NCBI GenBank assembly: GCA_047495785.1 | Contig: JBLDXI010000057.1 | Location: forward strand, 1 to 64,000 | Length of the DNA stretch: 64,000 nucleotides | DNA from: Lepidodermella squamata | Lineage: Eukaryota; Animalia; Gastrotricha | Reading direction: 5' to 3' | Made by a program: the position numbers and the translations under genes | Part shown: piece by piece, positions 1 to 64,000 of the stretch | Numbering within the stretch: position 1 is the first letter of the stretch | How the letters are laid out: each line of letters starts with the position of its first letter | Notes under the pieces: model-generated | Told to the model about the DNA's origin: nothing | Databases searched by the model: none | The model's input: only the letters and a program-made list of their open reading frames with translations

Positions 1-241
1 ACACATCTCGTGAGAGTATGCAAACGAGATCAAAACCTTGGCCTCATGAATAGAGTTCCTACGACTCCACTCTTAGCTTTCCTACAAAAGCCATCTGTGC
101 GTGTAGGGGCCTACATTTTTTTCCTTCTAATAACCGTTTGGCTTATAGAAATTTCAAACTATTTATTCAAAACTAAGCTCCCCCCTTTTGGCAACAGCGC
201 AATCCTTACTTTAGAAAAGATAGATAAGGATAACATAACAA

Positions 242-1462
242 ATGCTTAGCATCCAGGAGGACTTCTTTATTTATTTACCCTCGAATGCCTCATATTCTCA
301 ACATCCGGCGAATACTCCGTCGGATTATCAAGTTGCTCTCCCTGTCCCAATTTGCGTACCCGATTGCCGTGCTTATGAAGTAGCCCTACTTGAGGCTACA
401 ATTCCTGTTAGGTGGAGTAGCATTGATCGTCATACAGTCTATGTGCTTGATTGTAACTGGCTGAAATCTTTTAAAAACGACATTATTGCTAATTATTTAA
501 CAAATCCTGGCTCTTTGCCACATCGGATGAAAAGTTTCAACAATCCATGGGAAACTGGCTTTATTAACAAAGTAAATTTCGGAGGTGAATATTTTGCGAA
601 TATAACCAAACTAATCGATCACTTTAATGAAAAAATATCCATCTCAAGTAGTAATGGCTCTATTTTTGCTCATTATGATTCAGTCAACAAAAAAACTAAA
701 ATTACCTGTAAATGGCCATATTCTATGTTTATACCTTCAGATTCTGCTGGCCTCTTAGGTTTTGTGTCTCCAATAGAACAGAATACACCGTCTGGAGTTT
801 TCATTTTTCCCAAGGCCCCAAAAAATGACGAGCCAGAATTTAATGAAGTTTCCACTTTTGATATAAAGTCAACGTATGCCTTGGCATATGCGTGGAATAT
901 GAGCCACCAAATTCGTGAAAATCCACACATTTTATTCAACTCAGTTGGGATTGTTAGGCTTTCTAGCAGACCAAAACTTAAGGAGGATGCAAATAATGAG
1001 ACAGCGGCGGTAGAAAATCAAGAAGGCGTAAATTCAGCACAGCACTTTGATTTTTCTGAGCAAACAGTAATCACCAAAGATAATGATTTACCGCCTGCCT
1101 TTATTTATGCATGCTATGAAGAAAGTGCTACAGCTCAATACAACATTCAGTTGAATTATGGCAATAACTCACTGTTCATTTACTGCTCAGTTGCAGCGGA
1201 TGTTTTTGTTGGAGATTGCCAAGCTAGCCTCCTTCGAATGATAACCTATTCTACGATGGCTTCTGCTACGGCAAATTCAGACTTGTCATCACATTTTACA
1301 GTGATTTATAACTCGGGCCTATATTTACCTTTAAAAGCCAATTTTATAGATTCAATTCAAGTTCAAATCCGCCGCGATAACGGGGCATTGATCGATTTTG
1401 TGGATGGTAGCAAAGTTGTATTGCTACTTCATATTCGCCGAAAAACCGGAGCCTTATATTAA
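242..1462 (+). CDS. Polinton minor capsid protein (penton), with enlarged central region
   Basis: N-term FFIYLPSNAS..HPANTPSDY..LP..I...YEVALLE and C-term LFIYCSV...VGD....LLRMI...YLPL....IDSIQVQIRRDNG.LIDF...KVVLLLHIRR match the Polinton penton pattern. Confidence 0.9.
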   Translation: MLSIQEDFFIYLPSNASYSQHPANTPSDYQVALPVPICVPDCRAYEVALLEATIPVRWSSIDRHTVYVLDCNWLKSFKNDIIANYLTNPGSLPHRMKSFNNPWETGFINKVNFGGEYFANITKLIDHFNEKISISSSNGSIFAHYDSVNKKTKITCKWPYSMFIPSDSAGLLGFVSPIEQNTPSGVFIFPKAPKNDEPEFNEVSTFDIKSTYALAYAWNMSHQIRENPHILFNSVGIVRLSSRPKLKEDANNETAAVENQEGVNSAQHFDFSEQTVITKDNDLPPAFIYACYEESATAQYNIQLNYGNNSLFIYCSVAADVFVGDCQASLLRMITYSTMASATANSDLSSHFTVIYNSGLYLPLKANFIDSIQVQIRRDNGALIDFVDGSKVVLLLHIRRKTGALY

Positions 1463-1500
1463 TATAAGTGGCTGAGTTCTAATTATTAATATTACCGAAG

Positions 1501-2043
1501 ATGCCCCTAGCTTATTCTAACCAAAACGTTGACAAGTACCAGCAGTTTTTTCTCCGCCAACACTCCTCCCCGCTGATAGCAGGCTATGGAGCTGGAGCGG
1601 GTGCTAACCTGGACCATTTCCGTGGGGCAACAATTCAATTTCCATATCATTATAGGGGTCAGGGAATAGGAAATATATTAGGTGCCTTTTTCAGAAATTT
1701 CTTCCCAGTAATTGCTCCGTCTATTTTTCAACAAGCATTATCTACTGGCCAAAAAATATTAGGTGATATGCAACAACCTGAGGGCGCTAGACCTAGTTTT
1801 ACCGAATCCCTTAAGCGTCATGGCACTTCAGGCGCCTTAAACATGGCTAAGGATATTGCTGAAACGGCTTTGAAGCAACATCAAGGCGGTGGAGGTGGCC
1901 GTAAAAGGCGCCGTCGTCGTGGCCCTAGTAAAACTAGTAGTGTGACTGCAAAACGTAGGCGCCGTGCTTCTACTACAAAAAGAAAGGCTTATAAAAGGAA
2001 AAGACGCGCAACAACTAAATCAGTGCTATTTGAAGCGTCTTGA
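1501..2043 (+). CDS. Polinton virion core / membrane-active precursor protein with Arg/Lys-rich DNA-binding tail
   Basis: YRGQG-IGNILGAFFRNFFP amphipathic helix after a GxG protease-type site; QGGGGG followed by poly-Arg/Lys tail; typical small Polinton ORF between penton and hexon. Confidence 0.8.
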   Translation: MPLAYSNQNVDKYQQFFLRQHSSPLIAGYGAGAGANLDHFRGATIQFPYHYRGQGIGNILGAFFRNFFPVIAPSIFQQALSTGQKILGDMQQPEGARPSFTESLKRHGTSGALNMAKDIAETALKQHQGGGGGRKRRRRRGPSKTSSVTAKRRRRASTTKRKAYKRKRRATTKSVLFEAS

Positions 2044-2076
2044 GCCCATTGCTGCGTTTGATTCTTCAAATTTGTA

Positions 2077-3567
2077 ATGGAAGGCTTTGGAGATAATTTT
2101 GTTCACCCAGCCTCAGCCTCTTCAATAGTATTATCTTCAGATTTAGATTTATTTACTGTACCGCCTTCACAGCTTGCTGAAGAAAACCAAATAAGTATAG
2201 ATGTTTACCCAATTGCCCCTCTTAATAGTTCACCGAACCTGATTGAGTTTCAAATCGGCCCGTACAATGATTATTTGTGTCTGTCACGCATGCAACTGAT
2301 GCTCAAGTGGAAAGTAGTTAGAACCCCTTCTGAAGCTCGGAAGAAAAATGCTGGCGAAGCTGACGATGCATACAACGAGTATAAGGCTAGTCTTTCGGCT
2401 ACAAATTTACAAAAAGCCCCGCTTTGTTTAGCCCACCACACAATGTTCAAAACATGCGAGATTTCACTAAATGGGCAACTTTTAAGTGAACAAAATTCAT
2501 TATACGCTTATCGGGCCTATATTTCAACGCTTTTGTCTCATAATACTGATGCAAAAAACACGATATTACAGACACAATTTTGGTATCCTGATACAGCTAA
2601 AAAACTGGATAATTTTGACAATTCAAACGAGGGATTTAAAAAACGGTTGGAAATTGTTCAGGGCGGGAAATCTGTGTGCACCCTGGGACGCCTGTTTGCA
2701 GATCCTATGCTGTGTAATAGGCTACTTCTACCTAATGTTGAAGTCCGCATCAAGCTCTATAGGGCATCTAACAATTTTGCTTTGGTTGGGCCGAGCACAG
2801 CTGATCCTCACTCAATCGTCATTGAATCTGCAAAAATTATTGCCCGGGCTGTTGTTGTGTCGCCGGACATAGTGATTGCTCATACGCGTGCGCTGGAAAA
2901 AACTAACGCCAAATATCCTATAATGAGAGTTCGAACAAGGCTTTTTCACATACCAAGTAGTGTTTTGAGTTACAGTGTAAGTTTGCTCATCGCGCGTTTC
3001 TAAGTCAATTTTTAAAACTCTAATGGTTTAACAGATACCACAATGTATTAATGGTAAGCTTCCAAGGCGTATGTTTTTCTGTTTTTTTGAAGATTCCGCC
3101 CTGAATGGAACGGCGGGTAAAAATCCATTGAATGCATTACACAGCCAGCTATCCCGAATATCGATTTATTTGGGCAATGAACTACATCACTCAACAGCTC
3201 CCTTGGAAATGGATTTTGCAAATGGAGATGTCACCAGAGTCTATTTGGAGCTTCTCAATGCTATCAACCCAGATAACCCTTTCAAGGCATCTACGTTAAC
3301 TATGGATCAGTTTATTAATGGCTTCACAATTTTTGGTTTCGATTTATCGCGCAACTCCTCGTTGCAAAATTACTCAGTTATACGCACAGGTACCTGCAGA
3401 GTAGAGTTGAGTTTTGCTGTTCAAACAACAATTGTTACTCAGCTGTTAGTATTAACTGAAACTGATTCAGTTTTTGAGGTATCATCTTTTTTCATAAAAT
3501 TAAAATTGCCTTAAAATTCAAATTTTTTAAGATCACACGAACGCGTGACGTAATTGTTGATTCTTAA
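2077..3567 (+). CDS. Major capsid protein (double jelly-roll hexon/PY); exons 2077-2976, 3035-3478, 3532-3567
   Basis: SDLDLFTVPPSQ, IEFQI..YLCLS and YAYRAYISTLL motifs. Removing GT-AG introns 2977-3034 and 3479-3531 gives ...SYS/IPQCINGKLPRRMFF...KNPLN and a ...VFE/ITRTRDVIVDS* C-terminus typical of the family. Confidence 0.92.
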
Positions 3568-3577
3568 GCAGTTTTTC

Positions 3578-4141
3578 ATGTACAACAATGAATTGGAAGA
3601 TTTCATCCGGATTGATCCAGTACTAAAAAAGTTTGACATTTTTGTTGTAGCCGCTGATCAGCTACCACAGCAGCTTCCTATTGTGAAAAATAATCCACAA
3701 TTGATTATCTGTAACACAGGAAATGTATACAATTCTACAGGAAAGCACTGGGTCACACTGTTTGTTCACAGCGCACAGCATCCTGATGAGCCCTGTGAGT
3801 TTTTCGATAGCCTTAACCTTTCCCCTTCCTATCATAACCTCTATATCGACAACTTTTTGAAAGCGAATAGCCAAACAGAAGTGCCGTACATTCATTGCAA
3901 TAGGTCTTACCAGCATGTTTTTTCACAAATCTGCGGCTTATGGGCTCTATATTACAGCATGCTTCGAGCGCGAGGTAAAGACATGCACCAAATTTTGAGG
4001 CATTTTGATCAGCTTGGATCAAAGAACAATTTGCTTATAAAAGACTGTGTACTTTATCATAAATTTAATACATTATATTCCCACTATGGTCTATCTATGA
4101 GACCACTTGAAAGAATAAAACCCTGTAACGTTAGATTATAA
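3578..4141 (+). CDS. Adenain-like (C5) virion maturation cysteine protease
   Basis: AADQLP, ICNTG...GKHWVTLF (His), EFFDS (Asp), YQ...SQICGLW (Gln, Cys). First ATG at 3578. Confidence 0.93.
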   Translation: MYNNELEDFIRIDPVLKKFDIFVVAADQLPQQLPIVKNNPQLIICNTGNVYNSTGKHWVTLFVHSAQHPDEPCEFFDSLNLSPSYHNLYIDNFLKANSQTEVPYIHCNRSYQHVFSQICGLWALYYSMLRARGKDMHQILRHFDQLGSKNNLLIKDCVLYHKFNTLYSHYGLSMRPLERIKPCNVRL

Positions 4142-4144
4142 AGG

Positions 4145-4988
4145 ATGAGTGATTTGCGCTGCTGCCCTGGCAACATAAATGAAGCTTTGCCTTTTGTTCA
4201 CCCTAGCACAATTCTCATTGTTGGGCCGTAAGTGACGATGGAAATAAAAGTCAATATATTTTAGTGTAATTTACTCATCTTCAGGTCGGGGAGCGGTAAA
4301 ACAAGTCTGGTGCTTCAAATCCTACAGGATGCATTCAGTTTTGAACTTCCTTTTGAGAGAATTGTCTATTTTTATTCTACTTTCCAACCCATTTACAATG
4401 ACATAGCCGATGCTGCATTGCAAGTTCACAAAATTAAAGTTGAATTCGTAAATTTAGCAGACACAAAAAACAGCAGTAGCGATAGCTTCAGCTTAAAAAA
4501 TTATATCAACGACAATAACGAGACGCAGCCCCGCTGTTGCCTAGTATTTGATGACGTGTATCGCCTATTAACTGAAGACGAAACACTGGTACAGCTTTTT
4601 TTAGGAGGGCGGCACTTGAATACGACAACCATTCTCCTTCAACAAGTTTTGTTTACTCGAGCAAAAAATAGCAGGGAAATTCTGGTTTGCCTCAGAAAAT
4701 TATTGTTTTTTCTTCTATGTATTTTCTATTCTATAGCAAAATGCAAACTATTTATTCTATTTTCGCTGCATTTCCGACTCTGCAAGCTTTAGATCATATG
4801 CACAACGGCGTTCCCCAATGGGCTGGCGAGGCCTTCTTGAAGCGTTGAACCAAGCAACTGCTGAATCATCTCACACGCCACTGCTACTGGATAATTGTGC
4901 AACTACTCCGGATAATCTCCGCATTCGTTCGAGCAATGGCTTCGGTAGTAAACCTGGTTACGCTTACATTTTAGTCTCAAAGAAATGA
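4145..4988 (+). CDS. FtsK/A32-like DNA packaging ATPase; exons 4145-4227, 4285-4684, 4737-4988
   Basis: Splicing restores Walker A HPSTILIVGP/SGSGKT. Also Walker B LVFDD, GGRHLNTTTILLQQ and C-term QNANYLFYFR...LLLD...TPDNLRIRS. Confidence 0.92.
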
Positions 4989-5039
4989 TGATATGTACTA
5001 TTATAAAAGGATTCATTGCCGCCCAATTTTCGTCGTTAA

Positions 5040-5453
5040 ATGAATAAAGTTATTACCTCAGCAACGTCACCATCGTTCAGTCTTGATAAAAAACGGCGGC
5101 TTTTTCTTGCATTGAAATGGTTATTGCATGCTCACCCCGGTCAGCGTGCTGATATTTTAGCAACTAGCTCTGTTAGCCTTATACGATTTCTTAGCCGTTG
5201 CGCCTTGTATTGGCTTCGCAGCACTAGTACTGTTCTGGCCCCTGATTTGGCTAAATTGAAACAAAAAGGTGTCAATTTGGTCGAGCACAACCGGCAAGTT
5301 TTTATTCGACACTGCCTTAATAGCAACAAGAACAATAGGCGAAATAAGGCTTCGAAAGCTTCCTTTTTTGCAGTTTTACCCACTGTATTGAAATCCTTTG
5401 CACCCAGGCTAAAGTTTGATTATTCAGAACTCAAGAGGCTTCTTCGAATCTAA
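5040..5453 (+). CDS. Conserved small basic Polinton protein (probable virion core protein)
   Basis: LKWLLHAHPGQRADILATSSVSLIRFLSRCALYWL resembles the recurrent small Polinton ORF after the ATPase; basic composition. Confidence 0.65.
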   Translation: MNKVITSATSPSFSLDKKRRLFLALKWLLHAHPGQRADILATSSVSLIRFLSRCALYWLRSTSTVLAPDLAKLKQKGVNLVEHNRQVFIRHCLNSNKNNRRNKASKASFFAVLPTVLKSFAPRLKFDYSELKRLLRI

Positions 5454-5456
5454 ACT

Positions 5457-6608
5457 ATGCAGCGAAACTATGCACAGCGCATGACTATTGTTCCACTTGC
5501 GACACCTGGGCCAACTCCAGCACAACAACAACAACAACAACCAAACGCGAGCGACTTGATTGCTGCTAAAACATTGCTGAGCAATCCTCTGCTTTTCAAA
5601 CTAGTGCAGCTATTACAGTCTTTAGACCGGGATGTGATAAACAACGCTAGTAGTAGTGATAATTCAGCCGATTTAGTGCGAAAACGTAACGAACTCATGC
5701 ATGAGATTATGAATTTGAAGAAGCTGGTAGTTTTACAAGGCAGTAGCCAGCCGCCAGCCGCTATTCCAATGTCGCCTGCACCAGCAGATCGAGCAGAATC
5801 GAGGCCGCGCTCTCCTCCTCCTCCTCCTCCTCCTCCTCCTCCTCCTCCTCCGCTGCCGCCGCCGCCGCTTCCTTCTGCTTCTTCTCCTCCTCCTCCTCCT
5901 CCTCCAAAAAAACAGCAGCAACAACAACTTGCGCGCCAACAACCTACTAAATTAACATCTAGTAATTTTGGTCAAGCGGCCGGGCCTAGCTATAACAACT
6001 ATAACAGAGATTCGGGTATTGGCGGCTTTCAGCAGCAGTTTTCACCTAATACAACGCCACGACCTTCAACTGATAATAGCAGCAATTATGAATTTGATGA
6101 TCTTCAAATGGATTTTCTATTCGCTGCCCCGCAAACATCATCGACTTCTAGCGCTGCAGCCACGACCGTCCTCAGCCACGATGATGTTGTTGTTGATCGG
6201 CCTAATGATGAGCAGCTGCCTACGAGAGGAGGGACCCCCCGCGCGCGCACCCCCCAGGCCCCTCGAGACAGCAACACAACAGCAGGGTCGTCTTCGTTTA
6301 GCGGCGATGAGGACAGCAGCGGCAGCAATAGTGAAGAGCTGCAAGATGGTGCTGATAATGATGATAATCAAGCAGAAAGACAAGAAGAAGCCGCTGCCGC
6401 TGAACCGATGGAAATTGAGCTAGCTGGAGCAGCAACTGCAGCGGCAACGCCACGGAAGGGTCAAAAGCGCGGTAGAAAGCCACGTTCTATGACTGATCAA
6501 ACACAAATATCACCACCTGGAAAACTTTTCCGAAGAACGTCACAGCGTAAGATAAATAAAATCAACAAGTTTCAAGCTGGCACAGGGTTTTGGAGTTTAT
6601 TCATGTAA
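5457..6608 (+). CDS. Proline-rich low-complexity Polinton protein
   Basis: N-term YAQRMTIVP...LQSLDRDV resembles a common Polinton ORF start; poly-Pro, acidic tract, basic NLS-like PRKGQKRGRK and terminal QAGTG-FW. Confidence 0.7.
   Translation: MQRNYAQRMTIVPLATPGPTPAQQQQQQPNASDLIAAKTLLSNPLLFKLVQLLQSLDRDVINNASSSDNSADLVRKRNELMHEIMNLKKLVVLQGSSQPPAAIPMSPAPADRAESRPRSPPPPPPPPPPPPPLPPPPLPSASSPPPPPPPKKQQQQQLARQQPTKLTSSNFGQAAGPSYNNYNRDSGIGGFQQQFSPNTTPRPSTDNSSNYEFDDLQMDFLFAAPQTSSTSSAAATTVLSHDDVVVDRPNDEQLPTRGGTPRARTPQAPRDSNTTAGSSSFSGDEDSSGSNSEELQDGADNDDNQAERQEEAAAAEPMEIELAGAATAAATPRKGQKRGRKPRSMTDQTQISPPGKLFRRTSQRKINKINKFQAGTGFWSLFM
5812..5906 (+). repeat. (CCT)n/(CCG)n coding microsatellite encoding polyproline
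   Basis: Direct runs of CCT/CCG in frame with the 5457-6608 ORF. Confidence 0.9.
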
Positions 6609-6615
6609 TAATCGA

Positions 6616-9600
6616 TCATTGATCAGCGCTATATCCATGTGGATAAGTTAGAAAGGAAGCATCGCCGGGGCGTAGCCAACGTTTATCATAGGTTAAACGA
6701 ATCTTTTTTGTTATATGAACACAATGAATTTCCGATAACGGAGTATGCACTTTTTTAAACTGAGTCTGATCCAATTCAGCGATGACGCTGTTTTTGTTGT
6801 TATCACCCCGGCCCCCGCTTCCGCTGGTTTCGTTATCGTGGAGACTTTGTATTACATGCTTGATGAACAAGAAAAAATCGAGAAGACTGCGTGAATGAAA
6901 ACTTTGACGTATTCCCTGCGCGTGACGTAAATAATAAAAAACAGAGGGCGTAACAACAAGTAGCAATTACCTTTAACATTAGCTTGGCTTTGCCGTCAGC
7001 AAAAAGTAGGGCATATGCCTTACAGCCCAGTACAACCATTGCAATGATGCGTTGCCCTGTATCAAGCTGATCCGCCAAGCCGCCAAGAACGGGTGTGAAC
7101 TCAATTTTAGTAATTCCAGGCCCTTGAAGGCAAAAAATTGAATCCGTGTCTAAAACAAAAGACAAAAAACGTAGAGATGTTGGTAGCATAAGCGGCGCTA
7201 TTCTCTAACCGCTGTAGATAGCACTTTTTGGGCCGACTCGGTACAGCTCACGAGCCAGTTTCACACGAGCATTAGCTGTTACGAAGGCCGCTGTTATAAC
7301 TGAGGTGGATCCATTTGGAACGTCGGCATCTTTGGTTGGCCGTGTTACAATTCGCAAGCGAGAGACATCATCAGAGTTGATGAGTAAGCCTAGTGGTTGA
7401 ATATCCACAATTTCCAAAGCTGGATTATTTAGCATTTGCTGAAGCAGAAACGGGGATTTGATATAATCTGTTCTCTCTAGATTAGAATTCATAGCAAATC
7501 GACCAAAAAAGCTGTTCAAAACTAATTTGGCGATCGCGCGTAACCCAGGGTTCTTTTTATCCAACTTGGTGCTATCAATCGTTATACCAATGCGTTCCCA
7601 TTGCTCCAAATACTGTGCTTTTTGTTCACTAGTAGCACAGTTTGGCGGCCAGCCGGAGGATTCGGCCTTCAAAATGGTGAATCTTTTAATGAAATCTCTG
7701 AAAATTGTATTGCTCTTCTTGAACTCCCATATCTAAAAAAAATAACTTGATAGAAGCCATGCATGAGTTGGCTAAACAAAATTATTAACCTCGTAGACTT
7801 CCAGCAATCTGTAGCCATGAACATCTGTAGCGTACTTCAGTTCCACAGAGCAATACGAACCAATCCAGGACCTTTCATAATCAGAATGGGTGCATTCACG
7901 GCTTGAAACGCACAAGTTTGGATTTGCAGTCGACGAACAAGCATAGCAACATGAGAACACGAGCTTGTTTTGTTTACTACGAAAGCAGAGTACAGGTAGC
8001 CAGATGTTTTTCGGCGCTAATACCTAGCAAAATAATGTGGTGATGATGAAAGCAGGGAGACGATATGTAGATGCGAAGAGCTTACGCGTGCTTGTACGAC
8101 ACCAAAAAAAGATTCCTTTGAATAAATCTCCTGCAGTTTCTCGTTGTTTAATCTGAGATCCAAGGTGGATACTTTAGGTGGTCCTATTGCATAGTAGCCA
8201 TCCATCATACAGCTTGGATATAACGAGTTGAAGTCGGCGGAAATTATAGAATAATCGGGCGATGGAAATAAGAAGTCCTTGGTTTGCATCCCGCTTTCCT
8301 TACAAATTTGAGCAATCTTTTCCAAATTTTGGTCGCCTGAAGTTGAGTGTGATTCGGCAATCATAGCCATTAAACGAAAAGCTTCGACCCGCCCTAAAAA
8401 GTAGGCATGATGTTTTAATCCCGCGAAGATTAAATAGGGAAAACCTCCAGTTACCTCCAAAGAAAAACGAACGGCTCTCCATTACATTAGCTATTGTGAG
8501 ATTATCATAAATCTCCTGTGCTCTCGGGTGTTGTTTGAAACTAGCTCTAATTTCATGCTCCCAAAAGCTTTGAAGAATGTAACCATTCGAGCGAAACAAC
8601 TCTTCACGTTCCAAGGTTTGCTTGTAAACTACGCCGTTTGGTTGTCCAGATAGAAAATTTAGTTGTGAGGCCTCAAAGCATTGCAAGCAGCCATGGACAG
8701 CACAACCATGAACCTCGACAATCAGATCGGGTTCACTCGGAATTTTATCACGACGTGCAACAAAACCGTCGACGCGATAAGGATAACGGTGGCCAGGTAT
8801 AGATATTCGAACTTCTTGACGTGAGTTCTGAGCGTGTTTCATTGAACCATAAGTTTCAGGGTCAGACTCCATCAGAAATTGAAGAAAAGCTATCGAGAGC
8901 CTGCTGTGTGAATCCTTGCCACAGTAGCCAGCGGTCGGGATGACAGGTAATGTATCCTTCGTAAGAAACAGCTTGCGGAAGCATGTGCTTGTGAGAGAAG
9001 CTAGTGTGATGCATTCTTTAAAGGCATCAGTAGAACACAACTCCAGCATTAGCGCCCGAAATTTGATTGACGCCTTTTCCAAAACTAGACAATCCTGTAT
9101 GCAGTATTGCAGTAACGTGTGGCGAACACTGAACCGTTTCAGTTTGTTTTCGTTGTAGAAAGTTAGAAATTCTGCTCTTTCAGAAGGAGACATTTTGTCA
9201 GGCTCATAGTAGATCATATTAGGCAGCTGTGGGAATTCGAGATTGAAACTCGAAGGATTACAGCGAATTCAATCACAATAGCTCAAGAAGTTGATGATGT
9301 ACTTACTTTTCTTTAGTGCATAAGACGTAAGGAAAGAAGGTTTTCTTGTCTGGGATTCCCATTGTTGCTGGTAAATCCCTGTTGTTGAACAAATACCTGT
9401 AAGCAATGTAGTTTCTTAGTGTTTCTTAGGTAACCTACCTTAATCTGCATTGAAAAAAGAGATATGAATCCAAAAATCTGATTTTTTGTTGTTTGAAATC
9501 AATGCATAGTAGAGATCCCTGCCTTTGAAGAATCTTCACTTTAGAACATCGTGTTTGAATTTCTTTCAGTAATAATAAGGAATCGAAATTGGCTGAGTTG

Positions 9601-11471
9601 TGAGCCAAATAAATCGACTGGTAATTCATAGGTAGAAGCACCCAGTTTACGAAATCCTCCAGAGGACGACTTCCATAAAAAATATGAAGTCCACAACTAG
9701 AATGGCATCGCTGAATCCTCGCTTCGATGCAGTGAGGTATGCATACGACCTTTGCAACGATAAGGCATACTTGGAACTCATTGTTGTTATCAGCAAGTGA
9801 TGGCGAAAATGTCTCAGTGTCCCAAAAAACTAGGTTACGATAACGTTCCAGTTTATTCGCCGGTTTCAAGGGCTAAAAATACACCAACCACAGTATTTTG
9901 AAAAAAGCTGGACTGAAAAAAATGAGTATACCAAGGGAGTCATGAAGCAGAAGTGTGTGCCATTTTCTTCGTCGCTGGCTTTCAAAGGCTCCTGACAAAT
10001 GTGACAGCGCCGCCCGGGACACATAGCCTCATGCTTGAGAAAATGTACAAATTTCCTCCCGCATTTAAAGCATGGATTCTTTTTAGCACATTTGTGGTTT
10101 TGCTTACAACGTTCGCTATACAAAACTAAAAACATAAAAAGAGCTGAATAATAATGAAAAGGTTAAAAACATCAGACCTGCACGACATTGCGGACACCGC
10201 GTGTAGTTTTGTTGGTCTGTGTTGGAAATCACACGGCAAATGCTCCCTGATACACCTAAAATAATATTAATGATAAAAGAAGTGAAATTCAGGTTTTTCA
10301 TGTAAAAATTACGGCAGGAAGAGCATGCCAACTTGCATCTGTGCACAGCCGTACTCGTTTTCGTCTGAAAGCAAGTGGGGCATATTCGTTGTGCATTGCT
10401 AAGAGTGGCCTTCATAAAGTTGAGATTCGCAATGACATGAAAATGATGACTGTTGGGCTGAGAGACGTCGTTGCGATAAACCAGTAGAACAACAGGAAGC
10501 AACCCAAGGCTTACGCGATGATCAAATTCTGGGATTTCCCTAATAACATCCTGTGATTCGTACGAGTATACTACGAATCTGTAAGTATTATGTTCAGGAT
10601 CGATAGCCGAACACAGGGCTGAGTAATGATCATCTAGATTGTAGGCTGGAAGGTTGAGAGGTAAGCCCGCTTTCTGATATAGCGCCGTGGCTTCGCGAAA
10701 TTGACGATTGGTTCGCGTACTACGTATCGATTTGAAGGTTGCTTGAAGAGATGGATCCGTAGGATTCGCCTTCATGTGAGCCAAAGCCACTCCAGTGATG
10801 AGAGCTCTGCCCATGCAAAGATTGTTCGTTTCATTCTTGCGCGCTCCGATTCTAACGATCGATTTGGAGCGAAGAAAAAATTTGTCCAAAGTTTCGTTTA
10901 TAGCCCGCTCTGCCCGAGAACCACCAACAATTTGACCTAGATCTGCATTGGGGTTATCAATGACACAGAGACGAATTGTCCACCGACCAGCAAATGAGAG
11001 TTCTTCATTACTCTGTAATATTTTTCTCAGTTGATCAAAAATTGAAATTTCCAGCAACCGATCGCGTTTCATGAAGGGTAGGCTAAGAGGCATCTTCAAG
11101 TCGGGGTGGTACAGTGTTAGCCGGCAGAAGGAATTCACAGGTAAATCACGATGGATATTTACAACAATATCGAACAGGAAGTTGGCCAGAATATTGAAGC
11201 GGGTCTCCAAATCAATATTAGCCACCTGGTCGGCTGGTACGTTCTGCACAAATGATCGAATATTATCCAGTCGAGGTTCATCAGCGCCACCAGACAATTG
11301 AATCATCGGCCCAAGCGAACTAGAAGATTGGCCATATCTGTTGATGTAGGTTGAGGCAAAGTCGGATGTTACGGGCTGAATGAAGTACTCCACAGAAAAC
11401 ATTTTGAATTTTGTAGAATGAATCAGGCGATTACTTCGAATAAATGAGTATTGTAAACTATAGTTATCCAT
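6616..11471 (-). CDS. polB: Protein-primed family B DNA polymerase polyprotein (terminal protein, OTU-like protease, Zn fingers, exonuclease, VSR-like insert, polymerase); 11 exons
   Basis: Introns at 10256-10312, 10126-10177, 9873-9931, 9379-9438, 9249-9306, 8394-8454, 8024-8085, 7733-7789, 7150-7209, 6916-6970. The spliced frame is open and has FWDTET, AHNSANFD, FLDS, YCIQD, FFG/GRVEAF, DFNSLYP, KLVLNSFFGRF, YS/DTDS, K/GI, YDKR...TYPHGY. The first intron is in frame without a stop, so it is the least certain. Confidence 0.93.
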
Positions 11472-11588
11472 AACAATCTAAGATTAAAAATTTAAAATTG
11501 ATCGAATTTGGGAAGAGGTAAAACTTTATTACAAGGATAGATTGAAATAAATATTCAGTAAGTCATTTTAGTCAAGTTTTGTGTTAGC

Positions 11589-12110
11589 TTATTCATTGGC
11601 TGTTTCAATCATCGCTGCAACAGTTAACACCCCAGTTGCAAGGTCTTGAAACTGAGCTGCATCAAGAGAGACTCCTTGTCTTGAGGGTTGTTTATTTCCT
11701 AAAAAGTTAAATCATAAAAAGATTGCTATTACTGTAAATTTGAAGTAAATACCTTTAGCATCCAGATAAAACCTGCGTATATCTATAAGAATCGGTGAAA
11801 ATGATGGCACAAAGACACAGACTTCAATTTTGCATTCATGCATCGAAAATTTAAAGCCTGTGTTGTGAGATAGCAGGGCAAGTTGAGCCTGAGCAACCCA
11901 AGCATCATTCGGCGGTCGAAAATAAGGAACGAACTGGCTAAGAAATTCGTCTTGTCTAAAGGCGAGTTTTTTAGGCTTATCGTTCTTATCTTTGCGATCA
12001 GTCATTATGTAGATGAGATTAGAATCCTGAGGATGCTGTTGAATGACCAAGTTACTAGACATGTGATGATTGACTGTCTGGTTAGCAGATTCTACTATCG
12101 CCTCAGCCAT
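11589..12110 (-). CDS. PC4-like ssDNA-binding protein; intron 11699-11752
   Basis: Spliced product IDIRRFYLDAK/GNKQPSRQGVSLDAAQFQDL matches the PC4/Sub1 signature IDIRxxY...PxxxGISL. Confidence 0.8.
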
Positions 12111-12152
12111 GATTATTGAAAATTAAATCTAATGAAATAAGAATGTAAAACT

Positions 12153-12518
12153 TTAAGGGATGGGTTCTTTATATTGGCATAACTTTTCATGCCCAAAAAT
12201 GAGGTCATAAGTTAGAGTAATGGGACAGCCTTTATCAGAATATTGGCATTTGTAAATCAAATTCGAGATAATGTTCGATAAAATTACAGGGGGTTTAACG
12301 AAATCTTTCCCTGTTAATGATTCGCGGCAAAGTGGACAGCAACATACTGTTCGAGCTGAATTTTGAAAAATAGCGAGAACACATTTAGTACAAAATAAAT
12401 GGCCACAGGGGCGCGTTTGAATAGGATTAAGTAGGATAGATAAACAAATTGGACATTGCAAAGATTCAGCGTCTAAAATCTGGCTGTTCGAGAGCACAAG
12501 TCTTGTTGGATCCATCAA
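12153..12518 (-). CDS. C3HC4 RING finger plus TRAF/SIAH-type zinc finger protein (putative E3 ubiquitin ligase)
   Basis: CPIC...CGHLFCTKC...CPLC RING followed by CQYSDKGC...HEKLC. Confidence 0.88.
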   Translation of the reverse strand: MMDPTRLVLSNSQILDAESLQCPICLSILLNPIQTRPCGHLFCTKCVLAIFQNSARTVCCCPLCRESLTGKDFVKPPVILSNIISNLIYKCQYSDKGCPITLTYDLIFGHEKLCQYKEPIP

Positions 12519-12525
12519 TGAGGAT

Positions 12526-13290
12526 TCAAGTCTGAGAGATTACAGGCGTGATAAGAGAGGCAACATACTGAGAAGCTTGCTTTAGAACCTCAGAGGCATT
12601 CAAATTATCAGTGTCGATAACAAGCACGGGACATGGTAGGGATTTGTTTGTAGTCTCAACAGTACACATTTTTTCATGAAACTCATGTACGAGGCGTAAA
12701 TAATCCAGTGATAATAGCATTTCAGAACCCCGAGCTCTAGCTACGGCTCTTTGACAAGCTATTTGGGGAGAGGAGCGCAAGTAAATAATAGCTTCAGTTT
12801 TTACAAAATTCGGCTCGAAATTATCATACAAATTCATGAGAGCGTGATATTCGATAGAATTTATGCGCTTGGATGCATACGCACATGGGATAAAGACGTT
12901 TTTAGAACAGAAGGGCGTTCGATCATGCAGAACGATAGTATGCGCCCCGTAGATTTCAGGTTTGTGGTTAGGGGCTGAATAAAGGCCGCACATATCACTC
13001 GTGGCTACAATTTGAAAGTTGAACGCATTTTTCATCTGATAGTAATCTTTCAAAATGTTAGTTTTATCGTCATCAGTAAAGGACTCCCAACGATGAACAG
13101 GCTCGCAAATTGGCCACGCGGTATATCCCTGAAGTTTACGGTTGAGTGAAGGTAGATTAGTGAGACCCTCGATTAAGGTTGATTTCCCGCTAAAACAAGA
13201 GACTTTAAATAGAATTCTATTCGGTGGAGTATATGAGACTTACGCCCCAATGTTGCCGACTATGCCGAAATGGTAGACTTTAGGATGCAT
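12526..13290 (-). CDS. Deoxynucleoside kinase (dNK/TK2 family); intron 13190-13243
   Basis: Spliced P-loop GIVGNIGA/GKST, EPVHRWE, AFNFQ, DRTPF and IIYLRSSPQIACQRAVARARGSE lid. Confidence 0.88.
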
Positions 13291-13724
13291 CCAGCTTGCT
13301 TCAAGAAATATGCTAAGTGTATTCTTGAAGCATCTCTCTTAAATAGTCTGAGTGATATTTCCATAAAAGGAAAAAACAGGGAGATGTTTTGTTTGAATTG
13401 TTTAAGGTAATTACACCGTAAAGGGTAAAAAATCCTAATTGCTTTTTATTTTGATAAGTAAAAAATCGCATTGTTTAATTAGGGAGGATGTATAAGATTT
13501 ATTGACATGATGTTTTCTTATTGAATTACCGACAGCAATTAAGGAGGATGTATACAATACCAAGAATCTTTGATGAAAAGCATTAAAGCCAGCACTGAGG
13601 GGTCAACAGAGCTAAAGGCCCTAATGCATTTTTAAGGAAGATTGAATTACAAAAACAATATGCCTGAAAGGAGGTAGCCGCTCACATAAAAATCGAACCT
13701 CAGTAACAATATAAATTATAAAAT

Positions 13725-14228
13725 ATGAAGCTGAAGGTAGAGCTAACAAGTAACAAAGCTAAAGAACCGACAAAGCATACTAAAGGCTCTGTGGGTTGGG
13801 ACATCTATTCAGCAGAAGAGACGACACTGCAACCTGGAACCAGGGGACTGATTCAAACTGATATTAAAATCTGTTTACCACGAGGATATTATGGACAACT
13901 ATTCAGTCGATCAGGAATGAGCATCAACCATGGAATCGATACGGTCGCTGGAGTAATAGGTAAGAAGCAAATAATAATGAAAATTACTAATGAATATCTG
14001 TATTTTTCATGAATTAAAGACGCCGACTACACCGGAAAAATCGTAGTCTGCCTTGCAAACAACAGCAAAACACCTTACAAGATTAAAATAGGCGACCGTA
14101 TTACCCAGTTGGTGTGTTTAAAATATGGTCGCTTAGAATCTGCAGTAACGGTAACGGGGCCATTGAAAAACGCTCTAGCAGCAAATTCGACCCGTGGCGA
14201 TAACGGATTCGGTTCATCTGGACGTTAA
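13725..14228 (+). CDS. dut: Trimeric dUTPase; intron 13960-14019
   Basis: GSVGWDI, SRSG, spliced AGVI/DADYTG, GDRITQLV and RGDNGFGSSG (motifs I-V). Confidence 0.93.
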
Positions 14229-14494
14229 CCCCTCCAATCAAGCCGCTACAAATCTCTGAACAAATGAATAGAAAAACTGATAAGACTTATCCCAGCTATA
14301 AATTCATTGCTTGAAACGTTAAGACTAATAAAAAGTGTTTGTGTGAATGAAAAAGGGCTCTATTGCAGCTGCACTAAAGAAGCAGTGTAAAAATGATTAG
14401 TTTAGCTCATAACAGGTGAAAAAACGAAGATTTGTTTATTTTAGTTAGGTGAAATCATAGCAGTGGGTTAAAACGAAGGTATATTGACAAGAAG

Positions 14495-14681
14495 CGGCTA
14501 TAGTACAAATCGCCGTACTGCTATTACTCATCCCCAAATTGCGTATATTTATACCAAACGGGTATAGTAAAAATCGCCGTACTGCCATTACTGATCGCAA
14601 ATTGCGTATATTTATACCAAACGGCTATAGTAAAAATCGCCGTACTGCTATTACTGATCCAAAGTTCCCATCCTTACTACT
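14495..14681. repeat. Right terminal region: ~2.6 tandem copies of a 63-64 bp unit followed by the ACTACT end
   Basis: Unit CGG(C/G)TATAGTA(C/A)AAATCGCCGTACTGC(T/C)ATTACT...AAATTGCGTATATTTATACCAAA starts at 14495, 14559 and 14622. Confidence 0.85.
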
Positions 14682-15020
14682 CCAGGCGAGAAATCTTGCA
14701 ATTTTTCAATTGCATTTTAGATATTATAGGTTAATAACGTGAATACAGAATTCAGGTATTAACAATTAAATATCACAGTTTGAGTACATTCTCAATTTAT
14801 TTTCAATTTATAATTCAACCTGCCCTTTAAATTTGCATAGGCTAATGTTCTCTCTCGGCGAATTATCGCAAAGACTGGAACATATTTTTTTGCATTTTCA
14901 ATGGACTATTTTAAGGTTACTCTCGCGCCTGACGGCGCATCACGCAACGACACGCGATCACGTTGAAAATGTCGTTGAGATTTTCTAGAAAAAAATCATT
15001 TTCCAATTTCATTTTTCTCA

Positions 15021-18000
15021 ATGCGTCAGTTATTTATCGCCATTTCTATCGCATTTCTCAGCAGTGGGGCTGTTGTATCAGCTGGAAGCTGGGTTCGCTG
15101 CTTCTCGCAATTCGACAACACCTTTGTCGGCTGCTCTGATTCACCCTGCAAACGGCTTTCCGAGTTCCTAGTATCAAATAATTTTTTCTTAATTTATCTG
15201 AAATATTATAAATTTTTCCTTTGCAGTGGGGTCGAAATTTCACCACCTGGGATGATTGTCGAAAGACGGTAGATTTTTTCAGACATTTTTAAAGATAAAT
15301 TCAGAAATTCATCGAAATAGAGTGCCCGGATGTGCTATGACTATGACGCATTGACGCCAAAATGCCGCCCAGTCAGCGTTCCTTGCAATAGCAACGAAAT
15401 CGAGGTATCAAACTTGCTCAATTTGCTGTTTTTCTCAGAATTTTTTTGTTTTTTTTTTGGTGATAGATTTTCCGATACCAGGGCTCTGAGTTACTGCGCG
15501 GAAACCTGCTCGATTGCGAGGACGATATTCCCAATTTTAAGGTGACCTACCTTCAACTTGTTGAATAATTTCATTGTGCCGTTCTAGAATTGGAAGGCGA
15601 GACAATGCCTGCGTGATAACAAAATAGCTACATGCATTCCGATGAAACCTAACCCGTTGGAACCCAATAAAGCCCCGGCCCAGTGTCCCGAACCTTTGAA
15701 GGTCACGTTTTTCTTTACTTTGAGCACTCTGAATAATTGTGCCTATTTATTCAAGGGAGGAAAGGTTTACCAGAGCTGGCTGGTCTGCATCAATCGCCAA
15801 GGTGATCCAACTTTCCAATTTCGCTAATAAAATTTAGAAAATTTAAAACAGTTACCTACCAGAATTTTCGGCGTCGATACCTTGAGGATTATTATTAAAA
15901 TTTAAAAACTGCCAATCATTTTTTTTATTCATTTTTGGAATTTCTGAAAAAATTCAAAATTGCGGTGCTACTCAAATATTTTTTTTCTGGATAAAAATTG
16001 AATTTTTAATGGCCAAAGTAGATTTTTAGGTGACATTTAAATTCTTGAAACCTTTGGTGTTGTAGGTAGAAATAAATTCGTCTAACGCCGCCAAATAATT
16101 TTTGTGATTTTTTGTTTTGATTTCTGCCACAGTTCAAGTACCTGATAGGATGAAGCCGCAGGTCAGGTGTTTCGACCAGGCGACGAGGACGTTCATTGGC
16201 TGCCGCCTTCAATCCGATGGCTGCACGCCTGGTACGACCCCGGAGTACTCGCCAGGCCTACAAAGCCCCGTCGGCGTCTACAGATACCGCGATCTCTGCC
16301 TGTCGTGGGTGAGTTCACGACTTATTTTGACCACGATGAATTAGAGAAAGGCTTTGTTTGAATTTTTCTCTTCATTTAAATTTGAGAAATTTCATCGAAT
16401 TTCATTGAATTTGAATTTTCAGTTAATATGAAAAAAGTTTGCTAGGAATGGAAAGAATGAAATGAAAATATAGACAAATTATTTTCAAAAACTTGGATCG
16501 TAAATACTTCATCATTCATCACTTTTTTCAAGGTGCGAGAAGAGGACCGAAATCATACAAATTTCGAACGAATTTTTTGTCTATAAATCGGATTTATTTT
16601 CCGAATTTTAAAACGAATTTCACATTTTCTGACCTGGTCTGCCGAGTCCCGCCGCGGAAAATTTTAGGTTTTTGAAACATATTCAGGGATTGTATCATTC
16701 GAAAATAATTTTGTAGCTATTATAGGTTGGTTCAAGTTGGTATTATCGACAATTAATAAATTCTGAAGTCTTTTATTTTCTTTAGTTCGCAGCACTGTGC
16801 CCTACGCCAAGTGGAAACCGGTGTTATAGCCGCTGTCCTAACGGCTCTCAACCGGTTTGTTTATTTGACCTTCAATTTAAAGTGATCAACTCTTCCTTGG
16901 TTAACAGTTGAAAATCTACGATTCGTCTTCGAGCTTCGATACCAACTACAACGCTTGCTTGAATCAGCTGAACAATGGCCCGGTAACGTCTTTTTTCGAG
17001 ATTTTACTTGGAAATAACTGGTCTCATCCGCGTGATAGGCGAAGCTTTGCGTTGATACCAATACCCGTGAGCCTGCCCTTTGCACGAGCGTCGACTCTGA
17101 TTGCCCAGCCGGACAGGTGAGCTGAGAGCCCAGAATGCGATCAATCTCCTTTGTTGTTTAATGTACCCGTTTGGCCCTCAGCTACCATCAGGCTTCACGT
17201 TTCCGAATTTGGCGGCCTGTGCACCATGTGAGCTTAAATTTGAATTAACCTGATTCTTTTTATCGTTTTTCTTTACAATAGGGACGAACTTGGGCTGTTC
17301 GGCTGATAGAAAATTCGCCCCGCTGTACTTTGGCAAAACTTGGTCCGAAGCCGGGCAGGCGTGTGCGTCGCTGAACACTCGTCTCGCTCAAGTCGATAGT
17401 GCCACGGAGCAATCAGCCATCGCTCCTCTAGCGAGTGGGTGATTTTGTTTTAATTTTAATTTCAAATGATGGCGAAAAGCCACTAAGTATAAATCTGGCG
17501 GTTTTTAACACGGGATTTATTACTGAAAATTTAGAAAATTTCAGAAAATTCTTCCAATTCGTCGACAGGTTTTTAGTCGGTTGATCGGACGCTGGGAATT
17601 TTTTTAAATTATTTAACATTATTTTGGTCTGTTGAATTCTAGTAATTTTTTCCACGCTTGAGTGCCGAATTCGGATGATTGAGATTTTTTAAACTTTCTA
17701 AACTCATTGCGGACATCTTGAGATTGGCAGAGGAATAACGTTTTTCTACAATTAAGGTTGGGAAATGAGTATTAGGTCATAAAATCGCTCAACAACAAAT
17801 TCACAGTTATTCGACCGAATTGCTTTGGCAAAAGTTCCAAGCAGTATGACTTTCATGTGGTTTTAAGATCTGCCTTATTTTCAATTTTTTTTCAAGGAAT
17901 TATCACATATGTTTTAAAATAAAAATTGCAATTGTGCATTGTTCTAACTCCCAATATTCGCTCTTTTAAAAAGAATTCGAAAAGCACCTGCGCGAAAGTG

Positions 18001-20606
18001 AGCTATGAAAACTAGTCATTATTGGATTGATTGAATAATTATGATGAACTTCAGCATGAATTTGATTTTTCTCGAATTTAAAAAATTATTCTTTTTATAT
18101 ATTTCCAAAATGTTTAAATTTATGAGCAAAATCTGATTTTAACCTTCGAGAATTTTCGTTCTGATTTACCTCTCTTGACAGTTTTGAAACCCCCAGATTA
18201 TTGGGAAGTAGTTAGATCGCGGCATCCTTTCTTTATGATAACGAGGGCGTTTATGACAATCCTCGTCGTCACTTTGTACCCAAAATTAGCTTTTAGACTA
18301 TGAAAAGTGTTCATATATTGCTCACCTAGTGGAATAATATAGAAATCTGGCAAGGGCTATCGCATTTCGCATTAGTTGAAGCTTGATTTCACAATGTCGA
18401 CCCTGTCTGTTGAAATTTAGACCTGAATCTTCCGTGGGGCTGCAACGGCTTCTGGTTTGGCGGGAGAACCGGCGAGGATGTACGTTCACGAACCTACGTG
18501 TGGGGCGATACGCAAGGCCGTGCGCTTGGGTACTCCAACTGGGGACAAAGCGAGCCTGATTTCTCAGGCTGCGGTTCGGGGCCAAATTACTGCCTTCGCA
18601 TGTCCTCGACCGGCACTTGGGATGACATCGATTGCAACAACGTCAACCTGAACGGCGCTCTTTGCGAGAGGACTTGCCCAGAACAGACTATCAAGCTGTG
18701 TGTCGGCCCTGGGACATTCGAGTGCCGGTTACTGGGGGCAGCTGATTGTGGGGAAGGAACTTATTTGGTAATTCCTCGAATCAAAGTATAGTTTTCGCAA
18801 ATTATCCTCGCGATTCCAGGCAAGCTATTTCGACGCAAAAGCCACTGCGGATGAGAACGCCGCTGATTGTGCCGCTGCCGGGAATTCAGATGTGAGCCCC
18901 ATTCACAATCCCCCAGCCATTATTTTTAACTTCATTTTTTTAGGGAATTTTCAGGCTTTGTAGGTCTGGAAGTGTCCCGACTTTGTGCGTGCCGGTCGAT
19001 ATTCCATGCCCTAATGAACTCGCAAGTTTTTTGTAGCTACCAGCTTCGTCCTATTTTTATTGACTCTAGCAGGTGGATACCGGGTACCAATTCCCTAATC
19101 TGATTTCCTGCGTACGATGTTAGTTATTTCTGATAGCAATTAATATAAGCAATTTAACGCGGCCGGTTGTTCACAGGGCTGGATCTCGATTGCCCGTCTT
19201 ACAGCAAATTCGCGCCCATCTACAGCAGTTTGACCTGGAATGCAGCTAACGATGCGTGTTCTTCTCTCGGAGCCCGTCTAGCTCAAATCGATTCCGCGGA
19301 TGAGCAATCTGCAATACTACCATTAGCTGGTGAGTTTTAAGTATATGGTCACCTCCTAGAAGGTGTACTAACTCAATCTCAGACCTTAAGAAACCGTGGG
19401 GCTGCAACGGCTTGTGGATCGGAGGAAAGCATGGCTCAGACGTGATTGGAAAAACCTTCTTCTGGGGCAGCAATAACCCTCGCCAGTTCGGATATTCCAA
19501 CTGGGCTCCAGGCCAGCCTGACTTAATGGCTGTCTGCGGTCCCGGTCCGGGTCTGTGCGCTCGTGTGAGCTCAACCGGCACGTGGGACGATGTCAACTGC
19601 GGCTCGAGCCTGGACGGGGCTATCTGCGAGAAAACTTGCCCTGAGAAAACAGCTGTTCTCTGTCTTGAATCGGGCACTCACACTTGCGTAGCCAGCAACA
19701 CAGGATGCCCTACTACTAATCCTGTAAATCAAAGGAGAAAACCCTTCTTTCATGAATTATCTCTCGCTTTTCTCTAGCGTGCTTATTTCGATAGCAAGAA
19801 TACACTCGAACTCAACATTCAAGATTGCGAAGCTGCCTGGAATGCCACGGTTAGTGATTTTGCTATGTCCGAACGCGCGAAATCGACTTCGATTTTTCTC
19901 AGGGTCCCTTCAAATTGTGCGTCAAAAACAGCCAGCCTGTATTTTGCGTGCCGCATGACATCTTGTGCCCTGTCGACGCGGTAATTTTCGACGCGTATGT
20001 ACATTCAAAAAAATTGCAATTTTGCATCACCAGCCCGATTACGGATTCACTTTCTCAGACAGAGCAATATGCGATATGTGTAAGGAGATCGCACGCTGTT
20101 TTGAATTTTCAATTTCAATCCTTATCTATGAACAGGGACTACTCTTGAGGGCTGCTCGTCCGATAACAGATTTGCTCCGTTATATCGTTCCGGGTTGAAA
20201 CATGACGATGCAGAAGCGGCTTGTGCTGGTTTAAGCTCTCAGCTGACTTGGGTATGGGACGGATTTGCTCAAACTGTTGTTGACAGATTCGCAAGTAAGA
20301 TTTCTGGTGGATTTAAGGTCCATTTAACTTTCCGAAAATTTTTCGAATGTAGATCTCGGCCTGCCTTGGGGTTGCAACGGCGTGTGGATAGGTGGCAAGA
20401 ATAACAATGGAACTTATTATTGGAAAGATGGGGTTCCGGTCGGCCCTGGCAAAAAATGGCAAGAAAGTAATCCCGATTTCGCGAAAACTTGTGGCTCCGA
20501 TTCAAGTGATGCTCTTTGTATTCGCGTGGCCTCTGACGGGACTTGGGACGATGTCCAGTGTTCCAGCCCGCTTGATGGTGTCATCTGCGAGCATTGCCTA
20601 AGTTGA
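15021..20606 (+). CDS. Secreted multi-exon protein with Cys-rich repeats and three C-type lectin domains (exon model approximate)
   Basis: Signal peptide MRQLFIAISIAFLSSGAVVSA. CTLDs with PWGCNGxWxGG, YSNW..EPD / QPD / NPD and WDD..C....G.ICE at about 17300-18680, 19190-19640 and 20150-20606. Confidence 0.8.
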
Positions 20607-21303
20607 AGCAATGTTTAATGAGAGCCATAGAGATCAGGTTAATCTGATCTCTATGATGAAAGCCTTCGATTGACCTCTATGCATTACCCCCGAATTCATC
20701 TTTATTATTTTGACTTTGAATAAAACATCATGGCAATCCCTTATCGTCGATATTTCTTGAATTTTCTGAAACAATCAACATTGAAAGATGATAAGCATAA
20801 TAATAAATAATCGAATGATCAAAAGATACGGACAACGGACACTATCGAAGGCCGTACATTGAAAAACGCAACGGTAAACGGTAAATCAAAGGGTCAGCTC
20901 CGAAATTTGCAAATGCTCAATGGTCTGCTTAAATTTTCCGAAAAATTATGTGGGTGAATTTCGGATCAGTTTCATACATTTCTTGCGATTTGTAAAGGTC
21001 TCTAAAGGCTTTGCTCCGACAAATGAATACGAAAATGATAATACGTCTCATAAAGTTTCGCACTATTTTTTCGCTCCTCAATAAGAGAGTTCGCCTAATA
21101 GCAGTTGAAATGATCAATTTAATGTGGATAAAGGATTAAGCCGCTGATTTTCTTTGGGGTTCTGTTTGTCTCATTCGATGAATCGAGTTTGCTTGCTTTT
21201 TTCAAATAGCCAGACGTATGATAACTGGGCACGTGCTCTAAATACGGCGTGTTAATTTTTTTTCATTTTAAAACTCGCATTTACTTATTTTACATTACTA
21301 GGC

Positions 21304-24300
21304 ATGAATTATTTCACGTATCGTGGAATTGCGACAGCGTTCTGCTCCTTCACACTGCTTCTACTGCCTGTTGCTTCCACCTACGAATGGATTCGATGTT
21401 TCTCGCAACTCGATGACAGCTTCGTCACGTGCCGCTCAACCAAAAATGGCTGTCATCCATTGAAAGAATACCAGGTTCACCATTGTTTATTAAATGATGA
21501 ACACGTGATACAAATTTTCTATTGTCAGATGGAGTCGACATACAGCAAAAAATCAGCATGCTCTCTTGGGGTATCCACGTTCAAAAGTCAAAACTTTCTC
21601 CTATCGTCATATTTTCGAATTAGAACGTGGCGCTTTGCTACGACTACTCAACTGTCACCCTTGCTTGTCGCTCGGCCGAAACACCGTGTCTAAATAACGA
21701 ATTGCTGGTAAAACTCAACAACTTCAAAATATTTTTTGGTTTTATCAAATATTCTCCAGCTCACTTGGTTTAAAGATTTCTCGCTAAAAGATAACTTCGA
21801 AGAGTGTGACGAATATGTACGAGAATTTTCGGTATGCATCGCATTTTTAGAAAAGTTGTCTCATGAATATTTTGAAGTAGGGTGAAACCTTTAAAGAATG
21901 CAGATCGAAATCGACGAACCAACTCGTAGCTTGTATGCCGGTCGAATACAATTGCCCGATCGACACAGTAGAAAAAGCATTCCAATAATTATTAATTTTT
22001 TAAACTTTTCTTTATAGAAAGCGCACAAAAGGACTTCATTGAAAAAGTGCATCAGCGGTCAACGTATGTTAAATCATTTAGAAAAATATAGGGTTTGCTC
22101 GACTTTCTTGGTTCTGTTTAGTCAACTACAACCGACCTGTTTCGTACATTCGCTGCTTTTCAAAGAGCACTGGTCAATTTGTTGATTGCCGCCCTGCCAA
22201 AACTGGCTGTCTTTCTGACACCGAGACAGCTAAATTCTCGCTTGGAGTCTACAAAAATAAGGAGAACTGCTTGAAATGGGTGAGATTAACCTCCAAATAC
22301 CCAGCTCAAGTCTTGCAGTTGATACATTTTGTAGAACGCAGCTCTTTGCTCTTCTCCAAAGGGCAAAATAGCGTGTTACAGCGCTTGCCCGAAGAAACAT
22401 ACCTTGGTTAGTTATTGACTCTGCGAATATTCGGTCTATTTGAAGCCGATTTCCTTAGCTGAACATCTACACGAATGAACCGTCGTTCTCATCGAATTAC
22501 GCCACCTGCCTGGCCGATCTGACAAAAGTAGGAATTTTCGACTAAGAACATTCATTTTGGTTCATTTTTATGTTTAGAGTAAAATCTGTTCGCCGGAGGA
22601 TGGCCCATTGGTTTGCGTAAATTTCTATCAAAAATGCGGTCTTGGAGAGGTATTTTGCCTTGCATATCCCAAGCTGAATTGAATTCAATTTCTTACAGGT
22701 CGATTGTTCGTCGATTGCAGCCTTCGAAACCGAAGCCATCTGTCTCTCATGTAAAATTCGTGAAACAATAGCTATTCATTCTCATTTGCCTTCTAACAGT
22801 TCTGAACGATTTGCACAACCTGGACTGTTCTGCAGAGAATAGATTTCTAAGAATTTTTGGCGCTTTGACTTGGAAACAAGCAGCCCACTACTGCTCGGCG
22901 CTGAATTTACGCCTTGCCATCGTCGACACTCCGAGGGACCAAGCAAACATCAATCCTCTTGCCAGTAAGGAAGACTTGATGAAATATTCTGTATTTGCGC
23001 TTTATTTTTAGATCTCAACAAGCCTTATGGCTGCAACGGATTATGGATCGGAGCTAGACAGGGTGTAAACACAACCACAGCGTTTTTCTGGGACAAAAAG
23101 GAAACTCAACCTACCCTATTTTCTAACTGGTACTTCGGCGGTGGCTACTACGATGTTCCCGAGCCGTCCTTCGCGCCGACTTGTGCTGCCGAGCCCGAAA
23201 ATCGGCTCTGCGTCCGAGTTCATTCCGACGGCCGCTGGGATGATGTGGCGTGTAATGCCGTTCTCGATGGAGCGATTTGCGAGAAGAGGTGCCGAGATGT
23301 TAAGCTGAAACTGTGCTACGGCCGCACCTCAGCAAAGTGCGTCGAAGGGTCCGAATCTTGCTCAGCAAAGCAATATGTTGTACGTTGAATCCTGCTTCAG
23401 CCTTTCAAAATCTTCAACACTTCTCTCGACAGATCGGAAGATATAAATACAGACAAGACTGTGAAGCGGCAATAAATTTCAACGTAAAAGCGTAGCTCAT
23501 CTTCATTTAAGATCTCAGATGTATCATTGTGCCACAGAATCGCCACAAATTATGCATCCGGGTCGACAACTACAAATTTGCGATTTGCGTACCAGAAAAT
23601 GTTGATTGTCCCGAGGGAACGGTGAGTTGGAAAAAGCTCCTGTCCCAATGTTTTGCATGTTTTATGATGTCGTAGTCGTACAGCTTGTCATCTGGTCTCT
23701 TTTTCGACACCCAACCGAGTTGCATTAGCGGTTAGTTTTTTTGCAATTGTTCAGTCTCTTGAAAAATAACTTACAAATTCTGCTCAGCTGCGCCAACAAA
23801 TGGCCCTTACAAACGCTGCTTCGATAAGACAAACGCTTTCCTCGGTTGCTACCCGGCTGCTAATCATTGCCCGAAATCTTCGTCCAGTGTTTGTCCAGAG
23901 TCCTATATCCCGGAATTATTTACCAATGTATTTGTACTCTAGAACCGAAGCCCAAGAATTTACTCGACCAAACAAAGCTGTTTGGAAGGAGTGAGTTTTC
24001 TACAGATTGAAAACTTCATAACGAGAGTTCTGTTGTTTTCCCAGCCTGCTATCTATTGCAAATCAGCCAAATCCACTTCAGAGCTATGCATTGGCGAAGG
24101 GGCGTCTTGTACATCGTTTAAACGGGTCGAGGTTAAATTATTTCAAATTTTAACATTATACTTTGCATTTCCGATATTTTCACCGCAGTATGTGCAGTTT
24201 GTGATATCGACGTTGTTCGCGAACAATTATGCTGCGTGCAATTCTCCGAATTCCTTGCTTTTGGTAGGTTGCCGGTATTGCCTGAGAACTTGTTTTACAA

Positions 24301-25114
24301 ATTGAATTGCTCTTGCCATTATTAAATTTATTAATTAAAACTTTAACTAAATCGATTCTAAAATGGGTGATTGAATGATTACATTTTTTGTTATTTTTTT
24401 ATCGACTCTTCAAGTTACCGCATCAAGAATGCGTTGCGGCTGACGGAAATGTGAACTGTGCCCTGGAGGCATTTCCATGTCCCACTGGATTGGTAAGTTT
24501 TAGAATACTATTTATTTTGTCGTATAATATCTTCCTTCTTTAGGTTCAACGGCGGGTTTTCAGCAGCAAACAACGTTGTGTTTCGCGTACTTTACCATGA
24601 AACAATAACAATTCACTTGAGACTTTCATTTTTCCTTGTTATCTAGCAACGGGATGTGCGTTGGATGGCAAGTATTACAAAATTAACCAGAACGGCATGA
24701 ACTTCACAACGGCCAAGACAGTGTGTAGCACGTACGGAGCTCTAGCTGCAATTAGAAACTCCGACGAACAGGCTGAAGTTTTCAAACTTATTGGTATGAC
24801 ATCAATTACACGCGACTTCTATCGATCGATTTAAATATTTTACTCACCAAGGCACCGCCTCTGCTGTCTTCGGTTGCAACGGCCTGTGGCTTGGCGCCTC
24901 GACGCCTTCGCTTCAAGACCAGCCTTTCAAATGGCTGGACAATAGCGTTTTGACCTACACTGACAAGTTGGTGTCCGATGGCTTGGGCTGTGATGGCAAT
25001 CCATTTGGCCCGCTTGCAATCCGCATTGCGAATAACAATAACGGAATGTGGGACGATGTTAATCCAGATGCTGCGTTAGAGGGCGCTATCTGCCAGTTGC
25101 CATGCAATACTTGA
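21304..25114 (+). CDS. Paralogous secreted Cys-repeat / C-type lectin protein (two CTLDs; exon model approximate)
   Basis: Signal peptide then WIRCFSQLDDSFVTC (paralog of WVRCFSQFDNTFVGC). CTLDs PYGCNGLWIGA...WDDVACNAVLDGAICE and FGCNGLWLGA...WDDV...GAICQLPCNT*. Confidence 0.78.
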
Positions 25115-25345
25115 AAAATCTCCTTTATGTATCGTCACCTCAAATGAACTAAGATTTGCCTTATGGACAGATTTACTATGGAAAATGTATTATTTACAGT
25201 TTAGAAAATAAAGCAAGAAGATAAGAATAAATGAAAATTGGCATTTGATGACTTAGCCAAGGGCACAGGTAATAAAATTAAATTAAACACAGTTACGCAG
25301 TGTCTCACGAGACTACATTATGCTTATAGGTTCATGATAGGACGA

Positions 25346-26994
25346 TCATCCGCGCCTGTCGTAGCTTTCCGGATAAACCACAGAGTTCTCATCCGGCGTA
25401 GTAGTGAACATTAGTTGACGTTGCTGGGTGGCTCTGGGGATAACTGGGGCTTGATATGTTGTTGCTGGGATGACAGGACTACGCTGGGTAACCGTTGCAT
25501 GCGCTGCTGAGCCCATGCTGCGTCGTTCCCCGGCAGCATAGTCCAGCAAAATCAAGTAATAAGTGAAAACAGCGCCAAGAATCTGCGATATAAACAAAGG
25601 ATAGAACAATGGATTTCGGAACAAGATTCACTCACAGCCATGATTGTTTCGTAACGAAGGCTGACCAAGTTGTAGAAGGTTAGGGAGATGCACTGAGATC
25701 CACATTGGCCGACTAGAACCAGGAGCTAAACAAATCAGACAAAAAATTAAAAAATTGTGAAGTTCAGTCAAAACTTACCCTGATTCCAGATGGGTTGTTG
25801 CTTTCCTCGAACAAACTCTGGGTCGGAACTTGGTACAAAACATCTCGGACGCTTCTAGCCTTGCGATTCAGATAAGCCGAGGCGAATGGGAAACTGAGAA
25901 GAAAGGTCGCACAGCCTAGTGACCAAAATGCCAGAGCAATTTGCATCAGCGTATCTTCAACGCCCCAGCCCATTTGATAGACAGTGAAGAGCAGGCCGAA
26001 GAATCCGAACGAAATCGTTGAACCAACGCAGATGCGAGCGACTTGGTCCAGGGCTCGGACGGCATTCGAGAAGAACAGATGAGCCCGGCGGATGCATTCA
26101 ACCTCGAGAACGGGCGGGCGTTTTGCAGCCTTGCTTATGATGGTCTTAGCTGCTTGATCGCCCTCGATATCTTCAACCAACCCGCAAGCAACGCCTGGTT
26201 TGTGGTAGTTCTCAACGACGTAGTTCTTCATACGCCAGAAACGGCTGGCGAATTCGACGGTCAAACAGCAAATGAAGCCAGTGCATAACGCAGCGGCTGA
26301 GTCTGAAGCAAAGCCGAAGATGCAACCGATAGCGACATGGGAGTTGTAGCCATGTTCGTTCTCGTCCTGGGGGAAATGGTCCTGGAACGGCTCAACCAAC
26401 GGGCCGAAGATGTTCTTCCTAGCTACAGCGACAGTAGTCATCAAAATGTTGTTGATAACTACGAAGGACCAGCAAATGATGTGAATACCTGTTCAAGAGT
26501 TGAATTTAATAAAATATTTCGAAATATTTCAGTTAATTCTTACCAAGGTAGAGGCATGAGCGTGTTTTGGTGAAAAGCGCCCTCTCCTCCTGCCAAAAAG
26601 CGTCCCAGGTCTTGTTAGGAGCAGCTGGCTTATTGGCCATAAGGACATGTTCGATGTTAAGCAATTCGAAAATGCCGACCCATCGATCACCCTGCCAGCT
26701 GATGACGATGAACGACGTCCTAACAGTCGCACACATCAGGTAGTAGCTGGCTAACATAGCTGCGTAGCCCGAAATTTGATGCGGAGCGGCGTAGAACATG
26801 ACGAATTGCCGTAAGAAGTTCATCCAGGCGAGGATGCACATAACGACCGGGTAGATGAAGTGGCGAGTGGCCGGGCGGGTTTTCGAGGCGATAACCGGCG
26901 CGTCTCGCACCCATTTGCTCAGCTCAACGGTCGGGTACAGGCCGCAGATTTGCAGCGAGCGGACAAATCTGTTGAAGTCGCGTTTCGAACTCAT
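25346..26994 (-). CDS. Gustatory-receptor-like (GRL, 7TM ion-channel family) protein; 4 exons
   Basis: Multiple hydrophobic helices; N-term LQICGLYP. A 90-nt penultimate exon with phase-0 introns gives LTFYNLVSLRYETIMA/ILGAVFTYYLILLDY, matching the GR TM7 TYhhhhh signature and the family's 3' intron pattern. Introns 26489-26543, 25726-25778, about 25583-25635. Confidence 0.8.
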
Positions 26995-27790
26995 AGCAAG
27001 TGCGATATGTTGCGAGAAAAAACTGGCACAATGATGACCGGGAAATCAATGTCGGACGGGCGGAATTATAAGAACAGCGTGGACTTGAGGGAATTGGCCT
27101 AATGGCGGCGGCTAATAGTTTTTGCACTGCTGCTTGACACCCGCGCGCTTGTCACATTTTTGCTGAGGCTGGTGATAATGCCCATTTTTGGTATAGTGGG
27201 AGTAGTATGTTGTTGTGATGAGTTAGGCAAATTAATTAATCGTCAATAATGCGATGGCGAGAATCGGGCGGCTAATTTTTTTCTTAGCCGAGCCGATTTT
27301 TATTTTATTTATTGTTTTCACGCGCGCAAAATACGAGTGAGTGAGTGTATGCTTGTATTTGCGATCGATGACGACGCGTGAGCTAATGGCGTTAAAATTG
27401 ATGATGAAAGTGCTGGCACGCAGCGGGAAGTTGAACCGGTATATTCGCCTTTATTTTCTAAATGAAAAAAATAATAATTATTTCGGATGTTTACCGGTGC
27501 AAGGCGGCTAATCTTGCGCGTTCATGCAAAATAATCCGGGCCGAGTAGTTGATCGCGAGAAAACAAAAACATGGCTGCTATTCTTTATGTAAAGATCACT
27601 TCACAAATTTCTTCTAATCACGCTAATTGAAGTCAATAAAGTCAAATTTGTTTACTCTTCATCTTGACGTTACCTATAACAACAAATTATTGTGATTGAC
27701 AAAGTTATCATTTTTGTTAGAAACAAAATCGGCCTCGTTTTTTGTCCACGAACCATGAATCATCGAGAATACAGAGGAAATACACATTTG

Positions 27791-30700
27791 CTATAAACTC
27801 AAAGTGGATCTAAGCTGCCTTATTTTCTCAATTAACGTCTTGGCCAGCAATTTAAATAACTCAAGTATGGAGTTCAAAATCATAACTCCATAGAGATTCG
27901 GCAGGAAAATGTAAGAGAAGAAGATAAGAAGAATTGTAGCTTCAGCCGAAACCCGCTCTACATCTTTGATGTAGATGTAGCTCAGAGAAAAGTCTATTGC
28001 ACTAGCGAGGAATCTGAAAGCAATAGCTATTAAAACTAGTTTTATCATAGCGAATGGGACCATTTTTGCGATCGTTAGGATTAGGATAGCCGCCACAAGT
28101 TCTCGTTCGCCTTTTCCAGTCGGGCCAATGGCTAAATATGCTATCGATGACGCAAGCATTAGACTCAAATTGATTAGTCTCATTGAGTTTGATTTTTCTA
28201 ACAAAGATCCGAGCCCGCAACAGGCGAATGTACATGCGTAGAAAAACCGAGTTGGTAATGGCACTGTTCCAGGGGTGACAGCAATTAAGAAGACTATGTA
28301 TGCAGACGGGACGACTTTCAATATTTCCCAAATAACACGAACAAGCAAGGGGAAACGCATGTAATCTCCTCCAAGATACAGCCGTTCGGCAATTTTTTCA
28401 TCAGTAGTCTTGTCCGTGTGTGATGAGCGACTGACTTCCGCCGTCTGAGCGACCCTGCTAGCATCAGCCTGTAAAACAGTCATAATTTGGCAACACAGCG
28501 ACACTGATTAAGAAAATACCTCAAGTCTCTTTTCCAGGATCTGAAAAAGATAAGTTTATTTTACATAGCATTTTTACAGCGCTCATCATCGTGACCAGCT
28601 TTTCGCCAGTCACCGATAAGCTATTTACACGCTATTTACACACACGCGAACACCACTGTTGGCCAATAATGCGAGCGTTGCAATACTAGCACGAATTTCG
28701 CATGGCTAATTCGTAGAGATTTTTTTATTTGAGATTTTTTAATTTCAAAATAGGCAGCCTTTTTCAGTTGATAGCTGCTCACTTTTTTCAGTACACCGAT
28801 TATTACCCTCATCAAGTGATTTCTTCGGGCACGCGACCCAAAAAGCAAAAAATCATGATGAGTCATCTCGGCACACATAAATGTACTAGCGTGTCAGATC
28901 TACTGTATTTCGCTTGCGGGTCGACTCGATTTGCTTCTTAGAGGGACAAGTGGCGTTCCTAGCCACGCGAAATTGAGCAATAACTTTTTATCTATGGGCT
29001 AATTGCAGTGATTTCAATAAATTGGTTTCGCTCTCTAAGGTGGTCATAATTTCGTTGAGCTGGGCGTGTTCGGCGAGCTCACTTACAGCAGAAAACAGAA
29101 AATTTGATTAAAATAACGAGAAAATAGTCGCGCAACTCAGTCCCTGAAAATTAGAAGCCGTGCTCTAATAATGTTAGATCACTCGTTTTGATCCTAATCT
29201 CGAAAGCGCTCCCTCTCGTAAACTTCGACTCGTGTAAAACTCGCGCTCCACTCGGCTGCGCCTCGTTCCGCTTCGCTTGCTCGTTTTTCACTCGTCTTCG
29301 TTTACTCGAGATTATTTCTAATTACGCGTTTTCTCGATTAGAATCAAAACTCGGTGCTCTATCATATAGGTATTACAAACTTATTATAACCGATTGCAAG
29401 ACATTGCTCAGTTAGTCAGTTAACAATCTTATAATCCACCTCATTTTCCAAGCCTTGATTTTTCGCTGCCAGATCGTCCACCTACAATTTTTATGAATTA
29501 GTAGCTAAATTGCATGACATCTGTACATACTTGTTTGACCAGTCTGCCATTATCAGCCTCCAGCGCCTCGATTTGTTTAGTTTTCTTTGAAATATATAAT
29601 GTGCAAGTTATTGATAGCAATTTCTGACCCTATCGAGTTCTAACGTATTCTTTCAGAGAAATGAAATAAAGAAGTCTAAATCCGAGTTATTCAACGACGC
29701 TAACGATATGTAGCATAATGCTCGTTTAATGGGCTAGGAAATAGAATGTCAATAGTCAATATTGAAAAATGTAGGGCTATTCAGCTTTGAAGTCCAACTT
29801 TGCAAGCAGCCCGGGTAAGTAATTTTATGGCATTTTTTCCAGCGCTCATCATCGAGACCGGCTTTTCGCCAGTCACGGATAAGCTATTTACCAGCCCGAG
29901 ATATTATAGGCAAACCTGAGCTTCCATGGCCTGCTTTTCTGCCATCAAAGTGTTTACTGTAAGACTTGTTGACTCGATCTGTAAACATGTTTTCAACTAG
30001 GCATTATAGTAGATTTTAAGCCTGCTGCGATTACTTCACGGGCCAGACTGGCGTTTTCAGCCTTCAGCGCCTCAATTTGCGTAGTTTTTGCTGAAATCTA
30101 CATGAAGTAAATGCATTCGAACACATTCTCAACTAAATAAGCAGCGAAATCATACATTTTCTTTCAGTGCAATAACGTTATTATGGACGCGGCGCTTGTA
30201 GTCGGATGTCGCCAAATACTTCGACGCTTGTTCTTGAAACAGTGGTGTTCGTAGGATTTTCGCCATTGGAAGTCTAGAATCAGGCTTTGGGTGCATAACA
30301 TGGTCGAGCAAAAATGTGCCAAGATTCAGCCACTCGCCAACGAGATTTTCAACTATTCTAAAAGAAGACGTCTAACCTTAGGAGCGAAAATTGTCGTTAT
30401 GATACCTATCTTGGACGTGGTTCGAACCGAAAACATGGTCGAGCTGCTGCAGTTGCACAACATTTTCCCCGATAAGCCTGCTTAACGTTACAAGTTCATA
30501 GGCGATCAAGCCGAATGCCCAAATGTCGGTTGGCGGCTTGCTCCTTTGATTGTCATCTTTGTATTCCGGCGGCATGTAACAGTATGTTCCAACTGCGCAC
30601 GCGGTATTTGGAGTGCCGAGAAGCTTAGCTATTCCCAAATCCGCAATCTTAATCGTCTTGCCGTCAGTTGTCAACAGGATATTCTCCGGTTTCAAATCCC

Positions 30701-31118
30701 GATGCACAACATCCATATCGTGCAGGTAGGCTATTCCGAGGCCTAACTGCGTCAGCCAATCAAACACTTCATCACGCGAGAAACGTTGATTCGAAAGATT
30801 AATCCTCGTGATAACCTGCCTAAGACTACCCGATCCGCAGTATTCCAACTCGAGAAACAAACGATCTTTCTTGTCGATCCAATGGCTGAAAATGCGAATT
30901 ACATTAGGGTGGCTCAAGGTAGCCAAAATCTGAGCTTCTTGAAGGACCATGCGCTGTAAGTCTGGATTTTCAGAGTTATCGCCTCGGTTTATCTTCAATA
31001 TGACATCTCGGGTGCATTCGTGCCGCTGGACATTTGCGAAACCACCGCGACCAAAATCATGCCCAATCTGCGAAAACTTTGATTTATTTCCGTCAATGGT
31101 TGACTCAAAATGCGACAT
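27791..31118 (-). CDS. Ser/Thr kinase (NEK-like) + coiled coil + C-terminal multi-pass membrane domain, copy A
   Basis: ATG at 31118 (MSHFEST). GRGGFANV, VILK, HRDLKPEN, DLG, PPE, DIWAFG; spliced through short coiled-coil exons to the hydrophobic terminal exon 27791-28468. Confidence 0.78.
29160..29365. repeat. Imperfect ~200 bp palindrome with periodic CTCG/TTC mismatches (probable non-autonomous element) in a kinase A intron
   Basis: TTTTGATCCTAATC pairs with GATTAGAATCAAAA and GTAAAC with GTTTAC, around a central CTCGGCTGCGCCTCG. Confidence 0.5.
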
Positions 31119-31901
31119 TTTAGAGTGTAAAACAAGAGTAACTTTTAGTCGAGCACCAACAAATCCGTATCTCACTTTAAACGAGGAATGAACAAAAGAA
31201 TTTTCCGATACTAACGATTTAATGTGGAAATAAAAATACAAGATTAGATAGCAAGTGTCAAGGCTGGACTCATGCCCGCCACTGTTTCGTAGTGATAACA
31301 TAGAACAGGGCCGTAACCAGCTGGTTTTTTTGGTTGTTCAAACAACTAGCAACATGAAACCTCAAAAACCCTTTTTAGCCATTTTCCCTAGAAGTAGACT
31401 TTAATTGCTGACAACATGGACGATATTTTTTCAAAATGACTGAAAATCGGCACTTGCATTCTCCTGGGAAATTGCAAACTTCACTCTACACAAACTAGCA
31501 ACGAACTATTCAGGAAACGCCGCTGATATAGACAACGTTTATTTATTTTATTCTTCTTCAATTCAGTAGCGTTCTCACCTAGGTTATATGAAGCTTATAT
31601 CCTGCACAAAAAATCGACCATCATCTAGATGCCTAGTAGCTGATCGAGGGAATACAAAAACATGGTTGCAGGCTGCAGTTCGTTATATAAAGATCGCACT
31701 TCGCAAATGTCTTCTAATCCCGCTAATTGAAGTCAATAAAGTCATATTTATTTGTTTACTCGTCATCATCTGGGTATAACAACAAATTATTGTGATTGAC
31801 AACGTTATCCAGCATCAGAAACAAAATTAGCCTCGATCTTCGTCCACAAGCCATGAAGTGTTAAGAATGCAGAGCGAATTCCCGTTTATTATCAAATAAC
31901 A

Positions 31902-34263
31902 CTAAGTACCCCAAGTTGTTCTAAGCTTTGTGAATTTCTCTTTCAAAGTCTTGGTCAAAAGTATTGGATAAAATATGAATAGCTCAGGGATGGAGTTCAA
32001 TATAATAACCCCAAAGAGATTCGGCAGGAAAATGAATGATAAGAAGATGGCTTCAGCCGAAACTTGCGTTATGTCATTGATATGGACGTGCGTTAGAGAA
32101 AGGTCGATTTTACCAACGAGGAATCTGAAAGCCATAACTGTAAAAACTACTTTTATCAGAACTAATGGGATAGCTTTTGCGATGGCTAAGATGAGGAAAG
32201 CCGCCGCGAATGCTTTGTCCCCTTTTTCATCAGGGCCAATGGCTAAATATGCTATCAATGAAACGAAGATGAGACTCCAATTGAGTAATCTCATTGAGTT
32301 TGATTTCTCAAACACAAATCCCAGCCCGCAATATGCGCTTGCACATGCGTAGAAAAGCCGAACTGAAGATAGCATTGTTCCTGTCGGGTCGAATGCGGCG
32401 AAGAAAAATATTAATGCAGACCAAACGATCTTCATCATTCCCCAAATGAAACGAATGTACAAGGGGAAGCGTGTGTATTCTCCTTTTCGATACAGCCGTT
32501 CGGCAATCCTTTCATCGATGGTCTTATCTGAGTGCGATAAGCGAATGGATAAATTCGCTGTCGCAGCATCACTACCGGCATTCTGTGGAAAAAAAGTAAA
32601 AATTTCACAACAATTCGCTTATCGACTGAAACTACTTCAAGTCTTTTTTGTCCCCGTTCTCGTCGCAGTCTGACCTGCAAAACAATTTGAAATCTCGCAT
32701 TAAACCAATGTTATGAGCTAAACGTTGACAAAAACAGAACTGGGCAATTTCGTCCAGTTCCATTCAGCGACCGATGAATTAATATTCACCTGATGTTCCA
32801 ACTCTTGATTTCTTGCCGCCAAATTTTCAAGTGCCACATTTTTTTCTTCCACCTGCAACATGTTTTGAATTAGTCTTAACAGCATTAAGATCTCCACTTA
32901 CTTCAATGGCCAGCCTGCCATTATCAGCCTCTAGCGTCTCGATTCGTTCCGTGTTTGTTGAAATCTATAATGTAAAAATTCATTAAATATTTCCAAATAA
33001 TGAATCAGCAATCAGCGTTGAATTTTAACTGCTTCTTCTATTGCAAGCACGTGCTTGTGAACGTGGCAACCAAAGCTATTCACCTACCTGATCTTCCATT
33101 TCTTGATTTCTTTCCAACAGTCTACTAATTTCCGTACTTTTATCTTCCATCTGCAATTTTTGTAATTTAGCAGTTGAATTAAGTATTCACTACATCTTTA
33201 CTTACTTCTGAGGCCAGTCTGACCTTATCAGCCTTTAGAGCCTCGATTTGTCTAGTGTTTGTTGAAATCTGTAGGAGATAGAAGTTCATTTACGGTATTT
33301 CCAACTGTATCGAATGCTAACGGCTTCTTTTAGTGAAAGAACGTGCTTGTGAACGTGGCGCTTGTCGTCGGGTGTCGCCATTAATTTAGAAGCATGTTCT
33401 AGAAACAGTGGCTTTTTTAGGATTTCCACCATAGAAAGTCTTGAACTAGGCTCCATGCACATAACACCGGTTAGCAATAAATCGCGAAGGTCAAGCCACT
33501 CGCCATCGAGATCTCGAAGTAGTCTGAAAATCGGGCGTACAACTTCATGAACATAAAATGGTCGCTGTTACCTATCTTTGACATAGTTTTCATCGATAAT
33601 CTGTTGCAGTGTTTTGATTAGCCTGCTTAACGTTACAAGTTCATAGGCGATTAAGCCAAATGCCCAGATGTCAGTTGGCGGCTTGCTCCTTTGGTTTACA
33701 TCCCTGTTTTCGGGCGGCGTGGCCCAAAGGGTTCCAATAGAGATCACTGTATTTGGAGTGCCGAGAAGCTTGGCTATTCCTAAATCGGCAATCTTAACCG
33801 TCTTGCCGTCGGTAGTAAGCAAGATATTCTCCGGTTTCAAATCCCGATGTACAATATCCATATCGTGGAGGTAGGCTATTCCTAGACCTAGCTGCGTCAG
33901 CCAATCGACCACTTTCTCTCGCGGAAATCGCTGTTCCTTCTGCCTATCGATAGCCTGCTTAAGACTTCCCGATCCGCAAAACTCCAACTCAAGAAGCAAG
34001 CGATCATTCTCGTCTATCCAATGGCTGAAAATGCGAATTACGTTAGGGTGGCTCAATGTAGCTAAAATCTGAGCTTCTTGAAGAACCATGCGCCGCACGT
34101 CCGGATAGTCCGTATGGAAGTCTCGGTTGATCTTTAATATGACATCTCGGGTACATTTTCGCAGCTCGACATTGGCGAAACCACCGTTATGAAACTTCTT
34201 GTCGTGTTCAATCTCGGTAAATTCTGATTTATTTCCATCAATAATTGACTCAATAGATGACAT
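31902..34263 (-). CDS. Ser/Thr kinase (NEK-like) + coiled coil + multi-pass membrane domain, copy B
   Basis: Kinase exon 33572-34263 and intron 33524-33571. Four 63-nt phase-0 exons (33206-33268, 33088-33150, 32902-32964, 32790-32852). Terminal exon ...DERIAERLYRKGEYTRFPLYIRFIW... is homologous to copy A. Confidence 0.82.
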
Positions 34264-34869
34264 TTTAGTTTGAAAAAATTGCAGGAAATTTTAAACGAGC
34301 ACGAAAAAGAAGTTCTTATCCTGGAGAAATACTTGAGATATAAAATGAACAGAAATATCTCCCAACGTGAAAATAGTTACAAGATTAGATAGCTGTATCA
34401 TTGGGATTCGTGCCCGTCATTGTTTGTTCTAGTATAAACAATGCTAGATTATAAGGAGAGAATATGTTCTGAGTTTTTTATTCCGAGCAGAATTCAGCCA
34501 TTTAAGCGAAAGTAGCAGCAACATTTCCTTTGGCTGCGTTCCCTATTACATTCACTTTTTCTATTACTTTTTCAGGTGGACCCGATATTTAGCGACTCAA
34601 CTGCCGCTCAGGTTTGAGTGCTATGACTATGGGACTTGGATTGTTAGATTCCTCAACACGCACGAAGAATCGTTTCGTATAATTTTAAGATCTGTTAAAA
34701 ATTTGTTAATAAATAAAAAACAAGTCCCATATAGTCATTTTTCATTTTTCATTTATTCGATATGAGACGTCATTCGCTTTCATTTCTTGTCGAACGTGAT
34801 GGAGCTGGTGATTTACGATTCCGAGGTAGCGAGTCTTATAGGGTTTATAGGGTTGACAGTTTTGCTTGT

Positions 34870-35027
34870 CAAGATGTTGCAGAGTGGATGTTGCTTTTTC
34901 AAGAAATTCGGAGAATTCCAGGTTGTACTGACTAGACTGGACATTTACGAAACCATCGCGGCCAAGCTCATATTGGAAAAATTCTTATTTATTTCCATCA
35001 AAATACAGTTGACTCGAAATTTGACAT
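34870..35027 (-). pseudogene. Degenerate remnant of a fourth kinase copy
   Basis: ATGTCAAATTTCGAGTCAACT..GATGGAAATAAA start and GRDGFVNVQ G-loop, with frameshift, stop and internal deletion. Confidence 0.6.
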
Positions 35028-35300
35028 TTTAGGTATATAAGAGTGTAGAGAGCAGTAAATTTTATAATAGCACGAAAACACTCCCTATTTTTTGAGAAAT
35101 TTTTGAATACTAGGAGTGTAAAAAGTTTTTTTGTCTATAGGTATCCTATTTCAAGATTTACGGGGAAATGGAAAATTTCAAAATTAGATGCATAAGGGCT
35201 GAACTGATGCCCGTCATTGTTGCTGTAGCCATAAAATGTCACGAATAGTAGCGACTAGCGACAATCATTTTGAGAAAAACTAGATAAGGTGTGAACGAGC

Positions 35301-37985
35301 TCAAGCGAAAGCTGCAGCAACAACGCTTGTGCTGAGGCCATTCGAATATAAAACATAAAAGTGCAAAATGAAGAAAATGATCGTGGCAAATATAGCCATG
35401 AATAGATCAATCAGGCGAACCATGTTGATCATTTTGCAACAACGTATCGATCTACGCCCAGTTTCAGGGCCGTAAATCGACAGCGACAGCCACAACATCG
35501 AAAAGTTGTAGATGGTGCAGCCGACTGAGAACCACGTCAACAGTTGAACATACGTCCCCAACAGAGTATCAATTGGTTTTTTCGGGACTTCAGCCATGAC
35601 GAGATTCTGGAGTACGGCAGTTGCCAAAATCAGAGTTATACCGGCCGATGAGCGATCGGGTATGTCAGGTGGCGACAGAAATACAATTAGGTTAAGCGCA
35701 GCGAGGGCAGAAGCGGGGACTGCCATGTTTTTGACGTAGTAGCGGGGGTTGCGAATTAGGGATACTTCGAAGGTCACTGTCGAAACAGTAGCGCCGTTGT
35801 AGAAACCCTGCCCGGTGTAGTTTCGAGTTGAAACCAAGTCCCAACCTGATCCATCGTCTGCAAAGTTGTCAAACAGGAAAATTAGACTTTCTTGATCAAA
35901 AACGACTAAATTGATTGAGGTCATGAGGGCGAACGTGAATTGGCACGTCTGAGTGTCGAAAGGGAAGAGCGTCAAATCCAGAGCACAGTTAGCGTCCAGA
36001 ACGCCCTCTTTCGTCCAATAGAATTCGAAAGTCCTGTTGATAGCGAGCTGCTTTGATGAGACCAACATCAAATAGTCATCGCTTGCTATGATGTCCTTCA
36101 TCATCGTATTGGATCCAGCTGCGGTCATGAATCTGTATTTAGGCAGCCAAAGGTCATCAGGCTTCGTGACTTCGACTTGTTCAAAATCCTTGCCAGTTGG
36201 TTCTTTTGGGTCGAAACAACCCCACGGGCAGGTATCGACTCGCCATTTCATAACCAACATCGCGTTGACTGAGATCTGCTCGTCAACTGTTGAGATTCCA
36301 TTTAGACTGGTCACTTGGAACCCGGCAATTAACTTCATCGGCAGATTATTCGTTATTGGCGCTCGAAGTTTCGAGCTGAATAAAACGCAATCGATATACT
36401 TTTGAGTCACGAGATAACGCGGCTCTGGATCACTTAGACGTGGCACCAAGTTCTCGCTTATGGTCTTACCCGTCAATTTCGTGTCGTTCGGCTTGGTGTA
36501 ACCGCAGGCGTATTTGATGTTAGCAATGTCGTCTTGGCTCAGAACGCCATCGTAGAGCAGGAAACATGAGAATGACGTTGCTTCTGTCGACGATTGAAAA
36601 CCGATTTGCAGGGTACTTTTACCGGTGTCGTGAGCCCATTTTTCAGGCGATACCACAGACTGTGATGCGGAGATGGTAGTATCGAACTGAATGTTTTGAC
36701 TGTAATTCATGACCGTGCCTTTATCCAAGTCGACAACGAAAGCAAACATTTGCCACGAATTGGAGTGGCTGTAAGACGCTATTGCCTCGGAGTCATCCGC
36801 CATGAAAGAGAAATCAGCGGGGTCATCTACAGCGGCATTGTGGGGCTTGATCGACACCTTTGACTCTGAGCAGCGAACTTCGAACAGCCCGGTGACTTGG
36901 GCTAGCTTTACGTCGTCTCCAACAACGCCGCATTTCGCCTTGACGTAGAAGGCCACGGTGAAACTTTTCTGAGGCATCTTGACATCGCCATACGCAGCTA
37001 GGATACCACTCGCAGCAAAACTCCCCGTTGAGTACGGGCTGTCGACTGAACTTAGCGTAACCCTGTAATTCTGGCTCGGTTGTCTCGGCTTGTACGTGAT
37101 TTTCCCACTTTGATCAGTGCCAATGAGTTTCGTTGCTGACGAAAGGGGCCAATATCCCAAGAGAGATCTCGAATTCGGGACCTTCGTTAAGTCGAGTTTA
37201 GACTTGAATACCAAGTTGTCATTTTCCGACGGCGTCGGTAGCGCTGATTGGCACGGTGCTAAGAAAAGCTGAGCGATTTCATCGCTGTTAAGTTCGGTTG
37301 CAAAGAGCGAGACACAAGACATCATTCTGCCTCGAAGAAAATCCAGTTTACACTGAAGCTCGTTGTCGCCACAAATAGTCGGGTTCTCGTCTGTTGGCTT
37401 GCCAATCGTTAAGGTAGCTGTCGAATCCGTCGTGATGTTGATTTTGACCGGCGCCGTACACGCCTGTGATTGAACCCGCCGAGTTGTCGAATCGATTCGA
37501 TACCGCGTAACCTGCCCGTTTGCGTTATTGTACGTCAACGCATGCAGGTAAACATCGGCGTTGGAGTCGCCCGTTCCCGACAGAACAGCGCACGGTTGCA
37601 GTTGGATGTTCTTGTTTGCTAAAAAGCCTTCGCTTGAGATCGATATGATGCCATCTAATGACACTGTGGCTGTGGGCCCCTCCATAGCGGTGTGGTAGGC
37701 TATTGTGAATGACTTGGCCATAACGAGCCTTACATCGTAGGTGGCGATCGGCGCCTCCTCGTCCATGGATAGGTAGAACCCGGTGTCAACGTTTTTCGGG
37801 GCGGTGAACATCGGGGAATAGATCGATTGAGTCGGGCGGCTAATTTTTGCTCGCATGATTCCTTCAAGTTTGTTGTAGCCGTCAAGTGGCCAGAATCCCA
37901 TGAGAAAGTCTTGGCCAGGCAAATTAGCAGGCACATCGAAACCCGCCACCACAGTCGCGAAGGCCAAAAGAAGGATGGCTTCCAT
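35301..37985 (-). CDS. Cys-loop (pentameric) ligand-gated ion channel subunit with two N-terminal LamG/pentraxin-like domains, copy 1; single coding exon
   Basis: Signal MEAILLLAFATVVAG (ATG 37985). Repeats LMGFWPLD..FTIAY..LNSDEIAQL and LLGYWPLS..FTVAFYVK..WQMFAFV..LYDGVLSQDDI. Channel part has LWLP, Cys-loop CALDLTLFPFDTQTC, RNPRYY and four TM helices. Confidence 0.9.
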   Translation of the reverse strand: MEAILLLAFATVVAGFDVPANLPGQDFLMGFWPLDGYNKLEGIMRAKISRPTQSIYSPMFTAPKNVDTGFYLSMDEEAPIATYDVRLVMAKSFTIAYHTAMEGPTATVSLDGIISISSEGFLANKNIQLQPCAVLSGTGDSNADVYLHALTYNNANGQVTRYRIDSTTRRVQSQACTAPVKINITTDSTATLTIGKPTDENPTICGDNELQCKLDFLRGRMMSCVSLFATELNSDEIAQLFLAPCQSALPTPSENDNLVFKSKLDLTKVPNSRSLLGYWPLSSATKLIGTDQSGKITYKPRQPSQNYRVTLSSVDSPYSTGSFAASGILAAYGDVKMPQKSFTVAFYVKAKCGVVGDDVKLAQVTGLFEVRCSESKVSIKPHNAAVDDPADFSFMADDSEAIASYSHSNSWQMFAFVVDLDKGTVMNYSQNIQFDTTISASQSVVSPEKWAHDTGKSTLQIGFQSSTEATSFSCFLLYDGVLSQDDIANIKYACGYTKPNDTKLTGKTISENLVPRLSDPEPRYLVTQKYIDCVLFSSKLRAPITNNLPMKLIAGFQVTSLNGISTVDEQISVNAMLVMKWRVDTCPWGCFDPKEPTGKDFEQVEVTKPDDLWLPKYRFMTAAGSNTMMKDIIASDDYLMLVSSKQLAINRTFEFYWTKEGVLDANCALDLTLFPFDTQTCQFTFALMTSINLVVFDQESLIFLFDNFADDGSGWDLVSTRNYTGQGFYNGATVSTVTFEVSLIRNPRYYVKNMAVPASALAALNLIVFLSPPDIPDRSSAGITLILATAVLQNLVMAEVPKKPIDTLLGTYVQLLTWFSVGCTIYNFSMLWLSLSIYGPETGRRSIRCCKMINMVRLIDLFMAIFATIIFFILHFYVLYSNGLSTSVVAAAFA

Positions 37986-39531
37986 GATTCCGAATACGAA
38001 AAAAATGTTCACCTGAGTAAATAAAGAATCTTGCTCGAGCTCGAAAAATTGCAAAAAATGCGGTGAGCGAGATTAATTTTGAAATATCGCCAGTCCGAGT
38101 GAGTGGTTTTATTGCTACACAAAATTGCGTTTATTTAGCTGTAGAAACAGACAGATATATAGCTATGTGTTTTGCCTGCCAGGCCGTTTTAGTGGGCGTG
38201 GTGTAATATATTGTTCGGTTTGAGGATTTGCCAACCTCCGCAGATCGAAAACCCGCCCAGCATCAATATGTTGCACTGATTTTAATATTTCTGCCCAGGG
38301 TTAGGCTGAAACCCGAATATTTTCATACAAAAGGGCTGTAGAAATCCTAGATCAGTCCAAAGTAAAATCGAAATTGTGATAGTTGACAAGCGAAAAATGC
38401 GGTTTGCCAAAAAATCTAAAGGGGGCGTGTTAACTCGAAGACGAATAATTCTTTGATTTCATGATGCCCTTGATTAATTGATTTTGTAAATTTTGATTTG
38501 TTTCAAGTTCAGACAGCTACCACGCTCCCATCCTCCTTAAAATGAGGGAAAACTCCAAAATTTAGGAAATTTCACCAAACCCAACATTTTTCTTGATATA
38601 ACGGTCACTTTTGGAAGAATGGAGTATCGTGGGCGGTGGGGAAAGCTGGGGAGTTTTAAATGCAGGCAAATCCCTATCGTTAGCGACGCGCCAAAACAAC
38701 CAGTTTGATGATTCATTCGATCGTACTTCAAGGAGCCTAGCGTAATGATGCAGTACGTTCGGCTTTTTTGAGCACTGAATGTACTGATCGTAATTTGCAT
38801 TTACGTTCAATGGCCGAACGTACTTACCAAGAAAAATCTATAAACAGTAAAGTTGTTGTTTTGGCGCGTCGAAAACGCTATCTCTACAACTTCTTCAACT
38901 TCGCCAATTTTTAACGGGAAAAGTCAAATGGCTGCGCAGGTATTTAAACATCAAAATCGTTACATCTATCGTCGAAAAACGCATTGGAAAAAAACCAAGT
39001 TCGCAAACTTTCCCCGTATAAAAACTGAATGGCCAGCGGAAGCATAAGAAAGTAAAGTGGGACAAAAAGCACAAGAACAACTTTTAGTTGGTGAAACTAT
39101 GTAGATCGTTGTTCAACTTTTCCCAGGAATTTTTCTAAATCAAATTTTGAATTGATTTTCTCCCTTTTATGTGGTGAGTTGAAATTGCAAACCAATAGCA
39201 ACACAATTCCCTATGTTATAACTGCGCAAATTTTGATATAGGAATCTTTTAAATGGGAACTGTGGCGAGTGTGCCTTGCGGAAGAAATCAAACACAGTTT
39301 TTCTAACTACCTATCTCATGTTATAGTAGTTAATGAAACAAGAAGGATAAAACAGAGAGGCTTAGGCTTGGGTAAACAACAGCGACTGTTTCAAGATGCG
39401 TTCCGATGGTAAGCTCTATTCTTAATATATCGCATACCATACGGCTCGCAAGTGTAGTTAATCAGCTGTGTAGGAAATATCTGGTATACTTTCTGTCCGG
39501 TGGAAAAATTAATCAAAATTCCAATAAGCTG

Positions 39532-40294
39532 GCACATTTTCCGGCCCGCCGGTGTTTCCTCCGCGCGCGCGCTCCTATTGGTTGGGGCTTATTGCGCAAC
39601 ATTTCAAGATAATTATAGCCTACCCCCGCGCGCGCGCACTCGAACGCGCCTGAGCGCCCGTGCGCTAAGTCTATGACAGTTTGCTAAGTCGAAGACGAGC
39701 ATGCTGCATGCTTTTCAACAAAAATATAAGCCCACCCTTGAAAAGGATGTTTGGTATTGTTAATACGACAACAAAATTGACTGCATCGTGACGGCCTACA
39801 CGTCTTTATTTGATGACTTATCTGTTCGTATCCAAAAACACCGGCCATAAGAATTTAAAAAGTTGATTTAAGAAAGGATGCGATGGATTTTTTTCGAGGA
39901 ACCCGCTTTTTTTTATGAAAAATTATAAAATAAAAAAAATAAACTGGAAATAGCCATTTTAGGCGCGCTATTTTAGGCTATTTTAGGGTTATGTTGAACA
40001 CTTCAGGGAAAATTCGGTTCAAATTTAAAATCAACTTGAAACACCAAATACCAATGAAAAAAAGTGAAAATACGAAAATTTCGCCTTTTATTCCACCCAC
40101 CACGCATATCCAACCCCTAGCGCGCCGTTATTCTCCTGAATTTCGGACTTGTACATTTTCCAGCGCGCGCGCGCGAGGGAGGGCTGCAATTATTTGTTGC
40201 GCAATAAATGCGAGCGAGGCGTATTTACGCGTAAAACGAGCCAACCAATAGGAGCGCGCGCGCGGAGGAAACACCGGCGGGCCGGAAAATGTGC
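39532..40294. mobile_element. Non-autonomous TIR element (Mutator-like MITE), ~53 bp TIRs, 9 bp TSD AATAAGCTG
   Basis: GCACATTTTCCGGCCCGCCGGTGTTTCCTCCGCGCGCGCGCTCCTATTGGTTGG at the left end is perfectly inverted at 40241-40294; AATAAGCTG at 39523-39531 and 40295-40303. Confidence 0.9.
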
Positions 40295-40443
40295 AATAAG
40301 CTGTGCTTTAGCCATTCTGCCTTTCATTAAATCTGGGCAAAGCGGGGCACTTAAGAAGAAATAATTTTAAAACACATAATATTATTTTATTTTTTTATTA
40401 AAATATTTAGGAGGAATTTTCTTGGCTTGGCATTTATTTCAAA

Positions 40444-40971
40444 ATTGAAGTTTGACGTTCGGGTAACTGGCGAGGGAAGCAACGCCGCACATATTAAGGC
40501 CACTTTCAAATCGAATGTAGCCATCCTCGCCCCAATCAGGCCCATAGCTATAGAAGTTAAGTACACATTATAAAAATCCTGTCAATTAAATCAATATTAT
40601 CTCACCTATTTTTAGCTATCCAAGCCCACTTTCTCGCGCTATAGTCGTAAGCATGGCCAACTATAAGCTGTAAAATCAAGAATTTTTCACGAAATCAGTC
40701 AAACGTGACGGAACTCACCAAGGCGTGGTTCAGTTGCGATGCGTTGCATAACGGCTCGTTATAGATACCATCCAAATAAAATTGAATTGAAAAATGGCTC
40801 GCGTCAACACCGATTGAAACAGGCCCGAAATATAGAGCCTAAATATCAAGAAAAATCAACTAAAAATGATTTCGGCTGAAAATGGTTAGCCACCTTCCAC
40901 AACTCGAACTCGTCGTTTTCTTTGACTTTGCAGTAAGGATTCGAGTCATCCAGCGGTGCGTAGAGTTTAGC
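40444..40971 (-). pseudogene. 3' fragment of the cathepsin gene at 47584-48959
   Basis: Close nucleotide copy of about 47584-48107, including introns; the 5' half is missing. Confidence 0.85.
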
Positions 40972-41598
40972 ATATTGAAAAAATTGAAAGTTTGCATCAC
41001 CAGCCTGATTACGGATTCACATTCTCTGATAAAGCAACATGCGAGACGTGTGAGTTTATTACTCTCTGTTTTAACTTGTTATTAAATCTTAATAAGCAAA
41101 TAGGGGTATATATCGGCGACTGCGAGTCTTCATCCAGATTTGCTCCACTATACCGTAACGGGCTGAAGCGAGACGAAGCAGAATCAGCTTGTGCTGGCTT
41201 GAGTTCTCGGCTGTCTTGGATTCAGAGCCCAGACGTGCAAGCTGAGGTTGCGAAGTAAGCTTGCTAGTTGATAGAACTGTTCCGAAATCGTTTCGATTTC
41301 AATAGACCTCAGCCTGCCTTGGGGTTGCAACGGCATGTGGATTGGTGGTATGAACGGTCTTGGCGCCAGCAATGGAACCTATTACTGGGACATCGAACTT
41401 CCGATCGGCTGGCAAGGAAATTGGGAAGCAAGTAATATCATCAACTAGATGCTGTGCGGGACGAGTTCGAAGGATGGAAGCACGAATTCGGCATTCATTA
41501 CCGTGACTCCATCGTCGAACAATTCCGCTGGGAGACGGGATCTTTAAAATCGTGACGCCATTGAAAGGTACAACTTGAACTGAGGATTGGTCGAAAAC
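40972..41598 (+). pseudogene. Fused fragments of a C-type-lectin gene (about 40972-41436) and a cathepsin prodomain exon (about 41440-41598)
   Basis: Similar to about 20000-20470 (TGCATCACCAGCC.GATTACGGATTCAC; PWGCNGMWIGG) and to about 52165-52325 (GACGAGTTCGAAG.ATGGAAGCACGAATTCG). Confidence 0.8.
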
Positions 41599-41795
41599 GC
41601 CTTTATTTTGTCAATGAAAAATAATAACTATTTCGGAGTTCTTGAAAATTGATATAATCCTGCTATTTGAAGTCAATAAAGTCATCTGCTTACTCGTCAT
41701 CTTCAGGGTATAACAACAAATTATCAAGCGCATCAGAAGCATAATCGGCCCCGTTCTTTGTCCATGAGCCGTCAAGAAATATGAATGCAAGTTTA

Positions 41796-43928
41796 CTATA
41801 AATTAATACCTCTCCAAGTTGTTATAATCTGTGTAATTTTCTCAAGGAAAATTTTGGCTAACAAAGTTGGATAGACTATGAACAACTCAGGTATCGAGTT
41901 CAATATCACAACTCCTAATAAATTCGGCATGAAAATAAATGATAACATGAGAGCTACATCCGAGAACTGCGTTTGAGAAAGAGCGATTTGACTGACAAAG
42001 AATCTGAAAGCAACAGCGGTGAAAACTAATTTTATCATAGCGAATGGGATAGCTTTTGCAATAGCAAAGACCAGGAAAGCCGTCGCGAAATAGTTTTCGA
42101 TCGGTCGAATTGCTATATTTGCAATCAATGAAACCGCAATGAGACTGTAATTGATAAATCTAATTGAGTTTGAGTTTTCTAACAACAATCCAAGCCCGCC
42201 ATACGCAAATGCACATGCGAATTGAAGCCGAACTAAAAATGTCATTGCTCCTGTCGGGTTGATCACGCAGTATACTTCAAGTCTCATTTCCGGGACTCTT
42301 ATCTGTAGAAAAGAAGTTAACACCTTGGTAAGTAATGTTATTCTTAAAGCATGTTACACCATCAGCGTCGATGAATAACTCAGACTTGCATTTGAAGGTA
42401 AGCGGTGACAAGTAGAAATTAATAGGTAATTTGTTTACTATTGCTTTTCACTTGCAACGTGTCACATTGAAACGGATGTAGGAATAAGGAAGTCTTAATC
42501 CGATTTATTCAACGACGCTAATGCTCGTTTAATTGGCTCGGAAATGGAATGTTTCAGATAGATACATGGGCCCGTCCCCAGCTTAATAAAGGTCAACATT
42601 GAAAGATGTAGGGCTATTCAGATTTGTCGTCCAACTTTGCAAGCAGCCCGGGTTATTAATTTTATACCATTTTTTCCAGCGCTCTTCATCGTGACCAGCT
42701 TTTCGTCAGTCACAGCTAAGCTATTTACCCGCCCGAGATATTAGGCAAACCTGATGTTCAATTTCTTGATTTTCTACTATCAGAATGTTTACTTTAAGGC
42801 TTTTTGACTCGATCTGTAACATATTTTCAACCAGTCATAACAGAGATTTTTTAGCATGCTGCAATTACTTCAAGGGCCAGACTGGCGTTATTAGCTTCCA
42901 GCGCCTCGATTTGTGTAGTGTTTGCTGAAATCTACGTGAAAAAAACATTCGAACCCATTTTATACTAAAAACAGCGAAATCTGACATTTTCTTTCAGAGA
43001 AAGAACATGCTTGTGAACGTGGCGCCTGTAGGCGGGTGTCGCCACCAATTTCGAAGCTTGTTTTTGAAATAGTGATGTTTGCAGGATTTCTGCCATTGAA
43101 AGTCTTGAACTAGGCTCAATGCAAATAACTCCGTCAAGCAATAATTTGCGAAGCTCAAGCCAATCATCACCGACATTTTCAACTATTCTGAAATTGGACG
43201 TGGAACTTAATCAGCCGAAAGTTTTGTCCTCCGTTACCGTTTTTCCACTTCGTTTGAACGCAAAATGTGCTCGAAATATTGGACACTTTCCCAAATGAGC
43301 AGGCTTAACGTTACGAGTTCATAGGCAATCAGGCCAAATGCCCAAATGTCGGTTGGCGGTTTGCTCCTCTGGTTTTCATCGTTGTATTCCGGCGGCATGT
43401 AACAGTTCCGACTGTGTACGCGGTATTTGGTGTACCGAGCAGCTTAGCTATTCCCAAGTCGGCAATCTTAATCGTCTTACCATCGCTTGTGAAAAGGACA
43501 TTCTGAGGTTTCAAATGCCGGTGCACAACATCCATGTCATGCAGGTAGGCTATTCCGAGGCCCAGCTGGGTCAGCCAATTCACCACTTCATCACGTTGGA
43601 ATTGCTCTTTCACAGCCTTCTTCGCCGTAATAGCCTGCCCAAGACTTCCCGATCTGCAGTATTCCAACTCAAGCAGCAAATGACCATTATCGTCGATCCA
43701 ATGACTGAAAATGCGGATAACGTTCGGGTGGCTCAATGAAGCTAAAATGTCAGCTTCTTGAAGAACCATGCGCTGCATGTCGGGATAATCAAGGTTAACG
43801 CCTCGGTATATCTTTAATATGACATCTCGTGTACATTTGCGCAGCTCGACATTGGCGAAACCACCGCTAGCTAACTGCTTGATGTAAACAAATTCTGATT
43901 TATTACCATCAATATCTGACACAATCAT
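41796..43928 (-). pseudogene. Kinase-coiled-coil-TM copy C, probable pseudogene
   Basis: Catalytic HRD changed to HRH; 4-nt deletion relative to copy A in the activation segment (GGAACTGTTACATG vs GGAACATACTGTTACATG) causes a frameshift; the ancestral ATG (43933) is followed by TGA. Confidence 0.8.
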
Positions 43929-44059
43929 GACATTTTGGTGTTGGGTAGTATAAACGACATCTGATTATAAGGAGGGAATATGTTCTGATTGGAATTTTAC
44001 ATCAAAAGCGGAATACATTTGGGCGAAAGGAGCAGCAAAATGGCTATCAAGATGAAACA

Positions 44060-44216
44060 TAACGGTGCAGAACAAAGAAAGCGATCAAGCAACCACAGCC
44101 AAGCATAAATTGGTAAGGCGGACGATGTTGATTATTTTGCCGAAACAACGAATAAATCGACAGCGACAGCCACAACATCGAAAAGTTGTGGATGATGCAA
44201 TGCAGCCGACTGAGTA
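44060..44216 (-). pseudogene. Short degenerate fragment of the Cys-loop receptor C-terminus (M3-M4)
   Basis: ATCGACAGCGACAGCCACAACATCGAAAAGTTG is nearly identical to 35476-35508 (NFSMLWLSLSIY). Confidence 0.6.
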
Positions 44217-44424
44217 CCAGGTCAGCAGTGTTACTAGAAGCGTACAAAAGTATTCAGCTATGGACCTACTCTATTCCAAGAGTCACGAGGAAATGAAAAA
44301 CGTCAAGATTTTTTGTAATTAGGGCTGAAATCCACGGCATTCGCGTAATAATGCTCTTGGTCAGAGTATTGATACGCGAACGCCCTGTTATGCCCGTCAT
44401 TCTTGCCGCGGGGTGTGAACGAGC

Positions 44425-47103
44425 TCAAGCGAAAGCTGCAGCAACAAGGCTTGAACTCAGGCCATTCGAATACAAAACATGACAGTGCAAAATCAAGAAA
44501 ATGATCGTGGCAAACGTAGCCATGAATAGATCAATAAGGCGAACCATGTTGATCATTTTACAACAGCGTATCGATCTACGCCCAGTTTCAGGGCCGTAAA
44601 TCGACAGCGACAGCCACAACATCGCAAAGTTATAGATTGTGCAGCCGACTGAAAACCACGTCAACAGTTGAACATACGTCCCCAACAGAGTATCAATTGG
44701 TTTTTTCGGGACTTCAGCCATGACTAGATTCTGAAGTACGGCAGTCGCCAAAATTAGAGTTATACCAGCAGCAGCGCGGTCGGGAACGTCGGGTGGGGCT
44801 AGAAACACGACGAGGTTCAGCGCAGTGAGGGCAGAAGCAGGGACTGCCATGTTTTTGATGTAGTAGCGGGGATTTCGAATTAGGGATACTTCAAAGGTCA
44901 CTGTAGAAACCGTTACGCCATTGTAGAAACCCTCACCGGTGTTGTTCCGAGTTGAAACCAAGTCCCAGCCTGATCCATCGTCTGCAACATTGTCAAACAG
45001 GAAGATAAGACTTCCTTCATCGAAAACGACCAAGTTGATGGAGGTCATCAGGGAAAACTTAAATTGGCACGTTTGCGTGTCGAAAGGGAACAGCGTCAAG
45101 TCTAGAGCACAATTAGCATCCAAAACGCCCTCTTTCGTCCAGTAGAACTCGAACGTTCTGTTGATAGCGAGCTGTTTTGATGAGACCAACATCAAATAGT
45201 CATCGCTTGCTATGATGTCCTTCATCATCGTATTGGATCCAGCTGCGGTCATGAATCTATATTTAGGCAGCCAAAGGTCATCAGGCTTCGTGATTTCAAC
45301 TTGTTCAAAATCTTTGCCAGTTGGTTCCTGTGGATCAAAACAACCCCATTCGCATGTGTCGACTCGCCATTTCAGAACTAGCATCGCGTTGACTGAGATC
45401 TGCTCGTCAACAGTTGAAATGCCGCTAAGACTAGTGACTTGAAACCCGGCTGTTACTTTCATCGGCAGATTATTGGTTATTGGCGCTCGTAGTTTCGAGC
45501 TGAATAAAACGCAATCGATACGCTTTTGAGACACGAGGTAACGAGGTTCCGGATCACTGAGGCGAGGCACTAAGTTCTCGCTTATGGTTTTACCCGTCAA
45601 TATCGTTTCATTCGCCTTGGTGTAGCCACAGGCGTATTTGAGGTTCGCAATTTCATCTTGGCTCAGAACACCATCATACAGCAGAAAGCATGAGAATGAA
45701 GCTGCTTCCTTCGACGATTGAAAACCGATTTGCAGGGTACTTTTACCGGTGTCGTGAGCCCATTTTTCAGACGATATCGCAGACTCCGTTGCGGAGATGG
45801 TGGTATCGAACTGAATGTTTTGAGTGTAATTTACCACTTTGCCTTTATCCAAGTCAACAGTAAAAGCAAACATCTGCCACGAATTGGAGTGGCTGTAAGA
45901 CGTATTTGCCTCGGAGTCACCCGCCATGAAAGACAAATCAGCGGGGTCATCGGCAGCGCCATTGTGCGGCTTGATCGACAGCGTAGACGCTAAGCAACGA
46001 ACTTCAAAGAGCCCGGTGAGTTGAGCTAGTTTTATCTCGTAATCAACAACGCCGCAATTTGCCTTGACGTAGAAGGCCACGGTGAAACTTTTCTGTGGCA
46101 TCTTGACATCGCCATACGCAGCTAGGATACCCATCGAAGTGAAACTCCCGGTTGAGTACGGGCTGTCGACGGAGCTCAGCGTAACCCTGTAATTCTGGCT
46201 CGGTTGCCTGGGCTTGTACGTGATTTTCCCATTCTGATCAGTGCCAAGAAGTTTCGTGGATGACGAAAGGGGCCAGTATCCCAAAAGAGATCTCAACTTC
46301 GGGACCTTTGTTAAGTCGAGTTTGGACTTGAATACCAAGTTGTCATTTTCCGACGGCGTTGGCAGCGCTGATTGGCACGGTGCCAAGAAAAGCTGAGCGA
46401 TTTCGTCGCTACTAAGTTCGGTTCCGAAAAGTGAAATGCAGGACATCATTCGGGTTCGCAGCGCATCCATTTTACACTGAAGCTCGTTGTCGCCGCACAT
46501 AGTCGGATTCGCATCTGTTGGCTTGCCAATCGTCAAGGTCGAATCCGTCGCGATGTTAATTTTCACCGGCGACGCGCACGTCTCTGATTGAACCCGCCTA
46601 GTTGTTGAGTCGATTTGATACCGCGTAACCTGCCCATTTGTGCTATTGTACGTCAAAGCATGCAGGTAAACATCAGCGTTGGAATCACCCGAACCCGAAG
46701 GAACAGCGCACCGTTGCAGTTGGATGTTCTTGTTTGCTAAAAAGCCTTCGCTTGAGATCGATATGATGCCATCTAATGACACTGTGGCTGTGGGTCCCTC
46801 CATAGCGGTGTGGTAGGCGATTGTAAATGATTTGGCCATGGCAACTCTCACCTCGTACGTTGCGATCGGCGCTTCCTCGTCCGTCGATAGATAGAACCCG
46901 GTGTCAACGTTTTTCGGGGCGGTGAACATCGGGGAATAGATCGATTGAGTCGGACGGCTAATTTTTGTTCGCATGATTCCTTCAAGTTTGTTGTAGCCGT
47001 CCAGGGGCCAGAATCCGATGAGAAAGTCTTTGCCAGGCAAATTATCAGGTAGGTCGAAACTCGCCACCACGGTCGCGAGCACCAAAAGAAGTCTGGCTTG
47101 CAT
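44425..47103 (-). CDS. LamG/pentraxin-tandem Cys-loop receptor subunit, copy 2; single coding exon
   Basis: Closely similar paralog of 35301-37985; ATG 47103 MQARLLLVLATVVAS; same Cys-loop and TM motifs. Confidence 0.9.
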   Translation of the reverse strand: MQARLLLVLATVVASFDLPDNLPGKDFLIGFWPLDGYNKLEGIMRTKISRPTQSIYSPMFTAPKNVDTGFYLSTDEEAPIATYEVRVAMAKSFTIAYHTAMEGPTATVSLDGIISISSEGFLANKNIQLQRCAVPSGSGDSNADVYLHALTYNSTNGQVTRYQIDSTTRRVQSETCASPVKINIATDSTLTIGKPTDANPTMCGDNELQCKMDALRTRMMSCISLFGTELSSDEIAQLFLAPCQSALPTPSENDNLVFKSKLDLTKVPKLRSLLGYWPLSSSTKLLGTDQNGKITYKPRQPSQNYRVTLSSVDSPYSTGSFTSMGILAAYGDVKMPQKSFTVAFYVKANCGVVDYEIKLAQLTGLFEVRCLASTLSIKPHNGAADDPADLSFMAGDSEANTSYSHSNSWQMFAFTVDLDKGKVVNYTQNIQFDTTISATESAISSEKWAHDTGKSTLQIGFQSSKEAASFSCFLLYDGVLSQDEIANLKYACGYTKANETILTGKTISENLVPRLSDPEPRYLVSQKRIDCVLFSSKLRAPITNNLPMKVTAGFQVTSLSGISTVDEQISVNAMLVLKWRVDTCEWGCFDPQEPTGKDFEQVEITKPDDLWLPKYRFMTAAGSNTMMKDIIASDDYLMLVSSKQLAINRTFEFYWTKEGVLDANCALDLTLFPFDTQTCQFKFSLMTSINLVVFDEGSLIFLFDNVADDGSGWDLVSTRNNTGEGFYNGVTVSTVTFEVSLIRNPRYYIKNMAVPASALTALNLVVFLAPPDVPDRAAAGITLILATAVLQNLVMAEVPKKPIDTLLGTYVQLLTWFSVGCTIYNFAMLWLSLSIYGPETGRRSIRCCKMINMVRLIDLFMATFATIIFLILHCHVLYSNGLSSSLVAAAFA

Positions 47104-47583
47104 AGTTCCAAGTGCGAGAAAAATGTTCAACTGTGCGTGAGCAAATAAGAGATCTTTGTCGAGCTCAAAAAAATCACAAAAATGCGGAAAGCGAGATTAA
47201 TTTTGAAATCACGCCAGTCTGAGTGATTGGCTTTATTGTTGCATAAAATTGCGTTTATTTAGCTGTAGGGCCGAATAGATAGCTTTGTGTTTTCGTGGGC
47301 GTGTTGCGTGGTGTAATATTTTGACTAGTTTGAGGATTTGCCAACCTCCGTGGATCGGAAACCCGCACAGCATCCAACTGTATAGCGCTGAATTTAATAT
47401 TTTCTTCCAGGGTTTGGTGAAACTTTTTGTCCAAGGGAAAATCAATCAAAATTTCGATAAATTAGCTGTGCTGGTAAATCTGCCCTTATTAAATCGGGGC
47501 AAAATTGTAAAACACATTATACAATTTTTTTATTTTTTATTAAAATATTCAGAAATGTTCTTGAATTGAAATATATTTCAAAA

Positions 47584-48959
47584 TTAGAGTTTGACATTTG
47601 GGTAACTGGCGAGGGAAGCAACGCCGCACATATTAAGGCCGCTTTCAATTCGAATGTAGCCATTCTCGCCCCAATCAGGCCCATAGCTATATTAGAAATT
47701 CGACATAAAAAAATCGTGTCAATTGAATCTCTATCTCACCTATTTTTAGCTATCCACGCCCACTTTCTCACGCTGTAGTCGTAAGCATGGCCAACTATAA
47801 GCTGCAAAATCAAGAATTTTTTCCACGAAATCAGTCAAGCGTGTCGGAACTCACCAAAGCGTGATTCAGTTGCGATGCATTGCATAACGGCTCGTTGTAG
47901 ATACCATCCAAATAAAATTGAAACGAAAAATGGCTCGCGTCAACACCAATCGAAACAGGCCCGAAATATAGCGCCTAAATATCAAGAAAAATCAAATAAA
48001 AGTGATTTCGGCTGAAAATGGTTAGCCACCTTCCACAACTCAAACTCGTCCTTTTCTTTGACTTTGCAGTAAGGATTCGAGCTATCTAGCGGTGCGTAGA
48101 GTTTAGCCGTTGCCTTGCAGCCTTTCCCAACAGCCAGTGGGTCGTAGGGATAGGCGTCCCATAGGTTTAAACCACCTGTTGATTTGACGTAGTCATACGC
48201 GAATGTCATCAAGCCGCCAATGCAGCCAGCATTGCCAAAGCTTGACGAGCAATCGAGAAGATGCTTTAAATTTGGAAAATTTAAAATTTAAAAGAAATAC
48301 TTAATTTTATTATTATTAATTATTCTTCAATTAATTTAATTAATTAATTTTTAATTAATAATGAATGTTTTTTTTTGTTTATTTTTTTTACCTGTGCTGA
48401 GATTGTTAAATTGTTGCCCGTCCATATCAATAGGCGGCTCTCGATGGCGCCGGCAGCCGTGAGCGCCCAACACGCGCCGCACGGGCCCTGGCTGCGGATG
48501 TACGGCTGGACGTAGCCGCCGATGCGCCAGTCGATGCTGAACTGCAGCGACGGCGGCATGGGCGCGGGACACTCGTACCCCACTGATCGTTTATCTCGCC
48601 GAGCCGCCGCCTCAGGCACCGATTTTAGGCCCAGAATCGCGGCGTATTCGCTGGGTGACACATCGGCGAACTGGTTTGTGCCGAGTCTGAAGCCTCGTTT
48701 CGCCGCATTCCTCGCATTATGGTCGGAAATTGAGGCTAAATTCGAGTTGAAAATCCAACGCCGCCTTTCATGCTCTTCGGCGTGTTTGTAACTTTTCCGA
48801 AATTTCACTTTATATCCTTCCCAATCGATAGGGTCATATCTGATAAAAATAAATCTGTGAAAACTGATACGTATTCAAATTCAGAATTTACCGAAAATTG
48901 AGGCCGGCAGTTGCCTCGTTGGTAATGAACAATAACAAGGCTATTATGGAATATTCCAT
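47584..48959 (-). CDS. Papain-family (C1A) cathepsin L-like protease, single I29 prodomain
   Basis: Signal [11 protein letters not shown]; [16 protein letters not shown] prodomain; [18 protein letters not shown] and [16 protein letters not shown] (NSW is NSY here). Confidence 0.88.
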
Positions 48960-49495
48960 TTTTCGAAATTGCTCAGCCTAAATCGATCTGTCAATCGATA
49001 AGGTCACGCGTCCAGCTTAATTTGAAGTCGCAGCAAAGCAATCGCACTTGAATTTGACCCATGTCACAAATTCCCTAATTATAATAAGCTATAAGGCAAG
49101 GCAGTGAATATAGCACAAAGAACAAGAAATTTTCTGCGAAATTTTCCAAAATAAAACGGAAAAATGCAATCCCAGGTCTCTTAAATGTATCGGTGGAATC
49201 TCATTTTTGAAGGTGGGAATTGTGTTTGACCTTGAATTTAAATTCCAGTGTTGGGTGGACTAATCCAGTCTGCTGGTGGCCTGTTTTTGAGGACGTTCGA
49301 GATTCACCCAGCTTTTGTTTTCACTTTCCGACCTCAAATTAGGATACACGCGCCTGAGTCGGCTCGCGATCTCGTGGCTATACGAAAACAAGCCAAAACG
49401 ACAAAAATTCAAAACCTGCACTGATAATTTCATACAACTGAAAAATATAATACTTTTTACAATAATTTTATCCAATATTACACGCTAATTTATCA

Positions 49496-51740
<2,245 letters not shown>

Positions 51741-52044
51741 CTTCGATCATCATCACAATTTTACTGACTGCCTTTCATTTATCTCTCTATTAAATTTTAT
51801 ATATTCTTCGCTTTCTTCAATGGCTGCTATTTTTAATTGGAATTTGTCGTATTAACAGTATCAAAATGACAAATAAAAACGGATTTTTTGAAAATTTTAC
51901 TGGTATTTTTGGGAGAATCAAGGTTGAAAAACAACAGATCGCGTGATTTTTGGCGCCCGGTCACTGCAAGGGAACGCGTGCGAAAAAAATGGAAAGGTTG
52001 AAATTTTCAAAAAAACAACATTTACCCATTCATTAAATAAAGCC

Positions 52045-54395
52045 ATGCGTCCGGAAATTTTAGTAATTTTTCTTCTTTTTAAAATTAATAAATTTCAGGC
52101 CTATGGTAATAAAGCTTATCCAGCTTAAAATTACGATTTTAGTGATTTTGTTTCAGAAATAAACCAACAACAAGATGCTTTGCGAGACGAGTTCGAAGAA
52201 TGGAAGCACGAATTCGACATTCATTACCGCGATTCTATCGTCGAGCAGTTCCGCTACGAGACGTGGCTTCAAAATCGCGATGCTATCGGCAAGTACAACT
52301 CGGACAGAGGATTGCCTGAAAATCGTCGCCGAATTTTGAACCGATGCAGCGACCTTAATTTATGCCAAATCGACGAGACAAAGGACAAGTGCGCGATTTA
52401 CTACGACGTTGTTAAGCTGGACACGGGTGAGGTGATTCCACTGAAGCGGAAAGAGCCGAAGATTCGGCTGAAAGCGGCCGGGCCGCCGCACAAAACCGAC
52501 CCGGATTTTTTGCGATATTGCAAGCGATTTAAACGAAAGTTCAAAAGTGACTCTGAGATGAAGCTACGTTACGAAATTTGGAAGAAGCGATTCGATGAAA
52601 TCAAGCGGCATAACGCGAAGAAGCAGGTGGCTCATTTGATGACAGATACCGAATTTTCTGATCGAACTGATTCGGAGTTGAAATCGTTTTTCGGCCTGAA
52701 GGTGCCCGCTGATGCGAAATTTTCCGAGCCGCGCTACGTCCTACGCGGCGCTGCGCCTCAGACGCTGAATTTGACGCGTAATATCGGCCCGCCGAAGAAT
52801 CAGGGCGGCTGCGGGGCGTGTTGGGCATTCTCGACTGTGGCCGCTCTTGAGTCGAAGCATTGCCGGCTGCTGCGAACAGCTAACCCGGCAGCCGAGTGCC
52901 GGCGGTTCTCTGAACAGGAACTTATCGACTGTGCGACGACGACAGCTACGCCATCTTACAATAATATAGGTATATAGGTCAAATGAATAAAAATTGAAAA
53001 TTGGTTAAAGATGACTCTCTACATATTATAACTGCCTTGTACCCTAAGGCAGGGCTTCTCAACCCCTAACCCTTGGCGACCCCAAAATTAAAATTCTTAA
53101 CCAGGCTGCAGCCCCTAGCGGTTTTTTCCAATTTTTTTGCCTTTTTCGGTGTGAGAAAATTCCAAAATTATGCGTCCAAGCTATAAAATATCACCTAATT
53201 TCCACCATTTCCCCCTATAATTTCTTCAATAGCCTTGAGATGATGTCGGCTCTCAATCGCATTTTCAGCCGGTTTTCATTCGAATAAAATTGGACGCGAA
53301 CGAAGAGAGCTTTAGCTAACTCCTCGTTTCCTGGACTAAAAATGAACCAAATTTTCGCAATATTTAATTTTTTATGAAAATCATCACGCGACCCTCAGCT
53401 GACTCGGCGACCCATGAAATAAGGGCCCACTACCCCCAGTTTGAAAAAGTCTGCCCTATGTAGAATAGTCTTTCTGGCCATCCGATATCGGGGAAATCAC
53501 GTTTTTATCGATAAAATCTGGGAAATGATAATTAAAATCGATATCGGATAAATTTACAGAAAAATTCAGTTTTTTTTACAATTTTTTCAAAATTGTTTCG
53601 AAGCAGCTAATTAATTAATTGTTAACACATTTTTTTTAATTAATGAATTCTTTCAAATTTATTCTTGCCAGATTACGATCGAATTTTCTCGAAATTGAAT
53701 CTATAATAATTTATTACCCTGTTCCAAAGCGTTCCTCATTTTCTCTTCATTTTTCTTCATTTTTTTTATCAAGGTTGTGGCGGCGGTTGGATGCCGAATG
53801 CGTTCAAATACGTGTTGGATAACCGCGGCATCAACTCGGACTTGTACGCCTATGTCGAGAATCAAAATCCCAGGTGTTGCCGATTTCGAAACGAGTCGTT
53901 CGCTCGGCTGCAATCATCGCACCGACTCATCAATTGCACAGATGAGGAATGCGTAATTAATGTTAGAATAATTTTTCTACCAATTTCTGATTGGGTCAAT
54001 GACTGTTTTTTACTCGTCAGGCATTGAACGATTTTCAAGGCTGTGTTTGCGCGGCTGTAAACGCTTTGCCGAGTCTTCAACAATACAAAAGTGGAATCTA
54101 CTCGCCGTCGACGTGTTCAACGGCGGTGAATCACGCTATTGTAAGAGAGTTATAATTTTCTGCTATTTCTGAGAAATTTTAATTTTTTTTTAGAATATTT
54201 GCGGTTACACTGAGAACGCGTGGATTATCCGAAATTCATGGGGACCAAGTAAATGCTATTTTTCCCTTTTTAATTTTTTTCAAAATGAATGTTCCAGATT
54301 GGGGCGAGCGAGGCTACTACAGAATGGCTCGTGGGCGTGGAAACTTGTGCGGCCTTTGGTCATACATCAGCTACCCGGTTATGACCTCAATTTGA
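52045..54395 (+). CDS. C1A cathepsin-like protease with tandem I29-like prodomains
   Basis: [37 protein letters not shown]. Confidence 0.88.
53050..53453. mobile_element. Degenerate hAT-type MITE in a cathepsin intron
   Basis: Ends CAGGGCTTCTCAAC ... GTTTGAAAAAGTCTG; imperfect 8 bp TSD CCCTAAGG / CCCTATGT with central TA. Confidence 0.6.
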
Positions 54396-54498
54396 AGACA
54401 TTATCTATCATATAGAACCAACGTAATCTATGAGAGCAAAGTTTGTTCAGGCTTCGGGAAATAAGTTATTTATGATTGAAATAAAATCTCATTATTTG

Positions 54499-54938
54499 AC
54501 GTCGCTGAGTTCAACGGACCAAATTTTAGCGGACCAGTATTTCGGACTAGGTCGGAGGTGTGCCATATGATTAGTCGATTCCCCCTGAAAAGTGCCATCC
54601 AATGACCTACTATACACACCTGAGCTATTTAGCCTCACTCTGGCGGTTGCAAACATCCAAGTACTACAACTTGATTTGGTCCGCTAAATTGGGTCCGCCG
54701 AGTTCAACAAAGCCAGGGTTTTTGGAGCTCAGCGGACCCTGGTTTAGCGGACCGCTCTGTTTAAAGCAGCCCCCTATTAAGATGGAATTCTAATTTGGGT
54801 CATAATTGGTCTCATTAGATGCGCCACACCTTGCCGCACTTGGCACCCAAGTGGCACACTTCGATGGTATCCATGACTAGGATTTAAGGGGTAATAAGTG
54901 TGGTCCGCCAAGAAATGGTCCGTTGAACTCAACGACGT
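54499..54938. mobile_element. MITE with ~24 bp TIRs and internal GCGGACC subrepeats; TSD probably 9 bp (CATTATTTG)
   Basis: ACGTCGCTGAGTTCAACGGACCA ... TGGTCCGTTGAACTCAACGACGT; flanking direct repeat TCATTATTTGACG makes the exact TSD length ambiguous (7/9/11). Confidence 0.8.
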
Positions 54939-56349
54939 CATTATTTGACGATGATTTTATTTTTTTTTAATTAAGTTGCGTTATATAAAATGCGATATAC
55001 ACCTTTTCCCGGAGCAATTTGCCACGGCACCATTGGAGTTTGCCGATCTATTTTTAGCATGAACTTGTTGACATGAATGATGATCATTATTTTTTGCGTC
55101 TTCTTCGTCGTCGTATTCCACTTCTTTGGTAATGATAGTAATGAATGGATTTTATTGCTTTTGGCACTAATCAGTAACAAAAAATACGGCACGCGCGAAA
55201 TTTTTATTACGCTGATATTGTTTGGGTCAAATTTTTGTTTGTACTATTAGCAGGCGTTAACAACCTATTTTCAAAGAAAATAATAGACAGGGCAACATAG
55301 AATAGTAACCGTTAAGTATTACCCAACAACAGAATTTCACCCCTAATTTTATACATTGCGTACTTATCCTATTTTGATAAGCGGAAAAACGATGCTTCGT
55401 ACGAAATTGGTTTACTGCTGATTCCATCAGAGAACCTGAAATTTGAAAAATTTGATGAGATGAATCCGGGATAATTTTTAGGTGGTGAGGGACTAGCATT
55501 GGGAAGTAACGCATCGTATAAGTACTAAGAAAAACTCCATTCTTAGTCTTTTTCTTCCTTGAAGTCCCACTTCTGAATAAGAAAACGTAAATAATGTCAG
55601 ATTTTTTCAATGGTTTGAAATTGCAGTATGTCTAGGCTGAGCTTCGAAACTTTAAAATTTAAGTATTTTGGCAACTTTTAAACTGTTATAAATCGCCAAT
55701 AAACAGCGTTTCAAGACTTGAAGTATTTAACAAAAAGTTCGAGCTAACGCGTTTTCGCGGCGGTTGTGAAAATTTCCGGTGATCAAATAGAGCAAACGTT
55801 ATTATCATCATCTCTGAGCGCTTCAAAAAATTTGCCTTTGGAGACTTCTATCCGAAAATCGAAATAATTTAGTACAAAGCCACATTTAGAAAGGCAAGCT
55901 TTTTAAGCGATGAAGGTGACTAAACTCTGAGCCGATGATGTAAAATCTCGAATAATTACAAAAAGTTTCACATGCTTCAGGAATTTTATGATTGAGGTTC
56001 CTCGAAATGTGAAGGCTTTGCAAAAAATGAGAATCCGAAATTTTCGGCTTTGGATGCGTGGAAAAACGTTAAAAAAACAGCAACGTAAAATGTTTCATCG
56101 ATTTCACGTCATTTTTTTTTGCAATTCCTCTCAACTCAATTTATTGGACAGTTCTCGGAATTTATTGCCAGGTCAAATTTAAGAGGTTAATAATAGAAGC
56201 AGGTTGAAATTGCCACGTCGCAATTAAAGGTAACAGCAGCTGTTTTTCTGAAACCACGCGATCGTCACCTGCCAGACAGCAATAACACAACTTCATTTCA
56301 AATTTAAAGAGAAAAACCAACAGTATTTGAATTTCATTTCACGCGAATA

Positions 56350-58535
<2,186 letters not shown>

Positions 58536-59428
58536 CCAAACTTCGAACCCAGCATCAACTTGAACGGCCTTGAAAATCTTCTTATTATGCATACATTATT
58601 ATACAGAAGCTTATGATGACTGCCGTTATATTCGCTTATTCAGTTAGTTTATGAAGGTTTTTTTTAATTTAATAAAATATCAACGCTAAAATTGGCACCT
58701 TATTCTTCACATTAAACGCGACTATGAAGTTGAAAAAGATCCTAATGAAAAGCATCGGCAGATGAAATATGAGATGTGATGTCCTATAACACGGCCAGAA
58801 AAGTTCCAAACGTTATGGTCATGGTAATCACGAAATTTGGTGCAACCAGGTAAAAACCGATTAATACCGATAAATCGGGTTATTAGTTTGGTATCGCTGT
58901 TGTTGAATACGTTTTATTGGAAAATAATGAATAAATTTAACGAAATAGGTTGCGTAAACAAATAGCCGTATGGCAGTACCAGGCCTAAGCAGAAAATCAG
59001 GGCGAATTTTATGATCATTTAATTCGATTTTTCCCAAATTAATCGTGAAATTCTAGAAAATTCGGAAAATTTATTTTTGGGTGGATTAACTACTCAAAAT
59101 TTGTTCGGCTTTGGTGCGATTAGGTTCCGCTCAAAGTAAGAACCCCGATAAAATTGGCGGGCTATTTATTTAAAGAGGCAATGTTTAGTCCGGTGTGAAT
59201 TTGTCCACACCGAGGTGGATGGTCGAGTTTAAATTGAAACAAAACATCATGTGGATGAATTGAAAACACGTTCTTAAAGCAGCATCACGTGCCTTTATAT
59301 TTTTACGTTGAAAATAGTAAAAATTGGAGGCACGCGATCAGATTTTTCAAACGGTAAAAACAACAAAAATTATCATTCAATTTGTTTTCATTCACTACTA
59401 CATTCAAGTTTTAACCTTTTTTTTTACA

Positions 59429-61706
59429 ATGAAATCGGTTTTAACCCATGTTCTAGTCTACGTTTTCGTCTTGTTCTCGCTAACATCTTCTATTGAAGGT
59501 AATAGTCTAAATTTCTATTAGGAATTAGGACTACCTTAACGTGGGGTAACTTTTTTGTTAACAATGCTATTCAAATTTCATTAACCCGATTGAGCTTAAA
59601 CAAATTCTGAAATTTCAAACAAAGGCAGGCCGGTTGATTTTTTATTTTTTCTTTAAATTGTTAAGAATTTTTTCTTGCTATTTTTGAGAGTGCCTTGTTA
59701 ATTAGTGGGGTAAGAGATAATTAGTGGGTGAGTGATTTTTGACGCTCATTTGCATATTCAACTGCCTAATTAGTTTCATGATTCGCTTTCGAAAGTTTGG
59801 TAAATTTGAATTTAATGTTTAATGTGTTTTTGAAAAATTCCATATTTTATGGCGTTAATGGGTCTTTGACCAAAGTTATTTACCTCGCGTTACTGTAGTC
59901 ACCTTGATCCTGAGTATAAGCAATCAAATTTTCACACAGATGAGTTGTGGGACCAATTTGAGGAGTGGTGCGGCAAGTTTAGCATCTCCTACGACGGAGA
60001 CGAGCTGCTGAAAACCGCCCGCTTCCTGACGTGGAAACGCAACTTCAACTTGATCCAAGACTACAACAAGCTACGCGGGCGGGGCGAAAACAGGCGACGG
60101 CTCATGAACAAGTGTACGGATCTTCATTTCCGCCAAATCGGGCTCATCAACGAAGACTGTCCAATTTACTACGACGTTGAAAAGTGGGACACGGGCGAGC
60201 CGGTTCGCCTCAAGCGAATCGCGCAGGACAAGCCGGAGCCGGTCCTGCAAGCAGCAGGCAACGAACACCGAACAGATCCTGATTTTAAGAAGTTCTGCCG
60301 TAAACACAAAAAGTACTACCAGAGCGATGCTGAGCGCAAGATTCGTTACGAGTTGTGGAAGAGGAGGCGCGATGAAATCGAACAGCACAACTCGGCGAAA
60401 TCGGCGACTTACATCCGAGCCTGCGGGGAGCATTGCGACAGAACTGAAGCTGAGATTGGCCAGAGTTTCGGCCTCGTTCTGCCGAAGGGTTCAGACAACG
60501 ACTTCGTTTCACCGCCGCCCACTGGCCGGCTGCGGGGCGTTACGCCGACCAGTCTTGACTTTCGTGAGTTTGCGGGCCCGGCGAAAGATCAGAAATCGTG
60601 CGGCGCTTGCTGGGCGTTCTCTTCAACGGCTGCGATCGAGTCGAGGCTGTGCAGGATGATGAAGCAGGCCAACGCCTCGGCAGTTTGCCCTCGCTTGTCC
60701 GAACAAGAGCTCATCGACTGTGCTAATTCAGCTGCTGGCTATGCAAACTACGGTGAGTCATAGTGTTCTGACAAGTGAAAAGTGGGGCTTGACATCTCCA
60801 GCTTCCAGCCATTCACTTGAATATTTCGCACAATTCTCATTTTTTACGGTTTTTGATACTGAAAACTCACAGGCTGTGGCGGTGGCTTTATGAAGCAAAC
60901 ATTTCAATACGTCTTCGACAGAGTTGGCATGAACAGCGATGCTTACTCGTTCATAGGCTCGGCTAATCCTAGTTGTAAGCGAAATTCGGATGACGTGAAT
61001 GCCCCGTTGAGGACAGCCTGGGTAAGGCCGCAATGCAGGAACTCAACCACGGGAGTCGTCGATGAGCAATGCCTCATAAATGTAAGCTTCTTCCAAGTTC
61101 GAACTTTTGACGATTTCATTGTCTGTTGAATTGCAGGCTTTCAACGACTACGGCGGCTGTATCAGCATCGCGATTTGCGCCTGGTCGAGTCTTACGACTT
61201 ACAAATCAGGAATTTACAACCCTAATACGACTTGCGCATCGGGTTCACTCAACCACGCTGTTGTAAGTTACCATGGTGAAGTTCCAGTTCTCATTGAAAG
61301 AATTTTCATTATCCCAGGCCATTTGCGGATACACTGACACTTACTGGATTGTCAGAAATTCATGGGGTACAAGTAAGTTGTTTAAGATAACTTTGGGACT
61401 CTTCTAAAGCCCTTTACAGGCTATGGAGAAAATGGTAACGTCTACTTTGCTCGAGGCGCTGGCAATGTTGCTGGCATGTATTACTGGACGATATACCCAT
61501 TATTGGCCGACTATCCAGCCACAACTACGACGACTACAACAACGACGACCACAACAACAACAACTACGACAACGACAACGACGACTACAACCCCAACCCC
61601 AACTCCAACTACTACGACTACGGCATCTATCTCCGACCCAACACCTACGACTGAAACTCCTAGTTCTACAACCATTGGATCTGGGGTTGAGACAAATTTG
61701 CCTTGA
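59429..61706 (+). CDS. C1A cathepsin-like protease with tandem I29-like prodomains and Thr/Pro-rich C-terminal tail
   Basis: [30 protein letters not shown]; the last exon ends in poly-Thr (ACN repeat about 61520-61620). Confidence 0.88.
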
Positions 61707-62492
61707 ACTTGGAACTGAGCAGCTTAACATTGAAACAGCGAACAATTGATAACATAGATCATTCTCTAATTTTATCCCTTTTCTAATTTTCATTACGCCA
61801 CAGCTATAATGTTCGGAACAAATGAATGATGTGGCTTGAATATAGCTTTTGCTTTTATTGGAAATAAATTTGAGCAAGTAAAAGAAAATTCACTACTTAT
61901 CTAACAAGCAGAAAGCATCTCGCTATATGCAAAATGCGTAAGCTAAAATCGATTGCAGCTGTAAAATTCCCACCGCGCTGTATTACACACGTTATTACTA
62001 TTACTAAAAATCATCCATACATACATTTCGCCCATCCGCATTCATCGAGTGCATAGCTGCGGTGCAATATATGCCGCAGTACTAGCTATAGTAGAAACGC
62101 CGTGGGTAATAATATTCATCAATATATTACGCTACAACTAGAGCTCGCATAGCCATCATCATGGCGCCGATTTTTTATAACGTAATATTCAGAAATACGC
62201 TGCTTCTTCACGGAACTATCTTGCGCTAATAAACAATAGTTTCATAGCTATTTCTTGATCGTAAAAAGGCCACCAACCGAGTAGTTCCAGTTTGCAAGCC
62301 ATTCAGAACAACAGCGTCAATTTCGGACCAAATTTTTGCCCATATCAGCCTGGATTTGAAGACTCCTCTCAAATATAGTTGTAATCCTTTAATACTATTT
62401 AGCTTTGATTAAATCGGCTATTGACGAAAATTACGATTGGCAGGCAGCCAAAAATGGCCGTAATATTTCGCGAATAGACTCATAACATAGCA

Positions 62493-63401
62493 ATGTCTGA
62501 CAACCCACCGCCGTCTTACAATGAGGTTATGGATGCCGTTCCGAAATCGAGGCTACCTAGAATCGACGAGATTCCGAGGAGTGAGGCAGGTGCTGCTAGC
62601 CTCCGGGTTCATTTCGTGGCGATGCCTCCAGAGGTCGAAATGCCAGACGGACCGCTGATCGGCGGAACATGCCGAGAAGCCAACTCTGATCTCCTCGAAA
62701 GTCACTATTTCGACGCATGTACGAGCTCATTCAACTGCCCTGCCCCACCCTCGACCGCCTACTCGCCTGTACCAGTTGCGAAAACTGAAGGATGTCGAAG
62801 GGCGAGACGGCCTGTGTATTACTTCAGGCTTTTCCAAATTGTAAGTTGATTTGAAATTTCCAGTTAAATCCTAACATAAAAGATTGTTTAATCTAGTTGT
62901 TAACTGTGGGGAATTTTTGTTTCCTGGTCATCTCTTTCAACATCACCCAGTCACGAATCTGTTCGGATTGGGTTTCGATCGTTTTCGCTGTCATCCTGAT
63001 TGGAGCTATCATCTTTTCTTTCTACCAGTTCTACAATGCATCGCCAATAGTGTACTCCATACCGGTAAAGATCCCCTGAAATTCCTCATTCATTAATTCA
63101 TTTCTTTTTTCAATTTTAAAGGAAAGTATTTTGCTTGTCATCCACTTATCGATGGCTATTTACTACTTTTGGTTGATTGCCTACTACGACTGGATCGTCA
63201 TGTCACTCGATTCTAGCTGCCATTATTTGACAATTTCTATAATGGTAAATTTCTAAAACGATGATTCAAAGAGAATGGCTCAATTTTTCTTTCCAACAGA
63301 CAATGTCTACGCTTGCTTTCAGTTGTTATATAGCCACGGGAACATGCCTTCTATGGCTAATAGATCGGTTCAGGAATCAGCGATCAGCAAACCTTCAATG
63401 A
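62493..63401 (+). CDS. Small ~4-TM membrane protein with N-terminal PPxY motif
   Basis: MSDNPPPSYNEV; exons 62493-62840, 62897-63064, 63122-63244, 63300-63401 splice in phase 0 to give hydrophobic helices. Confidence 0.65.
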
Positions 63402-63580
63402 TCAAGATTCAATACAAATCATCCTCTGCCTTAGTAGTTGGAAGTATTTTCCTTATCTTAATCATTTTCCTTCAGTCACTCAGTGACCATTCGGACTCCT
63501 TTCCAATAAAACCTTGATATTGGCTGACGAATCGATGCGATTTATTGCTGCTTTTTAGAGCTTTTAAGACAATTTCTGTT

Positions 63581-64000
63581 ATGGGCGAAGAGCTTCCGCC
63601 GAGTTACAAAGATGTGGTGGACAATTACCCTGAATTCCAGAGTCGATTACCGCCCGTGAACCAAGTGTCAAGCGATAGTGGATCGGGCCTTCTAAGGGTT
63701 CAATACGACCCACCCAGGTACTCGACTTCACCGCAAGGACAAGCTCAGCAGTGGTCAAACTATCCTCGGCTGTTCGTGGCATTACCCACCGTATCTGGAT
63801 TCAACCAAGCTTTAATACTCGATGATCAAGTTAAAAAATTGGCCATCAGACGATTTAGGACTGTTCAATCTGTAAGTTGAGGCTAAACTTGAAACATTTC
63901 CTATAATGAATTCTCTCACAACAGTATTGCATCATGATCTTCTACATTTTCTTCGGCCTCATACTCAATAGCTTAGATTGTTGGAAAAATGACCGAATCG
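63581..64000 (+). CDS. Paralogous PPxY membrane protein, truncated by the window end
   Basis: MGEELPPSYKDVV...SRLPPV..LRVQY parallels MSDNPPPSYNEVM...SRLPRI..LRVHF; equivalent GTAAGTTGA donor at 63872. Confidence 0.6.

What the first reader, a model, noticed from the sequence alone, without database searches (positions are those of the whole stretch)
1..14681. Intact-looking Polinton/adintovirus whose genes carry 17 host-sized spliceosomal introns
Seen: the fragmented ORFs join into uninterrupted proteins after removing 52-62 nt GT-AG introns (polB 10, capsid 2, ATPase 2, PC4 1, dNK 1, dUTPase 1), with no residual stop or frameshift. Intron size matches the flanking host genes. Known: Polinton core genes are usually described as compact and largely intronless. 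Inference: this is a lineage of endogenous DNA virus that has become heavily intronised and depends on the host spliceosome, perhaps to look like self to RNA surveillance or nuclear export, or to regulate early/late expression. It would be misannotated as decayed by ORF-based searches.
Basis: partly seen in the sequence, partly recalled or inferred. Interest (0 to 1): 0.9.

Follow-up and report, generated by a model that had tools for sequence, protein, structure and literature searches.

The report
Intron-rich Polinton spliced by its host
A virus-like transposon (Polinton/Maverick), in what is likely a small invertebrate, has six genes cut by 17 short host-style introns; at least 14 are cut out in public sequence that is likely RNA-derived, and the element looks high-copy and near-identical, so it is likely an expressed element that intron-blind searches would score as dead.

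Summary
Confirmed. Exons carry no stops and align collinearly with intron-free relatives.

Contigs of two RNA-like runs from two studies lack 14 of the 17 introns (5 in both). The DNA-like run lacks none of these 14. The other three rest on homology.

In the DNA-like run the element lies about 21-fold deeper than the flanking host gene, is almost invariant, and shows two further right-end flanks.

Correction: 'intact' is not fully testable. The window opens at the inferred integrase 3' end, so the integrase, left repeat and target duplication are missing.

The introns share no sequence, so this is not a recent introner burst. Whether they serve the element is untested.

The animal Maverick papers I read call the core genes intronless. 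Intron-bearing viruses are known elsewhere (dinoflagellate Polintons, mirusviruses, punuivirus). This scan noted intron-rich Polintons in six earlier windows of other DNA; their listings mention no RNA test.

Verdict: a new variant of a known kind, with transcript support.

The parts
1..17 (.). Window start that seems not to belong to the element; resembles a long-read library barcode (recalled, untested)
   Evidence: An X1 contig diverges before place 18 (table 7)
18..49 (+). Probable last codons of the retroviral-type integrase gene (inferred)
   Evidence: Open to a stop at 47-49. The loose letters upstream in X1 read by eye like the chromodomain end of Polinton integrases (recalled). The gene order integrase-mCP-PW-MCP-protease matches PMC8097293 section 7
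242..1462 (+). Minor capsid (penton)-like gene, 406 aa, no intron needed
   Evidence: ORF. ESM Atlas feature hits score 0.97, including a cluster where 26% carry Sputnik V18/19; recognition was below threshold, so this is a lead
1501..2043 (+). PW/core-protein-like gene with basic tail, 180 aa
   Evidence: ORF; label from position and composition only; no Pfam hit
2077..3567 (+). Major capsid protein (double jelly-roll), 3 exons, 459 aa
   Evidence: the exon-1 model (pLDDT 83.5) matches iridovirus, poxvirus D13 and PBCV-1 capsid folds, best E 7e-7
2977..3034 (+). MCP intron 1, 58 nt, phase 0 (predicted)
   Evidence: 117 of 150 relatives span this site in one protein; not among the displayed joints
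3479..3531 (+). MCP intron 2, 53 nt
   Evidence: Skipped in an X2 contig
3578..4141 (+). Maturation cysteine protease-like gene, 187 aa
   Evidence: Weak Peptidase_C48 hit, E 0.034, below cut-off; His/Asp/Cys motifs seen by eye
4145..4988 (+). A32-like packaging ATPase, 3 exons, 244 aa
   Evidence: Pox_A32 E 3e-7; collinear with the intron-free ATPase of L004
4228..4284 (+). ATPase intron 1, 57 nt, inside Walker A (predicted)
   Evidence: not among the displayed joints
4685..4736 (+). ATPase intron 2, 52 nt (predicted)
   Evidence: not among the displayed joints
5040..5453 (+). Basic 137-aa ORF (PZ-like by recall only)
   Evidence: ORF; no Pfam hit
5457..6608 (+). Proline-rich, acidic 383-aa ORF, function unassigned
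   Evidence: ORF; no Pfam hit
6616..11471 (-). Protein-primed family B DNA polymerase, 11 exons, 1,424 aa; carries a VSR-like insert (by eye)
   Evidence: DNA_pol_B_2 hits on four pieces; aligns over residues 95-1424 with intron-free P0003, E 6e-112
10256..10312 (-). polB intron 1, 57 nt
   Evidence: Skipped in X2
10126..10177 (-). polB intron 2, 52 nt
   Evidence: Skipped in X2
9873..9931 (-). polB intron 3, 59 nt
   Evidence: Skipped in X2
9379..9438 (-). polB intron 4, 60 nt
   Evidence: Skipped in X2
9249..9306 (-). polB intron 5, 58 nt
   Evidence: Skipped in X2
8394..8454 (-). polB intron 6, 61 nt
   Evidence: Skipped in X2
8024..8085 (-). polB intron 7, 62 nt
   Evidence: Skipped in X2
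7733..7789 (-). polB intron 8, 57 nt
   Evidence: Skipped in X2 and X3
7150..7209 (-). polB intron 9, 60 nt, inside the catalytic Pol C motif
   Evidence: Skipped in X2 and X3; motif position from alignment
6916..6970 (-). polB intron 10, 55 nt
   Evidence: Skipped in X2 and X3
11589..12110 (-). PC4-like single-strand-DNA-binding gene, 2 exons (label by eye only)
   Evidence: no Pfam or PDB support from exon 1 alone
11699..11752 (-). PC4-like intron, 54 nt
   Evidence: Skipped in X2 and X3
12153..12515 (-). RING-finger (TRAF/Sina-like) gene, 120 aa, no intron
   Evidence: zf-C3HC4 E 4e-7; start codon
12526..13290 (-). Deoxynucleoside kinase, 2 exons, 236 aa
   Evidence: dNK E 1e-21
13190..13243 (-). 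dNK intron, 54 nt, inside the P-loop
   Evidence: Skipped in X2 and X3
13725..14228 (+). dUTPase, 2 exons, 147 aa
   Evidence: The two pieces match Pfam positions 2-70 and 69-129
13960..14019 (+). dUTPase intron, 60 nt
   Evidence: Skipped in X2
14493..14493 (+). Poly(A) attachment point, likely the end of the dUTPase transcript
   Evidence: 21 loose A behind this place in X2; no A-run in the DNA there
14495..14660 (.). Subterminal tandem repeat, 2.6 x 63 nt, probably within the right terminal inverted repeat
   Evidence: X1 depth in this bin is twice the interior
14676..14681 (+). Right terminus (ACT)2
   Evidence: Sequence; the commonest Maverick 3' end motif; other flanks follow 14681 and 14685 in X1

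Best explanation
This is an integrated Polinton (Maverick) whose polymerase, capsid, ATPase and nucleotide-metabolism genes are interrupted by 17 short GT-AG introns, 14 of which are removed in contigs that are likely RNA-derived, so the host spliceosome likely makes the working mRNAs of an element that was probably mobile recently. Shown: gene content, intron positions, stop-free exons, the 14 skips, a poly(A) end, about 21-fold depth over the host flank, and more than one flank. Inferred from family knowledge: host RNA polymerase II transcribes it in the nucleus, the protein-primed polymerase copies an excised linear DNA from its termini, and the integrase reinserts it. That cycle goes DNA to DNA with no reverse-transcribed mRNA step, so a gained intron is not purged. 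Inferred from the sequence: the introns were gained one by one over long residence in hosts with tiny introns. They share no sequence, fall in all three phases, and were held to about 52-62 nt by the host's splicing machinery. They are most likely tolerated passengers, with at most a secondary benefit for expression.
For: 14 exact skips in X2, 5 also in X3, none in X1. One 4.7-kb X2 contig's depth value marks all ten polB joints. Poly(A) loose end at 14493 and a cDNA-adapter-like loose end (adapter identity recalled). 95 of 106 X2 contigs are at least 99% alike and no X2 substitution is listed. Exons are stop-free and 16 of 17 introns are lethal if kept. No intron-sized gap at any polB, MCP or ATPase junction against intron-free relatives. 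Pairwise intron similarity is no higher than shuffles: mean 6.99 against 6.84 +/- 0.15, maximum 11 against 12. Phases 0/1/2 are 7/6/4, and 11 of 17 introns follow a G. X1 median depth is 2,053 against 89-98 in the host flank, doubled in the terminal bin; 168 of 218 contigs are at least 99% alike and one substitution is listed in the element.
Against: X2 is only guessed to be RNA and X3 has no kind on record. Contigs cannot show strand, level, or that one molecule carries all the joints. Three introns were not displayed as joints. The integrase, left repeat and target duplication lie outside the window. The tool warns that contig depth is not copy number, and only 10 X1 contigs were partly laid, fewer than about 20 integrated copies would predict. 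No relative close enough to date the introns or measure selection was found, so gradual gain is inferred from dissimilarity alone. The skew of introns toward replication genes (p=0.05, post hoc) sits less well with pure neutrality.
Confidence: 0.62

Rival explanations
1. A latent virus that still replicates: most of the 21-fold excess is free linear DNA or virions from one or a few proviruses, and the introns are selected. They would license host-like expression of the early replication genes while late structural genes stay intron-poor.
For: High, even depth with almost no variation. Only 10 partly laid X1 contigs and two alternative right-end flanks listed. Capsid transcripts are spliced too (MCP intron 2 in X2). 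13 introns in 6.2 kb against 4 in 6.0 kb. Precedent in punuivirus, where latency genes are intron-enriched (10.64898/2026.10.09.758095, passages).
Against: The loose-end table was cut (10 rows hidden) and a filter drops records. Amplified libraries or insertions into repeats could give the same picture. The skew is post hoc and driven by one gene, polB. The capsid and ATPase genes do carry introns. There are no virion or episome data.
Confidence: 0.22
2. A domesticated or trapped element: introns accumulated after fixation, as in endogenised giant viruses; the element is transcribed but no longer mobile, and the depth excess comes from host duplications or library bias.
For: Introns in endogenous nucleocytoviruses are regarded as a sign of decay (PMC12768974, passages). 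No open integrase or paired termini could be checked here.
Against: No stop or frameshift in any of the 12 genes present. Host flank depth is low while the element is high, and different flanks begin at or just after the terminal motif, as for independent insertions. Mutually unrelated introns imply long residence, yet the copies are near-identical.
Confidence: 0.11
3. The joined forms are DNA: an intron-free sister element or retro-copy in X2 and X3, and the segments are chance insertions in a decaying copy.
Against: All 14 skips are GT..AG in gene sense on both strands. Poly(A) and adapter-like ends are present. The longest records are 6.9 and 4.5 kb against 130 kb in X1. X1 shows none of the 14 joints. 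The sequence is otherwise at least 99% alike.
Confidence: 0.03

Closest known systems
Polintons/Mavericks of animals (vertebrate Mavericks, PMC8097293; nematode Mavericks, 10.1101/2022.07.12.499685 and 10.1101/2023.08.22.554363)
   Same: pPolB, A32-like ATPase, double jelly-roll MCP, minor capsid-like and protease-like genes; the order integrase-mCP-PW-MCP-protease; polB on the opposite strand, converging; (ACT)2 right end; 15-20 kb scale.
   Different: Intact vertebrate elements have 'conserved and intronless ORFs', and the C. plicata Maverick's core genes are called intronless with introns only in cargo. Here the core genes carry 14 introns and the accessory genes 3. The element also has dNK, dUTPase, RING and PC4-like genes, and its ATPase lies on the capsid strand.
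Adintoviruses / Eupolintoviridae (PMC8502044)
   Same: The same core gene set in an animal-like host.
   Different: A word search of that paper's main text found no spliceosomal intron or splicing. Free virions or episomes are not shown here.
Introner-bearing eupolintoviral proviruses of dinoflagellates (PMC12166617)
   Same: Polinton-type proviruses with intron-forming insertions.
   Different: There the insertions are repeated introner families, and only about 25% lie in coding regions. Here all 17 are in coding sequence, mutually unrelated, in stop-free genes, and 14 are seen removed.
Intron-rich mirusviruses (PMC12768974) and punuivirus (10.64898/2026.10.09.758095)
   Same: Functional nuclear DNA viruses with host-type spliceosomal introns. 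In punuivirus the introns are enriched in latency genes.
   Different: Those are large viruses of protists and algae from other groups. This is a small Polinton in an animal-like host, with ten introns in its polymerase alone.

Membership tests
Polinton/Maverick | Protein-primed family B DNA polymerase | tested here: met
   Pfam DNA_pol_B_2; Exo I-III, Pol A and Pol B motifs found, Pol C split by intron 9; E 6e-112 to P0003
Polinton/Maverick | Retroviral-like (rve) integrase | tested here: inconclusive
   Not in the window; only a probable last ten codons and a by-eye motif in loose letters
Polinton/Maverick | A32/FtsK-like packaging ATPase | tested here: met
   Pox_A32 E 3e-7; Walker A and B
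Polinton/Maverick | Double jelly-roll major capsid protein | tested here: met
Polinton/Maverick | Minor capsid protein | tested here: inconclusive
   Atlas feature hits of 0.97 to viral clusters, but recognition below threshold; position fits
Polinton/Maverick | Adenain/Ulp1-like cysteine protease | tested here: inconclusive
   Peptidase_C48 E 0.034, below cut-off; no PDB sequence hit; motifs and position fit
Polinton/Maverick | Terminal inverted repeats with (AGT)2//(ACT)2 ends | tested here: inconclusive
   Right end motif present; doubled terminal depth fits two repeats; left end outside the window
Polinton/Maverick | 6-bp target site duplication | not testable with these tools
   Left flank not in the window, and no genome is held
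Polinton/Maverick ('intact' as defined in PMC8097293) | Intronless core ORFs | tested here: not met
   14 introns in polB, MCP and ATPase. This is an operational filter rather than a family boundary
Adintovirus / Eupolintoviridae as a true virus | Free linear genome or virions | not testable with these tools
   Depth excess is suggestive only
Introner-invaded viral element | Introns belong to repeated, mutually similar families | tested here: not met
   Pairwise similarity among the 17 introns equals shuffles; junction repeats of 0-3 nt. Copies elsewhere in the host genome could not be searched
U2-type spliceosomal introns | GT..AG ends and precise removal from transcripts | tested here: met
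   17 of 17 are GT..AG; 14 of 17 are displayed as exact skips in RNA-like contigs

The most novel reading that the evidence does not exclude
A replication-active, latent animal DNA virus of the Polinton group that has remade its genome in the host's exon-intron style. Its early genes need host splicing to be expressed and to escape silencing of intron-free foreign RNA, and much of the 21-fold excess is free viral DNA. It would stand for a hidden class of active Polintons that ORF-based surveys have discarded as fossils.
Probability: 0.22. Interest if true: 0.88.

Novelty: new variant of a known kind. Interest (0 to 1): 0.72.

Why it matters
Surveys define intact Mavericks by intronless ORFs (PMC8097293) or by a pPolB ORF of at least 900 aa (10.1101/2023.08.22.554363). 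An element like this one is therefore filed as decayed or missed, and counts, host ranges and 'fossil' fractions may be biased.

It shows that a Polinton can keep ten introns in its polymerase, one inside the catalytic motif, and still be transcribed, spliced and apparently recently multiplied.

It gives a compact natural system for asking how mobile DNA gains introns and whether introns help foreign DNA pass as self. If the depth excess is free DNA, it is also a candidate for the open question of whether animal Polintons form virions.

Tried and rejected
Genome and copies: no genome is held, so other copies, the left end and host copies of the intron sequences could not be searched.

Runs: the run search listed no holder on record as RNA. 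X4 does not hold the element, apart from 18-25 nt chance matches. Depth by gene in X2 was not used to rank expression, as the tool advises.

Relatives with introns: none found. Viral contigs with single-exon queries confirmed nothing from 2 and 5 pattern hits. The capsid alignment was too diverse to search with. Among 150 capsid relatives, 33 stop short of the intron-1 site; their tails look like frameshift decay or cut ends and cannot be read as shared introns.

Gene parser: my ab initio parser recovered 8 of the 17 introns exactly but over-predicted badly, so it served only to suggest host candidates. Two of the six host test chains did not stay open to the end.

Host phylum: a search with the host ion-channel domain found nothing. 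'Nematode' is unproven; the host 3' splice sites are looser than the strict nematode consensus I recall.

PC4 label: not supported by Pfam or PDB from exon 1 alone. A PDB sequence search with the capsid profile gave nothing meaningful.

Introner origin: rejected for lack of similarity among the introns.

Literature: a search on intron-dependent default silencing returned nothing, so that idea rests on recall.

Earlier findings: look-ups by place and sequence were empty.
Full report
WHAT IS THERE. Positions 18-14681 hold twelve genes in two blocks. On the plus strand lie a minor-capsid-like gene, a basic PW-like gene, the major capsid gene, a protease-like gene, an A32-like ATPase and two unassigned ORFs. 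On the minus strand, converging on them, lie dNK, a RING gene, a PC4-like gene and pPolB. A dUTPase points outward to a 63-nt subterminal repeat and the end motif (ACT)2 at 14676-14681, which is the commonest 3' end of vertebrate Mavericks (PMC8097293, section 7). Pfam supports the ATPase, polB, RING, dNK and dUTPase. A model of capsid exon 1 (pLDDT 83.5) matches double jelly-roll capsids. The minor capsid and protease labels have only weak support, and the PC4, PW and PZ labels are by eye or from recall.

THE LEFT END IS MISSING. An X1 contig diverges before place 18, and places 18-49 end a reading frame. The loose upstream letters resemble, by eye and from recall, the chromodomain tail of Polinton integrases, and that is where the integrase lies in the published gene order. 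The first 16-17 bases resemble a library barcode (recalled, untested). The integrase, left repeat and target duplication therefore could not be checked.

THE 17 INTRONS. All are GT..AG, 52-62 nt and A+T-rich (0.70 against 0.575), in phases 0/1/2 = 7/6/4. Read exon by exon with X at the junctions, no gene has an internal stop (PC4 end corrected). Sixteen of 17 would truncate the protein if retained. The polymerase aligns over residues 95-1424 with the intron-free P0003 without an intron-sized gap at any of the ten junctions. The ATPase does the same with L004. Of 150 capsid relatives, 117 span the intron-1 site in one predicted protein, 112 of them with no gap in the query nearby; some database proteins may themselves be spliced models. 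Introns fall inside Walker A, the dNK P-loop and the Pol C motif.

SPLICING. Four runs were laid on the element. Fourteen skips match the predicted introns exactly: all ten in polB, capsid intron 2, PC4-like, dNK and dUTPase. All 14 are in X2 (study P2), 5 are also in X3 (study P3), and none is in X1. Seventeen further joints were not displayed, so three introns remain predicted. X2 is only guessed to be RNA and X3 has no kind on record. However, X2 shows a poly(A) loose end at 14493 where the DNA has no A-run and an end like a cDNA adapter (recalled), both runs have short longest records, and 95 of 106 X2 contigs are at least 99% alike. An intron-free DNA sister is therefore very unlikely. 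Contigs cannot give strand, level or whole-molecule structure.

COPIES. In X1 the median depth over 28 interior bins is 2,053, against 89-98 in the host flank (about 21-fold), and the terminal bin is twice the interior. Of 218 contigs, 168 are at least 99% alike, 45 are 95-99% and 5 are 90-95%; one substitution is listed inside the element. Other flanks follow 14681 and 14685. This fits a young multi-copy family. But only 10 X1 contigs were partly laid, fewer than about 20 integrations would give, which leaves room for free DNA. The tool warns that depth is not copy number, hides ten loose ends and drops some records.

HOST. The flank encodes C-type lectin-like proteins (weak hits), kinases, Cys-loop receptor-like proteins and cathepsins, which points to an animal. 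The phylum is not established. Thirty-four predicted host introns have a median of 55 nt, and 27 lie at 47-62 nt. The element's are similar overall (p=0.27) but slightly longer than the short class (p=0.005). These host introns are unverified, and two of the six chains were incomplete.

ORIGIN AND FUNCTION OF THE INTRONS. They resemble one another no more than shuffles do and have junction repeats of only 0-3 nt, so a recent introner burst is rejected. Gradual gain, retained because the Polinton cycle has no reverse-transcription step (family knowledge), is the simplest reading. Replication and nucleotide genes carry 13 introns in 6.2 kb against 4 in 6.0 kb for the plus-strand block (p=0.05, post hoc, driven by polB). 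I ran this test after seeing earlier notes of this scan that capsid genes were spared in other elements; here they are not spared. A role as a self mark or an early/late switch is possible but untested.

LITERATURE. I ran nine searches. In their listings and in the passages I read, I found no description of an animal Polinton with spliced core genes. PMC8097293 (passages and section 7) defines intact elements as intronless and sees no introns. 10.1101/2022.07.12.499685 (passages) calls the nematode Maverick core genes intronless, with introns in cargo. 10.1101/2023.08.22.554363 (passages, abstract, sections 9 and 11) filtered its cross-eukaryote search for pPolB ORFs of at least 900 aa; the longest open frame here is 453 aa. 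PMC8502044 (passages) does not mention splicing. Precedents that lower novelty are introners in dinoflagellate Polinton proviruses (PMC12166617, passages), intron-rich mirusviruses (PMC12768974, passages) and punuivirus (10.64898/2026.10.09.758095, passages). Passages of PMC11296320, PMC12220804, PMC11244446, 10.64898/2026.07.28.741278 and PMC5718144 added nothing on this point. I read no supplements. Repbase, Kapitonov and Jurka 2006 and subscription papers were not seen, and annotated introns could be recorded there.

EARLIER SCAN NOTES. Six notes describe intron-bearing Polintons in other DNA. They are unchecked and are not support, none is a look-alike of this sequence, and the few lines shown mention no RNA test. 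They suggest the phenomenon recurs.

VERDICT. The element works like a Polinton and is very likely a member, though the integrase and termini could not be fully tested. It is a new variant of a known kind. Its value lies in transcript support for splicing of core viral genes in a young, high-copy element. Interest 0.72.

Noticed in passing
window 11478-11589 and 12110-12153: Short A+T-rich gaps between the minus-strand genes end in acceptor-like AG just before the polB and PC4-like start codons. The roughly 110-nt PC4-polB gap holds an AATAAA. This resembles operon-style trans-splicing (recalled); untested.
   Followed up: partly
window 8456-9247 (polB exon 6): A Cys/His-rich insert resembling the VSR-like domain reported for some pPolB2 polymerases; the intron-free relatives P0003 and P0169 have a similar motif. 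Identified by eye only.
   Followed up: partly
window 1-17: Looks like a retained long-read library barcode at a contig start (recalled), i.e. an assembly artefact.
   Followed up: no
window 35301-38072 and 44425-47196: Two intron-free 923-codon host ORFs with a Cys-loop receptor domain behind a long unassigned N-terminal region (Pfam on the first), although neighbouring genes are intron-dense. No homologue found.
   Followed up: partly
window 15000-25100 and 40400-41600: Tandem family of cysteine-rich C-type lectin-like host genes with many 47-60 nt introns.
   Followed up: partly
window 48300-61500: Cluster of papain-family cathepsin genes; the one scanned at 49842 has two I29 inhibitor domains.
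   Followed up: no
window 27800-44000: Repeated blocks pairing a kinase gene preceded by coiled-coil-like repeat exons with a small membrane-protein ORF, three copies.
   Followed up: no
runs X1 and X2: X2 is labelled a different organism from X1 and X3 yet holds the element at 99% or more. It also covers the host flank thinly, so a label difference is as likely as horizontal transfer.
   Followed up: no
L001-L003, 9173-10297: A partial Polinton-type polB lies among ankyrin-repeat-like ORFs in 339-733 kb viral contigs.
   Followed up: no

Follow-up and report, generated by a model that had tools for sequence, protein, structure and literature searches.

Two neighbouring intron-free open reading frames (ORFs) on the minus strand of the window (the whole 64,000-nucleotide stretch of Lepidodermella squamata DNA that was analysed), here called copies A and B, run without a stop or a frame break in the ORF list, and each encodes a predicted pLGIC subunit in which two jelly-roll domains precede a nicotinic-type Cys-loop channel (Table 1). 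The reading that we consider rather probable is that of a cation channel bearing a crown of accessory domains, which binds or senses something extracellular. The first-pass annotation of this DNA had described subunits of about 890 amino acids with a signal peptide, two repeats, a Cys-loop domain and four TMs, and the ORFs, of 894 and 892 amino acids when counted from the first ATG, lie at the positions given there and are indeed so built.

Table 1. Positions in the window of copies A and B, of their parts and of an adjoining remnant.
Feature	Position	Strand	Details
Copy A gene	35301..37985	(-)	Intronless, complete, 894 codons + stop; ORF list, Pfam, PDB matches. Part order: signal peptide, repeat 1, repeat 2, linker, Cys-loop ECD, M1-M4
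Copy A predicted signal peptide	37941..37985	(-)	Residues 1-15, MEAILLLAFATVVAG then FD; hydropathy, small residues at -3/-1
Copy A repeat 1	37236..37937	(-)	Residues 17-250; concanavalin-A-like beta sandwich (predicted), additional Cys-rich insertion
Copy A repeat 2	36486..37202	(-)	Residues 262-500; concanavalin-A-like / LamG_3-type beta sandwich (predicted)
Copy A linker and beginning of ECD N-terminal helix	36369..36485	(-)	Residues 501-539
Copy A extracellular ligand-binding domain	35745..36368	(-)	Residues 540-747; Pfam Neur_chan_LBD
Copy A Cys-loop	35943-35987	(-)	C667-C681
Copy A transmembrane domain M1-M4	35304..35744	(-)	Residues 748-894; alignment to alpha7 M1-M3, hydropathy
Copy A M2	35589-35660	(-)	P776-E799
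Copy B gene	44425..47103	(-)	Intronless complete paralogue, 892 codons + stop, architecture as copy A
Copy B repeat 1	46360-47055	(-)	
Copy B repeat 2	45610-46326	(-)	
Copy B ECD + TMD	44428-45492	(-)	
Decayed older channel copy, 3' end remnant (M3-M4)	44055..44234	(-)	Directly downstream of copy B

The two proteins are 88% identical, and the underlying DNA duplication (35288-38312 against 44412-47423) shows 87% identity. A hydrophobic N-terminal segment is found by hydropathy at residues 4-22 of copy A, and residues 501-539 align with the pre-beta1 helix region of the mollusc nAChR-like protein P0002. The copy A linker contains, by hydropathy, no candidate hydrophobic segment for an internal signal peptide before the ECD, so the correct topology of the channel part would depend on the N-terminal signal peptide.

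Purifying selection acts on every part of both genes. The claim that both duplicates had been kept intact is borne out by the two unbroken ORFs and by a dN/dS between them of 0.147 overall, at dS 0.39; by part, dN/dS is 0.15 in repeat 1, 0.24 in repeat 2, 0.06 in the ECD and 0.15 in the TMD. Positive selection in the repeats, such as an immune-type receptor might show, was not detected, there being no 40-codon window with dN/dS (as pN/pS) above 0.6. Because dN/dS is low in every window, the N-terminal half included, the N-terminal and channel halves are selected as one coding unit. These figures bear directly on a more mundane explanation, namely that the locus holds a young functionless chimera, or that a coincidence of frame or an artefact of the gene model has joined repeats and channel that are in fact separate products. 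Mollusc and cnidarian nAChR models with odd domains (dynamin, GAIN), which may partly be annotation artefacts, have been noted (PMC6896357), and the decayed third copy beside copy B (matched by tblastn to residues 813-871 of copy A at E 0.001-0.006, and by blastn to 35345-35544 at 69% identity) shows that copies can die at this locus. Yet at the dS reached more than 890 codons are open in both copies, with dN/dS of 0.15 in either half and 0.07 over the linker and junction; at this base composition the chance of 894 successive codons free of stops is about 1e-24; and no separate signal peptide precedes the channel part. We regard a chimera without function, or an artefact, as very improbable indeed.

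Judged by its sequence, the channel part is a complete nicotinic-type Cys-loop pLGIC. Pfam Neur_chan_LBD is matched by copy A at E 4.7e-13 (49.5 bits) and by copy B at E 2.3e-14 (53.8 bits), with a cut-off of 26, while Neur_chan_memb stays below its cut-off of 28.1, at 14.6 bits in copy A (E 0.041) and 18.5 bits in copy B. The best match to a solved structure is to the alpha7 nAChR (E 2e-16), with M1-M3 aligned; 75 distinct PDB pLGIC sequences match at 1e-8 or better, and a Haliotis alpha10-like subunit matches at 4e-10. The Cys-loop of copy A (C667-x13-C681, CALDLTLFPFDTQTC) has an FPFD core and corresponds to C665-C679 in copy B. M1, M2 and M4 of copy A are found by hydropathy at residues 754-772, 780-800 and 861-879, respectively, and M3 was placed by alignment. 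M2 reads PDR-SSAGITLILATAVLQNLVMAE, with an acidic residue (Asp) at -1', Leu at 9' (L787) and Val at 13', and with a ring of Glu at its outer end. The C-x13-C Cys-loop with FPFD, the M1-M3 alignment and the residues at -1', 9' and 13' are all shared with alpha7-type nAChRs. The pore is probably cation-selective; Pro at -2' is a feature of anion channels, and since Pro occupies -2' here the call is not a clean one.

In other respects copies A and B depart from nAChRs: they add some 520 N-terminal residues, they have no Cys pair in loop C, Met stands at three of the five aromatic-box positions, and the M3-M4 loop, which spans 80-250 amino acids in nAChRs, is reduced to about 18 (about residues 839-856 in copy A). 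Loop C, which reads FYNGAT in copy A and FYNGVT in copy B, is two residues shorter than in alpha7 and P0002, and the sole CC pair of the proteins sits instead in the M3-M4 loop. Read from the alignments to alpha7 and P0002, what had been noted earlier about loop C, about M2 and about the short M3-M4 loop is accurate. A single residue of the aromatic box is kept, Y729; Met is present in loop A (M620), loop B (M688) and loop D (M576), and the second Tyr of loop C is absent. Because the cation-pi cage is lost, through Met in loops A, B and D and through a shorter loop C without the Cys pair, acetylcholine is an unlikely agonist, and the channel is probably not gated by it.

A Cys pair in loop C is normally missing from non-alpha nAChR subunits, and one could imagine that copies A and B encode subunits of this complementary, structural type in an ACh or choline receptor, active only in heteromers with ordinary alpha subunits whose genes lie elsewhere, and with the added domains serving to localise or modulate the receptor. 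The nicotinic best matches, alpha7 and the Haliotis alpha10-like subunit, fit such a role, and the lophotrochozoan and mollusc expansions hold many nAChR-like genes which, like copies A and B, are intronless and in tandem (PMC6896357). What makes this quite improbable in our view is that the Trp of loop D, on the complementary face, is Met, that the aromatics of loops A and B are lost as well, that identity of the channel part to any nAChR is only 24-28%, and that no partner alpha subunit was found by tblastn within the 64,000-nucleotide window.

The N-terminal part of each protein consists of two repeats of about 230 amino acids. Repeat 1 matches repeat 2 in BLASTP at E 2e-5, and comparison of their profiles with hhalign gave a probability of 98.1% and E 1e-13 over 201 columns; on these alignments the two are homologous. 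The motifs quoted in the first-pass annotation are present in the repeat alignment, as GxWPL, SFT(I/V)A(Y/F), W..FA, L.IG and SC.L(F/Y)...L...(D/E)I, and their order (a W-P-L-D start, an FT.. strand, a W..(F)A strand, L.IG and a final L...(D/E)I) is one that we take to be typical of LamG_3. No Pfam family matches the repeats of copies A and B at E up to 10, and a profile of eight repeats, run to the same limit, matched none of the PDB sequences. The sole Pfam match on any repeat is a sub-threshold one (E 0.029, 15 bits, cut-off 27.6) of Laminin_G_3, PF13385, to repeat 2 of P0001, a metagenomic protein described below. The pentraxin signature H-x-C-x-S/T-W-x-S/T is absent from both proteins and there is no Pfam Pentaxin match to them, so pentraxin identity at the family level was rejected.

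AlphaFold models of the repeats of copy A, built from eight-sequence alignments, are of moderate confidence, with pLDDT 52.5 and pTM 0.61 for repeat 1 and pLDDT 65.5 and pTM 0.73 for repeat 2. Foldseek comparison of repeat 1 with the PDB gave a sialidase lectin-like domain at 1e-4 and, among further matches, toxin Hc, legume lectins and CBM40; C-reactive protein appears as a weak fold match (2e-3), for repeat 1 only among the matches listed. Repeat 2 gave a best E of 2e-7, with TM(query) 0.46, and 464 matches at 1e-3 or better, and its top matches in BFVD (best E 1.4e-8) are named as Concanavalin A-like lectin/glucanases superfamily or LamG-like. For both repeats the matches listed (the best 50 each) are all members of the ConA-like clan, with no other fold among them. 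With moderate confidence, therefore, the repeats may be classed by predicted fold as concanavalin-A-like/LamG_3-type jelly rolls. The predicted two-sheet jelly roll agrees with the Laminin_G_3/ConA-like superfamily (LamG, pentraxin, clostridial toxin Hc-N and the sialidase lectin-like domain), although the repeats reach no Pfam threshold and lack the pentraxin signature. Of the earlier designation as LamG/pentraxin-like, then, the LamG-like fold is supported by Foldseek and BFVD, while membership of the LamG or pentraxin family is not supported by Pfam or by the signature. The word lectin, as applied to these models, is a label for the predicted fold and not for a sugar- or Ca2+-binding activity. 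Gating by glycans, microbes or matrix can be hypothesised, and to connect the pentamer of pentraxins with that of the channel is speculation.

An exhaustive phmmer search with the N-terminal 530 residues, a single-sequence query where a profile search would reach further, gave one match among 1.84 billion representatives: P0001, at E 6e-5 and 24% identity. P0001 is a metagenomic eukaryotic surface protein (locus L001, 7045-10155) whose repeats are of the same type as those of the channel and carry the same motifs; of its four repeats, numbers 3 and 4 align best with the repeat 1-2 pair of the channel. After the four repeats of P0001 there is one C-terminal TM helix, whereas copies A and B have two repeats and a channel; a channel domain was found neither in P0001 nor downstream of it at this locus. 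The SC..L(F/Y) motif and the Cys linker between repeats are particular to the small family formed by the repeats of A, B and P0001, in comparison with Laminin_G_3/ConA-like domains.

Searches for the fused architecture itself, which the first-pass annotation had proposed to extend to other taxa, gave no second organism among proteins, metagenomes, viral contigs or prokaryotic genomes. A word-indexed search of 5.8 billion proteins with the full protein, using a prefilter poorly suited to such divergence, found no match, and none was found for the channel region among 5.8 billion proteins at full-length candidate size and E of 1e-5 or below, a limit that is too strict; the channel part alone gave two weak matches in the word-indexed search of 5.8 billion proteins. 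A pattern scan of metagenomes with three closer repeats revealed no relative. The repeat pattern likewise found none in viral contigs or in prokaryotic genomes and, those searches being empty, there is no sign of a prokaryotic or viral origin of the repeats. Scanning of metagenomes with the channel alignment gave 23 pLGIC loci, at 23-32% identity, all of ordinary size and none with repeats upstream of the channel, and on the contig of P0003 (L002) the two pLGIC genes are small and of the ordinary kind, leaving no space for repeats. Exact look-up of both channel proteins and of 10 further ORFs from the window gave no identical entry in the protein collection searched, from which the genome is thus absent. 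As the fused architecture was found in no second organism searched, the claim of fusion rests on one locus. The annotation had allowed that the architecture might already be a described family; the literature searched contains no description of a eukaryotic pLGIC with such N-terminal domains.

Our best account of these results is that each gene specifies one pLGIC subunit polypeptide, from which the signal peptide would be cleaved to leave two extracellular jelly-roll domains. Some 30 linker residues lead from these domains into the N-terminal helix of a complete pLGIC ECD, which is followed by four TMs and a minimal intracellular loop. A pentamer of such subunits, either a homomer of A or a mixture of A and B, would carry a crown of 10 accessory domains over the vestibule. 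The accessory domains would then be the likeliest binding site for an extracellular partner that allosterically sets gating, candidates being a glycan, a protein, matrix material or a divalent ion, in parallel with the effect of the DeCLIC N-terminal domain on gating kinetics. As to origin, we infer a fusion between an orphan nicotinic-type subunit gene, retro-copied and intronless, and a stretch of two repeats from a cell-surface repeat protein specific to the lineage; tandem duplication of the fused gene would then have given copies A and B.

The N-terminal domains might instead be passive, acting as a tether, a spacer or a module for assembly or trafficking that might, for instance, anchor the channel to matrix or to an adjacent cell, while gating is left to a small ligand in the remodelled, Met-lined orthosteric pocket, to pH or to ions. 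Folds of the ConA-like and LamG kinds commonly serve in contacts between proteins or with matrix; the sole relative, P0001, is an ordinary surface protein that has no channel; and the standing of the ECD, at dN/dS 0.06, as the most constrained part suggests continued use of its pocket. Clear constraint is seen on the linker and on the two repeats of both copies as well, though any function would account for it and it does not separate the two readings, and in the one precedent studied the N-terminal domain does affect gating (PMC12664993); on balance we think passive domains unlikely. Within the reading of a sensing crown, it is tempting to go further and to propose that agonist sensing has moved from the neurotransmitter pocket to the lectin-fold domains, in the first eukaryotic pLGIC of this kind, so that a macromolecular or glycan ligand of microbial, matrix or neighbouring-cell origin would directly open or tune a channel that arose independently of the bacterial channels with N-terminal domains. 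We hold this larger proposal to be doubtful.

Additional N-terminal domains have been stated, in two papers on DeCLIC, not to be seen in eukaryotic pLGICs, but only in prokaryotic members (PMC9897478, PMC12664993). Among these is DeCLIC, from a Desulfofustis deltaproteobacterium, in which the N-terminal domain modulates gating, including its kinetics (PMC12664993, PMC9897478), and comprises two lobes, each a jelly roll of 8 strands, with similarity to the Tk-SP domain, the collagenase CBD and PliG (PMC12664993). The order of domains is the same in DeCLIC as in copies A and B (two beta-sandwich lobes, a pLGIC ECD and four TMs, with hardly any intracellular domain), about half of the mass of each subunit lies in its N-terminal part, and a predicted cationic pore with acidic rings is common to both. 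However, DeCLIC is a bacterial Pro-loop channel and copies A and B are eukaryotic Cys-loop channels, with larger lobes (about 230 amino acids) of predicted concanavalin-A-like/LamG_3 type. Homology with DeCLIC was rejected in view of the Cys-loop, of best matches to animal nAChRs, and of the absence of DeCLIC from the best 50 fold matches listed for either lobe, beyond which a more distant similarity may lie. The likeness to DeCLIC that had been suggested earlier thus extends to the two-lobe architecture, with its single ORF and beta sandwiches, and not to descent, and the best reading of the comparison is that copies A and B would be a functional analogue of DeCLIC, the resemblance being convergent.

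A eukaryotic Cys-loop subunit with more than half of its mass in accessory extracellular domains, present as two constrained paralogues, contradicts the generalisation that such domains are confined to prokaryotes (PMC9897478, PMC12664993). It would imply at least two independent additions of accessory sensor layers to the pLGIC scaffold. The Cys-loop receptors belong to the channels that have been studied best, and the present genes would offer an experimentally tractable eukaryotic case in which to follow how a further extracellular layer is coupled to gating. The degeneration of the agonist pocket is a hint that the ligand may be no classical transmitter and, should the appended domains be the sensor, the stimuli that pLGICs can transduce would come to include macromolecules or surfaces. 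A parallel has been drawn with the N-terminal domains of AMPA and NMDA glutamate receptors (PMC9897478). These belong to an unrelated superfamily, with a periplasmic-binding-protein fold and a tetrameric assembly, and what is shared is the concept of an additional extracellular layer above the agonist layer, which binds modulators and tunes gating.

Copies A and B, the two paralogous channel genes, are each a single uninterrupted reading frame, and the chance of so long a stretch without a stop codon is ~1e-24 at the base composition of the window. Their products are 88% identical with a single 2-residue indel, and they lie in a duplicated segment (35288-38312 and 44412-47423, 87% DNA identity) that extends from ~330 nt upstream of the ATG to 13 nt past the stop codon. 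A Nei-Gojobori comparison of the copies gave dS 0.39, dN 0.057 and dN/dS 0.147 overall, with dN/dS of 0.15 in repeat 1, 0.24 in repeat 2, 0.07 in the linker, 0.06 in the ECD and 0.15 in the TMD; pN/pS was at most 0.6 in all 40-codon windows. These low ratios in every part indicate that purifying selection has acted on both halves and their junction ever since the duplication, and no sign of diversifying selection was seen in the 40-codon windows or over the whole ORF. Hydropathy analysis revealed a hydrophobic stretch at the N-terminus, with small residues after it (VAG/FD in copy A, VAS/FD in copy B), and M1, M2 and M4, but no hydrophobic segment between residues 23 and 750. The channel part thus lacks its own signal sequence and relies on the N-terminal one, which argues for the fused protein as the functional product. 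That the genes give a functionless chimera, or repeats and channel as separate products, is disfavoured by the purifying selection across both halves and the junction. The first-pass annotation, which had described intact duplicates encoding subunits of ~890 aa with a signal peptide, is borne out on each of these points.

Coordinates of the channel genes, of related genes on metagenome contigs (L001-L003) and of other features of the window
Feature	Position	Strand	Remarks
Copy A ORF, from first ATG	35301-37985	minus	894 aa, uninterrupted
Copy B ORF, from first ATG	44425-47103	minus	892 aa, uninterrupted
Adjacent Cys pair	35500-35510		copy A residues 849-850; copy B residues 847-848
Decayed M3-M4 end of third, older channel copy	44055-44234	minus	69% DNA identity to 35345-35544; directly downstream of copy B
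Three paralogous Ser/Thr-type protein kinase genes	30031-31162, 33202-34308, 42865-43939	minus	74-75% DNA identity
Co-duplicated hydrophobic ORFs	27791-28504, 31902-32462, 41796-42323	minus	74-76% DNA identity; beside each kinase copy
Five cathepsin-L-like genes	48344-48808 (minus); 49845-50702, 52180-52977, 56550-57311, 59945-60763 (+)		array
Decayed Polinton/Maverick-like element	~240-13050		densely packed ORFs
Pox_A32-like packaging ATPase	4310-4792	+	in Polinton/Maverick-like element
Protein-primed family-B DNA polymerase (PF03175)	7205-9869	minus	in same element; split into four frame-shifted ORFs
RING-finger ORF	12153-12518	minus	in same element
Deoxynucleoside kinase	12526-13053	minus	in same element
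P0001 gene	L001 7045-10155	+	metagenomic, eukaryotic
pLGIC genes	L002 818-1747 and 2678-3544	+	metagenomic eukaryotic contig, ordinary size
pLGIC gene	L003 484-1140	+	metagenomic eukaryotic contig, ordinary size

The channel half matches Pfam Neur_chan_LBD well over threshold in both copies, and its closest solved structure is the alpha7 nAChR (2e-16), followed by other nicotinic subunits, ACR-23 and 5-HT3A. The ECD retains its N-terminal helix and is therefore complete, with the extra domains added in front of it. Individual residues were read from alignments with alpha7 and with P0002, a Haliotis alpha10-like subunit. The Cys-loop is canonical (C667-CALDLTLFPFDTQTC-C681, copy A numbering), and the aromatic box is replaced by Met at loop A (Tyr to M620), loop B (Trp to M688) and loop D (Trp to M576). 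Loop C retains a single Tyr (Y729) and is shorter by two residues, with Gly-Ala in place of the Cys pair; the M3-M4 loop has ~18 residues (839-856). The full Cys-loop domain, the absence of vicinal cysteines from loop C and the very short M3-M4 loop, all proposed earlier, are thus upheld. A rival reading of such a subunit is that A and B are non-alpha subunits of an acetylcholine receptor whose partners are encoded elsewhere. An acidic -1', Val 13' and an outer Glu fit cation channels, whereas Pro at -2' is typical of anion channels. M2 reads P(-2') D(-1') R(0') SSAGITLIL(9')ATAV(13')LQNLVMAE, and so combines the three cation-type features with the anion-type Pro. The acidic -1', Leu 9' and Val 13' cited by the first-pass annotation are therefore present, and the cation selectivity that it suggested is probable, though not certain because of the Pro. 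The sole adjacent Cys pair of either protein lies beside basic residues in the short intracellular M3-M4 loop (RRSIRCCK), and could be a palmitoylation site.

Identity of the channel half to other pLGICs found is 24-32%, and the range given for its nearest ordinary-size relatives, on contigs L002 and L003, is 21-32%. The nearest relative, on a 1.4-kb metagenome contig (L003), shares the shortened loop C that lacks the Cys pair, as well as Met in loop A, and both genes of a second contig (L002) have very short M3-M4 loops; this suggests that the fused genes arose from a wider subfamily of orphan pLGICs.

The two repeats, at residues 17-250 and 262-500, are homologous by BLASTP (E 2e-5) and by hhalign between small profiles of each (probability 98.1%, E 1e-13, 201 columns), and they precede the channel within one ORF, as had been noted. 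No Pfam family matched them at E up to 10, nor did their profile match PDB sequences. AlphaFold2 models built on 8-repeat alignments were mostly beta, with pLDDT 65.5 and pTM 0.73 for repeat 2 and pLDDT 52.5 and pTM 0.61 for repeat 1. Foldseek gave 464 PDB matches at ≤1e-3 for repeat 2, the best being the lectin-like N-subdomain of clostridial neurotoxin binding fragments (E 2e-7, TM(query) 0.46); repeat 1 matched the lectin-like domain of trypanosome sialidase (1e-4), the same clostridial subdomain, C-reactive protein (2e-3), legume lectins and CBM40. Among predicted viral structures the top named matches were "Concanavalin A-like lectin/glucanases superfamily" and "LamG-like jellyroll" (best E 1.4e-8), and Laminin_G_3 matched one repeat of P0001 below threshold (E 0.029). 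Together these matches suggest, with moderate confidence and at the level of fold only, that the repeats are concanavalin-A-like, LamG_3-type sandwiches. Of the proposed LamG/pentraxin identity the LamG-like fold survives; membership of the LamG family is not demonstrable, given the lack of any Pfam match, nor is that of the pentraxins, whose signature is absent from both proteins.

When residues 1-530 were searched exhaustively with phmmer against 1.84 billion representative proteins, the single match was P0001 (E 6e-5), a metagenomic protein with four WPLD-type lectin-fold repeats and one C-terminal TM helix, but no channel. Its contig is eukaryote-like, with tetraspanin and CEP76 as neighbouring genes. 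P0001 repeats 3-4 align best to channel repeats 1-2. P0001 and the channel repeats define a small, uncurated extracellular repeat family, and Cys residues are conserved in the inter-repeat linkers.

The fusion itself was not found in two large protein collections, in viral contigs or prokaryotic genomes, or at 23 metagenomic pLGIC loci when a repeat HMM was run over their flanks. None of 12 window-encoded proteins was present in the protein collection, which thus samples the source genome, and probably its clade, poorly, and absence of the fusion elsewhere counts weakly. Recent structural literature describes the N-terminal domains of prokaryotic pLGICs as "not found in eukaryotic relatives" (PMC9897478), and the literature searched described none from a eukaryote that carries N-terminal domains of LamG or ConA type. 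The architecture might have belonged to a described family, but none emerged from collections, loci or literature. N-terminal-domain fusion is known from bacteria and the components are known; this fusion in a eukaryotic Cys-loop receptor, at a single locus, appears to be new.

Most likely, copies A and B form a pentameric, probably cation-selective channel bearing ten appended jelly-roll domains as an extra extracellular layer. The classical agonist pocket would no longer fit acetylcholine-type ligands, and the layer would bind a partner and so modulate gating; on these models "lectin" is a label of fold only, not of sugar binding. The precedent is the bacterial channel DeCLIC, in which gating is influenced by a likewise two-lobed N-terminal domain that makes up about half of the mass (PMC12664993, PMC9897478). 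The likeness is convergent: DeCLIC belongs to the Pro-loop channels, whereas A and B are Cys-loop channels; its lobes are smaller, 8-stranded and of another jelly-roll type; and it was not among the best 50 fold matches listed for either repeat. On a rival reading, the N-terminal domains do not modulate gating but serve passively, as a tether or for assembly.

The channel half is similar to the nicotinic-type subunits that have expanded in lophotrochozoans as intronless genes duplicated in tandem; such expansions were also counted in cnidarians, and a few gene models carry other domains (dynamin, GAIN) but not a LamG/ConA-type fusion (PMC6896357). It is plausible that a retro-copied orphan subunit gained a two-repeat segment from a P0001-like surface protein, and that the fused gene was then duplicated locally. 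The kinase gene and its neighbours occur in three copies with 74-75% DNA identity, and the 69%-identity channel remnant just beyond the 3' end of copy B suggests that the 87% A/B duplication was a later event, which overwrote most of an older copy dating from the kinase-unit duplication.

The kinase genes share a repeating unit with the channel genes; in the third kinase ORF (43329-43928) the domain is lost past about profile position 160, and this gene may be broken. The hydrophobic ORFs beside the kinases have no Pfam match and probably encode a multi-pass membrane protein. Each cathepsin-L-like ORF comprises an I29 propeptide and the first ~60 Peptidase_C1 positions and then ends, as at an intron. 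The window is eukaryotic: the domains of its tandem kinase genes and cathepsin-L-like genes end in this way mid-ORF, and it also carries the Polinton/Maverick-like element. Several ORFs of 300-450 aa in this element lack a Pfam match.
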